Assembly (NCBI GenBank): GCA_964016885.1
Contig: OZ024756.1
Span: 7,006,001 to 7,070,000 of the forward strand
Length of the DNA: 64,000 bases
Source: Eledone cirrhosa
Lineage: Eukaryota
Reading direction: 5' to 3'
Positions within the stretch are counted from its first letter, which is position 1; every line of letters starts with the position of its first letter. Positions 1-64,000 of the stretch are shown in pieces. The translations under genes were made by a program, and so were the position numbers. The notes beneath the pieces were generated by a model. That model did not search any database. It was given only the letters and a program-made list of their open reading frames with translations, and was not told where the DNA came from.

Positions 1-68
1 ACAAGAAGGGATGTAATTTATATACATACACATACACATTGATATATATGTATGCGTCTTTACATACA

Positions 69-150
<82 letters not shown>

Positions 151-377
151 CATGCATATATATATGTGTGTTTGTATTATTTGAAACCCTCGTATTTGAT
201 GACAAATGTCCTCTACTAAATAAATGTTGTTCCAAAGTCTACCACACAAGACAGTGAGACTTTAATGAAGTCTTGCTGTGTACATTCTTATGTTTGTCTT
301 AATATCGGGAACACTAAACATTCCAAGCCCCCCCCCCCTTATATTTCTTTTATTGTATCTTTTATTTTTATGTTATT

Positions 378-610
378 TATGGGCATGTGGTTAGAATGTC
401 TCAGATTTTACAAGCGAAACCAAAAGGCAGGAGACCCAGGGATAGACCTCGAGCAAGATAGTTGGATAACATCCAAGAGCTTGGCTAGTCACGCTTGGGG
501 ATCCAGCCGGATCAGGTGGAGAGAGTTGCTTCAGACAGGAACCGCTAGAAGGATTGTTTGAAGACTCTGCCCCCACGAGCCCCCCAGGAATAAGTGGAAG
601 AAGAAGAAAG
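378..610 (+). mobile_element. RTE-like LINE 3' end with (GAA)n tail
   Basis: Reads YGHVVRMSQILQAKPKGRRPRDRPRAR*LDNIQELG*SRLG...ASDRNR*KDCL. Confidence 0.75.
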
Positions 611-2444
611 AGGGAATTAGTTTTAGTTTTAGTTTTGTTATAACCTTCCCTATTTTCAACCCCATTACGTCTGAAAACTGGAATGGCCTCTTAAACAGCT
701 ATTTGGTTCTCTCGAAACCATCTATTGTCAAAATACTTATATAAAAGTGCTTATATATATGTGGAGCTTTCGAAAGAGGTATAACGATGGGTTCTCTAGA
801 GAGAGAGAAAACTAGGCTGCTAGAGTTTTCCACCGGAACAAGACTCTAAGAGTTTTAGTCGTCATAGGCTGACTATAAACTCAGCGTCTATACACTCATA
901 GATTGATCAAATGAGGCTTATCTTTCAACATAGTGCCTGGAAAGTAACAATGCAGATGTTAACAAAAAAAGTTGAAGTTAATACATGAAAGATTTCACAG
1001 CTCTAACATCACTCCTTTAAAGGCTGATCAAGATACTCTCATGGAATGAACAAATGAAGTTTATTTTTCAACATATTCCTGAAAGAATTAATAAGAAGAG
1101 TTGAAATTAATGCATGAAAGATTTCACAGATCTAGAATCATTATTTCATAGTCTGCGTATTAACTTTTCAGTGGATTCGCGTAATTTCACGAGAGATTCT
1201 CCATTGTTGGAAAAAGTGAAACACTCGTCGTCAATATAGACGGAGATCTAAAGTACATTCATTGGTGTAGAATTATTTTCTGTAGTAAATACACGTATTG
1301 GCTCAATGTCAGTATGAAAAAAACACCAACACTATCTATATTATTATTTCATAAACAAATAAGAGAGGTTGTGCTTATTTAAGAAATTAATAATTGATAC
1401 TGTTGGTGATGTTGAAAATATGAAATAAAAAATTATGAACTTTCCAAGATAAAGTGGAAATAAATTGGGAGTTTAGAATTTCATTTGAAATTTGTCCCAC
1501 GGATTAATTATTTCATTTTCGAAACGGTTTCTAATTTAGTTCTTTCAAAACAATTAATTTTAGTTTTGCTTGGAAGAAATATTGCTTCTCCTAGCAAAAA
1601 ATGAAAAGATTCCTGGCTATTTCTAACGTGATATATGAAGACATAGAGTCGGACACCATGCTTTGCAGTTTAGAGTTACGGCCCTTTATATTCTGAGTTC
1701 AAATCCTGCTGAGGTTAGCTTTGCCATTCATCTTTACGGGATTGATAAAATAAAATACCAATAATGCACTGGGGTCGATTTAATCGATTTTCCCCTCTGT
1801 CCCAAATTACTAGCCTTGTGCTCAAATCAGAAATCATTGTTAATACGTTATAACAACAACAACAACATCAACGACGACGACAACAACAACGGCAACAACT
1901 CGGCACATACCCAAGACAAACAGAGCTGTGTTCGGCAATTCAGTGATGACCGGAAATATAAGACAAATAATACGTCTTTCTAACATTAGCACAAGGCCAG
2001 TAATGTAGGGGAAAGGTAACTTTTCCTTTCCACCAGAAAGGGAAGATTATCCATTTCAAATTGGTCAAATATTTATGGGAACGAGGCACGATGTCCACTC
2101 GGTAACGTAACAACAGGGTCGTTAATATTTCAACTCAGAACGTAAAGCGAGGAGCATAAATCACTCAAGGAATGCGGTTTGAAGATCAATAAATACTCAA
2201 TATCTACTTTCCTTGAAGAATGATTATTTTTCCATTTAGGCACAAGGCCAACAATTTTTTGAGAAAGGTGGGGAAGTCGGTTATATTGGCTGCAGTATTT
2301 GGCTGGTACTTATTCAATTGACCCTAGAAAAGATAAAAGGGCAAGCTGACCTCGGTGGGATTCGAACTCATGACGTAAATGTCATAAACAGATATCTCAA
2401 AGTACTTTTTCACCTACTCTACATATTCTGCCAATCCACCAAGC

Positions 2445-3425
2445 TAGTGGGAACTAACTTATGAGAGAGGAAGTTATACACAATATACTATTGTGGGAAC
2501 CAACCCACGCGGGTGTAAGTTATACACGAGATATTATTGTGGGAACCTGCTCACAGGAGACATGTTATACACAAGAAACTATTGTGGGAACCAACTCACG
2601 GGAGAAGAAGTTATACACAAGGCTGTGTGGGAACTAACTCGCGGAAGAGGACGTTATACACAAGAAGCTATCGTGGAAACTGACTCACAGGAGAGTAAGT
2701 TATACACAAGCAACTATTGTGGGAACCGTCTCACAGGAGAATAGGTTATATACAAGATACTATGGTGGGAACCAACTCATGTGGGACACGATTATACACA
2801 AGATACTACTGTGGGAACCAAGTCACGGGGGAGTAGGTTATACACAAGATAGTATTGAGGGAACCAACTCACAGGAGAGTATGTTATACACAAGATAGTA
2901 TTGAGGGAACCAACTCATTGGGGAGGAAGTTGTACACAACATACTATTGTGGGAACCAACTCACGGGATTGTATGTTAAACGTAATATACAGTTGTGGGA
3001 ACTAACTCACGGAAATGGAAGTTATACACAAGAAACTATTGCGGAAACCAACTCAGAGGAGAGTGGGTTATACACAAGATACTATTGTGGGAACCAACTC
3101 CCGGGAGAGTAGATTATACGTAAGATTCTGTTTTGGGAACTAACTCTCGGAAGAGGAAGTTATACACAAGAAACTATTGTGGAAACCAACTCACAGGAGA
3201 GTAGGTTATACACAAGATACTATTGTGGGAACCAACTCCTGGGAGAGTAGGTTATACGTAAGATTCTGTTGTGGGAACTAACTCTCGGAAGAGGAAGTTA
3301 TACACAAGAAACTATTGTGGGAACCAACTCACAGGAGAGCAGGTTATATACAAGAAACTATTGTGGCAACCTGCTCACGGGAGAGGAAGTTATACACAAG
3401 ATACTATTGTGGGAACCAACTCGCG
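2445..3425. repeat. 46-bp minisatellite, about 21 copies
   Basis: Unit GTTATACACAAGATACTATTGTGGGAACCAACTCACAGGAGAGTAG with point variants. Confidence 0.92.
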
Positions 3426-3487
3426 TGATTATTATGATGACGACGACGATAATCAACATAACAGAACATTACGGAATAAAATGTAAT

Positions 3488-3933
3488 ACAGTGTACCCTC
3501 GGTCCCGGTTATTCGCGGAATTTTCCTTAGAACCTAAGTAATAATTGTTCATGGAAACCAGCGCGTATTCGCGGGAATCGTAAATATCTTCCGCGATATG
3601 TTATGGCTTTTTTCGTGGAATTATATTTTTGTCACGTTTTCAAATCCCGTCTAGGTTAACTTTGCATTCATCCTTACGGGGTCGATAAAATAAAGTACCA
3701 GTAATGCACTGGGGTATTTGCTGGCCTTGTGCCAAAATTAGAAACAATTATATTTGTTCACGTTTTTTAACGCTAAATTATTAATAACACTATACCGTAT
3801 TTGCCGGCCTCTATTTTACGTTATGTGTTAACGTTTATAGACAATTTTTGTGAACCACGTCCAATATTCGCGGTTTTTCACTCTTCTCAGGTGATCTAGG
3901 AACGTATCCCCCGAGAATAGCAGAGGACAACTA
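3488..3933. mobile_element. Degenerate pogo/Tigger-like MITE containing a SINE fragment
   Basis: TA-CAGTGTACCCTCG..TATTCGCGG against the reverse complement TAGTTGTCCTCTGCTATTCTCGG. Confidence 0.4.
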
Positions 3934-4346
3934 AATATAGATCGATTATTCGAACATGTTTGCTGTTGTTGAGCATTTGTTGATTGTGGTGATATTAAAA
4001 ATATGATGTAAAAACGTGTAAAAGGTGAACGGATGAGAAACAGGTTAACAATATGATCAAATGAAAAGACGATAGTGTATAGATTTAGGCATAAAAGTGG
4101 AGAACTATTAAAACGACACTATCTCTGATCAAATGATTAACTATCTCTGTCATCTTCACCGACCTGTTACATATACAAGGTGAAGACTTGAGAGATCTAG
4201 CGGAATTAATTATACATAACAGCTCATAAACCTATGGCAATGTTGTTGTGTGTATGTAAACATCCTACCCCTTCCCTGGTGCCAAGCTGTATCGGCCATG
4301 CCTTTCCCTTGCACATCATCATATATAGTGTATATATACTGTATAT

Positions 4347-4530
4347 AATTGTTTCTACGTTTGGCAAAAGGCCAGCAATTACCCAATGCATTACTGGTAC
4401 TTTATTTTATCGACCCCGTAAGGATGAAAGGCAAAGTTAACCTTGGCGGGATTTGAACTCAGAATGGCAAGGACCGTAACTCTATGCTAGAAAGCATGGC
4501 GTCCGACCCTCTACCGATACTGCCAATCAT
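4347..4530 (-). mobile_element. SINE family A
   Basis: Reverse complement of the family; older copies at 1645-1840 (+), 2225-2440 (-), 5370-5525 (-), 32480-32640 (-), 32900-33060 (+), 57480-57610 (+), 58865-59010 (+). Confidence 0.78.
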
Positions 4531-5546
4531 ATAATGTATATATATGAGTTGAGACGTCACTGTTGCCAAGCTACATCGGCCATACCTTTCCATTTGACAT
4601 CATCGGTAGCGTGGAGAGGTTGGTATACATGGCTGACTTCTGGGTCTTCCACAAACTACCTTGCCTGAACTTGTGCCTCGGAGGGAAACTTTCTAGGTGC
4701 AAACCCCCATGGTCATTCGTGACTGAAGGGTGTATTTACCGTTTTACCACAAGCAAATTTATGTCGGTTTCGTTTAGCCCCAGGTCAGTCGGCTTTGGCT
4801 GAGAGGAGCTTTAATCAAAGCCATTCATGGCATCACAGACTCGTTTTTTTTTCTCTAACAATAGTATCCAAAGGACGACATTATCTAATGTGCCCCATTT
4901 GTAAAGATCTAGTTGCTACCTCTTGTTGTTCGAGTGAAACTGTATTTAACTCAAGACTAAGATTTTGTAATGTTTATATGTATATAATTGATCAATTTGG
5001 ATAATTTTCGATTCCTGGACCGGGCGATGCGTTATGACCTTGAGCAAGACACTTTATTTCACGTTGCTCCTTCTAGCTGGAGTTGCAACCGATAGATAGT
5101 ATTAGCAACTGGAAAGACCAATGGAAACATTGTTTTCTCGGTCCGATTGACGAAAGGCAATCGATCCTTTTTGGATAATTACATAATGTTGGTTTTTGTT
5201 GATTTGCTGATAGGCATAGTCAATTGATGTCTACGTAAGTATGGACACGTAACTCTTGATTGAGTCGTATGGAAACAGTCCCGACACTTTAAACCTGGCG
5301 GAGCCCTTCCCCTCATCAGGTCTGACCATCCAGAAAAGGGGAGAGAAATAAAGAAAGAGAGAAAGATTCGACACCAGTACTGGAAGAGCAACTTTTTAAT
5401 TGACCTCGAAAGGGTGAAAAATAAAATTGACCTTGGAGGGATTTGAACTGAGAGAGCGCAGAGTTGGAACGAATACCGCAAGGCATTCTATTCGACGTTC
5501 TAACTAATGTGGCAATTCGCCGCTTTCAATTGATGTTTGTGAAGTA

Positions 5547-6097
5547 CAAGAGGACTTCAAAAAGTTCGTGGATAAAGGACAGCTGGAAAAAACATCATTT
5601 AATTTATGATGTTTATTTTTCAAAATATGCTCCATCTAGGTCAATACATTTCTGCAAGTGTTGATACCAGCCTTTAAGTCCATTTGTGTAAAACTGAGGG
5701 CCACGTGATTTAAACCATGTCAAAGCAGCTTTTTTTACGTCTTCAATTGAGGATCATCTTCAACCTCATCTCTTCCACTTCTAAAACGACTTATCTATTT
5801 CTAGGTTGTTGATTTATTTGGGACATTGTCCCCATAAACTTGCTCCAGGGTTTCAATGGTTTGGCTGCTCTTCCACCCTAGTTTTACCATGAATTTGATG
5901 TTTTGATGGAAGCCATGTTGCTCGAGCGGGTGCTGACTTTCGACTGGTGGTGCCGTGATGAAACATATATTTAAGGGTTCATGTTAGAACATGTTATGAC
6001 ACGTTAGTACGAGAATGTACAGGTGCATTGAGATCAAAATCCCTGCATATCATTTTCAGCTAAGTACTTTATCCACGAACTTTTCGAAGACCCCTCG
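5547..6097. mobile_element. Tc1/mariner-type non-autonomous element
   Basis: TIRs CAAGAGGACTTCAAAAAGTTCGTGGATAAAG and the reverse complement CGAGGGGTCTTCGAAAAGTTCGTGGATAAAG; TA on both sides. Confidence 0.8.
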
Positions 6098-6895
6098 TAT
6101 ATGATAGTAGCATTGTGTTACTTGACTTTGGCAGGATAAAGAGCCACACCACCACCACGACCACCAGGTTTTATACTAAAGGCGGCGATCAAATGAATGC
6201 GCTAAATAATTTAACTGAATGTACTACAAGCTTGACCGACTCATTACTCTGTTTGTATAAAAAGATTAATTTATAGAACCGGCTTGATGAAAGCATTATT
6301 AATACTACAATCTTATACCTGAGGATCAGAATTAGGACGAATATATTACAAAACCTAGTTCCTATTTTAGGCAGAAGGCCAGCAATCTAGAGGAGGATAT
6401 CGCCATTTAACCCTTTAGCATTTACAGCATAGTTACTATTGTATTTTAGTGGTAAAAGCTTATCTCACATAATCATCTCACAGGATTAACTCCCCTGCTA
6501 CAGTTGGTACTCACTCATCTCAGCCGAGTGTACTGGAGCAACATGAAATATAGTGTTTTGCTCAGGAACACCACACAGGATTCGAACCTATGACATTACG
6601 ATCGTACCTCAAGTTTCCTATCCATTAGGCCACACGTCTTTACGCTGTAAGTTAGTGTCACTATTTTACGACTGCGTGTTGTGACCGGAAGCATTATATG
6701 TTTATTTTTGACAAGCTAAATGTTTTCCATGGTCTTCCGAATTACAATTATGCAAGCATGGCTGTGTGGTATAGAAGTCTGATGCACAACCACGTGGTTT
6801 TTGATTCAGCCCAATTGCGTGGCATCTTGGATAGATGTCTGTAGCTACAGGTCACGGGTGAACATTCTCTGCTGTCTGCTGCAGAAGCACAATCG

Positions 6896-6920
<25 letters not shown>

Positions 6921-6926
<6 letters not shown>

Positions 6927-7624
6927 ATAAATTAACGGAGGCATAGGCCGTCGTTATTCCCTGTAAATAATGTGCTCAAAGGGGAAGAGATCCTGAGCCC
7001 TTTAAAATATAATATGTTGAGAAGGTAACACACCAGAGAGAGATATATAGTGCATTATCAATAATACAGGGAAAAAACCACCAGTGTATGGCATCTATAA
7101 CCTATGAAAGGCAGACTATAGACACGATAATTAAAAATATAAATTAAAGCGTAAATAAATACCTCTATAACTATATAACACACGTACATATCCAAAGATA
7201 TGTTTCACCAGAAAATTTGTTGAAAGAAATGGTAGTCTCGGTTCATCAGCGTGTGCAAGGCCATACATTTCAGACAACACTAAGAGAATTTTACAATTGA
7301 CTGTCCAGCTACACGTGGGAGAGAGAAGTCACAGCGTGTTTAAGGGCAGTGAACCAGTGGCCTCTGAGAGACGAACTGCTAGAAAGGGCAGCCCAAAGCC
7401 ACTCAGAGAAGTGTGCTCAACCAAACAGAGATAGGAGAGGCTGTTATTAGGAGCGAAATATCACGATAAATTAACGGAGGCATAGGCCGTCGTTATTCCC
7501 TGTAAATAATGAGCTCAAAGGGGAAGAGATCCTGAGCCCTTTAAAATATAATATGTTGAGAAGGTAACACACCAGAGAGAGATAATGCACTATATATCTC
7601 TCTCTGGTGTGTTACCTTCTCAAC

Positions 7625-7632
<8 letters not shown>
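6921..7632 (-). mobile_element. Non-coding PLE-type / retrozyme-like unit: 539-bp period, about 125-bp direct redundancy, about 50-bp inverted end
   Basis: 6921-7045 repeated at 7460-7584; 7581-7632 is the reverse complement of 7008-7059; (TA)n flanks; internal hammerhead. Confidence 0.8.
7179..7255 (-). ncRNA. Canonical type I hammerhead ribozyme
   Basis: Minus strand CACACG-CTGATGA-ACC..GGT-GAAA-CATATC tttg GATATG-TA-CGTGTG; all three stems pair. Confidence 0.88.
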
Positions 7633-7680
<48 letters not shown>

Positions 7681-7683
<3 letters not shown>

Positions 7684-7875
7684 CGAAGGAAATGTGGTAA
7701 GGAACTAGGTGGACCATAACGCACCAAATAACTCAATACTTAGGGTAGTAGAGTGGGTAATAGGACCGAGTAGGACCCCGACGGCTGAGCTCAAGCCGCT
7801 TCGACGGCTAATTCTGGACTCCAGAATTAGCCGTCGAAATGGCTTGAGCTCAGCCGTCGGGGTCCTACTCGTTCC

Positions 7876-7877
<2 letters not shown>
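7681..7877. mobile_element. Short fold-back family, copy 1 (3' half of a hammerhead + conserved tail)
   Basis: Inverted arms around GACGGCTA..TAGCCGTC; tail GGACCATAACGCACC shared with 25461, 35236, 50070 and 50438. Confidence 0.75.
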
Positions 7878-7956
<79 letters not shown>

Positions 7957-8248
7957 AGTATTTCCGTGGAAAAGGGAAAGGTAGGAAGAGTTCTCTGAAT
8001 GATATAAGACGTTTCTGTTAGAATCGTCTAACTTCCTGAAACCTTGGGTAATGGAATAATTAGATTGTGTTCTTTATTACATAATTATATATTTATATAT
8101 GCATATATATTAAAAAGAATCGGGTCCAGACGGCTGAGCTCTTGTCGTTTCAACAGCTTTTTCCTGGCTGCTAGTCGTCTAGGGTGCAGGTTTTAGGCAC
8201 CAGTCATTTAGTACGCTTAGGTTAGAATTCCACCGCTGCCACAGTATA

Positions 8249-8292
<44 letters not shown>

Positions 8293-8333
8293 CAATATTA
8301 AATAAATGGAAACTATATTTATAAAACCATATT

Positions 8334-8399
8334 TATTTCATTATATATATTTCAGGGATATCATATTAACAATATGCTATGCCTTCCTCAGACAAAATA
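8334..8399 (-). ncRNA. Type I hammerhead ribozyme in inverted pLTR
   Basis: Reverse complement of 8811-8876. Confidence 0.72.
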
Positions 8400-8810
8400 C
8401 AATATAAACAGTTTTATAGATAAATAGATTCGACATACCGTAACAGCATCGACTTGCATTTGAAAAGGTTGATTTGGTAGTGAAAAAATTGTACACAGAG
8501 AGAAAGAAAGAGAGAAAAAAAAATATATATATGTATCTATCTCTATTTCCTCTCTCTCTATATATATATATATCTCTTTCTGTTTCTTTACATGAAGTTC
8601 TTCTCTTTATCTATCTTTCCATCTCTCTATTTTGTTCCATGCATTTCTTCTTTTTCTTCTTTTTCTTCGTTTTCTGTCTTTCTTTCCTTTTTTTTCTCTC
8701 TTTCTTTCTCTCTGTGTACAATTTTTTCACTACCAAATCAACCTTTTCAAATGCAAGTCGATGTTGTTACGGTATGTCGAATCTATTTATCTATAAAACT
8801 GTTTATATTG

Positions 8811-8876
8811 TATTTTGTCTGAGGAAGGCATAGCATATTGTTAATATGATATCCCTGAAATATATATAATGAAATA
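8811..8876 (+). ncRNA. Type I hammerhead ribozyme in 5' pLTR
   Basis: TATTTTGT-CTGAGGA-AGG..CCT-GAAA-TATATA-TA-ATGAAATA; stem I pairs with G-U wobbles. Confidence 0.75.
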
Positions 8877-9054
8877 AATATGGTTTTATAAATATAGTTT
8901 CCATTTATTTAATATTGTAAATATACTCCAAATATTTGTCGAGTGCTTTTATATAAGTTATAAATATTTACTAGTTGTAACCCAACAATTTAAATATAAC
9001 TTTCCATATATCTTGCTCCAATACTGTTGAGCGCTTTATATTATAACTGGAAAA

Positions 9055-11268
9055 ATGGAATTCTTTAAGATTACTTCCTCTTTAAAAGACATACCTCTAC
9101 CTAGAAACAAAGACTTTATAAAACAATTAATAGATAAATCTGACTCTTTTATAAGGAGAATCAGGTGGCGAGCATTCCACTTTGATAAATCTAATACAAA
9201 CGAAAATGTCTCGGACTTAAACAAAGTTTTCAAATCTAAAAGAAATCCACCCCCTAACAAACTTTTATCTGACTTTGAAAACGATATAATTTCTATCATA
9301 CAAGGGGTCAAATTCAAGAGAAACTTCAAAGGCCAGGAATATCTGAAAGGCATTAAGGATAACATTGAGAGCTTAGAGAGAACTGAGAAGATCTTGGTGA
9401 AATCTGACAAGACCAACAACCTCTATGGAGTGCAGAAAGACATGTATAATGGCCTCATACTGAAAGAGCTGAGGAAAAAGTACAAGGTAGCAGATAAGGC
9501 CGAGCTTGAGAAAATGAATGTCGAAGCATCTTGTATAATGCACGAGTTGGAAATTGAGAACAGAACACAACCTTTCGTGCCCAGGAAACCGAAGATCAAT
9601 ATGAAAGATCACAAGCGGAATTTTGAAAATGACCTGCCAGTTAGATTGATCGCACCATCAAAATCGGACCTGGGCAAATTAAGCAAAAACATTCTTGACA
9701 GGGTGATACAAAAAATTAAGAACTTGGATTGTTTATCTAACCTGAGCTTGTGGAAGGGAACTGGAGAGGTTGTTGAGTGGTTTAAGCAAATTAAATATAA
9801 CAATAATAATAAGTTTATTCAACTTGATATAGCTAACTATTATTCTTCTATTACCCCTAATCTACTAAATAAGGCACTAAATTACGCATTCAAACATACT
9901 TACCTAACTAGCAATGAAATGCATATTATATTATCGGCTAGGAAAACTTTGATAGAAGTTAATGACCAACTATGGACCAGAGCAGATAGAGATAGCAATT
10001 TTGACATTACTATGGGATCATCCGACTCAGCCCAGGTAACTGACCTTGTGGGCTTATTTTTAATCAATTCGCTACATAGGAAAATACCCGGTACTACCGG
10101 AGGTTTATATAGAGACGACATGCTTTTACTTATTGATAATAATAACTCTGAACTAAATAGAAAATGTAAACAAATTACACAATTTTTTAATTACTTTAAT
10201 CTTAAAATAGAAATTGAGAACAACCATAGAATAGTCAATTTCCTAGATATAACATTAAATCTCAACACATGTCTTCACTATCCTTTTCACAAGTTGAATG
10301 AAAACTTAAACTATGTAAACTTTAACTCTAACCACCCCAGATCTGTCAAAAACACTATAGTAAACTCTGTTCAAAAGCGTATCTCTAGGATCTCGTCGAA
10401 TAGAAAGATTTTCGACGAAAAAGCCCAATACTACAATGAAGCATTAGCTAGAGCAGGATATGCTGATAAGATTGTGTACATAGATAATGATAGACAAACT
10501 AAACAATGTAACAACTTTTTTAATTACGGCAACATCCTTAACAACTATAATAGAAAGCATTACAATAATTCCAAAGGCCAAAAAAGAAGTAGAACTAGGA
10601 ACATAATTTGGTTTGCCCCCCCTTTCTCACTAAACATTAAAACCCACATCGCTAAACTATTTTTTAAAGCTCTTGATAATCGCTTCCCTAGAACACATAG
10701 ATATCACTCAATTTTCAATAGACATACAATTAAATTAACCTACTCATCCACCAAAAATTTAGTACAAAATATCAATAGAATAAATAATAGGAACTTAAAA
10801 CCTAGTGATAATAGCATAAATAATATACAAGTTAACAAATGTAACTGTAGAGATAGATCTAAATGTCCGTTAAATAACAACTGCTTAGTTAAAAATATAG
10901 TATACAATTGTAATGTTAATACTGACTCTAATTCTTTTAACTACGTCGGTTCCACATCGACGGAATTTAAACTTCGCTATAATAACCACAAGAATTCTTT
11001 CACAGATCCAAGCAAAAAATCTTCAACGGCACTATCAGGCGTACTATGGCAACTTAAGCTAGATAACGTTAGATATTCGACGGCTTGGAATATAGTCTCA
11101 AGAGGGATTCCTTTTAATTCATCCTCTGAGACATGTGACCTCTGCGCAGAGGAGATATTCTTTATACTAAAATCTAAAAATTCCCTTAATCTACGGACAA
11201 ATTTATTCAGTTGTTGCAAACATAGATTAAACTCAACATTTAAATATAAATTTAAATTTAAAATGTAA
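9055..11268 (+). CDS. Penelope-like element polyprotein (reverse transcriptase + C-terminal GIY-YIG endonuclease), Naiad-like, 737 aa, uninterrupted
   Basis: RT motifs KINMKDHK, PVRLI, QLDIANYYSSI, ITMGSSDS, YRDD, NFLDITL; Cys linker CNCRDRSKCPLNNNC; GIY-YIG-like NIVY...NYVGST, FKLRYNNH, CDLCAEE, CCKHR. Naiad assignment is from recalled motif style, not a phylogeny. Confidence 0.93.
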   Translation: MEFFKITSSLKDIPLPRNKDFIKQLIDKSDSFIRRIRWRAFHFDKSNTNENVSDLNKVFKSKRNPPPNKLLSDFENDIISIIQGVKFKRNFKGQEYLKGIKDNIESLERTEKILVKSDKTNNLYGVQKDMYNGLILKELRKKYKVADKAELEKMNVEASCIMHELEIENRTQPFVPRKPKINMKDHKRNFENDLPVRLIAPSKSDLGKLSKNILDRVIQKIKNLDCLSNLSLWKGTGEVVEWFKQIKYNNNNKFIQLDIANYYSSITPNLLNKALNYAFKHTYLTSNEMHIILSARKTLIEVNDQLWTRADRDSNFDITMGSSDSAQVTDLVGLFLINSLHRKIPGTTGGLYRDDMLLLIDNNNSELNRKCKQITQFFNYFNLKIEIENNHRIVNFLDITLNLNTCLHYPFHKLNENLNYVNFNSNHPRSVKNTIVNSVQKRISRISSNRKIFDEKAQYYNEALARAGYADKIVYIDNDRQTKQCNNFFNYGNILNNYNRKHYNNSKGQKRSRTRNIIWFAPPFSLNIKTHIAKLFFKALDNRFPRTHRYHSIFNRHTIKLTYSSTKNLVQNINRINNRNLKPSDNSINNIQVNKCNCRDRSKCPLNNNCLVKNIVYNCNVNTDSNSFNYVGSTSTEFKLRYNNHKNSFTDPSKKSSTALSGVLWQLKLDNVRYSTAWNIVSRGIPFNSSSETCDLCAEEIFFILKSKNSLNLRTNLFSCCKHRLNSTFKYKFKFKM

Positions 11269-12668
11269 TATATTTAGTTTGATTTATAATTATATGGGAA
11301 ACTAGCCGATAAATCTTTGATTCTCTTTTTATAAATTTTTGATTCTCTTTTTATTCTTTTTATTTTTATTTTATTTTATTTTTATTTAAACATTCTTCAT
11401 GAAAAATTAAGCTACCCTAAAAGTTGATGCTCCAAATATTTCGAATAAACGTTACACTAGATAAACTTCTATATTAAATATAAGAACACATGTAGACCAA
11501 ATTGGGCATCCTAAACTTTTTGAAATGATCTTTGCTAGATGCGATTTGATAGATAATTTTTGGCTTTATCTGTTTTTCGACTCTGATGTTTATAATGAAC
11601 TTGGCAATATATTGTCAATTAATTTTGAAGGGTTGATCTTTGTGGTTTATCTTATTTTATTTTTATTATTGTAGTATTTCCTAATATTTTTATTTTTAAT
11701 ATTTTTAATATGTAAATTTTTTAATATGTAATATTTTTAATATGTAATATTCTTTCGTAATATTTTTTAGTTTTCTATTTTATTATTACTTATTATTATT
11801 ATTGTTATTTTTAGTTTTGTTTCTGATATATTTTTATTTTTATTAGTATATTGAAATCTGCTCTATTTTTGCTTGATAGATAATCTTGTAGAGTAGAGAC
11901 AGAAATAGTAATATTGACTCTATATACACATATATGTATACATAAATTTTTATACCACATTGAGAATGTTTTCCGTGAGCCTAGGGTTTGCAGAGTTGAT
12001 CATGTAGATTCACATAGATGTTTGTAATTATCACATAAACATATGAATTTTTTTAAAAAACTAAACATAAGATCATTAATTTTCACACATTGTGGATACA
12101 TGTCTCATTCAGGAATACTGATATTTACAATGTAGTGGCTGGTTTTGTAAATACTAATACCTCTACATTAAAACAGAGGTTTTTACGCCTCGCCTGTGTC
12201 TGGTTATTTTTAAATTTTTTTCTCTCTCTATTTTTTCTCTCTCTATATTTTTTCTCTATATATATAACAGCTGGTTTCTCTCCATATATCTCCCTTACAT
12301 TAATACTAGAGCTAAATAAATAAATAAATAAATAAATGTATCATTGATACGTTATTCAACAGACGTCCCACTACCTAGTTTTCTATATATATGTATCTAT
12401 CTCTATTTCCTCTCTCTCTATATATATATATATATCTTTCTGTTTCTTTACATGAAGTTCTTCTCTTTATCTATCTTTCCATCTCTCTATTTTGTTCCAT
12501 GCATTTCTTCTTTTTCTTCTTTTTCTTCGTTTTCTGTCTTTCTTTCCTTTTTTCTCTCTTTCTTTCTCTCTGTGTACAATTTTTTCACTACCAAATCAAC
12601 CTTTTCAAATGCAAGTCGATGTTGTTACGGTATGTCAAATCTATTTATCTATAAAACTGTTTATATTG

Positions 12669-12734
12669 TATTTTGTCTGAGGAAGGCATAGCATATTGTT
12701 AATATAATATGCCTGAAATATATATAATGAAATA
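12669..12734 (+). ncRNA. Type I hammerhead ribozyme in 3' pLTR
   Basis: CTGAGGA, stem II AGGCATA/TATGCCT, GAAA, palindromic stem III, UA cleavage site, stem I TATTTTGT/ATGAAATA. Confidence 0.8.
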
Positions 12735-12863
12735 AATATGGTTTTATAAATATAGTTTCCATTTATTTAATATTGTAAATATACTCCAAATATTTGTCGA
12801 GTGCTTTTATATCAGTTATAAATATTTACTAGTTGTAACCCAACAATTTAAATATAACTTTCC

Positions 12864-12950
<87 letters not shown>

Positions 12951-12952
12951 TA

Positions 12953-13240
12953 TTAAAGTGTTAAACAATATTCAATGATTATGTCAAAGAATGAGTTTTA
13001 CAGTAGATTGGAAGCACTCAACGGGAAAAAAAATTATTTTCTGGAGTTATTAATATTAAAATGTAAGTTTTAATAAAATAGACTAAAATGACTACCTTGA
13101 TTAAATCTTAACCATTTAACATCTCACAGTATGTCATGCATCATTATATTTTGTCTGATGAGGACGTACTGTTGTACATACGAAATATGTATAATAAAAT
13201 GTAATTGATCAAAAGAACATCTATTTTATTAATACTTATA

Positions 13241-13248
<8 letters not shown>
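12953..13248. mobile_element. Fold-back pLTR fragment with hammerhead (13144-13204, +)
   Basis: ATATTTTGT-CTGATGA-GGACGTAC tgtt GTACATAC-GAAA-TATGTA-TA-ATAAAATGT; 13049-13081 inverted against 13221-13248; same family as 44181-44247. Confidence 0.65.
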
Positions 13249-13292
<44 letters not shown>

Positions 13293-13494
13293 GTAATTCC
13301 GTCGGAAAGGTCCAGGAAAAGAGAGTGCTCTATGTATGTATATATATATATCTATATATGCGTGTGCGTATGTATGCGTGTATATTTGTGTGTATGTATG
13401 TGTATGTGTGTATATATATATGTGTGTGTGTATATATATATATGTGTGTTTGAGTATTTATGTGTATGTGTATGTATGGAAATATATATGTGTG

Positions 13495-13543
<49 letters not shown>

Positions 13544-13673
13544 ATGTGTGCATGTGTGTTTATCTACTTTTATATTGATTCTTGTTCCTTTCCTTCTTCC
13601 TTTTCCAGCCTCACATTCATATATATTATATTTTTGTTTTTAAAATGCACTGTCAATAAATACACCAGGATTT

Positions 13674-13734
13674 TTTAATTCTGATGACTGAAAGCAAATT
13701 TTGTTTGCTTTCAAGAAACCACTGGTAAATGAAA
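13674..13734 (+). ncRNA. Type I hammerhead ribozyme
   Basis: CTGATGA, stem II TGAAAGCAAA/TTTGCTTTCA, GAAA, CCA-c-TGG, TA; a degenerate relative lies at 7995-8056 (CTGAATGA..GAAACC..GGTA, same TTTATTACATAA tail). Confidence 0.72.
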
Positions 13735-13786
13735 TAATTATCTTATGTTGTTTATTACATAACTATATATATATAAATATATATTT

Positions 13787-14043
13787 AAGCAAGGAGATAT
13801 TTAATTTGTTGGTAATTCCACAAATATATTTATAACAGATTCGAAGCACTCGACAATTTTTCTGGAGTATAATATCAATGATATTAATAAATGGAAACTA
13901 TATTTATAAAACCATATTTATTCTATTATATATATTTCAAGGGTACCAAAACTTTGGTACCCTCTCATCAGATAAAATACAAAATTTGTTTTATAAATAG
14001 TGCCATAACCAGGAATGAGACCTTAACGGTTCGAGTTCCGTTT

Positions 14044-14079
<36 letters not shown>

Positions 14080-14200
14080 AAACGGAACTCGAACCGTTAA
14101 GGTCTCATTCCTGGTTATGGCACTATTTATAAAACAAATTTTGTATTTTATCTGATGAGAGGGTACCAAAGTTTTGGTACCCTTGAAATATAATAAATTT
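13787..14200. mobile_element. Head-to-head solo pLTR pair around a (TA)n spacer; hammerheads at 13919-13979 (-) and 14144-14198 (+)
   Basis: About 13930-14046 inverted against 14077-14192; CTGATGA-GAGGGTACCAAA/TTTGGTACCCTT-GAAA; terminus resembles the pLTRs of the two large PLEs. Confidence 0.8.
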
Positions 14201-14254
14201 GAAGACTAAAATCCAAGCAGCGATTCTTTGCTTAAACTTTAATCTGTTATTTTA

Positions 14255-14333
<79 letters not shown>

Positions 14334-15121
14334 CGTGCGTGTGTGTTGGGTTTGATTGGGTTTGGTTGTGTGTGTGTGTGTGTTGGGTGTTATTGAGTGT
14401 GTGTTTGTATATATGTCTTTTCTAGTGGTTCGATAAGAAAGATCGATGTAATAAATGTCAGGTAAGAAAAATAAATACAGGGGTCGATGTGACCGACTAA
14501 CATTACATTTGTGCCCCAGTATGGCCGCTGTCTAGTGACTGAAACCAGCAAAACAAACAAACAAAATATACAACCAAACCCAACCAAACCCAACCAAACC
14601 AAAACAATCTCAGAACCACTATGGGATAAAATGTAGAGAATGTCAGTAATTACATGACGGTGGCTAACATAAGAAGGTTTCATCCATTATTTTAGTTATC
14701 AGACATATATTACAGAATCAAATATATATTGCAGCAACTGTCATTGTTAATAAAAACGAAGGACAAACATGGCATGTTTATACATTAAGCCTTGCATTAT
14801 GACCTACGGCCATGACAGCGGAGATGAAGAATTTTAGGGGTCATAGCAAATGAAAAAACGAATTAAGCATTGCATTATTATATAGCTAGGAGGCATTTTT
14901 ATATAACTAAAGTGAATGTTATTTGCTATGTTACTTAAAATCCCTGCACGCCGTCTCTGTAGTCCATCTACTCATTCTCTCGGCTATCTTGCCAATTAGT
15001 TCCCCGAACGTTATAATTCTAGTGGATTACATTAAATAGCTTAGAGTATTAGATGAGGCACAGGGAGTTGTCCATTATTATTGATAAAAGCTCTCAGTTA
15101 AGGCACATTATTTATCGAGGA

Positions 15122-15310
15122 TGGTGGATTGGCAGTATCGGTAAGGGTCGGACGCCATGCTTTGAAGCATAATGTTACCTCCCTTTATGATCTGAGTTCA
15201 AATCCCGCCGAGGTTATCTTTGCCTTTCATCCTTACGGGGTCGATAAAATAAAGTGCCAGTAATGCACTGGATTAATTGCTGGCATTGTGCCAAACGTTA
15301 AACAATTATT
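15122..15310 (+). mobile_element. tRNA-derived SINE family A
   Basis: A-box-like TGGCAGTATCGG, B box GAGTTCAAATCC, body TTTGCCTTTCATCCTTACGGGGTCGATAAAATAAAGT; many copies in the window. Confidence 0.8.
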
Positions 15311-15599
15311 TATCCATCTGTCTGTCTATTTATATATATATATATAACTCCCGATCTCTTAGTCTATGTATTTATCTATATACATTTATATATATATATA
15401 TATAATCACATATATTTTTATTGTTTGACCAGATGCTTTGTTTAACCACCATCTCAGTGTGTTTGGCCCTTAACGTATGTTGTAGCTCTGATTCATATGA
15501 ATCATCGAGCGCTTGCCACACATCTCGGAAGTTGTTTTTCGTTAATTCCTGAGCTGAAATACGATTCTCGCTAATTTATATTTATATATATATATATAT

Positions 15600-16100
15600 T
15601 GTTATAATTTGGGAGGGTCATGTTGCCAATAAGAAACACACGCACCATGAGGTTTCACTTCAATTTATAATAATAAATTTATAAATTTAGGAATTTATAA
15701 ATTTCCGGTTGGTTGGTTGGTTCCACAACCAGATGGTTGTTTATATATTGTCAAAGTTCTTTCGTCACACATTCTGTGACGTCTTCAGTGACTGGGGGTT
15801 CTTTTCTTTGTTTTTTTGATTTTTGTGCCTCTCCTTTGTTCTGTCCAAAAACAAGATGGCGTAGAACAGTAGAAAGGAGAGGCACAAAAAACAAAGAAAA
15901 TAATCTCCAGTCACTGAAGAGGTCACAGAATGTGTGACGAAAGATTGTGACAATATATAAACAACCATCTGGTTGTGGAACCAACCAACCAACCGGAAAT
16001 TTATAAATTCCTAAATTTATAAATTTATTATAATACATTGAAGTGAAAGCAACTGGTGCGTGTGTTTCTTATTCGCAACATGACCCTCCCAAAGTATAAC
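15600..16100. mobile_element. Fold-back element (about 200-bp arms) with hammerhead-like motifs at 15750-15792 (-) and 15910-15951 (+)
   Basis: GTCA-CTGAAGA-(G/C)GTCAC..GTGAC-GAAA-..-TGAC in both arms; stem III short and degenerate. Confidence 0.7.
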
Positions 16101-16157
16101 AATATCGGTTTCAACACACGTTTTCAGATAAAGAATATTGCTAAACAAATTCATAAA

Positions 16158-16302
<145 letters not shown>

Positions 16303-16452
16303 GATGAATTCTATCGTCCTCAACCTTTCCTCCATAATTCCTATTACCTGGGCAATGTTAATCTTGCACTCATTGTAAGGTTTCCAAATATTTAAAATTA
16401 TTTAAATTTGTATTTCCTATACCACAATGCTTCAAACAGGCTACAACACGTT

Positions 16453-16514
<62 letters not shown>

Positions 16515-16521
<7 letters not shown>

Positions 16522-16920
16522 AGATCAAAAGATGGTTAAAGGAGTTCCATATATTTTATTATGCGCATTTCAAAAACAAACATCATCAGGCAATAATATT
16601 TGTGTTTTCATCAGATAAAACAGGAGAACATGATATGAAGGCTAAAAGACACTTGTTGATAGTGCAGTTTTAAATCAACATAACTGCACTATCAACAAGT
16701 GTTTTTTAGCCTTCATATCATGTTCTCCTGTTTTATCTGATGAAAACACAAATATTATTGCTTGATGATGTTTGTTTTTGAAATGCGCATAATAAAATAT
16801 ATGGAACTCCTTTAACCATCTTTTGATCTTATATTATGCATACTCCAGTCCCACAAACTGTAGAGTGCTTCTTATCCGATATCTGCATTGCTTTATTGTA
16901 CTACAATAAAACTCACCCCC

Positions 16921-16922
<2 letters not shown>
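16515..16922. mobile_element. Fold-back pLTR element with hammerheads at 16552-16622 (-) and 16729-16799 (+)
   Basis: TGTTTTAT-CTGATGA-AAACACAAA..TTTGTTTTT-GAAA-TGCGCA-TA-ATAAAATA; near-perfect inverted arms; TA flanks. Confidence 0.85.
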
Positions 16923-16973
<51 letters not shown>

Positions 16974-17026
16974 TAATAAAAATAATGAATAAAAACAAAG
17001 AAACAGTTCCTTATATTAAAAAATTC

Positions 17027-17164
17027 ATCATTTTACGATCGTTTCTAGGATATATATATGTGTATTGGTATGTTGGTATATATATCATATATATCTATGT
17101 AAAACTTTTACCAACTATCAGAGGGAATATACATACCTACAGATATATATGCTGTCTTCAGAAA

Positions 17165-17168
<4 letters not shown>
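17027..17168 (-). ncRNA. Degenerate hammerhead-like motif with long stem II
   Basis: TTTTT-CTGAAGA-long ATATATAT-closed stem-GAAA-CGATCG-TA-AAAT. Confidence 0.45.
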
Positions 17169-17195
<27 letters not shown>

Positions 17196-17317
17196 TATCA
17201 ATCTATCTCTTTGACTAAACATCACTGATGATGGATTAAGACATTCTGGTGTTTTCAGACGGCTACTGAGATAGCTGTGGCATGTCTACATCTTAAAATA
17301 GTCATATCGAGAGAGAG

Positions 17318-17395
<78 letters not shown>

Positions 17396-18275
17396 GGAAA
17401 GAGAGAAAAATACTGATAGAAATGTTGTTTAGCTCTACGTTTGCTAAGGTTGTATTTTGTCACAACATTAGATATATGAAGACATATATCATTGACACCT
17501 CCCTGTCTTTAAAACTGTAGTGTATATGTAGAAATGCCGGATACTATTCTGTTCCTTTCGCAATTCAAATACTTCTGCTTGAACTTTGCTTTTTATATCA
17601 TTCGGATATTTATATACGATTTGCTAACTCTAATATTTCGCACTCATCGTAATGTTGTGCAGGAAGTTTAGGATTATCAATATACTCATCATCATCTTCA
17701 TTATTATATTCGTTGTCGTGGATTTCTCATTGAAGATTCTCTATCGTTCAGTGACATTTGAAGAATGTAAAATCTAGTGAAAAAAATCTTAGTCATAGGA
17801 GACAAGAGAGCGGTCATGATATTTTGCAGGTGTTATTTAAAGGAAGCAAGTAGAAAGAATGCCAACATCAGTGTGGATTCTGCCAAAGACTAACTCGCTG
17901 GCAAAGGTCAGATGAAAGAATATGTCCACATCCCAATAACAGTGACAGTCTATCCGACAGATATGTACTCAAATTCCGTCTATACAATTTCATTCTCGAT
18001 ACCTCGGAAGACAGGAGGCTTTATTGTGGTAGATGCCTTACAACGAGACTTCACACGAAGTCTCGTGTTCGCCCAAGTGATATTTGTAATTATACGATCA
18101 TACTGTTCACTCATGAAAAGAGAGAAAGCCTGAAAATTTAGCATAGAAAAACTACAGGGCAGTAAAACATACGAGGATAACGTTTCGTCTTATGTAAGAA
18201 TATTAGCGATGTTTTTGACAAAAACAACGTGGGTTTTAAACAGGTCTGAAGTAAGTACAAAAGTAGAGATACGAA

Positions 18276-19325
18276 TCTCTCAGGAGAGCTGGATAGCAGA
18301 AGGTCTTCAGAGAAGAAACCCTCAGGAGAGCTGGACAGCAGAAGGTATTCAGAGATGAAACTCTCAGGAGAGCTCGACAGCAGAAGGTCTTCAGAGAAGA
18401 AACCCTCAGGAGAGCTGGACAGCAGAAGGTCTTCAGAGAAGAAACCCTCAGGAGAGCTGGACAGCAGAAGGTCTTCAGAGAAGAAACCCTCAGGAGAGCT
18501 GGACAGCAGAAGGTATTCAGAGAAAAAATTCTCAGGAGACCTGGACCGTAGAAAGTCTTCAGAGAAGACACTCTCAGGAGATTTGGACAGCAGAACGTTT
18601 TCAGAGAAGAAACTCTCAGGAGAGCTGGACAGCAGAAGTTCTACAGAGAGGAAACTCTCAGTAGAGCTGGAAAGCAGGTCTTCAGAGAAGAAACTCTCAG
18701 GAGAGCTGGACAGCAGAAGGTATTCAGAGATGAAACTCTCAGGAGAGCTGGATAGCAGAAGGTCTTCAGAGAAGAAACCCTCAGGAGAGCTGGACAGCAG
18801 AAGGTCTTCAGAGAAGAAACTCTCAGGAGAGCTGGACAGCAGAAGGTCTTCAGAGAAGAAACTCTCAGGATAGCTGGACAGCAGGTCTTCAGAGAAGAAA
18901 CTCTCAAGAGAGCTAAACAGCAGAAAGTCTTCAGAGAAGAAACTCTCAGGAGACCTGGACAGCAGAAGGTCTTCAGAGAAAAAACACTCAGGAGAGCTGT
19001 ACAACAGAAGGTCTTCAGAGATGAAACTCTCAGGAGAGCTGGACAGCAGAAGGTCTTCAGAGAAGAAACTCTCAGGAGAGCTGGACAGCAGAAGGTCTTC
19101 AGAGATGAAACACTCAGGAGAGCTGGACAGCAGAAGGTCTTCAGAGATGCAACTCTCAGGAGAGCTGGACAGCAGAAGGTCTTCAGAGAAGAAACTCTCA
19201 GGAGAGCTGGACCGCAGAAGGTATTCAGAATATGAAACTCTCAGGAGAGCTAGATAGCAGAATATCTTCAGAGAAGAAACCCTCAGGAGAGCTGGACAGC
19301 AGAAGGTCTTCAGAGAAGAAACCCT
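18276..19325. repeat. 42-bp minisatellite, about 25 copies
   Basis: Unit CTCTCAGGAGAGCTGGACAGCAGAAGGTCTTCAGAGAAGAAA. Confidence 0.95.
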
Positions 19326-19470
19326 ATCCCTAAAACGGGCGTTGCGGCCCTTAATTTCTTAAATAAATCATATATCTATGATTTATATATATAATTCTAT
19401 GTAGTTTTATATTCTATCCCAGTGAATGACTATAAAAATACTTAGAAAAACATTACCATTATTGTATTAT

Positions 19471-19662
19471 GGGTGGATTGGCAGTATCGGTAAAGGGCCT
19501 AACGTCATGCTTTGACACATAGGGTTACGGCCCTTGCCATTCTGAGTTCAAATCCCGCCGAGGTTAACTTTGCCTTTCATCCTTACGGGGTCGATAAAAT
19601 AAAGTACCAGTAATTCACTGTGATAATTGCTGACCTTGTGCCAAAAATAGAAACAATTATTT
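19471..19662 (+). mobile_element. SINE family A
   Basis: Same A/B boxes and body. Confidence 0.8.
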
Positions 19663-22286
19663 AAGAACAGTAAAGGAAGGGAAAGGTGAGGGTTCTAGGG
19701 TCATCAAATAATGGAAGGGGGTAAGGGGAGGCGGAGCTGGAGCTCTACCCCGCGGACATGACGACAAAAGCATTCCCGAAGACAATTGCCAGCGACACAT
19801 GCTGCAACAGCAACCCCACCTCACAGGGGCTCTTCCCTCACAAGGGCTGCCTACGTTCTGACCTTGTGGAGGAGCTCGACATTACGGGGTGTGACTACGC
19901 CTGAGCTCTCGACGGTGACCAGTGTGAAGAGGATGTGGCCGGACAATCTCCGGTATTTGTTTTTCTTCTTTTACACTGAATGGCAGACCACGGTACCGGG
20001 GTTTGTGGCCGAAGCGACTAAGTTGGAGGCAAACAATGTGTCCCAACATGTGGCGTCCCAGAGATCTACCTCATTCGAATGGGAAGACGGTAATTCCGTC
20101 AACTACATCAATAATTTCTGCCAGGTAACAAGAGGAAGTAGAATGCCCTGACATTTCCAAATACCTGATGCATGTAATGTACCAGAATTACAGGAGTACC
20201 AATGGCTTCCACCTGGAATTGAAATCAGACATTTTGTCTCATATTGCTGGAATATTTGTCAGTTTATCATTATCTTCGCAGGACACTAGTAAATTTTGTA
20301 TTTTGCTCTTCTGGTAAACTTCTCGGTCTTCAGATGTAAAGACCTCTCTCCCTATCTATCTCTATCTATCAATCTATGTATCTATCTATCACCCTCTCCT
20401 GCTCTTTCTATCGCTCTCTCTCTCCCCTCTCTCCGTTTCACCTTCTACCCCGCTCTCTCTCTCTTTCTCTCTCTCCATCCCACATGTTATTTCTGTGTAC
20501 GTCTCTCTGATTAAATTTCTACCTTATCAGTTTGAAACTTCTTTACAGCTATTTTTATTATAGGAAATAATATATACAAGACACCTTACACAAACGCATG
20601 CGTACACACAAAAAAGACAAACATATATGTAATATATATATATATGTGTGTGTGTGTTAGTGTGTATGTGTGTGGGTGTGGGGGGAGGGCGTGTGCGTGT
20701 GCGTGTGTGTGTGTGTGTTAGTGTGTGTGTGTGTGGGTGTGGGGGGAGGGCGTGTGCGTGTGTGTGTGTATGTGTGTGTCCGTATGTATCTGTATGTATG
20801 CGACATTGTACACATCTCTATATATTTATTTTTTGCTTTGTCATTTTTGTTCAATGTTTGGCAATATTAGCGGTTTAACTGCTCAGCATTCATTCCGGTG
20901 TAGCCTCGGTTTCCGGTCACTTTCTTTAGAAAGTCCTTCTTTCGGAGATTTTCTTAATATGTTTCCAACTTTCCCCGTTTTCAAATGAAGCTTTTTATTC
21001 AATACCGATATATTATATAATAAAAGAGAGACAACTATTACGACTCTAAAGTAATTTCTTTTATCATCTTCACTTTTGTATTTAGCTTTAAACAACTTGG
21101 ATAATTCTATGTATGAATTAGGCCAGCCTCATTTAAATGTCTTATCTGATATATAAAATATAAAGTAGAGATTTGTATAAAGAATGTGTCTGTTAAGCTT
21201 TGAAGTAGAACAGAGTTTGGTCTTGTTAATGTTAACAAGAAAAATACACGCATAGAGACGAGAGAAAAAGCGAAAAGAAAAGTGGGAGGTTGTTGTTGCT
21301 GTTGTTGTTGGTGGTGTTGGTGTTGTTGGTGTTGGTGCTGTTGTTGTTGTTGTTGCTGGTGGTGGTGGTGGTGCTGTTGTTGTTTTTGTTGTTGCTGTTG
21401 TTGTTGGTGTTGGTGTTGGTGTTGTTGTTTTTGTTGGTGCTGTTGTTGTTGCTGTTGCTGTTGTTGTTGTTATTGTTGTTGCTGTTGTTGTAGATGTTGT
21501 TGTTGTTGTTGCTGTTGATATGGTATCAGTCCGAATAGTTTTACTGTAGAATTCTCCTGAGGATAGATATTACATCATAGAAGAATTATTTTAGCCACTT
21601 ACACAGACACACACAGACACACACACATAGACACACACACACACACACACATACATTGACACACATACACAGACGCACACTCACATACACTGACACACAC
21701 ACACACGCACATACAGACACACACACACACACACCCATACAGACACACACATAGACACACACACACACACACTGACACACACACATATACACACACTCAC
21801 ATACACTGATACACACACATACACACACACACGCACATACAGACACACACACACACACATACAGACACACACATAGACACATGCAGACACACGCATAGAC
21901 ACACACACATAGACACAGACGCACACGCTCACACACACAAACAAAGAGACACACACAAATAGGGAGACATACAGACACACAGACACTGACACACACATAG
22001 ACACACACACACACACATACACTGACACACACACACATAAACACACACTCACAAACAGCGAGACACAAACACACACATAGAGACAGACGCACACTCTCAC
22101 ATACACAAACAAAGAGACACACACAAATAGCGAGACACAAACACACACAGACACTGACACACACACATACACATACACACAAAAACAGCGAGACACAAAC
22201 ACACACATAGAGACAGACGCAAATACTCGCTCGAGAGAAACAGTGTAGTATATACTATTCAAGTCATCATCACTCTCTATTACTTT

Positions 22287-22375
<89 letters not shown>

Positions 22376-22376
<1 letters not shown>

Positions 22377-22895
22377 AAAGAATAGAGGTGTAACACACAA
22401 GTTATTATATATTGGTAAACGGAATAGAAAATGCTGACAAATTGTTCACAGTTGAAAAATGGTTTAATTAGGAATAAAAGAGTATTACTGATTGTATGGG
22501 TTAGTATTCAGTTGTGGTTTTAAGTTTTTAAGTTTTTACCGGTTGCGCATTTCTAAATGCTTTTCAAAAATAATTTTGAGATAGAGTGTCCGTGCTGTTT
22601 GCTCTGATCTGATTAGTTTTGGGAATTCTACCTGTTTTTATGTTAAAAAAATGGCTCCAGCGTTATTTTTGTGTTGCAAAAATGCTTGTGGTCAAAACAA
22701 TTTTGATTGGTCGGTAGAGGTCATGTGAATGTAAAAAGTTGATTTTGCGCCAATACTGTTTTTATGTTAAAATGTTAGAAAAGTGGCTCCAGCAAAAATT
22801 ATTGGTCAAAACAATTTTGATTGGTCGGTAGAGGTCATGTGGATAAAATATTGGTTTTGCGCCAAGATTGAGAAATGACTCTTTCACAACAAATA

Positions 22896-22954
<59 letters not shown>

Positions 22955-23023
22955 TAGTAGGAGTAAGGTGTTCGATGCTGCGACAATAGCCACCAGCGAT
23001 GTGTGTCAAATGGCTATTAAGAT

Positions 23024-23065
<42 letters not shown>

Positions 23066-23202
23066 ACATACACACAGCAGAGTCATTCGAAGGTCAAAAG
23101 ATATTTTTCAGCTTTTGTCTTATACGGAGAAGTGCGTGTGTGTGTGTGTGTGTGTGTATAAGTCTCTTTGTATGTTGATGTACGCGTGTGTATGTGTTTG
23201 TG

Positions 23203-23245
<43 letters not shown>

Positions 23246-23411
23246 GTGGGTGGACCAGTATTTTTTTCCCCCTGGTAAAATGGTGTACATTATTCGATTT
23301 TTTCAGTATAATCGGTTCTCTTAATAGAACATCAACAATCTTAACAATAAAAGGTGTGAAATGATATTCACTATATATATATACACACACACACACATAT
23401 ATATATATGTT

Positions 23412-23442
<31 letters not shown>

Positions 23443-24590
23443 AACATATATACATACATATATATGCACATATATTTTTTTGTATTGCACCATAGAGCAT
23501 GTGTGTTTACGTGTGTCATTGTGTTTATATGTGGGTAGAGATGTGTGCTGATGTAGGTATGTATGTTGACGTGTGTATGTTGTGGGCTCGTCTTAGGGAG
23601 AAGTGTTTAGACGGGGTCCGTATTTGTTAATGAAGTAAGATTCCTTGCTGATGCGCTGGGTGTGGGTGGCATTATCTTTAAATTTGTAGAGGGGAAAGAT
23701 TCTGAAGTTGGGATGATTTTGGGCGGCGCAGGTATCAATGTGTTCACTCAGTGGTATTTTCCTGTATTCCCGTATTTTAATTTGGGATCTATGGACAGTC
23801 ATGCGTTGGCGGAGGCTGTTTTTGGTCTGGCCTATGTATTGTTCTCGACAACCTGAACAAGTTAATACATATATTAAATTTTCCGATGCACATGTGAAAT
23901 TGTGTTTTACTATAAAACGTTGTCCATCTTTGAAATAGAATTCCGAACCCTCTATTAGGTTGATGCAAATGCCACAGTTGGGTCTATCGCATTTTTTTAC
24001 TGTGGGTTTCGTTGTTGTGGTTGGCAGTACTTTGGCATGTGTTAAGATGTTTTTCATTGACTTGGATTGTCTTTTGCTCTTTATGATATCGTGTGTTCGT
24101 AGAATTTGGTTCATTCTATGGTCCTTTTCAATACAGGGATGTTCTGGAGGATGGTGTCAAAGGCCTCATTGTTGGGGGGGTTGTGTGTGGAGATGTATGG
24201 AAGAGCTTTTAGTTTTGGTTGATTTACTTTAGGGTGTCTAAGGTCTAAAGTCTTGGCGCAAAATCAACTTTTTACATTCACATGACCTCTACCGACCAAT
24301 CAAAATTGTTTTGACCACAAGCATTTTTGCAACACAAAAATAACGCTGGAGCCATTTTTTTAACATAAAAACAGGTAGAATTCCCAAAACTAATCAGATC
24401 AGAGCAAACAGCACGGACACTCTATCTCAAAATTATTTTTGAAAAGCATTTAGAAATGCGCAACCGGTAAAAACTTAAAAACTTAAAACCACACCTGAAT
24501 ACTAACCCATACAATCACTAATACTCTTTTATTCCTAATTAAACCATTTTTCAACTGTGAACAATTTGTCAGCATTTTCTATTCCGTTTA

Positions 24591-24598
<8 letters not shown>
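22376..24598 (-). mobile_element. 5'-truncated PLE (Neptune-like) with inverted terminal duplication
   Basis: About 22405-22752 is the reverse complement of about 24255-24598; endonuclease ORF lies between them; (TA)n flanks. Confidence 0.8.
23593..24114 (-). pseudogene. PLE C-terminal zinc finger + GIY-YIG endonuclease fragment
   Basis: KCDRPNCGIC, FTCASENLIYVLTCSGC, YIGQT, LRQRMTVH, PLSEH, KESYFI, LN. Confidence 0.88.
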
Positions 24599-24655
<57 letters not shown>

Positions 24656-24884
24656 TCCTCACTTTCTGTTGCTTCACAATTTTGTTTGTTTACCCTCGCG
24701 TCCCCTTTATTTACGTGTCCCAACGACTTTTTTTAGCCGTTGCTCGCACCAACCGGAGGTATATGGTCTTTAAAGCGATGAAATGCCTATGATGGTTGGA
24801 AGATCACTGATGAAGGACAAACTTTTTTCATATGTAACCCGTTTGCAACACCACAGCGCCCTTATTATCATATATATATATATA

Positions 24885-25310
24885 ATATAGGAGGTGAGTT
24901 TTATTGTAGTACAATAAAGCAATGCAGATATCGGATAAGTAGCACTCTACAGTTTTGTAGGACTGGAGTATAAATAATATAAGATCAAAAGATGGTTAAA
25001 AGAGTTCCATCTATTTTATTATGCGCATTTCAAAAACAAATATCACCATGAGATGACATTTGCGTTTTCGTCAGATAAAATAGGGAGACATGATATGAAG
25101 GTTAAAAAACACTTGTGAATAGTGCAGTTTTAAATCAACATATGTTGATTTAAAACTGCACTATTCACAAGTGTTTTTTAGCCTTCATATCATGTTCTCC
25201 TGTTTTATATGATGAAAACACAAATATTATTGCATGATGATGTTTGTTTTTGAAATGCGCATAATAAAATAGATGGAACTCTTTTAACCATCTTTTGATC
25301 TTATATTATA
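24885..25310. mobile_element. Second copy of the 16.5-kb fold-back family; hammerheads at 25012-25082 (-, CTGACGA) and 25201-25271 (+, core mutated to ATGATGA)
   Basis: High identity to 16515-16922 in the opposite overall orientation. Confidence 0.82.
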
Positions 25311-25375
25311 TATATATATATATATAACACTTTGTACTGCACTCTTCGTTATTGTTTTTTTTGTCTTCTGTTATC

Positions 25376-25460
<85 letters not shown>

Positions 25461-25465
<5 letters not shown>

Positions 25466-25652
25466 CGAAGAAGGTGTGGTAAAGAACCAGATGGACCATA
25501 ACGCACCAGAGTACTCAATACTTAGTGTAGTAGAATGGGTAATAGGAAAAGTGTGACCCCGACGGCAGAACTCAAGCCGTTTCGACGGCTATTTCTGGAC
25601 TGAAATAGCCGTCGAAACGGCTTCAGCTCTGCCGTCGGGATCACACTTTTAG
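25461..25652. mobile_element. Short fold-back family, copy 2
   Basis: Same tail and GAAACGGC..GCCGTC inverted arms; TA flanks. Confidence 0.75.
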
Positions 25653-25886
<234 letters not shown>

Positions 25887-26051
25887 ATATGGGGTAACAA
25901 GTTATCGTTATAGGTAATCTAGTTAGAGGCTGTGAGTACTCTGCGTTGTGGATAGTTTTAACGTACGGCTTTGTTTGACTCAACAAGATGTTTCCATATT
26001 TAGGCAGCGAGTTCGCGGTAATTCTTCTGCAGGTTATACTTGGAGTAATAG

Positions 26052-26318
26052 TAGTGAAAGAATGAAAAGTAACATGGTTGGCTGTACAACAAGGGGCTTT
26101 ATTTCAGGTATTAACAATTGTTTTATTGATCAGGTGAGTCAAGTCCTCAAAATAGTATTCCGATGATTTGATCAGAGAGACACAATGTATTTAAGGTCAA
26201 TGACGCAACTTCGAGTGATTAGCAGCCTTTAGATTCACCTGATCAATATAAACAATTGTTAATACTTGAAATAAAACCCCTTTTGTACAGCCGACCATGT
26301 TATTCTTCAATCTTTCAC
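26052..26318. repeat. Diverged inverted repeat in a TA-flanked insert (probable PLE-type fold-back)
   Basis: 26052-26140 inverted against 26231-26318. Confidence 0.6.
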
Positions 26319-26340
26319 TATATATATTTATATATATATT

Positions 26341-26755
26341 TAATGTCAACTCTGGATGACGGTGAGCATGTCCAGCCAACCTCAGTCTTCTCTGTGTCCA
26401 ATTTGAGCTGACTTTTGGGATGCTCCCATACAGCTCTGAGTTTTTCACCCTCAGTGTATACTGATTAATGTTATGAGCCATCCTCAGCATTCTCGTGTAG
26501 CACCCATCCACCATCTGAGTGAGTTTATTGGTCAGTGTCCAAGTCTCAGACCCATACCGCAGCACAGACTCCACTACACCTTTGGGAGCCCCTACATGGA
26601 CACACTACAAGAAGAAGACCAAGGTTAACGTATGTTGATGCCCTAAGGACAGACACTGGTCTGTTGGAGACGCAGGACATGGCAGCGATAATGATGGACA
26701 GATACCGCTGAAGAGAACTCGTCCATGGATCTCGGGAATTTTACCCGCCTTAGAT
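26341..26755. mobile_element. RTE-like LINE 3' fragment with inverted 5' segment
   Basis: Minus 26578-26341: ESVLRYGSETWTLT..RRLRLAGHAHRHPEL; plus 26580-26753: LWEPLHG..RPRLTYVDALRTDTGL..DRYR*REL. Confidence 0.85.
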
Positions 26756-26981
26756 AGATATATTTAATATAGAAAAAGGCTTCTACAGGACTAGAACTGT
26801 TTCATTACTTACAGTGGTTGCACCCGATTGAACTGGGGATTTTATCTTATATATATATAATAGTTTTAAACGGTATATACTAATATACCAATTTAGAAAG
26901 TAACCAGGTTTTAATACATATCTATAGCGAGAGAAACAAATAAAATTTAAGTTGTTAAATAAAAAAAAATTTACACACTTG

Positions 26982-27038
<57 letters not shown>

Positions 27039-27769
27039 TGCGTGCGTGTGAGTAAATGTATGTGTGCGTGCGTGTGAGTAACTTTGTGCGTGCGTGTGCG
27101 TATGTTTGTGTGTGTGTGCAAGATGTTAAGTATTTTACATCTTTTATGCTCATATATCTAAACTCACTTATCAAATAGAAGTAATTATATATATGAGCGT
27201 GTGTGTGTTTCAGTGTGTGTGTGTGTGAGTGTGTGAGCGGCAAGCCTGTATGCTTGCTTGTGTAGATTTACCTATGCAAGTGTGTGTGCGTGTGTGTTGC
27301 ATATATCTCTGTTGAGAGTGCGTGCTGTGAGGCAAGAATGTTTCAGTGTATATATATATATATATATATATCCTTACGTACGAGTGTGTGTATGTGTGCG
27401 TGTGTATATGTGCGTGTGTGGGGGGGGGGCGTCTGTATAAGCGAAGCATACGTATGTAAAAGTGAAAAGAATATTTTATCCTCATCAAGTTTAATTAGAA
27501 AATCATCTAAACACACATACGAACAGACATACGAACATATATATGTGTGCGTATGTGTATGTATATGTGTATGTGTGTGTTCATGCGTGGCCATGTATGT
27601 GCGTGTGAGTGTGTGTGCGTGTGCGTGTATATGTGCATGTGTGTGTGATTATTTGTGTGTGTGTGTATGTGCACTTACACACACATATATAATCTCAAAC
27701 GAAGATAAGCTAAATTTTAATTAAATATATACGGCGGTCCTTCATTGAATATAAAATCTTGAAACTGGG

Positions 27770-29680
27770 GGGAGAAAATGGCATTGTGGTACTTAATGAT
27801 ATGGCCATGAGAAGTTTATTGTGTGTACTGAATGAGCTGAAGCAAGAAGCCAGTGTCCAGTCTTAATAGATTTAATTGTTCAATGTACAACAACATAGGA
27901 ACTCTGCAAACACGATACAGCGTTCTTCATAGCACAACAACAACACATTAATTCATCAGCAAATAGAGTTTGACTTTTATATAATCTACGTTCACAGTTA
28001 AACACAGCGAAGTATGTTTAACATCTAACGTTAAAACTATCATCCTTTTTCCATAAACTGAAGAAATGTCGTTTAGACGTATCTATATTGCTACCATTTA
28101 CAACGTTATCTTGCCATAAACTTATTGATTTTGTAAATATGATCTCAGCATCGATAGATATCAAACTGAGTTTTAATTGGTTGTCAATGTCATAACTAGT
28201 GATTAAAGTGAAACATGATTATTTCTGGTAGGAAAACGTTTAAAATATGCAATGGTCCTCGCACAGAAACTTAGTCTCTTTTACTGTAACATTTCTATAT
28301 CGTATAATAGGATTTCTTTGATAGCTTCAAGATAATCTAAGTACTGTCAAGAGAATTAGTGTGGCCCGCTAGGTGTCGCTATTGATTGACATATTTCAAG
28401 TATATGTGAACAATCGACTATAAGGCAATGTATAAGATTGTGTCGTATAAAAATCACAATACTCTAATTATAGATTCATACTGTGTTTTTAGACTGGTAC
28501 TAATCCTGGCGTCACTTCTTCTTCTTCTATATCTTTTCCTCGCTTCCATTCTCTCACTCACAATCCTTCTCTGGAGGACTTCTGCTCTATTAAGACTTGG
28601 AGAGGAGATGGGATCCACCAGGTTAAAATAAATGCCCTAGAAACGCCATATGTCACTACGATTTCCCCAGGAATTATGGTACCATACCATACTGTGTTTG
28701 TAAAGCAGATGCATGTGTTACTTAAATATATTGTAGAAACTATAGGGTGTATTTTCACAAACTGATTATTTATAATTTTGATGAATTGAAATATAATTTC
28801 TATATATAACATTACTAGCAAAAGAGCCCATCGTTGGCAGGTTCCCCCTCCGCCACCTTAAATAAAGACCCCCCTCTTTCCTCGACATGGCAGTTTTGAA
28901 ATAGCCCCAGAACTCTGCTATTTTAGGAAAGAAAAAATGTAAACTATATGTTGATACGCTCCTGGATCTAAATAACCTATGTCTCAAATTTGAACAAAAT
29001 CGGAAGGAAACTGTGGAAATGCATCGCTTGCATATAGACATACATTTCCGTTTTTATATAACACAATATGAGGCTCGTACTACGAGGAAACGTAGCAGAA
29101 TTGTGTGCTATCGACTAATGTATCAGTTGTGTTCCGTTTTTACCAAATTCATGATTGGCCTCCTTCCCAACAACAGATTTTTATGAGGCCTACCATTAAC
29201 ATTGCCCCTCACAGTTACCGACATACTGGTAGGCAATATCCCATGAACTTCAGTACTTCTTACTGTTTAACTCTAGTCAGCCATTTTCGAGTAGATTTAG
29301 ATTTATAGAAATTCCACCCGTGACCATCATGTTTTTTTTTTGTATTGTACAACGCATCCCTCGCTTTTTGTTTAGACGATACGATATGGCTGTTATTTCT
29401 AGGCGATTAAGCGATCGCATAATATTCTCGATCAGTCTTGTTAGACACATATTTTTGTATATTGAATATGCCTCTCCATGATGAAAGCTAACAACCCTAG
29501 AGAGATCTGCTAACAATTTCCTACATCCCAAGTGACGTATCTACAACAAAAATATCATAGTTGTATATGTGCAGAAATCTACTTGAGACACCTGGACTAC
29601 ATCAAATGATTGAGTGCGCCATGGTGTCCAAATTATGAATTTGAAAGACTTGGCCAGGTGTTGCTTGGTCTAATACTGAC
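27770..29680 (-). pseudogene. Exon-like remnants resembling fibronectin type III repeats (decayed host gene)
   Basis: Minus-strand readings PGQVFQIHNLDTMAHSII*CSP..IYNYDIFVVD (about 29660-29535), STEVHGILPTSMSVTVRGNVNG (about 29260-29190), and CAG/GTGAGT-bounded exon 28691-28562 reading IPGEIVVTYGVSRAFILTWWIPSP; stops present; matched by eye only. Confidence 0.35.
28815..29060 (-). mobile_element. Short non-autonomous Helitron-like element
   Basis: Minus-strand CTAG/T end at 28815 with an imperfect subterminal hairpin; TATATAAAAA-like start. Confidence 0.5.
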
Positions 29681-30551
29681 CAAAACCTATCAAGGTAATC
29701 AAAATAGATGCCATTTACTTATCTCCTAAAGATGACTATCTCACGGGTATCAAGATCTCTCACCTCTAAACCACAACAGAATCTTCTGTTTCCCAGACAA
29801 TACAGTTTTTACTACCTCTGAACAATATTTCAAGTAACCACTCCATTTAGTGAAGTTAGATTGTCCTCCCCCATTAGTGAGATTCAAGGATATGTTTCTC
29901 GTAAAATATTTCAATCTGTTTCTTATATCTACAATGATATATCCCCAAACTATAGACACCAGCTACAATATATTGCTAAAGGCTAAATTCTGTCTCGAAT
30001 CTGGAAACCCACCAGGCCGGGGCTTATCCCAGTTTCGAAGCAACTGAGCGTATAACACTCACTCCTGGACAGGCCACCAGTCCATCACAGGATTAAACTC
30101 CCAGTTATTGCTGGTAGTCATTTTCGGCTGAGTATACTATAGTAACGTAAAATATAGTGTTTTGTTCGAGAACATAACACACAGCCCAACCCTGAAATCG
30201 AAAGCATAACATTATGATCGTCAATCCTACACCCTTAGCACTAGGCCACGGGCATCGACGGAGTATACTGGAGCAACGTGAAATAAAGTGTTTTGCTCAA
30301 GGACAAAACACGCAACCCAGTCAAGAAATCGAAACCACGACATTATGAAGTCCAACACCCTTACCACTACAATATATAACAACCATAGGTTTATGGATCT
30401 TTTGAAAGCATTGCAGTGACATACTTAGGAAAAACAAATAGTTGTAAGGAGAGAGTACATATATTAAATATTCAAAACATTTCACAGTAACAGAATACCT
30501 TGCTAAGTAATGACAACTTAATCATTTATAAGAAAACAGCTACTACTAATA

Positions 30552-30762
30552 TACGGTTGGGGGGGGGGGGGGGCTGACAAGTTCATAGGATTACTATGAA
30601 GGAGTGATGCTAGAGCTGTGAAATCTTGCATGCAGTCATTTCAACTCTTTTTTTTTAAATTGATAACTGCATTGTTTCTTTCCATTTGATCATCCATGAG
30701 AGTATCTTGGTCACCCTATGCCTAGGAACCTTTTAGCAGAAGTTATATATATATAGCAGAAG

Positions 30763-30850
<88 letters not shown>

Positions 30851-31045
30851 AGGTAAGCTGAAAAGTTAATAGGCTGGCTGTTAAGGAGTGATGCTAGTGT
30901 TGTCAAATTTTGCATGCATTAATTTCATGCATTTATTAATAACTACAATGTTTCTTTCCAGGGCCTATGTTGAAAAATAAACCTCATTTGATCATTCCAT
31001 GAGAGTATCTTGGTCAGCCTATGAACCTTACAATCAACCGTTGTA
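30552..31045. mobile_element. Degenerate mariner-type MITE cluster
   Basis: AAGTTCATAGG / CCTATGAACTT inverted termini; related pieces at about 860-1140. Confidence 0.5.
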
Positions 31046-31739
31046 CATACAAACAACACAAGCTGAGAAATGAAGGAAAAAGTAGGAAAATTAAGTCAAA
31101 CTTAAGCGGGATAATCCCTGCAAATATAAAATCAGTCACAGCGGATATATTGATAAAGAACAGCATTGAAATTATACGTAAAATCAATAGGTAGGAAATT
31201 CAATGCTTCTTTATTTCCTGACTTCATTATTTTTAATACACTGAACAAAATCCTACATTGAAATCTATGAAAAGAATTCAGTTATATAACAATAAAAATT
31301 CCAGACAAAAGATTTAAAACAATAAGTAATTTCAGTCTTGGTAAATAATGGAAACGCCAATGAAATAACTGTCTGTATATATTTATAAAGAATATTGATT
31401 CTATCCAAGCAGAGACACACGACAATGGAATTATTCCTTGCCTAATAAAATTTCAACTAGGGTTTCACTGATTAATCGCTATCAGCCATATCAGTCATGT
31501 TTGCCAATTGTTCGTTTTTCATAGTCGGTCATTATTGTTTTGGAAGACAACGCCAATTGATGACAGAAACATTTAAAACTATTTGTTTCCTCACAGAATC
31601 AACTTCACACACTTTTTTCTGTATTTTACCCGATTTTCTCAACAATTAGTTATATTGCTCGACTAATATTACGGTACTTTCTGCGAAGGAGTGATATAAA
31701 CGCCAAGCTACTTATTTTGCGGTAGATTATGTACCTTTT

Positions 31740-32150
31740 GAAGGTGAGTGGCCGAGTAGTTAGAGAATTAGATTCGCAATCGTGAGGTTGTGAGTTCCAT
31801 TCCTGGACCGGGTGATGCGTTATATCCTTGGACAAGACACTTTATTTTACGTTGCTCCTTCTACCTGGAGTTGCGACCGATAGATAGTATTAGAAATTGG
31901 AAAGACCAATGGAAACATTATTTCCTCGGTCCGATTTGACGAAAGTCGATCGACTGTCGATATATACCTTATGATCGATCTTGTTGAAACGCAAATATTT
32001 TCTTACAAAGGTTAACGACTAAAGATTAATATGTAGGGATCAGTATCGCCCGAGCGAATGGTACGGTCACCATATTGTCATACGGCGTGCCTAGGGTTTA
32101 TTTAAACCTGACGGAGCCTATCTCCTCTCCAGGTCTGAATACAGCAGAGT
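31740..32150 (+). mobile_element. Composite SINE: family B head + about 300-bp distinct body
   Basis: Same head-body junction (GTTGCTCCTTCTA.CTGGAGTTGC) at 5005-5345; tail recurs inverted at 33085-33200. Confidence 0.6.
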
Positions 32151-32319
32151 TCTTCTAGAGAAGTATATAGGGTGAGAGAAAGGAATTGGGAAAAATATAT
32201 AGTGTGTGTGTGACAGCTCACACCTATACAGGTTTAGCTCGCCTCCCCCAAGGTATAAACTCGTTGGACGTGTCTTGGGTGATTTAATGATAGGGACCCC
32301 AGTCCTATCATCTCATTTC

Positions 32320-32455
32320 TACAGCTGAATAACTTGGAGCAACGTGAAATAAAGTGTCTTGCTCAAGAAAACAACACATCACCCGGTCCGATAATTGAAC
32401 TCACAACCTTTCGATTGCAAGCCCAATGCTCTAACCACTAAGCCATGCGCCTTCA
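32320..32455 (-). mobile_element. tRNA-derived SINE family B
   Basis: tRNA-like head plus TTGAGCAAGACACTTTATTTCACGTTGCTCC; other copies at 6470-6642 (-), 30010-30370 (-), 59005-59240 (+). Confidence 0.72.
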
Positions 32456-33539
32456 CGAAAGAGATATAGAATAAGAATCTACCCCAGTACTAGACCGGTA
32501 CTTTTTTTTATCGATCTCTAAAGATGTAAAGCAAAGTTGACCTCACCGGGATTTGAACTCAGAGAGAAGAGAGTCGCAGCGAATATTGCAAGCTATTCTA
32601 TTTGACGTTCTAACGACTCTAACAATTCGCCGCCTGATCGTGGATTAATCGAATGCGTAAAACTCAATATCTGACGAGTTATATTTCATCGATACAAGAA
32701 AGATGAAAAACAAAGTTGAACTAGCCGGGATTTGAACTCACGGGATTTTGAATCAACACATTCGCCACGTAATATTACTCAACATGGATTTTAATTATTT
32801 TGTAAGTAGGAAAGTATATTTTCGAGGTCACAGATTTAGGGTGTCAGACATCAAAGATGATGTGGGGGACAGTTGCAATTTTGTGAAACCGATAGACAGA
32901 GAATTGACAGAGTCGTGAGAACGTCGGATAGAATGTTTTATCGTATTCATTCCGGCTCACTGATCCTTGAGTTCAAATCCCGCCGAGGTCAACTTTGCTT
33001 TTCATCCTTTCGAAGTCGATAAAAAAAGTACCAGTCTAGTGCTGGTGTCGATTTTTCCTTTATATCTCTCTCTCATTTCCTCTCTCTGGAAGAAATCTGC
33101 TGTACTGAGGCCTGCGTGGGATGGGTTCCGTCAGGTTTTAAATGCCCAAGAAACGCCATATGACAATACGGCACCCCTACGACTCTAGCAGAGGTTACGA
33201 GACCATATATACATACATATATATATATGGGGGAGGGGTATATGTGGGTGTTGGTTTTTGTATGTCTACTGTAGTTACACACCTAACATATGTACAGGGT
33301 GTCCCCAAAATATGTATACACAATTCAACAGTATTCTAATAAATATTGATTGTACAGATAATCAAAATGTGTATACTTTTGGGGGGGGGAACCCCCTATA
33401 TATGTATATGTATATACACATAAATATATATACATGTGTGTGTGTGTATACTAAGTGCGTGTATGTAAATGTTGCTCCTCAGTACGTAAGTATGCGTGCG
33501 CTCATCTGTGTGCATGGTGTATGTGTGTGTCTGTTTACA

Positions 33540-34272
33540 TCCGCCACCACCACCACCACTACCACCACGACCGTCACCGCCACTACTACCACCGCGACCA
33601 CCGTAAGCAACACCACCGCCACCGCCACCACCACCGCCACCACAACCGACACCACCGCCAACACCACCACCGCCACAACTACTGCCACCACCAGCCACCA
33701 CCACCATCGCCCACCCCAACCTCTCACCACCACAACATCTACCACCACCACCCACCACCGCCAGCAACAACAACCACTACCACCACCACCACCACACCCA
33801 CTACCCCACCACCATTACTACCACCACCCCCACACCACCATCGTCAACACCACCACCATCGCCACCACGTCCACCACCAACCACCACCACCAACCACAAT
33901 CACCACAAGCCACCACCACCACCACTAACCACCACCACCACTACTACCAACACCCCAACCGTCAGCACCACCACCATCGCCGCCACCTCAACCACCAACC
34001 ACCATCACCGTCACCACAAGCCACCACCACCACCACCAACCACCACCAACCACCACGACCCCCCCAACCGTCAGCACCACCACCATCGCCGCCACCTCAA
34101 CCACCAACCACCACCACCAAACACCACCGTCACCACCAACCACAAACACCACCAACCACCACCACCACCGCCAAGCAGCAACCACCAACCACCATCACCG
34201 TCACCACCAACCACAACCACCACCACCACCACCACCAACCACCACCAACCACCAACACCACCACCGCCGCCA
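33540..34272. repeat. Degenerate (CCA)n low-complexity tract
   Basis: Direct reading; comparable (TGG)n at 45778-46135 and (TTG)n at 21288-21517. Confidence 0.9.
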
Positions 34273-34647
34273 TTCAATTTTCACCCACTACGGTTTTGTG
34301 TGTAATTAAAATTGTAAGGCTCAAGTGTGTGATAAACGAAAAACTAAACCTAATGGTGGCAAAATATGGCGGCGGTATGATTAGATCACTGATTGTTAGA
34401 TAAGTCATCTAAGTCATTCCAGTAGAGGCTAGATCTGTGATGGTTAGATAAGTCATCCCAGTAGAGGCAATATTGGAGAGGAATTCACTCCACTTGACAC
34501 CTTCTACTTAATTACCTGTGTGGAAAAGTGAAAAGAAAAAAATCTATATATTCCTAGCGAAAAGAGTTTTAACACATACAAACATTGCATTGAAATTCAC
34601 GCACAAACACAAACAAACACACACGCACAAATATATGGGTATATATG

Positions 34648-34717
<70 letters not shown>

Positions 34718-34864
34718 TATATATTATAAACATAGATATATATATATGCACATACACTTACATATATATATATACAGACAAATGTATATATCTTCTGCAT
34801 AGATTCACACGCGTACATACACACAGATACGCAAACACACACACACAAATATATGGGTATATAT

Positions 34865-34951
<87 letters not shown>

Positions 34952-35235
34952 ACATAGATATATATATATATGCGCATACACATACATATATATATACAGA
35001 CAAATATATATATCTTCTGCATAGATTCTCACGCGTACATACACACAGATACGCAAATACACACAGTCATACATTATATATATATACATATATATATATA
35101 TGTGTGTGTGTGTGGGGGGGGGGTATCAATGTTCTATCTTTGTATCTGTTATATAAACATCCTGCAAGGCAAATAAAAATGCATCGGCACACACGTGCAC
35201 TTTACACTAATGAATTTAGTAGTTCGTTCTCTCTC

Positions 35236-35424
35236 TTTTTAAATATAGGAAATTGTTCAAGACCTCGACGGCAGAGCTCAAGCTGTTTCGACCTCTGTCG
35301 AAAAGGCTTGAGCTCTGCCGTCGGGGTCTTGAACAATTTCCTATTAGCCACTCTACTACTCTAAGTATTGAGTACTCTGGTGCGTTATGGTCCAACTGCT
35401 TCCTTACCACACCTCCTTCGTTAT
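35236..35424. mobile_element. Short fold-back family, copy 3 (opposite orientation)
   Basis: Same tail on the other strand; arms joined at GAC-ctct-GTC. Confidence 0.75.
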
Positions 35425-35549
35425 CTTTTTATATATATATATATATCGTATATATATATATATTTATATATATATATCGTATATACATATATATATATAT
35501 ATATATATCGTATATATATATATATATATATATCGTATATATATATATC

Positions 35550-35589
<40 letters not shown>

Positions 35590-35613
35590 TATATATATAT
35601 ATATATATGTATC

Positions 35614-35653
<40 letters not shown>

Positions 35654-35711
35654 TATATATATATATATATATATATATATCGTATATATATATATATATA
35701 TATATATATCG

Positions 35712-35741
<30 letters not shown>

Positions 35742-35746
<5 letters not shown>

Positions 35747-36850
35747 GTTATCACATACATAAAATTAAATTAAATTAAATCAATGATACATATATGTGTT
35801 GCAACTGTTCACTTTTAAGCTCAATGAAGAATTAATAAGTTAAAATCAAAAGATCAGAGCATTATATCATAAAACGTGTCTATAGAATCAATCAGATATT
35901 AAAATATATACTATTTCTTCCTCTAATCAGCATAATTAACCATATACATAATCAAATCCAGCAAGCTTTAAGAGTAAATTTTCTAACTGGGAAATCTCCG
36001 ACAAATAATTGACCGCAGCCAGTTCGCGTTAACTCCGTTCCATTATTTATCAAATACTTCGGCAGCATGCAGAATCCGATCAAACATATCGTCAACCGCG
36101 CGTAATTAGTAGTAAAATTAAACTTAGAAGAAATGCGCACATACCGTAATTATATCTCGAGCATGGTTTCTTCCTTGTTTAGGACATCCAAATAATATGG
36201 ACTGTCCTGAGTCAGGATTTTCTTCAGGAGACAAACTCAGAAATAGACATTTAATTTCTCGGACAGACCCGCCAAATTTAGATTCAAAAATGGCTAGGAT
36301 CGCTATGTAGCTGTGTACCAACCAGAGAGAAAGCGTGTGATTGGTCGCTTACGGCGGGTAGGCATGCTGCTAGAAAGCGCAGCCATATATCGCCAAATTT
36401 AATCTCAACCGATAGGGAGATTATCAAATATAGAGGTTATCACATACATAAAATTAAATTAAATTAAATCAATGATACATATATGTGTTGCAAGTGTTCA
36501 CTTTTAAGCTCAATGAAGAATTAATAAGTTAAAATCAAAAGATCAGAGCATTATATCATAAAACGTGTCTATAGAATCAATCAGATATTAAAATGTTACT
36601 ACTAATTACGCGCGGTTGACGATATGTTTGATCGGATTCTGCATGCTGCTGAAGTATTTGATAAATAATGGAACGGAGTTAACGCGAACTGGCTGCGGTC
36701 AATTATTTGTCGGAGATTTCCCAGTTAGAAAATTTACTCTTAAAGCTTGCTGGATTTGATTATGTATATGGTTAATTATGCTGATTAGAGGAAGAAATAG
36801 TATATATTTTAATATCTGATTGATTCTATAGACACGTTTTATGATATATA
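35742..36850 (-). mobile_element. Non-coding PLE-type / retrozyme-like unit: 689-bp period, about 160-bp direct redundancy, about 255-bp inverted end
   Basis: 35742-35905 repeated at 36432-36594; 36595-36848 is the reverse complement of 35863-36115. Confidence 0.8.
36154..36232 (-). ncRNA. Type I hammerhead ribozyme
   Basis: GTCTC-CTGAAGA-(TCCT..AGGACA..TGTCCT..AGGA)-GAAA-CCATGC-TC-GAGAT; one stem III mismatch. Confidence 0.65.
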
Positions 36851-36862
36851 CATATATATATC

Positions 36863-36946
<84 letters not shown>

Positions 36947-36988
36947 TATATATATATATATATATCGTATATATATCGTATATATGTC

Positions 36989-37028
<40 letters not shown>

Positions 37029-37166
37029 TATATATATATATATATCGTATATATATATATCGTATATATATCGTATATATATATATATATCGTATATATA
37101 TCGTATATATATATATAATATATATATCGTATATATATATATATCGTATATATATATATATATATC

Positions 37167-37210
<44 letters not shown>

Positions 37211-37270
37211 TATATATATATATCGTATATATATATATATATATATCGTATATATATATATATATATATC

Positions 37271-37345
<75 letters not shown>

Positions 37346-37393
37346 TATATATATATATATATATAATATATATATCGTATATATATATATATC

Positions 37394-37431
<38 letters not shown>

Positions 37432-37451
37432 GATATATATATATACATATC

Positions 37452-37499
<48 letters not shown>

Positions 37500-37513
37500 C
37501 GTATATATATATC

Positions 37514-37600
<87 letters not shown>

Positions 37601-37803
37601 GATATATATATATATATATTATATATATATATATATATATCGTATATATATATCGTATATATATATATATATATATACGATATATATATATATATATGAT
37701 ATATATATATATACGATATATATATATATATATATAAGATATATATATATATCGAATATATATATATATATATATATCGAATATATATATATATATATAT
37801 ATA

Positions 37804-37838
<35 letters not shown>
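36850..37838. repeat. (TA)n array punctuated by CG
   Basis: TATATCGTATATA units; a second array at 35430-35730. Confidence 0.9.
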
Positions 37839-37842
<4 letters not shown>

Positions 37843-38279
37843 AATGTTATATTAAATTTGTTGGAATTCAACAAGCTTAAACATTTTATAACTGATATAA
37901 AGCACTCAACAATTTAGTTGAGTAAATATTCAATATATTAATAAACTATCAATATGCATAATATTGTCTTTACTTCTTCTTCTCTCTTTCTCTTTCTCTT
38001 TTCTTCTCTCTCCCTTTCACTATTCTTTCTCTCTCCACTTCAATAATTTTTCTCTTTCCCTCTCAATATTTTTCCTCTCCCCCTTTACATCTCCTCTTCT
38101 TCCAACAGTTTAATTTAAATAAACTGTTATCTTTTCAATTTTTCTGCCACTCATTTGCATACTCACTCATAACTTTGTATCACCCTCAATAAAATATTAT
38201 CTACACCATCCAGCGAACTTCAACCGTTAAGGTTGTCTTTTTTCCGGGTATGTCAATATTTATTTATAAAACAAATCTG

Positions 38280-38343
38280 TATTTTATCTGATGAAAGCGC
38301 ACCATAATTTGCCTTGGTTGCCCTTGAAATATATAATAAAATA
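38280..38343 (+). ncRNA. Type I hammerhead ribozyme, 5' pLTR of second PLE
   Basis: TATTTTAT-CTGATGA-AAG..GCACCA/TGGTTGC..CTT-GAAA-TATA-TA-ATAAAATA. Confidence 0.8.
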
Positions 38344-38524
38344 ATTATGGTTTTATAAATATAGTTTCCATTTTTTAATATATTGAATATTTACTCCACT
38401 ACGCTGTTGAGTGTTTGTATCAGTTATAAAATTGTTAAGCTTGTTGAATCCCAACAAATTAAATATAACCTCTGCATATATTTAGCTCCTTTATTGTTGA
38501 GCACTTTAAATTATAACTGATTAA

Positions 38525-40790
38525 AAATCGAATTCTTTAAGATCTCTTCTTCTATAAAAGACATACCTTTACTTAGGAATAAGAACTATCTTAAACAACT
38601 TATTGAGAAATCGGACTCGTTTATAAGAAGACTTCGATGGCGTGCTTTTCATTTTGATAAAAAATCAGATGGAAAAGAAAATATATCCAACTTTGATAGG
38701 ATCTTCAAATCCACCTGCCAACAAATTACTAATGGAATTTGAAAATGAAATTATTTCAATCATACAAAACATTAAATTTAAGAAAAACCATTTTGTAGGC
38801 CAGGATTACCTCAAAAGTCTTAAAAATAATATAGAAAATGTTGAAAGAACTGAAACAATTCTTGTTAAATCTGATAAAACCAACAATCTTTACGGAATGC
38901 AAAAGGACGAGTATAATAATTTTATATTGAAGGAATTAAGGAAAAATTAGAAAAGATCAACCAATGATGACCTTGAAATAGTGAAGCTTCTAACATAATA
39001 GTGAAGCTTCTAACATAATAGTGAAGCTTCTAACATAATAGTGAAGCTTCTAATATAATGCAAAAATTAGGCATCGAAAATAGGACTGAACCCGTCATAC
39101 CTAGGAAACAAAAATTAATTTGAAAGACCACAAAAGAAATTTTGAAATAGAATTACCAGTTAGACTTATTGCACCATCTAAATCGGACCTTGGCATAGTT
39201 AGCAAAAATATCTTAGATAGAATCAAATCGCAACTTAAAGAAATATCTTACTTAAAATTATGGAATGGGACTAAGGAAGTTATAGACTGGTTTAAGGACA
39301 TAAAATATAAGCATAACAATAAATTCATTCAATTGGATATTGCTAATTATTACTCATCTATCACTCCTAATTTACTTAATAAAGCCCTTACATACGCATT
39401 TAAATATACTGATTTATCTAGCGATGAAATGCACATCATCTTACGTAAAACCATAATTAAATTTAACAACCATCTTTGGACTAGAGCAGATAGGGATAAC
39501 AATTTCGATATTACTATGGGGTCATCGGACTCGGCACAATTAACGGATCTTGTGAGGCTTTTTCTTAACAATACTTTACATAGAAAAATACCAGAGTTAA
39601 CCGGTGGTTTATATCGTTATGATATGCTATTGCTTATTGAAAATAATATTAATTGTGAAATCAATAGGAATAGAAAATCAATAATACAATTTTTAATTGC
39701 GTTAATCTTAAAGTAGAAGTAGAGAATAATTATAAAATAGTTAATTTTTTAGATGTAACATTAAACCTTAATACTGGTCTTTATTATCCATTTCATAAAA
39801 TAAATGAGAATTTAAACTATGTTAACTTTAATTCCAATCACCCGAGATCCGTTAAAAGCACTATTGTAAATTCCGTACAGCAACGTATTTCTAGAATTTC
39901 AGAGAATAAAAATACATTTGAAGATAAGGCACAATATTATAACGAAGCTTTAAGTAGAGCAGGCTATAATAATGAAATTAAATACATTGATAATAAAGAT
40001 ATGCCAATTAACCGTAATTATAATTATAATTATAATTATAATAAGAAACCTAGTACTAACTCTAAAATTAAAAAACGAAATAGAACTAGAAATGTATTCT
40101 GGTTCGCTCCCCCTTTCCAATTAAGTATTCAAACTGCAATAACTAAACTATTTTTTAAAGCTCTAGATAATTGTTTTCCCGAGACACATAGGTATCACTC
40201 AATCTTTAATAGACATACACTTAAACTATCATATTCTGCCACTATAAATTTAGCGCAGAATCTAAATAGAATTAATAATAGAAACTTAAAACTTAACCAG
40301 AATAGCATTAATACCTCTAGCAACATCCAATATAATGATAGTGTTCCCAATAATATAAATTCCGATAAATGTAATTGTAGAAATAAATCTAACTGTCCTT
40401 TAAATAATAACTGTTTAGTTAAAAATGTAGTATACAATTGCAATGTCAAAACCAATGATAATTCCTTTAACTATATCGGCTCTACTTAGACAGACTTCAA
40501 ATCTCGTCTGAATAACCATAAATGTTCCTTTACGAATATTGGTAAAAAATCTTCAACTTCTATATTCAACTTATTATGGAACTTAAAATACAAGAATATA
40601 AACTATTCTTTATCTTGGAATATTGTCTCCAAAGCACCATCCTAACAGCTCTATCCAAATTTTGCAGCCTATGCTTAGAAGAAATATTCTTTATACTAAA
40701 ATCTAAGAACTATATTAATTTGCGTAATAATTTATTTAGTTCTTATAAACATCGTTTAAATTCAACTTTTAGATATATATATATATAACA
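38525..40790 (+). pseudogene. Frameshifted PLE RT/GIY-YIG ORF
   Basis: Fragments ILVKSDKTNNLYG, KDHKRNFEIELPVRLIAPSKSDLG, QLDIANYYSSI, ITMGSSDS, YRYD (mutated YRDD), CNCRNKSNCPLNNNC, YIGST; stops, frameshifts and four tandem copies of a 20-mer at 38981-39060. Confidence 0.9.
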
Positions 40791-42294
40791 TGTAATATAT
40801 GGGCAATCTTCCTTACATAACGTTTTCTATATCCAAACACCTATAATCTCATCCCTCAGATTATATCTATATATGATTCAAGAATTTAATATAATTCTAA
40901 CCTTAATAACTTCCTAAATATATAAAATACACTTATTAAATTTTTTATTTACTCCTTAAAACCTTTACTTTCTAATATTTCTACTTCATAAATATACTTT
41001 GTATTATTACACTTATCAATCCTACCTCCAAAAAATATATCATAACCTTTCTATATGACTACTTGAAATTCTTTAAAGAAAAGGTTTTGAAAATTCTAAA
41101 AATTTCCTTTGAAAGACTTTCTGAAAGTTTTGGTAAAATTTTTGAAAGATCATTTTGAAAGATATGGAAAAAACATTATTTTCATATCTTCCAATATTTT
41201 TTATATCTTCCAATATTTTAAACATTGTTAATATTTATGTATTTTCATATATACCCAAATATTTATATTTATGTGGAATAATGTATGGGTTATGTTTTAA
41301 TTATATTTTAAGATGAATTTTTATAACTTTTTATAACTTTTTATAACTTCTTATAACATTTTAAAGATATCTTTATCTATTCTTGGAGTCATTTGAGTTT
41401 TTTTTAAATCCCTTTTAACTTCCTTTAAACTTCCTTATTGTTTTTCTAATCTCAATTTTTATAGTCTTAATTTATAGTCTGAAATTTTAATATATACATC
41501 TAATTATGTACTTATTCCTTTGTAAACTCTCGTAAATTTTCGTAATTTTTGTAATTATTTGGATGTTTAAGATTTGACATAACTATTAATAAATTCTGGC
41601 TAAATATAATTTTGCCAAACTTACTTTAATCAAATAAACTATACTAGATTTTTTCCAATGTAAAATACTATACATTTAAATAATTTATAATCTATAACAT
41701 AACATACCCATCTAAACCCATATATTATTAATACATCTTAATATATTTTAAATACTTCTTTTTGTAATATATCCTATTTTAATTAAATTTTAATTACATT
41801 TTTAATTAAATTCTAACAATATTCTTAAATCTTAACAATTTTTTATCCTTAATTTAATTGTTTAACTTATCATTATAAATATAAACATAGCATAATGAAC
41901 GTTATATTTACGTTCTGCGTATTCATCTATGTAAAACTTATTTCTTCGTTCGCTTCGCTTCTCTTCACTATCACTATGCATACTCTTGTCTTTCCTTCTT
42001 CTTCTCTCTTTCTCTTTTCCTCTCTCTCCCTTTCATTATTCTTTCTCTCTCCTTTTCAATATTTTTTCTCTCTCCCTCTCAATATTTTTCTCCCTCCCTT
42101 TTACATCTCCTATCTTCCAACAGTTTAATTTAAATAAACCGTTGTTTTTTCAATTTTTCTGACACTCATTTGCATACACACTCATAACTTTATATCACCC
42201 TCAATAAAATAGTATTTCTACTATCCAACGAATTTCAACCGTTAAGGTTGTCTTTTTTCCTAGTATGTCAATATTTATTTATAAAACAAATCTG

Positions 42295-42360
42295 TATTTT
42301 ATCTGATGAAAGCGCACCATAATTTGCCTTGGTTGCCCTTGAAATATATATAATTAAAAA
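42295..42360 (+). ncRNA. Type I hammerhead ribozyme, 3' pLTR of second PLE
   Basis: Same core as 38280-38343; stem I partly eroded. Confidence 0.7.
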
Positions 42361-42400
42361 ATTATGGTTTTATAAATATAGTTTCCATTTATTAATATAT

Positions 42401-42471
<71 letters not shown>

Positions 42472-42472
42472 T

Positions 42473-42506
<34 letters not shown>

Positions 42507-42513
<7 letters not shown>

Positions 42514-42822
42514 AATAGGATTTCGCTTCAAGCATAGCTTTATATAGTATGTATAGAAATTTCGTATTTCGAAAGAAATATGATTTTAGGAAGCCGTAGC
42601 TATGCGAACACGGGGGGGGGGGGGGGCTATGCTTGAAGCGAAATCCTATTTCTTTTCTGTTATAAGTTGAGCCAACTTACGCAGCTTCATATGCAAATGA
42701 AGTTAATCACTCTTGCTTCTGCTGGACAACGGCAGAGGGCGTTAGCTCCCCGGTATCCGCATAGCTACGGCTTCCTAAAATCGTATTTCTTTCGAAATAC
42801 GAATTTTCTATGCATAATATAT
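42507..42822. repeat. Interleaved inverted repeats with a poly-G junction
   Basis: 42508-42538 inverted against 42626-42656; about 42550-42605 inverted against 42758-42812. Confidence 0.65.
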
Positions 42823-42823
42823 A

Positions 42824-42950
42824 TGTATGTTGATGCCCTAAGGACAGACACTGGTCTGTTGGAGACGCGGGACATGGCAGAGATAATGAGGGGACAGAGA
42901 ACGCTGTGGTGAACTCGTCCATGGATCTTGGGAATTTTACCCGCCCTAGA
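42824..42950 (+). mobile_element. Extreme 3' end of the same RTE-like LINE
   Basis: Near identity to 26630-26753. Confidence 0.75.
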
Positions 42951-43409
42951 ATATATAAATAAAAGGAATTTGCAGTTTATTTGAAGCATTGTAAAATAAA
43001 AATCAATCAATCGCAGAAGTAAATATTTTGAAAAACTTTGCAACCGAAGGAAAACAGGAAGACGATTCTTTGGTTCGTGAAGACGTTCCCTGGCAATGAA
43101 TGGGGGAAAAAGCGACGATAATATGTCTTTATGTGGAGCGACGGTTTTTATATATATTTATATATATATCATCCTTATCGAGCCCTCTTCGGATTTTAGT
43201 CTTCATATTTATTATTATTACTATATATATATATATTAATTGTATTAAGGTTATACAGTGAGTCTTGTTACTCTTGAGTAAAGGGGGAGGGAGAGAGAGA
43301 GAGATATATAAATTTATATATACATAGATAGATAGATATGAACGCGTACGCACACACACAGACACATAGACACCCACATACACACACATACACACACACA
43401 TATATATAT

Positions 43410-44086
43410 ATATGAAATAAAAATTAGAAAGAGAAGCCGGGACTATCCATCATCAGTGATCTACTAGCCATCTTCGCATTAAAGATCAGATACCTCCGGC
43501 TAGCGCGATCATTAACTAAAATATGTTATTGGGATAAAAAGAATTGGGTTGAGAAAGAGAGACAGGTGAACAACAAGAATGGTGAGGCAACGTAAAGAGA
43601 GGAAAATGAGAAAATCAAGTCAGTGATTCATTTGAACATAAGAACTTGCGAACATTGACGAGAAGACGAAATACCATTCGTACCGCGCGAAAAGTGAGCG
43701 AGTAAAGAATTTCGTACATTGCCGGACGATGGAGGAAGTGAGAGAGGCTGAGTAGCAGAGAATGAGTGAAAATGTGAGGAAGAGAGGCTAGTCGAGAGAA
43801 GGTGACTAGCAGAGGGGGAGAATGAAAGTAAGAGGGAGAAGGAGAGAGAAGGGGGAGAGAGCAAGACGATAGCAGTAAGGGAAGAGAAAAAGACAGGTCA
43901 CAGCGAAGGGGAATGAAAATTGGCGTGCTGTGTTGTTGCGAATGTGATACATATGAAGTAAACAATAGAAAGAGAAGCCGGGACTATCCATCATCAGTGA
44001 TCTACTAGCAACGTAAAGAGAGGAAAAATGAGAAAATCAAGTCAGAGATTCATTTGAACATAAGAACTTGCGAACATTGACGAGAA

Positions 44087-44090
<4 letters not shown>
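43410..44090. mobile_element. Terminally redundant non-coding unit (541-bp period) in TA tract
   Basis: 43425-43467 recurs at 43966-44008, followed by a copy of 43588-43668; minus-strand CTGATGA-TGGA/TCC lacks GAAA. Confidence 0.55.
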
Positions 44091-44134
<44 letters not shown>

Positions 44135-44140
<6 letters not shown>

Positions 44141-45112
44141 TTCAAAATATTAACAAAATAGATATTCTTGTGATAAAGTATATTTTATTATACATATTTC
44201 AGAGGTACTGAGTTAAGTTCAACAGTACGTCCTCATCAGATAAAATAAGATGATGCATGACATACCCTGACATAGTAGATGGTTAAGATTCAGTCATGGT
44301 AGTGAGTAATATATGACAAAACTCAATATTTATACCTTAATATTGAGAACATGAGAAAAATATATAATACATACAATAGAGAGGGTGCGTGTAATACAGC
44401 TTTAAAAATACATGGCATCAATATAACTGCTAAAAAAATGTAAATTATTTAAGAAAGAGGAAAGAAAGGACAGCATAGAGGAAGAAAAAAGAAACAGCTG
44501 ATGGGATAATATAGTTAGTAGGTGCCTCGAAAGACAAAAGAGAGATGATTAAAGAGAGAGAGAGAAAGGGGAATAATGTATGTTCAATTCATAGACAATT
44601 ATCCATATATACAATATATATCTAAACTTATTTGGTTGATCGTTAATATTCAAAATATTTAATTTACGTTAGTTTAGAGTAATGAATAATATTTTAGGTT
44701 TTAAAAGTTAATAGGTAACTGTATTAATATTATAGAATACTATCAAGTTTAATTTCTAAAATTCAAATTTTATGAAATCAAATTTAAAGGATTTACAAAC
44801 ACGAGAAAGAAAATATAATGTTTTTATAACCCCACGAAGGTAAACTTTACAAAAATTATTTATAATATTGACAACAGTTTATATAATATAATTTATAAAA
44901 TAATTACAGTTATAATTATTAAAGAATTTATTATTAACAATTTGAGTGCCTAAAGGATCAACAGGCCTTATAATTAAACTTAAAGAAGTCTGAATTTTAA
45001 ATTACATATATGTGTTAATTAAAAAATATACAAGGATTATATTATCTAAAGCCTTAAGGTGATACCTTTCTAATATACATAACAATACAATAATACAATA
45101 TAAGATATGGAT
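44135..45112 (-). mobile_element. PLE 3' end (AT-rich UTR + pLTR) with hammerhead at 44181-44247
   Basis: TATTTTAT-CTGATGA-GGACGTACTG..CAGTACCTCT-GAAA-TATGTA-TA-ATAAAATA; TA flanks. Confidence 0.7.
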
Positions 45113-45115
45113 ATA

Positions 45116-45147
<32 letters not shown>

Positions 45148-45150
45148 ATT

Positions 45151-45238
<88 letters not shown>

Positions 45239-46193
45239 CCATGCATTCATTTGAGCATGATAATAATATATTTTGAATAAAAAATAAGTTATATTAAAAA
45301 CTGCTGACGCTAATTATGTATGCAATCGTGCGTGTATTTATGTATGTGTATATACACATACATAAATACACGCACGATTGCCTGTGTGTGTATGTATGTA
45401 TGTATGTATGTATGTATGTATTTATGTATGCATGTACGTCCCTGTGTATATGTGTGTGCCTCTGTGTGTATGAATGTGTTTGCCTGTGTGTAGGTGTATG
45501 TGTGTGAATCAGTGAATGAGAGACAGTCTAGACAATACGAAGTCTATAACTGTATGTGTGTCTGTAGGCGTATGTGTGTATGTGTGTGTATGTGTGTATG
45601 TATGTGTGTATGTGCGTCTGCCTGTGTAGGTATGTGTGTGTGTGTATGCGTGTCTGCCTGTGTATGTATGTGTGTGAGACAGTCTGTCTAGACAGTATCA
45701 AGTCGATATCTCACTGTGGTGATATCCTGTCAATACAACATTCTAAAGTTTCATACTTTAACAATGTGTTGACATACTGGTGGTGGTAGTGGTGGTGGTA
45801 CTGTCTGTGGTGGTGGTGGGGGGGAGGGGTACTGACTGTGGTAGTGGTGCTGGTGGTGGTGGTGGTGGTACTGCCTTTGGTGGTGATGGTGGTACTGCCT
45901 GTGGTGGTGGTGGGGGGTGATGGTGGCGGTGGTGGTGTTACTGACTGTGGTAGTGGTGCTGGTAGTGTTGGTGGTACTGACTGTGGTACTGCCTGTGGTG
46001 GGGGTGGTGGTGGTGGTGGTGGTAGTACTGCCTGTGGTGGTGGTGGTTATAGTGGTGGTGTGGTACTCACTGTGGTGGTGGTACTGACTGTGCTGGTGGT
46101 GGTGGTGGTTCTGAGTGTGGTGGTGGTGGTGGGTGGGGTTTCAGTTTCGATGTGCTTGCCTACCTCTCTTCGATGTGCTTTCCTCATCTCTCT

Positions 46194-46229
<36 letters not shown>

Positions 46230-46230
<1 letters not shown>

Positions 46231-46414
46231 GTTATTCCGGGTTGAGTCAGAGGTAACCACAGTAAGTAAGGTACTCAATACATTGCAGAGTATAAAAGTT
46301 TTAATATAGATGAGATTCTACAGGACTAGAACTGTTTCATTCTTTAGAAATCATCAGGATGATTTCTAAAGAATGAAACAGTTCTAGTCCTGTAGAATCT
46401 CATCTATATTAAAA

Positions 46415-46422
<8 letters not shown>
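46230..46422. mobile_element. Fold-back element with hammerhead core at 46315-46361 (-)
   Basis: Arms 46290-46355 and 46358-46422; CTGATGA-TTTC taaa GAAT-GAAA-CAG..CTG-TA; related fragment at about 26775-26810. Confidence 0.7.
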
Positions 46423-46481
<59 letters not shown>

Positions 46482-46489
<8 letters not shown>

Positions 46490-47757
46490 TTTGTGAAATG
46501 GGTCGTGGTTGAAATTCAGTTGTGCATGGTTAAATGGTAGTAGACGTGGTCGGACGGACATGAACATTTACACACCTATGTAAAAAGTGCCAAGGAAGGA
46601 ATTAGATACGGTAAATCTCTAACTTGAAAAATGTGGTCCCTATGGCCCCAAAACTGTCTATTTGCTATCGCTTTCGGTGAGTTTTTTCCCCCTGTTCTAA
46701 TACTTGGGTGAGTTATTTTCCGTAGTCGCTTTCAATATCCATTGTCTTATTTACAATTTCACACAAATTTTTAAACTCATAAATTAGTTCATAACATATC
46801 AAACCCAACATTCTTTCGCTATTAACATACAGTACCGTTTTATGAAATCGATTCTGCAGTACCATTTTACGAAATGCCAAACCGAAAACTGTCACTGTTT
46901 TCTATCAAAAGAAATAAAACCCTTAAATTGCGAAGATGGGAGGCATGTTCTCATGTACGTTTTTTTCCGATATCATTTTTATTTTGATTCTAATACATGT
47001 TAACCACCAATTAACATGTATTATATTCTAGGAGGTGAAGTCTCCTTCAATTCAATTGAAACCAACAAAAATGCGGACGACGCCGTCAACTATCCGATTG
47101 AATTCCTCAACAGTCAACAACCTCCCGGACTTCCACTTCATGAACTTAGACTGAAGGTTGGTGTTCCAGTTATGCTGCTAAGAAACGTGGAACCACCAGA
47201 ACTATGCAACGAGACGCGTCTGATCATCAACAAAATTGGGACACGAATTCTTACGACAAACATTCTGACACAGTTATTATCCCCCATAAGCCTTAGTCCC
47301 TCTGACGTCCCATTTGATTTTACGAGACGGCAGTTTCCCGTAAAACTCTGCTTTGCAATGAGTATCAACAAGGCACAGGGACAGTCGCTGCAAGTAGTTG
47401 GCCTAAATCTGACACAGCAGGTAGTTACCCACGGTCAACTATACGTCGGGTGCTCACGCGTCAGCAGTCCACACAATCTCTACATTTGTGGTAATCCTGG
47501 TAATTCCAGGAACGTTGTCTACAAAGAAGCACTGCAACAACACCTTTGAAGCTTCCGCCATTCCTCTTCCGTCGCCACTCAACGTCTCTCAACGCTTTTC
47601 ACGTCGCTCCACTTCTCATTGTACGCCGTCCAGCCCCAACTGCATATTTCTATTTTTTTTCCCGATACTGCTTCTTTATAATAAACTTTCAATAATATTT
47701 TTCAAATTATTAACTTAATAAAACGTGGCCCCGGGGGCAACCGGGCTCAGCTGCTAG
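46482..47757 (+). mobile_element. Internally deleted Helitron
   Basis: Pif1 helicase C-terminus; subterminal GC hairpin CCCGG..CCGGG at 47729-47745; CTAG followed by T at 47754-47757; 5' boundary uncertain within the TA tract. Confidence 0.8.
47030..47549 (+). pseudogene. Helitron RepHel Pif1-type helicase C-terminal fragment
   Basis: YPIEFLNS..GLPLHELRLKVGVPVMLLRN..LCNETRL..RRQFPVKLCFAMSINKAQGQSL..HGQLYVGCSRV. Confidence 0.9.
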
Positions 47758-47767
47758 TAAATATATA

Positions 47768-48030
47768 TAAGCAAAAGAGACATTTAATTTGTTGGTAATT
47801 CAACAAATAAATATGTTTATAACTGATTCGAAGCACTCGACAGTTTTTCTGGAGTATTATATCAATGATATTAATAAATGGAAACTATATTTATAACACC
47901 ATATTTATTCTATTATATATTTCAAGGGTACCAAAACTTTGGTACGCCCTCATCAGATAAAATACAAAGTTTGTTTTATAAATATTGACATGTCCAGGAA
48001 GAAGACCTTAACGGTTCAAGTTTATCCAGG
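47768..48030 (-). mobile_element. Solo pLTR (same family as 13787-14046) with hammerhead at 47906-47964
   Basis: High identity to 13787-14040; CTGATGA..GTACCAAA/TTTGGTAC..GAAA-TATA-TA. Confidence 0.8.
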
Positions 48031-48034
48031 AAAA

Positions 48035-48478
48035 ATGTCGGGGACCGTGGACAGTAGCAGCAATGTACATCGATATGATGGTGTATGTCGGGAACCATGG
48101 ACATTAACATCAATGTACATTGATATGATGGTGTATGTCGGGGACCATGGACAGTGACACCAATGTACATCGATATGATGGTGTATGTCGGGGACCATGG
48201 ACAGTGACATCAATGTACATCGATATGATGGTGTATGTCGGGGACCATGGATAGTGACATCAATGTACATCGATATGATGGTGTATGTCGGGGACCATGG
48301 ACAGTGACACCAATGTACATCGATATGATGGTGTATGTCGGGGACCATGGACATTAAGACCAATACTCATCTATATGATGGCGTATGTCAGGGACCATGG
48401 CAATTGCACCAATGTACATCGATATGATGCTGTATGTCGGGGACCGTGGACAGTGGCATCAATACACATCTATATGTC
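48035..48478. repeat. 50-bp minisatellite, about 9 copies
   Basis: Unit ATGTCGGGGACCATGGACAGTGACACCAATGTACATCGATATGATGGTGT. Confidence 0.93.
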
Positions 48479-48849
48479 CAAGTGTGATTCCCCAACATTG
48501 CAAATAGAAACGGAATAATAAGTCTGGTGATCACAGACGCCCAACCTTGTGATTGTCAACCAAACATTAATTCCTATTGTGGACAGGAATACGAATGACA
48601 TCGTTGATTGTGACAAAATTATCATATTGCCGTGAGATGTATTCTAAAACAGAACCAACGGGCAATTCAAAACAAACTTGCCATGAAACTGTGTATATCA
48701 CGAGAAAAGATTTGGACATTTTCTGAATAGCGTTGTGACATTCTCTTGTGATGCTAAACTCCGCCAGTTGCAGATTGCCCATCAATATGTAATATATCTC
48801 TCCACAAAGTTCGATCACCAACAGCAGAGTTCTAAGAGCAAAGATCAAG

Positions 48850-49110
48850 TCAAGTCCATAAGTTGACATTATCAAGCCATCGTTTTAACTGCCGGCCTTT
48901 GCTTCTCCTACCAACTAACCTTCCTTCCAGGAATAACCTACTCATTTTTATATGGCCGTATAGTTTCAGTACTCTTGACTTGACAATTGATGTAATTGGT
49001 CTAAGTTTGATAATGTTGAGCAGCTCACTGATACATATACAGTCACTGAGCTGCTTGCCAATCATAAGTCTCATGATGTGGTTCTGGAATATAGAGAGCT
49101 TCTGAAGTGA
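48850..49110 (-). mobile_element. RTE-like LINE 3' fragment
   Basis: LKLYGHIKM..LEGRLVGRRSKGRQLKRWLDNV. Confidence 0.7.
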
Positions 49111-50069
49111 TCTTGGCGTCCAATTAACACATTATAAAACTAGAAAACTGGGAAACTAGAAATATCAATGTCCAAAGTAAAGAAACATGACAAGGATTCA
49201 TCTGGATAATAATATATTGTGCTAAGATTAACTTCCAAATGCCCTATGACATCGTGTGTAGTTAATGTAATTCATCTCTAGTTTATAAATAATATTCTTC
49301 ACAGAGAAATCAATAAACGTTGTTTTAGGACAAGGAGTTACCATAAATTTAAACCAATACTTAACTATGAAAAACAGTGATGGGAATAATATTTTACTTG
49401 AGATAGTACAGTATATAGTTGATCGTGCTGACACCAATAACACCATTTTATTTCTTATTCGACGAATTTAATTCTAAATATTTTTCTATTGACTATACTT
49501 TGTCATCTGATTCACTCATGATTTGTGTTCTAAGACCTGCCTGTATTGGATTACACTTGTAAATATCCTTTAGTTTCAACAGGTTCACTAGAATGGAGAT
49601 CGTATTTCCAGCTCACAAATAAATATGATTAGTTGGAGATATATTTTCGTTCGATCACCCTGTTTGTATCTAAATGATTGTTTGACTGGCAGACATAATG
49701 AGGAGAGAAGTTTTCTCATAAACGTTTCTAACCATAGACATTATTTATTACATCTTGTAATAACACTTACAAAGATGATGAACATTATCTTGAATAATGC
49801 TAATTTGATATGGATTTGATATAAATGATAAATATCTCTCCTGCAATGCAAGAATTATCAATCAACTGAGAGATTTCAGAAATTTAAGTTACATAAACTT
49901 AATCTTGTGCAGTAATTTCCAGAATCATCCGCTTCTTGTATGTTCCAAATAAACTGTTCGGTTCGGAATAATGCTTAGAAATTTGTTCGAATTAAATAAA
50001 TTAAGGAAGGAAGAAGGAAACTCTACCTCCTGGGTGGGCCATATATAAACATACATTTACAGTGTGTAT

Positions 50070-50618
<549 letters not shown>

Positions 50619-51310
50619 TATATATATATATATATATATATGTGTGTATGTATGTGTATATATATATTCTGTCGTTTTCATAATAGAATTGAGTTTCTTT
50701 ATGGCTACAAAAAAATTCAAAAATACGGGCGCGAAATTTAATGTACTTGTTCACGTGACAGTCATAAATTCATTTATAACCAATCAAATTACATTTATTT
50801 TAAAAAAAGCCTTCGTGAGCCACTTCTTTTCTAAGTAAAAAGAAATTCAAACACAAACTGGTGCGAAAGCTGATGTTCTTATTCACGTGACTGCATCAAC
50901 CAACCAAACTTCACTCATATATGAAAAAACAACCTGAGCCACCACCCCTAACCCTTTTTTTGAAGGCAAATATAATAAGAACTTTGTAACGCGAACTGGC
51001 GTGAAATTTATTATTCTTATTCACAAACCAGCCAAATTACTTCTCTAAAAACCTAGCATTTCGAGCCACTTTTTTCCATATAAAACAGAAGTAACATTCA
51101 AAGACCAACCAAATGTGAGAAAAACCACAAACCCTCCATCCCAATTCTACTTTTGAAAAGCAGAACTGCGACACCAGTAAAGGAACCAAATAAATATATA
51201 TTTTATTGTTAAAAGAGTCCAGTTGCATTTTCGATATTATCTTTTTTACTTATACTTTCACTCGTGTAGGACACCTCGGTTTTTTTTCATTTTGTAAAAA
51301 AAAACCTCAC

Positions 51311-51366
<56 letters not shown>

Positions 51367-51449
51367 CTCCGAGGGTTCTTAACCCCACTATCAGGCTAAA
51401 TAATTTCTTTAATTGCTTTAGTCAAAATACGGCGATAGCTAACATTTCT

Positions 51450-51502
<53 letters not shown>

Positions 51503-51654
51503 AGGATATAACCAGTTTAAAACTAGTTACACCATTACTCAACAGAGTACTTGATACCTGGGGGTAGTAGTGTATGGTTTATATTATAAAGAGCTGGGAC
51601 TCGACGGCTGAGAGCTCTTGCCGTTTCAACAGCTAGTTTCATAATTATTCATTT

Positions 51655-51790
51655 ATTATCTCTAAGTAGTGAGTCTTGTTTCCCTGGCGTTTCCTGTGTA
51701 TTCACAAGATCATCAGACAATACTGTCTGATATCTTGTGAACATACGGGGGAAACTACAAAGTAACAGGGCTCACTACTTAGCCATAATA
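51655..51790. repeat. Diverged inverted repeat with eroded hammerhead core
   Basis: Arms meet at about 51720; minus strand CTGATGA-TCTTGTG aata CACAG-GAAA. Confidence 0.5.
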
Positions 51791-53899
51791 ACTGATAATA
51801 TTGAAACTCTACTTCGGTATTGAGTAATCTTTTCTCTCATCCATCAACTACATACATATATTTGTGTGTGATTGTGTGTGCGTGTGTGTTTATATGTGTA
51901 TGTGTGTGTGTAGTGTGTATGTGTGTGCATGTGTGTATGCGTATGTGTGTGTGTGCATGTGTGTCTGTGAGTGTATCTCTCTGTGTGTGTATGTCTGTGT
52001 GTGTGTGTATGTATGTGTCTGTCTGTGTTTGTGTGTATGTGTACACGCCAGTGTTGCGTATATTTGCACCTTTTCCATTTACCAAATTTCCCTCAAAATG
52101 GTTCAGTTGATAGGAAGTTGTAGCAGAGATCAGCCATATTGTCACAGCCAATGTGATATAACTCTAAAAAAGACCCACATAACTTCTACATGATCTTCTT
52201 CGTCACAGTTATGTCTGCTTCGAAAACATACCCAGCTTATTGAACATTTCAGTGTAGTATCCTATCTATTCGGTGCAGCATCCAATTATGTGTTTGCTAT
52301 GTTTACAATATACAGAGTCTTATCATCATACTGTGATAGAATCATTTAACAAGCACATCCTTTCGTCTTTATATTACTTTTCATAAAATTGTTTTCAGCC
52401 CACTCGAAAACAATTATATTTAATAACAATAAACCTCCGTTGTTAGTATCCTGTCAATTCTCAATTGCTGATTCTCTGCTTTATTTCATGTTCAGCTAGA
52501 AAAATCTATATTTTATAATCAACTACACTCAGCAATTGCTCTATTGTTGTAGATTTGAAAACAATATGGCATTATAACAAGATTGACTTATATTTCTTCA
52601 AAAAGAAACAAAACACAAGAGAGTCGAAACAAAGGAAATGTCTGCTGCCCTTTAACGTATTTTCTCTACGCCATGAACTCGAACTCCACCGAGGTCAACT
52701 AATACTAAAGCTAGTTTATTCTCTTGACTATTTATATTAAATGGCTTCTTACATAAAGAAGGTTTCGTTATTGATTTACAATTCAGGAAAATTTAATCAT
52801 GTGTATAAGAATACTCGTTCGTATTTTAAACATCTATTGATTATACTGAGTTCGTCTGTAACCCTGTAAATATTTATGGTTTTATTTTCATATTGAAGTG
52901 AAATCTATAAAGAATAATAAAGCGATAAAAGATTAGATTTTTAACATCGTTCAAAATATCAGCACTTAAAATCTAATTCATCTGTGAAGGCAAGGCTTAA
53001 ATATATATTTGTTTTAAATCTTCACCATGATTGATTTGAATTTCAGATCATTCAGTATTTGTGGGGAATGTTACAAGAAATATTTGGCCCCATATTTCGT
53101 CGAACTAATTTGCAATAAACGCATACTTCTCCATTGTTTTCAGATAGAAACCCTGTATACCTTTAGATTTCCAAATTATTTGTGAAAGGCCATCAACATT
53201 TATATGCCAAAGTTTATTGCTCACAACGCTCTTCGAATATGTGTTGTAATTAATTATTGTTATAAATATGTTCTTCCTTAGTCGTCAAAATAAAACATGA
53301 TATAGGAGATATTTTCCTGAAAGCTTGGTATGTAGTGCTTCTGTTTGTTTTGTTATTTTGTTCTTTTTTATGTGAATATCTACCATTTTTTGTGAAGACA
53401 GGTTTCACTGAAATTCCACTCGTCACGTGACGTCTACAAATCTTAATGAAAGTTCCTTATGTCTAGTATTGACAAATACGACGGCCATGAATATTTTCTT
53501 TTAAAGACTGCAAGAACTGTTTGTTTGTGAGAAAATCATTCTAAAAATATTACTGTCTTCTGTCATGACAAGATGATACTGAAATCCTGATAAATTATAT
53601 TGTTTATTTCACTGAGCTTACATCTTCTATACGACCATATTATCACAGACAATATTGACTTCACAATAACAACAGATTCAGTAATTAAACTAACGGGTAT
53701 TTTATTTCTGGGAATAAAGAATTGCATTTTTACTAAAATCGAAAAATACGAGATTATCAATAATATTTTTTACCTAATCGGTTTTGTTATATTCTTTAGG
53801 TCACCATTTTACAATCTCTCATAATATCTAGCACATCATACCTACCAAAAATTCATTTCTGAATATTATAATACAATGTTTGACTTATTTTAATCGATT

Positions 53900-54345
53900 T
53901 CGGACTTATTTGGAGACTAACGCCTATGTTCTTTAAAGCCACAATTGAAAGTATGTTAAGTCACGAGTCTAAAGCATGGACGCTTAATAAAACCTTCGAA
54001 AACAAACTAAATGGATGTTACACGAGACTCCTGAGACAGGCTTTCAATATATATTGGTGATAGAGAGTCACAAATGGAGAACTCTATCTAGATAGTCCTC
54101 CCGTGTCGGATATTGTTTGTCTAAGATGGATTTGTTACAGAGTAAAACACTAGTGTGTCAGCCATTTTGTTTTATGGAAGCCTGCACACAGTCATAGAAG
54201 TAGAGGTCATCCTGCAACAACGTATCTAGATATGGTATGTGATGACATGGGAGAAATTTCACGAAACTTGGGTCAAAATGCTAGATCGAGAGAAATGGAA
54301 AGAGTACGGTCATTGGATCGAGGAAACTCGACTCGTGAGTGATTG
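53900..54345 (+). mobile_element. RTE-like LINE 3' fragment
   Basis: FFKATIESML..AWTLNK..LNGCYTRLLR..TNGELY..LWKPAH..RGHPATTYLD. Confidence 0.75.
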
Positions 54346-54507
54346 AGTGGGTCCTGCAACAGATGAGTATCTCATTGAATCAACAAGAAAATACCTAAGA
54401 TGTTTATATACCTTTGTAGTAGTATCCTGAAATAGACGTTTTATTAACGCTTGTGTTAGTAAGGAATTATTATAAGCATTATATATATAATATCTAAGTG
54501 CACTTAC

Positions 54508-54555
54508 CTGTACTGTGTATTTTCTTTGTTGTTGTCATAAGCATCTCACCCGCGT
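54508..54555 (-). other. Candidate 48-nt symmetric exon
   Basis: TTTTTTTCAG acceptor and CAG/GTAAGTG donor; phase 1 reading AGEMLMTTTKKIHST. Confidence 0.4.
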
Positions 54556-54701
54556 CTGAAAAAAATTAAAACATTGATCAACGTGGCTATAACAGAACCA
54601 TTCCAGTTAAGACACGAAAGTGTATTTCCAAGAGGTGGCTGAAGAGGAAATAAATGCTCATATTTGTGTTTTATGTCCGTTTTTAAATGTGCTCATTTGT
54701 T

Positions 54702-54776
<75 letters not shown>

Positions 54777-54804
54777 ATTTTCGCTCTACATGGTTGAATA
54801 CAAT

Positions 54805-55042
54805 AAATGTAATCTGAGTTTTTCGAATATTAATAATAATATTCGATTCGTTTGATATTATGCAAACAAGCCTCATTTTTAAAGCCATGTCAGTAGAATG
54901 AGCCCCTCATTATTGATGCTAACACGAAAGCAAGAACGAGGGGCTCATTCTACTGACATGGCTTTAAAAATGAGGCTTGTTTGCATAATTGCAAAGGAAT
55001 CGAATATTATTATTAATATTCGAAAAAACTCAGATTACATTT
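54805..55042. repeat. Near-perfect inverted repeat (about 105-bp arms) in a TA tract
   Basis: 54805-54909 inverted against 54937-55040. Confidence 0.75.
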
Positions 55043-55052
55043 ATATATATAT

Positions 55053-55739
55053 ATACAAATATAAATTATCGAGATTCGCATTTCGGCCCACGAAATAACG
55101 AAAAACAACCTCCGAGATGTGAGGCAAGTGCTCAATGATTCAGATGAACCAGAGCTATAACAAACGTTAAAGGCCAAACACACTGAGACGATGATTAAAC
55201 AATCATTCGCATAGCCAAAAAAACGATCAAGTAATTCGGGTATTGAAAATTTACCCGGACCCCTGGAACGTTGGTAAAATCCAGTACTTGGGTTTCTGCG
55301 GCTCCTAAATCAAGTACCGTCCGCTTACATAAATAATGTCAGGCTTCTGGTAAGATGATTGAACAAGGAAGCTACTTTCTCAACAGGTTTTAGTTCAATG
55401 TTAATACAAGGACTGACTATTGCTGACACCACGTGGGGATAGGCAAGGGAGGCAGCCCCTATATCAGGCGAATAAATTCAGTTGTTTATATTTTTGCAAG
55501 AATGCAAAAATATCACAAATCGAATAGAGTTCTCAACAGAAGGGTTAAAATTAACATAAACAATTCATCAGTCAATAGAATCAACTAAAAAATCAAGAAA
55601 ATTAACTGGTCAATAGCTAGAGTCTGGAGATTAATACAAACATAAATGATCGAGATTCGCATTTCGGCCCACGAAATAACGAAAAACAACCTCCGAGATG
55701 TGAGGCAAGTGCTCAATGATTCAGATGAACCAGAGCTAT
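55053..55739. mobile_element. Terminally redundant non-coding unit (581-bp period) in TA tract
   Basis: 55053-55158 repeated at 55634-55739; no complete hammerhead found by eye. Confidence 0.55.
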
Positions 55740-56311
55740 ATATATATATATATATATACTGTATATGCCTGCGCCCAAGTCGGTCCGGTGCATGGGCCGA
55801 CCCCTAAATTCGGAGGCGTAATTCAATTTTAGACCGACATTCGCCGTATAAGACCACCCCCAAGAAATAAGGCAGTAACGTCTCGCCAGCCCAAGTTGTG
55901 CTTAACATTCTTTATTTGGACAAAATATAAAACATGGAAATAGACACTAAATAGTTATGAAATATAAATTCATGTGATAAAAATATAATTTGTAAAAGTT
56001 ATATTACAGATAATAATTAGGGTAGGTGGTGTATAAGGAATGTTAAGGAAGATCAACTGTTGTGAATGGCAGGTTTATAGGGCGATACGATAATAATTAG
56101 GGTAGGTGGTGTATAAGGAATGTTAAGAAACATCAACTGTTGTGAATGGCAGGTTTATAGGGCGAGACATTTTAACTTTCGACTAGTTTTGTTTCTTGGT
56201 GAAATTACTGTAGATTTTCCGATAGCTTAGACAATCCTATGACACTTCTTCTAAAACACTTCAGTCGCAAGTGAGTGCTAACTCACTGAGTAAACCACCC
56301 TTGCTTTAACG

Positions 56312-57297
56312 AACCTATGGCAACCTACCCTATCGTAAGCTACCCTACGGTACCCTACCTATGGTACCCTACCCTATAGTAACCTAACCTATGGTAACCT
56401 ACCCTATTGTATTTGTAACCTACCCTATGATAACTAACCCTATGGTACCCTACCCTATGGTACCCTACCTTATAGTAACCTACCCTATAGTAACCTACTT
56501 ATGGTAACCTACCCTATGGTAACCTCACCTATGGTACCCTACCCTATAGTAACCTACCCTATAGTAACCTACTTATGGTAACCTACCCTATGGTAACCTC
56601 ACCTATGGTAACCTACCTATGGTAACCTACCCTATAGTAACCTACTCTATGATACCCTACCCTATGGTAACCTAACCTACAGTAACCTAACCTATGGTAA
56701 CCTAACCTACAGTAACCTACCCTATGGTAACCTACCCTACAGTAACCTACCTATGGTAACCTACCCTATAGTAACCTACCCTATGATAACCTACCCTACA
56801 GTAACCTAACCTATGGTAACCTAACCTACAGTAACCTACCCTATGGTAACCTACCCTATGGTAAACTACCCTATGGTAAACTACCCTATGGTAACCTACC
56901 CTATAGTAACCTACTTATGGTAACCTACCCTATAGTAACCTACCCTATGGTAACCTATCCTATAGTAACCTACCCTATGGTAAACTACCCTGTGGTACCC
57001 TACCCTATAGTAACCTACCCTATGGTAACCTATCCTATAGTAACCTACCCTATGGTAAACTACCCTATGGTAAACTACCCTATAGTAACCTACCCTATGG
57101 TAACCTATCCTATAGTAACCTACCCTATGGTAAACTACCCTATGGTAAACTACCCTATGATAAACTACCCTATGGTACCCTACCCTATGGTAAACTACCC
57201 TATGGTAACCTAACCTACAGTAACCTACCCTATGGTAACATATCCTATAGTAACCTACCCTATGGTAAACTACCCTATGGTACCCTACCCTATGGTA
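56312..57297. repeat. 14-15-bp minisatellite GGTAACCTACCCTAT, about 65 copies
   Basis: Direct reading. Confidence 0.95.
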
Positions 57298-57334
57298 TCA
57301 CTGCCATTGATTACTTTGATGCTGTTGCCTGTAC

Positions 57335-57470
57335 AGTTTGATGTCATCTCCAGAGATTCTGTTATTGAAATCCAGGACTTGGCAACGGCAATGAACGACA
57401 GACCCACGTGGAGATCAATTGCTGAGTCGATTTCGGCTGAGGCTGCCGGATGATGATGATGGTGATGATA
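57335..57470 (+). mobile_element. RTE-like LINE extreme 3' end with (TGA)n tail
   Basis: DVISRDS..DLATAMNDRPTWRSI followed by TGATGATGA. Confidence 0.6.
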
Positions 57471-58172
57471 TGTAGCAAAGCAAACTTTGACTTTCATACT
57501 TCTGATGTCGATAAAATAAATTACCAGTAATGCACTGAGGTCGATAAAGCGACTTTCTCCTTCCCTCAAATTGCCAGCCTTTTGCCTAAATCAGAAATCG
57601 TTTATAATCAATTAAATACCAAATACTATATCAAATATATTTATCGAATCACTATTTTCATGAATGCTATGTGTGTGCAGCAAGGACTTGAATATATACC
57701 AGTTATTGCAAATAGACAAACACAGCACACACTAGGGAGATGCCGTTCTTTTAACTTACCTATAATATATATGGCTTTCAATGTAGAAATTCAAAACATT
57801 CTAGAAACAGTCTACTAGTTAAATATGCTAAAACCTGTTACCTGTATTTGATATGAAAAGATCATTTCCATGGAAGCATAAAATCAAAACGATCCTTTGA
57901 GATTAAAATTGTGTTATGTTCTCTTTTCTAACTATTAAACATCTTATTCGTATATCTAGCTATCAGCTCTGAAGGTAGTCATTTCCCTGCTCTCGTCTCA
58001 GGGGATCAACTCCAAAAATGAATTTACTTTTCCAGCCATCTCTCTATTTGTAAGCATAGCTCAATCTAACAACATATAAAGTCCCTTGCTACCCTAGACA
58101 AGTAGAACATATATATATATATATATATATATATGAATAAACGAAAGATAAATACGTTATATCATCTCTATT

Positions 58173-58247
58173 TATTTCATCTATATTTCGAAGATGTTTT
58201 GCTTTGTGTTATACATAAAAATTTACATGTCCTCTTCAGAAAAAATA
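58173..58247 (-). ncRNA. Type I hammerhead-like motif
   Basis: TATTTTTT-CTGAAGA-GGACATGT..ACATCTTC-GAAA-TA-TA-GATGAAATA, inside a TA-flanked insert. Confidence 0.55.
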
Positions 58248-58323
58248 CATAGGAAATGTATAATTTTTTCCATAATATACTGGTAGAAAATTGAGCTGGA
58301 CAGATCGGTAACCACCAAACATA

Positions 58324-58354
<31 letters not shown>

Positions 58355-58477
58355 ATGTATGTATGTATGTATAATTTCTGCATATATTTCTTCTTTTGTT
58401 AACGAAACACACACAGAAACGTTGTTCGAAACAGATTTTCAAACCAATAAATTTCATGAGCAGACTCAAATTAAAAT

Positions 58478-58845
58478 ATTATTATTATAATTATTGTGCT
58501 TTGACTCTCAGTCATTGATGTTATTTAACTGGAAAGTTTGTTGAAATGAATATCAAGCCACTACCTGCTGCCTCAGATATTCAGGACGTATCGCAGAGTT
58601 CTTGCTGTTCCCAGCAAGCATGCCTTTTTAAGTGTTCCAAAAAGCAGGGCTGTACTAATCTTCTTTAACCATCCCTGGAAACTCTTTGAGATAGTACTTA
58701 GTGCGCCTATGACAATCGGGAAGACCTTGATTTCATGGCAGTTCCAAACCCTTTTTAACTCCCACTTTAAGTCCTGGTATCGGTTAATGTTCTCCCTCTC
58801 CTTTTCTTGCAATCTCGTGTCAAATGGGCAGGCTACATCTACAAT
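58478..58845 (-). mobile_element. R4/Dong-like non-LTR element 3' end (restriction-like endonuclease)
   Basis: IVDVACPFD..KE..RYQDL..PIVIGAL..KACLLGTARTLR; (AAT)n-like tail. Confidence 0.8.
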
Positions 58846-60344
58846 CGGGCACGAGAAGAAAGGGCTGTGAATCGGCAATATCGGTAGAACATCGGACACC
58901 ATGCTTCGTGGCATATAATTATCTCCCTTTACATCCCGAGTTCAAATGCCGCAGATGTTAACTTTGCCTTATATTCGTACGGGGTCGATAAAATAAAGCA
59001 CCAGTAATGCATGGCTTGTGTTTTGTATTCTTGAGCAAAACACTTCATTTCATGTTGCTCCAGTATTCTCAGCTGAAAATGAGTACCAGCAATAGATGGG
59101 AGTTTAGACCTGCGATGGACTGGCGTCCTGTCCAGGGGGGGGGGGGGGGGGGGTCTTGTACTCTCAGTCCCTTAATGCCATTGAAACCGGGATAAATACC
59201 GGCTTAATGAGCCTCTAGGCTTGAGACAGTCTTTAGATTTGAGAGAATGCATTGGAGTAGAATTAATCAACTTTTTCCTCCTCCCGAAATGCTGTCCTTG
59301 CGCATCATTGAGAAACAATTGTTAGGAGATAAGAAATCATATTTTGACAGAGATCTGTGTTATTTGTCTTCTGATATTCTGTCTAAAAGTTCGTTATTAA
59401 ATAAACAGGTAGAATGTGGGTTTTATTAAGAGGTAACACTTATTTGTATTAGACAAAGTCACGACTGTTTAAGGAGTTCAGTTTACAAATACCTGCTTTA
59501 CAAATACCTACAGTCTAACTTCTTGGCATGTCTGCTGTTGTCTTAGGTTAACCGGCCAACTCAATCGTATATGTGCCTCTATGTATGGCTGTGTGAGTTT
59601 GTGAGTGTGTATGTGTCTGTTTGTGTGCGCGCGTGCCTATGAGTGTGTATGTGCGTCTGCGTGAGTGTGTGTGTGTGTGAGCGTGTCTGTTTGTGTGTGC
59701 GCGTGCCTATGAGTGTATCTGTGTGTATGTGAGCGTGTCTGTTTGTGTGTGTGTGAGCGTGTCTGTTTGTGTGTGCGCGTGCATATGAGTGTGTCTATGT
59801 GTATGTGAGCGTATCTGTCTGTGTGTGTGTGTGTGAGCGTGTCTGTTTGTGTGTGTGTGTGCCTATGTGTGTGTATGTGTGTATGTGAGCGTATCTGTGT
59901 GTGTGTGTGTGTATGTGAGCGTGTCTGTTTGAGTGTGCGCGTGCATATGAGTGTGTCTGTGTGTATGTGTGCGTGTCTGTGTATATGTGAGCGTGTCTGT
60001 TTGTGTGTGCGCGTGCCTATGAGTGTGTATGTGTGTATGTGAGCGTGTCTGTTTGTGTGTGCGCGTGCCTATGAGTGTGTCTGTGTGCATGTGAGCGTGT
60101 CTGTGTGCGTGTGTGTGTGAGTGTGTCTGTTTGTGTGTGCGCGTGCCCATGAATGTGTATGTGTGTGCGCGTGCCCATGAATGTGTATGTGTGTGCGTCT
60201 GTGCATGTGTATTTACGTTCAAGGTATGTTCGTAACCCGTAACTTAGTAGTTTGCCACGAAATATCGATAAAATAAGTACCAGCCTTGAGAATAATAAGA
60301 AAGTGCAGTTGGTATGATTGTCTAAATTCCTTCGTTGTCGCAGT

Positions 60345-60730
60345 CTAATCAGTGGAACCTATAAACCAGCCACATCATCTTCGCACCGGCCCTCGTCGAG
60401 ACCCCACGTGTACTTGGACCCTGTACTGTCGAGCTCCTCCGCAAGATCTCAACGTCGGCGGCCCTCCTGACGAAGGAGCCCCACGAGGTGGGGTGACTGT
60501 TGCAGCGGGTGTCTCTTTTGCAGTCTTGTCCGCTGGGCACAGACAGCCACATTAACGCCGCTCACTAGCCCCAAAGCATTCATCCTCTCCCCCCCCTTCT
60601 TCTGTGACACTAGAGCCCTTGCTATTCCCTCACTTTCCCTATTTTACATGCCATTCTTTCTTCTCAATCTAAATGTTCTTTCTTGTTCTATTACATCATG
60701 GAAAAGTCTATTTGGCCATTGAAGAAATAA
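60345..60730 (+). mobile_element. Decayed CRE-like non-LTR element 3' end
   Basis: Reads IFAPALVETPRVLGPCTVELLRKIS..EPHEVG*LLQRVSL, resembling the CRE pattern F.P.AVET.G..G...L.QR.S. Confidence 0.55.
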
Positions 60731-61239
60731 ATGTAGGAATGTAAGAATTTAGAGGATCTGTTTCTGTTAAAAAAACATTGCAAATGTGTTTTTCTTTCTA
60801 TTTCCATCTAAACCTTTGTCTTCTTATCTTAGTTCAAGAAATATTAGATGAACTATTACTTTAAGGTTTTGACCAACGCCATATACCTAGCGTGTGGCGT
60901 TGGTCACCTTAAACGTACATAGCGAAAGGCCTTCAAATGTTTTCCATAAACATCCCGCATATTCTTCAATACACAATAGGCAGGTAGGTACGTACGTGTG
61001 TGTGTGTGTGTTTTCAGAGCAGAAATACAATATTTTCGCATATTTTCTGTCTAATAGAAATTAATAGTATCTAACGAAGTATCAAATATCAACTGAAGAA
61101 GCATGACTCAGTTATAAAATATGCCACCGAAACAAGGATTAACACCAGAGAGCCTCTATTGAGCAGACTAAGATCAAATGGGATCTAGCCATGACTATCC
61201 CATTTTTTAATCATATATATTTTATTATATCTACGTCTA

Positions 61240-61740
61240 GGTCGTTGGATTGGCAGTATCGGTAGAGAGTCGGAAGCCATGCTTTGCAACATAGAGTTAC
61301 GGCCCATTGCGGTTTGAGTTCAAATTCCGCCGAGGTGAACTTTGCCTTTAATCCTTACGGGGGTCGATAAAATAAAGTATCAGTAATGTACTGGGGTCGA
61401 TTTAATCGACTTTCCCCTCCCACCAAATTACTGGCCTTGTGACAATACTAGAAATCATTATATGTATGCCTGAATTGGCAGTATCGGTAGAGGGTTGGAT
61501 GCCATGCTTTGATGCATAGAGTTACGGCCCTTGCCATTCTGAGTTCAAATCCCGCCGAGGTTAACTTTGCCTTTCATCCTTACGGGGTCGATAAAATAAA
61601 GTACCAGTAATGCACTGGGTAATTGCTGGCCTTGTGCCAAAAGTAGAAACAATTATATGTATGCCTACATATAAAGTACCAGTAATGCACTGGTAATTGC
61701 TGGCCTTGTGCCTAAAGTAGAAACAATTATATGTATGCCT
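61240..61740 (+). mobile_element. Tandem SINE family A copies with duplicated tail
   Basis: Copies at 61240-61462 and 61472-61656; tail duplicated at 61670-61740. Confidence 0.8.
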
Positions 61741-62559
61741 ACGTTAGCCTATGTTAGTCTTGTTTTATTATATACTACAAAGAGTAATTTAAGAGAGATA
61801 TTTGGTTGCTATTTCTAGCATACTTCAATTGAGCCTATGATCAAATGTATTCCAGCCATGACCATCCCATTTTTTATTCATATATATTTCATTATATCAA
61901 CGCCTACGTCAACCTATGTTAACGTTGTTTTCTTAAATACTATTTTGACTGTTATTTCTAGCATGGTGATTAAAACACCTAGGAGCACTCCTCCCCCCGG
62001 GTCTCGCTAGACCGCCACCTTAATATATGTCAGTGTTGAAAATTGCTATTGATCGGGTAATTATTGATCAAGTAATATTTGTTTAGTATTTAGATGTGTT
62101 TATCTATTTTATGTTTGGAATATTGTGCTGGGTTATGAAACTTCCTGTGGTTAGTTGCGTGATTATAGCTAATTATGGCGGTGTCTATCACCTCATTTAT
62201 TATTTAGTATTTGATATCAATTTATTACACAGTTCCTCGGTTATAACAGTGTACTGAATATCTCCAGCCAAGATATTCCTATGTCTGTAGTGAGTGTTGT
62301 TATAATCAGGAGTGGGTGTATATAGTATTTAAAGAAACACTGTAAACATCCTCATACCTCTACATATGTTGTATGGCTGAGAATATATATATATGTATGT
62401 ATTTATGTATGTATTTATGTATGTATGTGTGTATATATGTGTATGTATGTATGTGTGTATATATGTGTATGTATGTATGTAAGGTATGTATGTATGTATG
62501 TATGTATGTATGTATGTGTGCGTGTATGTTATCTCTTTCTCTTAATTTCGAGTATATTT

Positions 62560-63025
62560 TCTTCACCGGCCACCTTCCTGGTGGCAAGGTTGTAAAAGAA
62601 AAGAAATTATCATCCCTTGAATCGCAAGAATGTTTTGCAAATTTTGAAGGTGCCAGCTATCGCAGCCATTTGTAGACTATGAATTAGGGAGCTGCGCTCT
62701 TTGTCCACAAATCCGAGTTCAGTCATACTTTGGTCCAAGCGGGTTGGTATATAACCTGTATGTATGTCAACATATTTTTGGTAAATATCATCTTGGTTAA
62801 GAGAGTGGGACTGGCTTTGTGCAGTGCCTTTGCTCACTATAAAAGCTTCACGGCACAGGCATTGCTTTATATCTGGAGATCTCTCTGCACTTGTCGTCAC
62901 ATGGTACAATGGGCCCAGCACTATGTGTCAATAATTGTCACAAGTGTAGTGTTTGTACCAGAGTTTTCAAGTCGTTGGCTGGACTAAAAAGTCACACTCG
63001 TTCAGCGCATCGGCAGGGGTTCTCC
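62560..63025 (-). mobile_element. Decayed R4/Dong-like 3' fragment
   Basis: C-terminal LQMAAIAGTFKICKTFL. Confidence 0.55.
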
Positions 63026-63159
63026 TACATGGATATATAGAATGTATGTATATGGTTTATGTATGTACGTATGTATATTATGTATGTATGTATGTATGTG
63101 TGTATATATGTTTGTATGTACGTACGTATGTATCTATAGTATTTATGAATGCATGTATG

Positions 63160-63233
63160 TATGGAAATGTATGTGAGTATATATATATGTGTGTGTATAT
63201 ATCTGTATATGTATGTGTCAGTATATATACATG

Positions 63234-63264
<31 letters not shown>

Positions 63265-63841
63265 ATATCTGTATATGTATGTGTGAGTATATATACATGT
63301 GTGTATATATATATCTGTATATGTATGTGTGAGTATATATACATGTGTGTATATATATATATCTGTATATGCATGTGTGATTATAGATACATGTGTGTAT
63401 ATATATATCTGTATATATGTATGTGTATTTATATATACATGTGTATATATATATATCTGTATATATGTATGTGTGAGTATATATACATGTGTGTATATAT
63501 ATCTGTATATGTATGTGTGAGTATGTATACATGTGTGTGTATATATATCTGTATATGTATGTGTAAGTATATATACATGTCTATATATATCTGTATATAT
63601 GTATGTGTGAGTATATATACATGTGTATATATATCTGTATATGTATGTGTGGGTATATATACATGTGTGTATATATATCTGTATATGTATGTGTGAGTAT
63701 ATATACATGTGTGTATATATATTTGTATATGTATGTGTGAGTATATATACATGTATATATATATATCTGTATATGTATGTGTGAGTATATATACATGTGT
63801 GTATATATATATCTGTATATGTATGTGTAAGTATATATGCA

Positions 63842-63894
<53 letters not shown>

Positions 63895-64000
63895 GTATAT
63901 GTATGTGTGAGTATATATACATGTATGTACATATATATCTGTATATGTATGTGTAAGTATATATACATGTGTATATATATATCTTTGTATGTATGTGTGA
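63160..64000. repeat. Microsatellite-derived 40-46-bp tandem repeat
   Basis: ATATCTGTATATGTATGTGTGAGTATATATACATGTGT units with variable TA length. Confidence 0.85.

Follow-up and report, generated by a model that had tools for sequence, protein, structure and literature searches.

A protein-free repeat in the genome of Eledone cirrhosa is probably a hammerhead retrozyme that enters (TA)n tracts as two arms begun from two fixed sites, likely copied by the RT/GIY-YIG protein of Hydra-type Penelope-like elements from a 539-nt RNA that has likely cleaved itself and been circularised. The genomic evidence for the partner of a retrozyme is unusually direct in this family.

The copy that drew attention to the family lies at 6923-7633 of the window, as the whole 64,000-nt stretch of DNA analysed is called here (contig OZ024756.1, positions 7,006,001 to 7,070,000). 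It consists of 1.23 copies of a 539-nt non-coding unit and a 53-nt inverted arm, with (TA)n on both sides. An earlier sequence-only reading had described a non-coding 539-bp unit repeated about 1.2 times, and this was confirmed by a 127-nt direct repeat (6919-7045 and 7458-7584, 99% identical, spacing 539) and by the lack of any long reading frame, the longest ATG-initiated frame being 45 codons in the window element and 26 in a 4-unit array. Numbered from 6923, the unit runs along the insertion from 1 to 539, then from 1 to 123, and then back from 137 to 85. The full non-coding unit occupies 6923-7461, with position 1 at 6923 serving as start site A; its RNA corresponds to the minus strand and its G+C content is 214 of 539. 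The terminal redundancy at 7462-7584 (minus strand) is unit 1-123 recopied past the wrap-around, with a single mismatch (T at 6973, A at 7512). The short inverted end and (TA)n flanks of that reading proved equally real. Positions 7581-7633 are the exact reverse complement of 7007-7059 and form a plus-strand arm, unit 85-137, that begins at site B from the right-hand TA tract; the target tract itself lies at 6896-6922 on the site-A side and at 7625-7682 on the site-B side, where 7634-7682 is outside the inverted arm. The internal start site B is at 7003-7007 (unit 81-85), and the arm junction of this copy shows a 4-nt microhomology. No LTR layout was seen in insertions of the family, and target duplications are unreadable inside (TA)n. 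The window also carries minisatellites at 2447-3422 (46 nt), 18273-19322 (42 nt), 48035-48476 (50 nt) and 56314-57297 (15 nt).

The unit has jumped into (TA)n tracts more than 1,000 times in this 3.0-Gb genome. A genome-wide search returned 2,665 unit candidates (40 scored). Far more often than chance would allow, the first 24 nt are matched exactly at 798 places, with none for the reversed control, and control searches were likewise empty for the 1,158 exact TA-primed starts at site A (position 1 right after TA), the 172 TA-adjacent starts at position 85, site B, counted in one spelling only, and the 620 exact 539-to-1 head-to-tail junctions. The multimeric and permuted copies anticipated by the sequence-only reading are thus borne out by these 620 junctions and by arrays of up to 4.4 units, which occur alongside fragments and monomers. 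Subfamilies range from about 70 to 98% identity with the unit layout unchanged, and the 70%-identical subfamily retains the unit and both sites and has no ORF. We found no description of the family, or of the RCUC...GAGY hairpin discussed below, in the literature, in a search whose scope did not extend to Repbase, Dfam or the supplementary files of PMC7229834 and the bioRxiv study cited below, where the family may be catalogued.

A sample that was not chosen by similarity was taken from the first 100 exact site-A starts (contig C1, 10.9-215.9 Mb), of which 98 could be aligned. Most copies are short: the median site-A arm is 160 nt, and the full unit is reached in 13 of the 98. In 30 loci picked by similarity alone (overlapping loci included), the site-A end likewise adjoins TA. 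One short repeat has been inserted independently at the AT-rich unit position 49-60 in four loci (L142, L151, L206 and L127), and around a LINE-like element in L093 there are three 48-nt unit stubs (2375-2422, 6292-6339 and 6402-6449) in neighbouring TA tracts, two of them identical and apparently duplicated along with their TA tract.

A regularity in the sampled insertions concerns where the two arms begin. The inverted partner of the 98 site-A arms started at site B (80-92) in 56, at site A in 4 and elsewhere in 8, while 30 had none; among the four A-A cases one element is counted twice, and another, L147, looks like a site-B arm that has undergone a deletion. Viewed from the other side, the first 30 site-B arms, a sample that overlaps the site-A one in part, were partnered by site A in 20, by site B in none and by another position in 2, with no partner in 8. 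The rule is therefore a pair of arms with different origins, site A for one and site B for its partner, some 84 nt apart in the unit, and this is the one-sided "tail" signature of Penelope insertions, as described in PMC8557442. The traits by which non-autonomous Penelope-like elements are recognised are all present: partial tandems truncated to varying extents at the 5' end, an inverted 5' arm and a tail at one side only. The insertion into a microsatellite typical of Penelope-like elements is here into (TA)n. The unit is very probably a non-autonomous Penelope-type element. Biochemical precedent comes from an anole Penelope-like element, which in vitro uses two internal initiation sites, cuts and extends both DNA strands, and requires RNA 3' of the start for initiation (PMC11167929).

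A non-coding unit of this kind might also be a pLTR that has become separated from a coding Penelope-like element, itself now scarce in this genome or lost from it. Vertebrate retrozymes are described as resembling pLTRs (bioRxiv 10.64898/2026.07.22.740005), the geometry of hammerhead and start sites in the unit equals that of Hydra pLTRs, and of well over 1,000 loci the analysis covered only some 250, with overlaps among them. Against such an origin, position 539 runs straight into position 1 at all of the exact head-to-tail junctions, and four loci of the most diverged subfamilies have no linked ORF. Copies free of any ORF, which the sequence-only reading had expected, were what the sample contained: among 229 unit-bearing loci, many of them overlapping, no arm end enters a sense Hydra or Neptune ORF without a TA tract in between, in a search that used two protein queries, Hydra and Neptune-like, on a sample and not a census. 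Coding matches near unit arms either are separated from the arm start by a TA tract or lie antisense where the arm ends. A unit found always as the pLTR of an ORF-bearing element, the outcome that reading saw as contrary to it, did not occur in this sample, and the detached-pLTR origin is very improbable. Remote descent of the unit from a pLTR is another matter; it may have happened and is compatible with the lack of ORF-joined copies.

Several apparent parents were considered and set aside. Two rows flagged for a sense ORF turned out to be a neighbour across a TA tract (L203) and a head-to-tail neighbour (L120). The latter and L129, in which a unit arm is followed head to tail by a Hydra end, are interpreted as insertions that came later, into internal TATA sites. 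Three same-strand pairs with a spacing of 3.8-3.9 kb, at first sight a pLTR-ORF-pLTR arrangement, are independent insertions in separate TA tracts.

The unit carries a type I hammerhead motif at 7179-7255 (minus strand), the sole one in the window copy, with a predicted cut between 7185 and 7184 (unit 263/262). Read from 7255 to 7179 on the minus strand, the order is stem I, CUGAUGA, stem II with a 30-nt loop, GAAA, stem III, GUA and stem I. The sequence-only reading had called this hammerhead fully paired; the motif is indeed there, but full pairing is limited to the window copy, since 73 of about 76 young elements covering the column have a U.U mismatch in stem III and two have the window copy's letter. 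Stem II of the window copy comprises three Watson-Crick pairs and one G.U; in 16 of 22 representatives of the family the first stem II pair is A.C. The Rfam search of the window gave no hammerhead match at the gathering score or at E<=10; what it returned at E<=10 were merely hairpin look-alikes of the inverted end. The minimum-energy fold lacks the active core (z -0.96), the hammerhead fold having -13.5 vs -19.0 kcal/mol.

A pattern for the hammerhead core matches the genome 1,083 times, and the reversed control pattern not once. Across subfamilies the core, the three stems and the GUA site are kept. Between old and young copies the majority letter changed in 0 of 26 core and stem I columns, as against 46 of 527 columns overall and 7 of 30 in loop 2, a conservation that suggests selection on the ribozyme. 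Covariation in the hammerhead, measured on rows chosen by a core-requiring pattern, was within the shuffle range (90 of 500 shuffles), with a single pair altered in both partners; in a stem III count, two of the 22 rows (L077 and L215) were mis-anchored. With its single ribozyme, the window copy cannot release a 539-nt monomer by double cleavage, an inability that the earlier reading overlooked. At least two consecutive hammerheads, by which Li et al. define an active copy, are absent from the window copy and present in L096, L097 and L256.

A candidate partner lies close at hand in the window. An independent Hydra-type Penelope-like element occupies 8285-12863 on the plus strand, with an ORF at 9055-11268 (737 aa), hammerheads at 8819 and 12677 (period 3,858) and an inverted arm at 8285-8522; it serves as an example of the likely partner class and not as the parent of the unit. 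The ORF translation contains RW(K/R), DKT, a CxCx5C linker, and CxxC and CxH in the C-terminal endonuclease, and published descriptions of the Hydra clade list those motifs together with (TA)n insertion and hammerheads. The ORF thus appears to belong to the Hydra clade, a label that rests on motifs and not on a tree; a Pfam search with it returned no match. Hydra relatives yielded 40,076 candidates in the genome, and the 150 that were scored are 97-100% identical to the query, many with 745-aa open frames, so that the clade is very abundant and young here. Hydra elements also have two start sites, 88 nt apart and downstream of the hammerhead, and their inverted arms come from site B.

At least five Hydra-type or related hammerhead families fall within the 64 kb of the window (8285-12863, 13711-14260, 16354-16997, 24814-25094, 38268-42563, 43979-44259, 47696-47976 and 57979-58259), with one intact 737-aa ORF and one degraded at 38527-40776. 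Between the unit and the window's Hydra family no significant nucleotide similarity was detected.

What the unit and the Hydra elements do have in common is an RCUC...GAGY stem a few bases 3' of each start on the RNA. In the unit, hairpin A (GCUC...GAGC, 32-nt loop, 7415-7454, minus strand) lies 3' of site A and is reached only via the wrap-around, and hairpin B (GCUC...GAGC, 17-nt loop, minus strand), at 6974-6998 and again at 7513-7537, lies 3' of site B; both are putative start signals. The stem is present at both unit sites and at 8 of 8 further sites, selected by eye, from six other TA-targeted families of the window; among these 10 sites the variable pair is G-C in 4 and A-U in 6. The pairs were read by eye because the site alignment misplaces the 5' arms, which in turn follows from the differing loop lengths. 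The same pattern occurs by chance at 96 of 5,000 random positions, and only 14 of 68 clusters have it in at least half of their internal copies, many of the clusters being low-complexity and several from the same family. Sorted by hammerhead cluster, the hairpin was found in 12 of 12 testable copies of the Hydra-linked cluster, in 0 of 2 copies of a Neptune-linked one, and in 0 of 16 and 0 of 6 in two others. Since one of these last two includes one Hydra-linked copy, some members of the Hydra clade may do without the hairpin. In the unit, the majority letter changed between old and young copies in 0 of 22 hairpin columns. We infer that the hairpin is a recognition signal for the Hydra protein; if real, it would be a compact signal by which a so far unstudied clade carries out target-primed insertion on both strands.

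Other TA-associated families were noted in passing. One adjoins the unit at 7683-7878, with its own site-A arm, the A-U form of the hairpin and a palindromic inverted end of 59 nt that comes from a site some 77 nt deeper inside; it has 35 and 18 starts among the loci examined and may be another Hydra-dependent family. A hairpin-less hammerhead family flanked by TA, whose two ends are separated by about 45 nt, occurs in L167 (1885-2067), L169, L186, L025 and L061, and is joined head to head with the unit in L168. A repeated hammerhead-like motif (L153, minus strand, near 1409) has 18 copies among the loci examined, without the hairpin and with no Hydra or Neptune match nearby.

Because the two-site layout and the RCUC...GAGY hairpin are common to the unit and to young, intact Hydra elements, Hydra is the likely partner, and we hold this part of the reading to be probable. 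Direct joins between the two are less informative. In L153 a unit arm from site A is fused directly to a Hydra pLTR arm ending at Hydra site B, and L203 and L215 are weaker candidates. That said, the unit is joined also to the hairpin-less hammerhead family (L168) and to a Neptune-like endonuclease fragment (L056), so the joins do not single out Hydra, and any head-to-head join could be a deletion between neighbours. The L056 join, the other Neptune-like fragments beside TA tracts in unit loci, and the preference of Naiads for (TA)n described in PMC8557442 would fit a partner from another TA-associated Penelope-like clade, Neptune or Naiad. Such a partner is nonetheless most improbable given that both the hairpin and the distance between the sites (84-88 nt) agree with Hydra, and that the Neptune-linked hammerhead cluster is without the hairpin, in just 2 copies long enough to judge. 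The proposal of the sequence-only reading, mobilisation by a TA-targeting Penelope-like element, is in this way supported by the two-arm anatomy of the insertions and narrowed to the Hydra clade by site spacing and hairpin.

The nature of the RNA template is harder to read from the insertions. Among 67 passages over the cut site, 60 cross it and 7 stop at 255-266, a stop window chosen post hoc (p 0.04 relative to the overall rate). The template must therefore have been mostly continuous there, either a circle or an uncleaved multimer. Neither start coincides with the cut; both are on its 3' side, at distances of 178 and 262 nt, so a cleaved linear monomer could give no arm past position 262. 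In 97 young elements the difference within an element is 1.1% between direct and 1.3% between inverted copies, as against 2.4% between elements. Variants that are common in the family are shared within an insertion in 186 of 202 direct and 106 of 117 inverted comparisons, private ones in 24 of 145 and 18 of 125. Repeats and both arms of an insertion thus share one template haplotype. Genome sequence alone cannot separate a circle from an uncleaved multimer, and our preference for a circle as the main template is a slight one. If hairpin A, which lies beyond the inserted 3' end, is required, linear copying shrinks the element at each round and its length must be restored, and a circle restores the lost length simply. 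Folded as a circle, the unit gives a z of -3.5 against 60 shuffles. A circular template has been proposed earlier for Penelope-like elements and retrozymes (PMC4209133; PMC7229834).

The same non-autonomous element and the same Hydra partner could instead work from an uncleaved read-through transcript of a genomic multimer, or from linear RNAs joined by template jumps, with long arrays regrown by unequal crossover and the ribozyme incidental to insertion. Hammerhead cleavage was unnecessary for the anole element in vitro, unprocessed RNA was its dominant substrate, and no RNA reads ended at the cut (PMC11167929), which makes the uncleaved multimer a real rival. Multimers do exist in the genome, and site A could be primed within a (UA)n tail. 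The longest arrays are not pure monomer repeats: L096 reads X-Y-Y-X, L097 shares variants at one- and two-unit spacing, and L115 switches haplotype near the unit boundary, patterns that point to multimeric templates or to later duplication at the DNA level. Yet if starts need the 3' hairpin, each linear round loses 84 to 539 nt, whereas full units are kept across subfamilies of 70-98% identity. Multimeric sources are also scarce, with two same-strand hammerheads in only 2 of the 98 sampled insertions; the ribozyme core is unchanged across subfamilies; and the seven arms that end at the post hoc cut window suggest that some templates were cleaved. On balance we think this route unlikely, and take the circle as the working template.

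Sequencing runs of unrecorded kind add little here. The 7461-to-6923 joint occurs in 3 of 4 such runs; the joined form is also present in DNA, so a back-junction alone is no proof of a circle. Run X4, which is of unrecorded kind and hence no evidence, differs from X1 and X3 in that a few young variants dominate the depth, with 10 of 30 changed places being A>G; a search for one X4 variant found 10 genomic places, none with all X4 variants.

The preferred reading of a Hydra-copied circle can be laid out as a sequence of steps. A rare locus with at least two hammerheads would be transcribed on the minus strand, and the ribozymes are predicted to cut at unit 263/262, after which a host ligase would close the monomer, as has been shown for coral, mussel and axolotl retrozymes. 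The Hydra protein would then recognise both RCUC...GAGY hairpins and nick both strands of a (TA)n tract. As the genomic pattern shows, the two strands are extended from different sites, A for one and B for its opposite, on one template haplotype, and synthesis runs past the ribozyme cut and over the unit boundary to give the 1.x-unit copies and multimers that are seen. Finally, a head-to-head join would link the two cDNAs, in most cases leaving a short overlap or gap of only a few bases.

A bolder version is offered tentatively, as a possibility we consider doubtful. A viroid-sized circular RNA might dock a Hydra RT dimer, one subunit per RCUC...GAGY hairpin, so that a single circle primes both (TA)n strands simultaneously; the hairpin would then be a general Hydra start signal, and autonomous elements would also move via circles. 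The last point follows from the position of the hairpin beyond the inserted 3' end: if it is a general start signal, autonomous Hydra elements would also replicate through circles. Mobilisation of animal retrozymes by Penelope elements and a circular template are both long-standing proposals, backed mainly by co-occurrence. In this genome a small template occurs together with a young and abundant partner whose frames are intact, two starts have been mapped and a candidate hairpin is at hand, so that a single in vitro assay could address both proposals.

By the criteria that can be applied to a genome, the unit family would rank as an animal non-LTR retrozyme, with cleavage and circle predicted. 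Like the metazoan non-LTR retrozymes of coral, mussel and axolotl described in PMC7229834, it is a non-coding, low-GC repeat with a type I hammerhead and tandem copies, and it co-exists with autonomous Penelope-like elements, which in that account carry minimal hammerheads. Target-primed copying of a circle by Penelope-like elements was proposed there as well. The unit differs in its length (539 nt vs 150-450 nt) and in that its family consists mostly of dispersed, truncated two-arm (TA)n insertions, whereas those retrozymes lie in arrays; the main text of PMC7229834 does not refer to truncation, inverted arms or insertion into microsatellites. The genome itself reveals fixed start sites and a likely partner clade for the unit, unlike the retrozymes as presented there, for which circles and cleavage have been demonstrated, while the unit is known from genome sequence. 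The vertebrate retrozymes of Li, Clavereau and Pollet (2026, bioRxiv 10.64898/2026.07.22.740005) are described with the same proposed relationship and with monomers, dimers and multimers, and the unit falls within their reported 51-972 bp range. In Xenopus the evidence set out in that study is co-occurrence and similarity to pLTR sequences, whereas the unit is linked to its partner by insertion anatomy and the hairpin, with no similarity to the tested Hydra family.

Partial tandems, an inverted arm, a one-end tail, two internal starts downstream of the hammerhead cut and AT-rich targets are features that the unit shares with Penelope-like insertions as described by Craig et al. (2021, PMC8557442) and Frangieh et al. 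(2024, PMC11167929). Its tail is longer (80-88 nt, compared with 30-40 nt in the elements of those accounts) and it has no ORF. The pairing of A-arm with B-arm is near-strict here, whereas the anole protein in vitro showed no strand difference in start site (PMC11167929). Chlamys elements such as MRC1, as presented in PMC8557442, are likewise ORF-less, head-to-tail, multicopy and mobilised by a Penelope-like partner; the unit differs in that MRC1-type elements resemble their autonomous partners at the 3' end and that Chlamys elements are mostly without hammerheads in that account. The class of animal retrozymes and an argued link to Penelope-like elements were thus already known. What this family adds, with no counterpart found for retrozymes in the literature (two supplements lay outside its scope), is a partner clade, mapped starts, near-strict A/B pairing and a shared hairpin.

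Follow-up and report, generated by a model that had tools for sequence, protein, structure and literature searches.

Retrozymes have been proposed to be non-autonomous derivatives of Penelope elements (PMC7229834; preprint 10.64898/2026.07.22.740005), and axolotl hammerheads that combine a weak stem III with a palindromic loop cleave better as dimers (PMC7229834). How Penelope-like elements choose an internal start for reverse transcription, and why they carry tails and inverted ends, is an open question, for which one in vitro system has been described so far, that of Poseidon PAc of Anolis (Frangieh et al. 2024, PMC11167929). In this system, the reverse transcriptase (RT) begins synthesis at two internal sites, which delimit the tail, and depends on RNA located 3' of these sites, the AT-rich target is cut on both strands, and hammerhead cleavage is dispensable for insertion (PMC11167929). 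The parts of the animal retrozyme papers available to us describe no start-site signal (PMC7229834; preprint 10.64898/2026.07.22.740005).

We analysed a 64-kb stretch of the genome of Eledone cirrhosa (the window), which contains a hammerhead-bearing repeat, unit B, and a comparison unit, unit A (Table 1). The best reading of unit B is a non-autonomous Penelope derivative of the non-LTR retrozyme type. More specifically, it appears to be a non-coding hammerhead repeat that was likely copied into a TA microsatellite by a Hydra-clade RT-endonuclease, with predicted cDNA starts just 5' of two bulged hairpins; we assign this reading a probability of about 0.7.

Table 1. Coordinates of unit B, its parts and flanks, the comparison unit and neighbouring elements in the window.
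Feature	Position	Strand	Basis and remarks
Non-coding monomer of unit B, 689 nt	35743..36431	- (hammerhead strand)	Self-comparison, hammerhead scan
Direct redundancy (pseudo-LTR-like partial second monomer)	36432..36601	-	98.2% over 171 nt; 170-nt repeat
Inverted arm (reverse complement of 35863-36119)	36592..36848	+	99.2% over 257 nt; ends in (TA)n
Left target, (TA)n/(TATATCG)n tract finishing in (GA)7 at the junction	35430..35745	.	Sequence
Right target, (TA)n/(TATATCG)n tract	36849..37840	.	Sequence
Type I hammerhead, damaged in this copy	36154..36232	-	Descriptor scan; public family reads
G-U-rich rod-like fold, ~280 nt, directly 3' of the hammerhead cut	35876..36160	-	Predicted, -80.4 kcal/mol, z -3.77
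Bulged hairpin 1 (AAUCUC-CC-UAUC-GG-UU-GAGAUU)	36401..36422	-	~9 nt 3' of first element end; MFE
Bulged hairpin 2 (GCUC-UGA...UCA-UU-GAGC)	35819..35860	-	2 nt 3' of inverted-arm end site; copy at 36508-36549; MFE
A/B block (GGCUGC-S-CUUUCUAGCAG)	36361..36384	-	Predicted to form the tip of a longer stem-loop in A and B
Comparison unit A	6919..7633	-	Intact-looking type I hammerhead, cut 7185; hairpins 7454-7415 and 6998-6974
Candidate helper, full-length Hydra-clade Penelope-like element	8285..12869	+	ORF 9058-11268; hammerhead; hairpins 8925 and 9015 at its two end sites
Second Hydra-clade element, broken	37840..42402	+	Hairpins 38393 and 38485

Layout and target site of unit B

An earlier note on this DNA had described a unit, a direct redundancy and an inverted end at 35742..36850, and self-comparison showed that this layout is real, with a unit of 689 nt, a repeat of 170 nt and an arm of 257 nt. 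The locus consists of 1.25 head-to-tail units plus the inverted arm, contains only one hammerhead and is the single copy of unit B in the window. All features of a Penelope-like insertion are present, namely a partial tandem (pLTR), an inverted 5'-truncated copy and a tail equivalent of 120 nt, and inspection of the junctions indicated that the inverted arm was joined via ~3 nt of microhomology. The flanks agree with the preference of the Hydra clade for insertion into (TA)n; the (GA)7 at the left end could reflect stuttering of the RT or a compound repeat that was already present. Because the arms differ by only about 1% in self-comparison, the insertion is considered to be young.

ORF analysis recognised no ORF remnant in unit B, and an ORF with RWK-like, DKT, CxCX5C and C-terminal GIY-YIG features is absent from it. 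A tRNA-derived SINE was also considered and rejected because there is no tRNA-like head: ARAGORN found no tRNA gene in the window, A/B boxes were examined by eye, and Rfam gave no relevant match (none at the gathering threshold over the window and, in unit B, one irrelevant match with E=2.6). The SINE-like repeats of the window presumably resemble octopod SINEs.

The rod-like fold of unit B is strand-specific. None of 200 shuffles was as stable, and the plus strand reached only -33.0 kcal/mol; for the circular unit, the predicted energies were -174.9 (minus) versus -123.1 kcal/mol (plus). Family variants in the rod keep the pairing at six of eight paired positions, which is no better than expected for transitions.

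Hammerhead ribozyme and family of unit B

The minus-strand hammerhead that had been noted earlier at 36154-36232 does contain a type I core, above chance expectation, but stems II and III are unclosed in this copy. Its parts are stem I (36232-36228/36158-36154), CUGAAGA (36227-36221) and GAAA (36170-36167), with the cut position at 36159, and in the descriptor scan the core shows the type I characters (CUGANGA and GAAA, an NUH triplet and an open stem I). Stem II of this copy starts with an A.A mismatch, a base pair of stem III is broken (CCAUGC), and the triplet is CUC. A hammerhead core with a stem I of at least 5 bp was obtained in 7 of 2000 shuffles, and one that also had the near-palindromic 6-nt stem III in 0 of 2000. 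The same scan revealed many further hammerheads in the window.

Nine public sequencing runs, none of them recorded as RNA, matched unit B, and four of these (X1, X4, X5 and X7) were compared; X7 is a RAD-seq run. Sequences aligning to unit B comprised 537 contigs in X1, 2364 reads in X7, 19 contigs in X4 and three contigs in X5, and relatives that keep the ribozyme core occur under two further organism labels. The best-matching runs share 0.52 of the sequence words and may therefore come from a related species. Reads of X7 differ from this copy at 36161 (99/102), 36159 (91/101) and 36223 (112/117), and the contigs of X1, X4 and X5 agree with X7 at 36159/36161. The hammerhead form of the family is CUGAUGA...GAAA-CCAUGG-UA, in which stem III (CCAUGG) is weak and palindromic and the triplet is GUA, so that stem III, which is broken in this copy, is restored in family reads. 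In these sequences, the ribozyme of the family has a canonical appearance, whereas that of this copy appears damaged. Stem II varies by subfamily, with a 2-nt gap in 48 of 80 reads and a change at 36220 in 21 of 79, in unphased data and among the 40 variants listed out of 146.

Two differences of this copy from the family, at 36159-36161, lie at the first and the third position ahead of the ribozyme cut. An RT that passes a ligated or jumped junction would traverse this place, and the differences may represent a scar or chance. Because the arms differ by ~1% while the hammerhead carries several changes, the template of this copy may already have been damaged at insertion. Having a single, damaged hammerhead, this copy probably represents a dead end.

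Contig 9 of X4, which has another organism label, covers 36337-36431 and then 35790-35946, representing a head-to-tail join across the unit end and start, and three contigs of X1 turn TA-rich at 35863; both junctions of unit B therefore recur. This contig and the layout together give a head-to-tail, non-coding monomer with a type I hammerhead, as is characteristic of non-LTR retrozymes. A decayed, internally deleted remnant or a satellite derived from a Penelope end, not propagated through its own RNA, would be compatible with the damaged hammerhead and the single copy in the window. The small difference between the arms, indicating a young insertion, is at odds with it, as are the numbers of X1 contigs and X7 reads, the relatives that retain the ribozyme core under two more labels, the strand-specific fold and the lack of a recognised ORF remnant in unit B, and we consider such an origin highly improbable.

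Bulged hairpins at insertion ends in the window

Comparison of each element end with its internal copy revealed a bulged hairpin, which is located on the hammerhead strand 3' of the junctions and has the form RCUC-stem-loop-stem-UN-GAGY, i.e. an inner stem-loop that is preceded by RCUC and followed by a 2-nt bulge, with U as its first base, and by GAGY. Both ends of units A and B lie 2-14 nt 5' of such a hairpin. In the window, there are 24 strict matches, whereas 20 shuffles gave 4.55 on average (range 1-7), and 17 of 31 repeat-arm ends abutting a microsatellite are followed by a hairpin at a distance of 2-15 nt in the corresponding internal copy (random positions, 59/3000); these counts are partly circular because the motif was first defined on window sites. 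The 17 ends correspond to 14 distinct sites after merging of redundant copies, and the 14 ends that lack a hairpin include inner junctions, a SINE, tandem repeats and a Neptune-like end.

Inner positions 1-3 are Watson-Crick paired in 15, 12 and 11 of 16 window hairpins, with C-G/U-A swaps, when aligned by sequence anchors only. A model-fitted alignment of 21 window matches contains 13 double-sided changes (0/500 shuffles), a kind of count that relatedness inflates.

Hairpins 1 and 2 of unit B have pair probabilities of 0.91-0.95 and 0.77-0.93, respectively, in the whole unit, and the variant in X4 alters, within hairpin 1, the loop alone. Both are without the 3' RC seen in others. A covariance model with five pairs, built exclusively from foreign hairpins (10 of 13, those of similar length), ranked hairpin 2 first (8.0 bits, E 0.13) and hairpin 1 second (6.9 bits, E 0.24) among nine matches in unit B, on the right strand, neither match being significant by itself. 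The model search of the whole window gave 21 matches at E<10, which include neither hairpin of unit B nor the second hairpin of unit A; in the circular fold of unit A, pair probabilities of the hairpins are 0.26-0.37 for outer and at most 0.09 for inner pairs. Among all non-self tiles of the window, the end site of the broken Hydra element is the best match to the first end of unit B (score 37, 3/3000 shuffles; next tiles 35). Unit B is regarded as a divergent carrier of the hairpin, for which position and rank speak more strongly than the score.

Several other repeats of the window have related structures. A unit of 581 nt that has a direct repeat of 100 nt and lacks a clear hammerhead is found at 55056-55736 and 15438-15582, and small palindromic inserts without a detected hammerhead, in which the arm ends just before a hairpin, are found at 7683-7875, 25465-25650, 35245-35421, 46295-46418 and 50199-50617. 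Short hammerhead-bearing Penelope end-pieces are located at 13100-14250, 16500-16930, 24880-25310, 44150-44400, 47760-48020 and 58100-58300; they have a palindromic 6-nt stem III (TATATA, TGCGCA or TATGTA), and several of them have the bulged hairpin.

The main rival to an RNA start is a function of the hairpin at the DNA level, in cDNA or target, where it would signal cutting or resolution by the GIY-YIG endonuclease; the element class would stay the same. The tail of Hydra-clade elements has been attributed to endonuclease-mediated resolution (PMC8557442), and the Drosophila virilis endonuclease needed the tail for cleavage (PMC11167929). At 55736, unlike in the other cases, the hairpin is in the copied orientation and begins exactly at the (TA)n junction. 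A simple start-site model does not predict this, and a DNA signal fits it at least as well. Wobble pairs (G-U versus A-C counts) do not clearly indicate which strand folds, the stems being mostly Watson-Crick, and are thus not decisive here. However, the hairpin lies just outside the copied sequence at the tabulated ends, as would be expected of a template-side signal, and the tail ends of Poseidon are measured RT start sites (PMC11167929). We therefore regard a DNA signal as unlikely.

Occurrence of the hairpin outside the window

The out-of-sample set consisted of 12 Hydra-like loci from five MAG assemblies, with related families included, and the strict hairpin was found in 10 of them. It is located 3' of 10 of the 25 foreign hammerhead matches but never 5' of one, and a single match has it on the reverse strand. 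In three loci (L007, L008 and L014), the terminal hammerhead copy enters (TA)n just where the internal copy enters the hairpin, the terminal copies stopping a few nucleotides short of it. Among unfiltered arm ends of the foreign loci, only 9 of 106 have the hairpin (background, 80/3000). Inner positions 1-3, aligned by sequence anchors only, are Watson-Crick in 17, 12 and 16 of 19 foreign hairpins, again with C-G/U-A swaps.

In the published Hydra consensi (PMC8557442, file S7), clean hairpins are visible by eye at the ends of three of six, namely past the 3' end in Hydra-2_Amil and Hydra-2_Ajap and, in two copies, before the ORF in Hydra-1_Ajap; the other three show, by eye, partial forms only. 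No hairpin stem was evident by eye at the 17 anchor matches within single lines of the available Naiad/Chlamys consensi. A search for Hydra relatives in viral contigs yielded 134 candidate stretches, of which none was confirmed.

The foreign loci L005-L016 are animal-type Penelope elements in bacterial MAG contigs, which are probably host contamination. In L005 (1-2535), 141-nt terminal repeats surround one whole Hydra-like unit with a hammerhead, two hairpins and an ORF, an arrangement expected from the assembly of a tandem array or a circle.

Full Hydra elements carry the hairpin on the coding strand. This position bears on the antisense-template model for Penelope inverted ends, in which the template would be the plus strand and the hairpin would be an RT stop or template-switch point. 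Self-priming on an antisense template has been argued for (PMC3846280), and stems that are mostly Watson-Crick could fold on either strand, but the coding-strand location, as well as the hammerhead and the rod fold with the lower circular energy of the minus strand, speak against a plus-strand template, which appears improbable.

Comparison with unit A and the shared blocks

The shared architecture that had been ascribed to the two units was borne out by self-comparison, the same three parts being present in both; those of unit A are a 539-nt unit (6919-7457), a 127-nt repeat and a 53-nt inverted arm. Their sequences are, as was also stated before, largely different, the whole-unit alignment being not above chance (80/500 shuffles). 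The longest match between them is 17/18 nt (7376-7393/36367-36384), and 18 nt with one mismatch occurred in 2 of 1000 shuffles; an alignment limited to ~150 nt 3' of the first end was reached in 15 of 2000. Because no alignment extends beyond these ~150 nt and the whole-unit value is at chance level, A and B were rejected as one family. Of the earlier picture of a diversified family of non-autonomous ribozyme elements with conserved cis signals, the non-autonomy and the cis signals are retained, but not the common family.

The two short blocks that had been proposed as shared fared differently: the 17/18-nt block beats chance and persists in family reads, whereas GATAGG(G)AGA, although present, is variable in its first letters among family members. 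Among the 40 variants listed out of 146, none falls within TGCTAGAAAG.GCAGCC; the leading C of the block (36367) is T in 364 of 511 reads. The region 36361..36384 is among the deepest-covered in X1 and X7. The first proposed fold register of this A/B block has a pair probability of 0.02-0.03 in this B copy and 1.0 in A. The GATAGGGAGA block corresponds to one arm plus the loop of the bulged hairpin in unit B, and the CTGCTAGAAAG block has no exact match in the 12 foreign Hydra-like loci.

Near-matches of the A/B block also occur on the minus strand at 61804-61820 and 61947-61963 (two and three mismatches; chance expectation, 0.16 for the window). A metagenome scan with the A/B block plus CTCAA returned four loci without window similarity, TA runs or a nearby hammerhead, which were taken as chance.

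An RT-binding site had been one of the functions suggested for the shared blocks, and positional and covariation support was indeed obtained, mainly for the bulged hairpin, which had not been named. The other suggestion was an internal promoter. The blocks would then act at the DNA level upstream of the hammerhead, and the hairpin position would be a by-product; they do lie upstream of the hammerhead on the hammerhead strand, pLTR promoters have been described for Penelope (PMC11167929, PMC3846280), and the CTGCTAGAAAG block, which does not belong to the Hydra hairpin, shows sequence conservation between the two units. A promoter, however, needs neither compensatory pairing nor fixed spacing to insertion ends, and ARAGORN detected no tRNA gene in the window. 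As an explanation of the whole pattern, it is very improbable, and an internal promoter is possible for the CTGCTAGAAAG block alone.

Hydra-clade neighbours and candidate helper

The candidate helper (8285-12869) has an open 736-aa ORF, 488-nt direct repeats, an inverted arm and three hammerhead copies. Its ORF has 27 homologues at 30-40% identity, one named homologue being from Argonauta. Both this element and the broken one (37840-42402) carry the RW, DKT, CxCX5C and CxxC motifs given for the Hydra clade, and a Pfam search gave no family for their ORFs; their assignment to this clade is suggested by these motifs. No helper has extended sequence in common with unit B.

A 5'-truncated Neptune-like element is located at 22373-24600, with a GIY-YIG ORF (23593-24156), a CxxxxCxxC linker, 345-nt inverted arms and a ~33-nt tail. 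Although its end looks similar, this element (~22373-24600) was rejected as a helper because no hairpin follows its second end. The window also contains a Pif1-type helicase fragment (PF21530; 47004-47549), which is probably Helitron-derived.

Proposed mechanism of insertion

The hairpin common to unit B and the Hydra elements suggests that unit B was mobilised in trans by a Hydra RT. The minus-strand RNA would be either a hammerhead-cut circle or a tandem transcript, both of which fit equally well. By analogy with Poseidon, the helper protein would bind this RNA through the hairpins and nick (TA)n. One target end would then pair with the AU-rich patch before hairpin 1 and be extended once round the unit plus 170 nt (859 nt), and the other would prime before hairpin 2 to yield the 257-nt inverted arm, after which microhomology would join the two cDNA products. 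The 'tail' of unit B would correspond to the 120 nt that separate the two start sites.

In a more general form, for and against which we see about equal odds, Hydra-clade Penelope RTs would read a portable bulged RNA hairpin of 18-45 nt that fixes the cDNA start. Two hairpins per element, one for each nicked strand, would explain the tail and the inverted end, and any RNA containing them could be inserted into (TA)n repeats.

A hairpin that is short, covaries and keeps an almost constant distance to insertion ends would allow a direct mutational test. In addition, a common cis signal would tie a retrozyme-type element to a specific helper clade, a link that the preprint (10.64898/2026.07.22.740005) proposed only from co-occurrence and pLTR similarity, and the hairpin could help to annotate non-autonomous partners of Hydra elements.

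Comparison with known elements

The element class is known, non-autonomous Penelope-derived retrozymes being in print, and unit B alone is an ordinary member. The hairpin is apparently an undescribed cis signal. It was absent from the literature searched, including a term search of PMC8557442, PMC3846280 and PMC12602865, and subscription papers, Repbase entries and picture-only supplementary figures could mention it; the terms hairpin, stem-loop and bulge do not occur in the main text of PMC8557442.

In Fig. S1 of PMC11167929, a bulged hairpin was not seen by eye in the PAc RNA. Poseidon PAc starts in an AC-rich stem-loop without target homology (PMC11167929), whereas unit B ends in AU-rich patches with (TA)n microhomology, before the hairpin.

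Like animal non-LTR retrozymes, unit B is a non-coding unit of low GC content with one type I hammerhead per monomer (PMC7229834; preprint 10.64898/2026.07.22.740005), and its weak stem III with a palindromic loop resembles that of axolotl HHR_Amex1 (PMC7229834). Its length of 689 nt is within the 51-972 range of the preprint but above the 170-400 nt of Cervera & de la Pena 2020 (PMC7229834). It differs from retrozymes in carrying a Penelope-type inverted arm and in being known here from DNA, not as RNA circles. Moreover, its 1.25 units and one hammerhead depart from the rule of Li, Clavereau & Pollet (preprint), according to which an active retrozyme has two or more consecutive units, each with a complete hammerhead.

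Compared with Hydra-clade elements (Craig et al. 2021, PMC8557442), unit B has no ORF, its hammerhead is located outside the redundancy, and the spacing of its end sites is 120 nt versus a usual tail of 30-40 bp. It nevertheless shares with them the (TA)n targets and the partial tandem plus inverted 5' copy, and these elements also possess canonical hammerheads and, in three of six new consensi, the bulged hairpin (PMC8557442).
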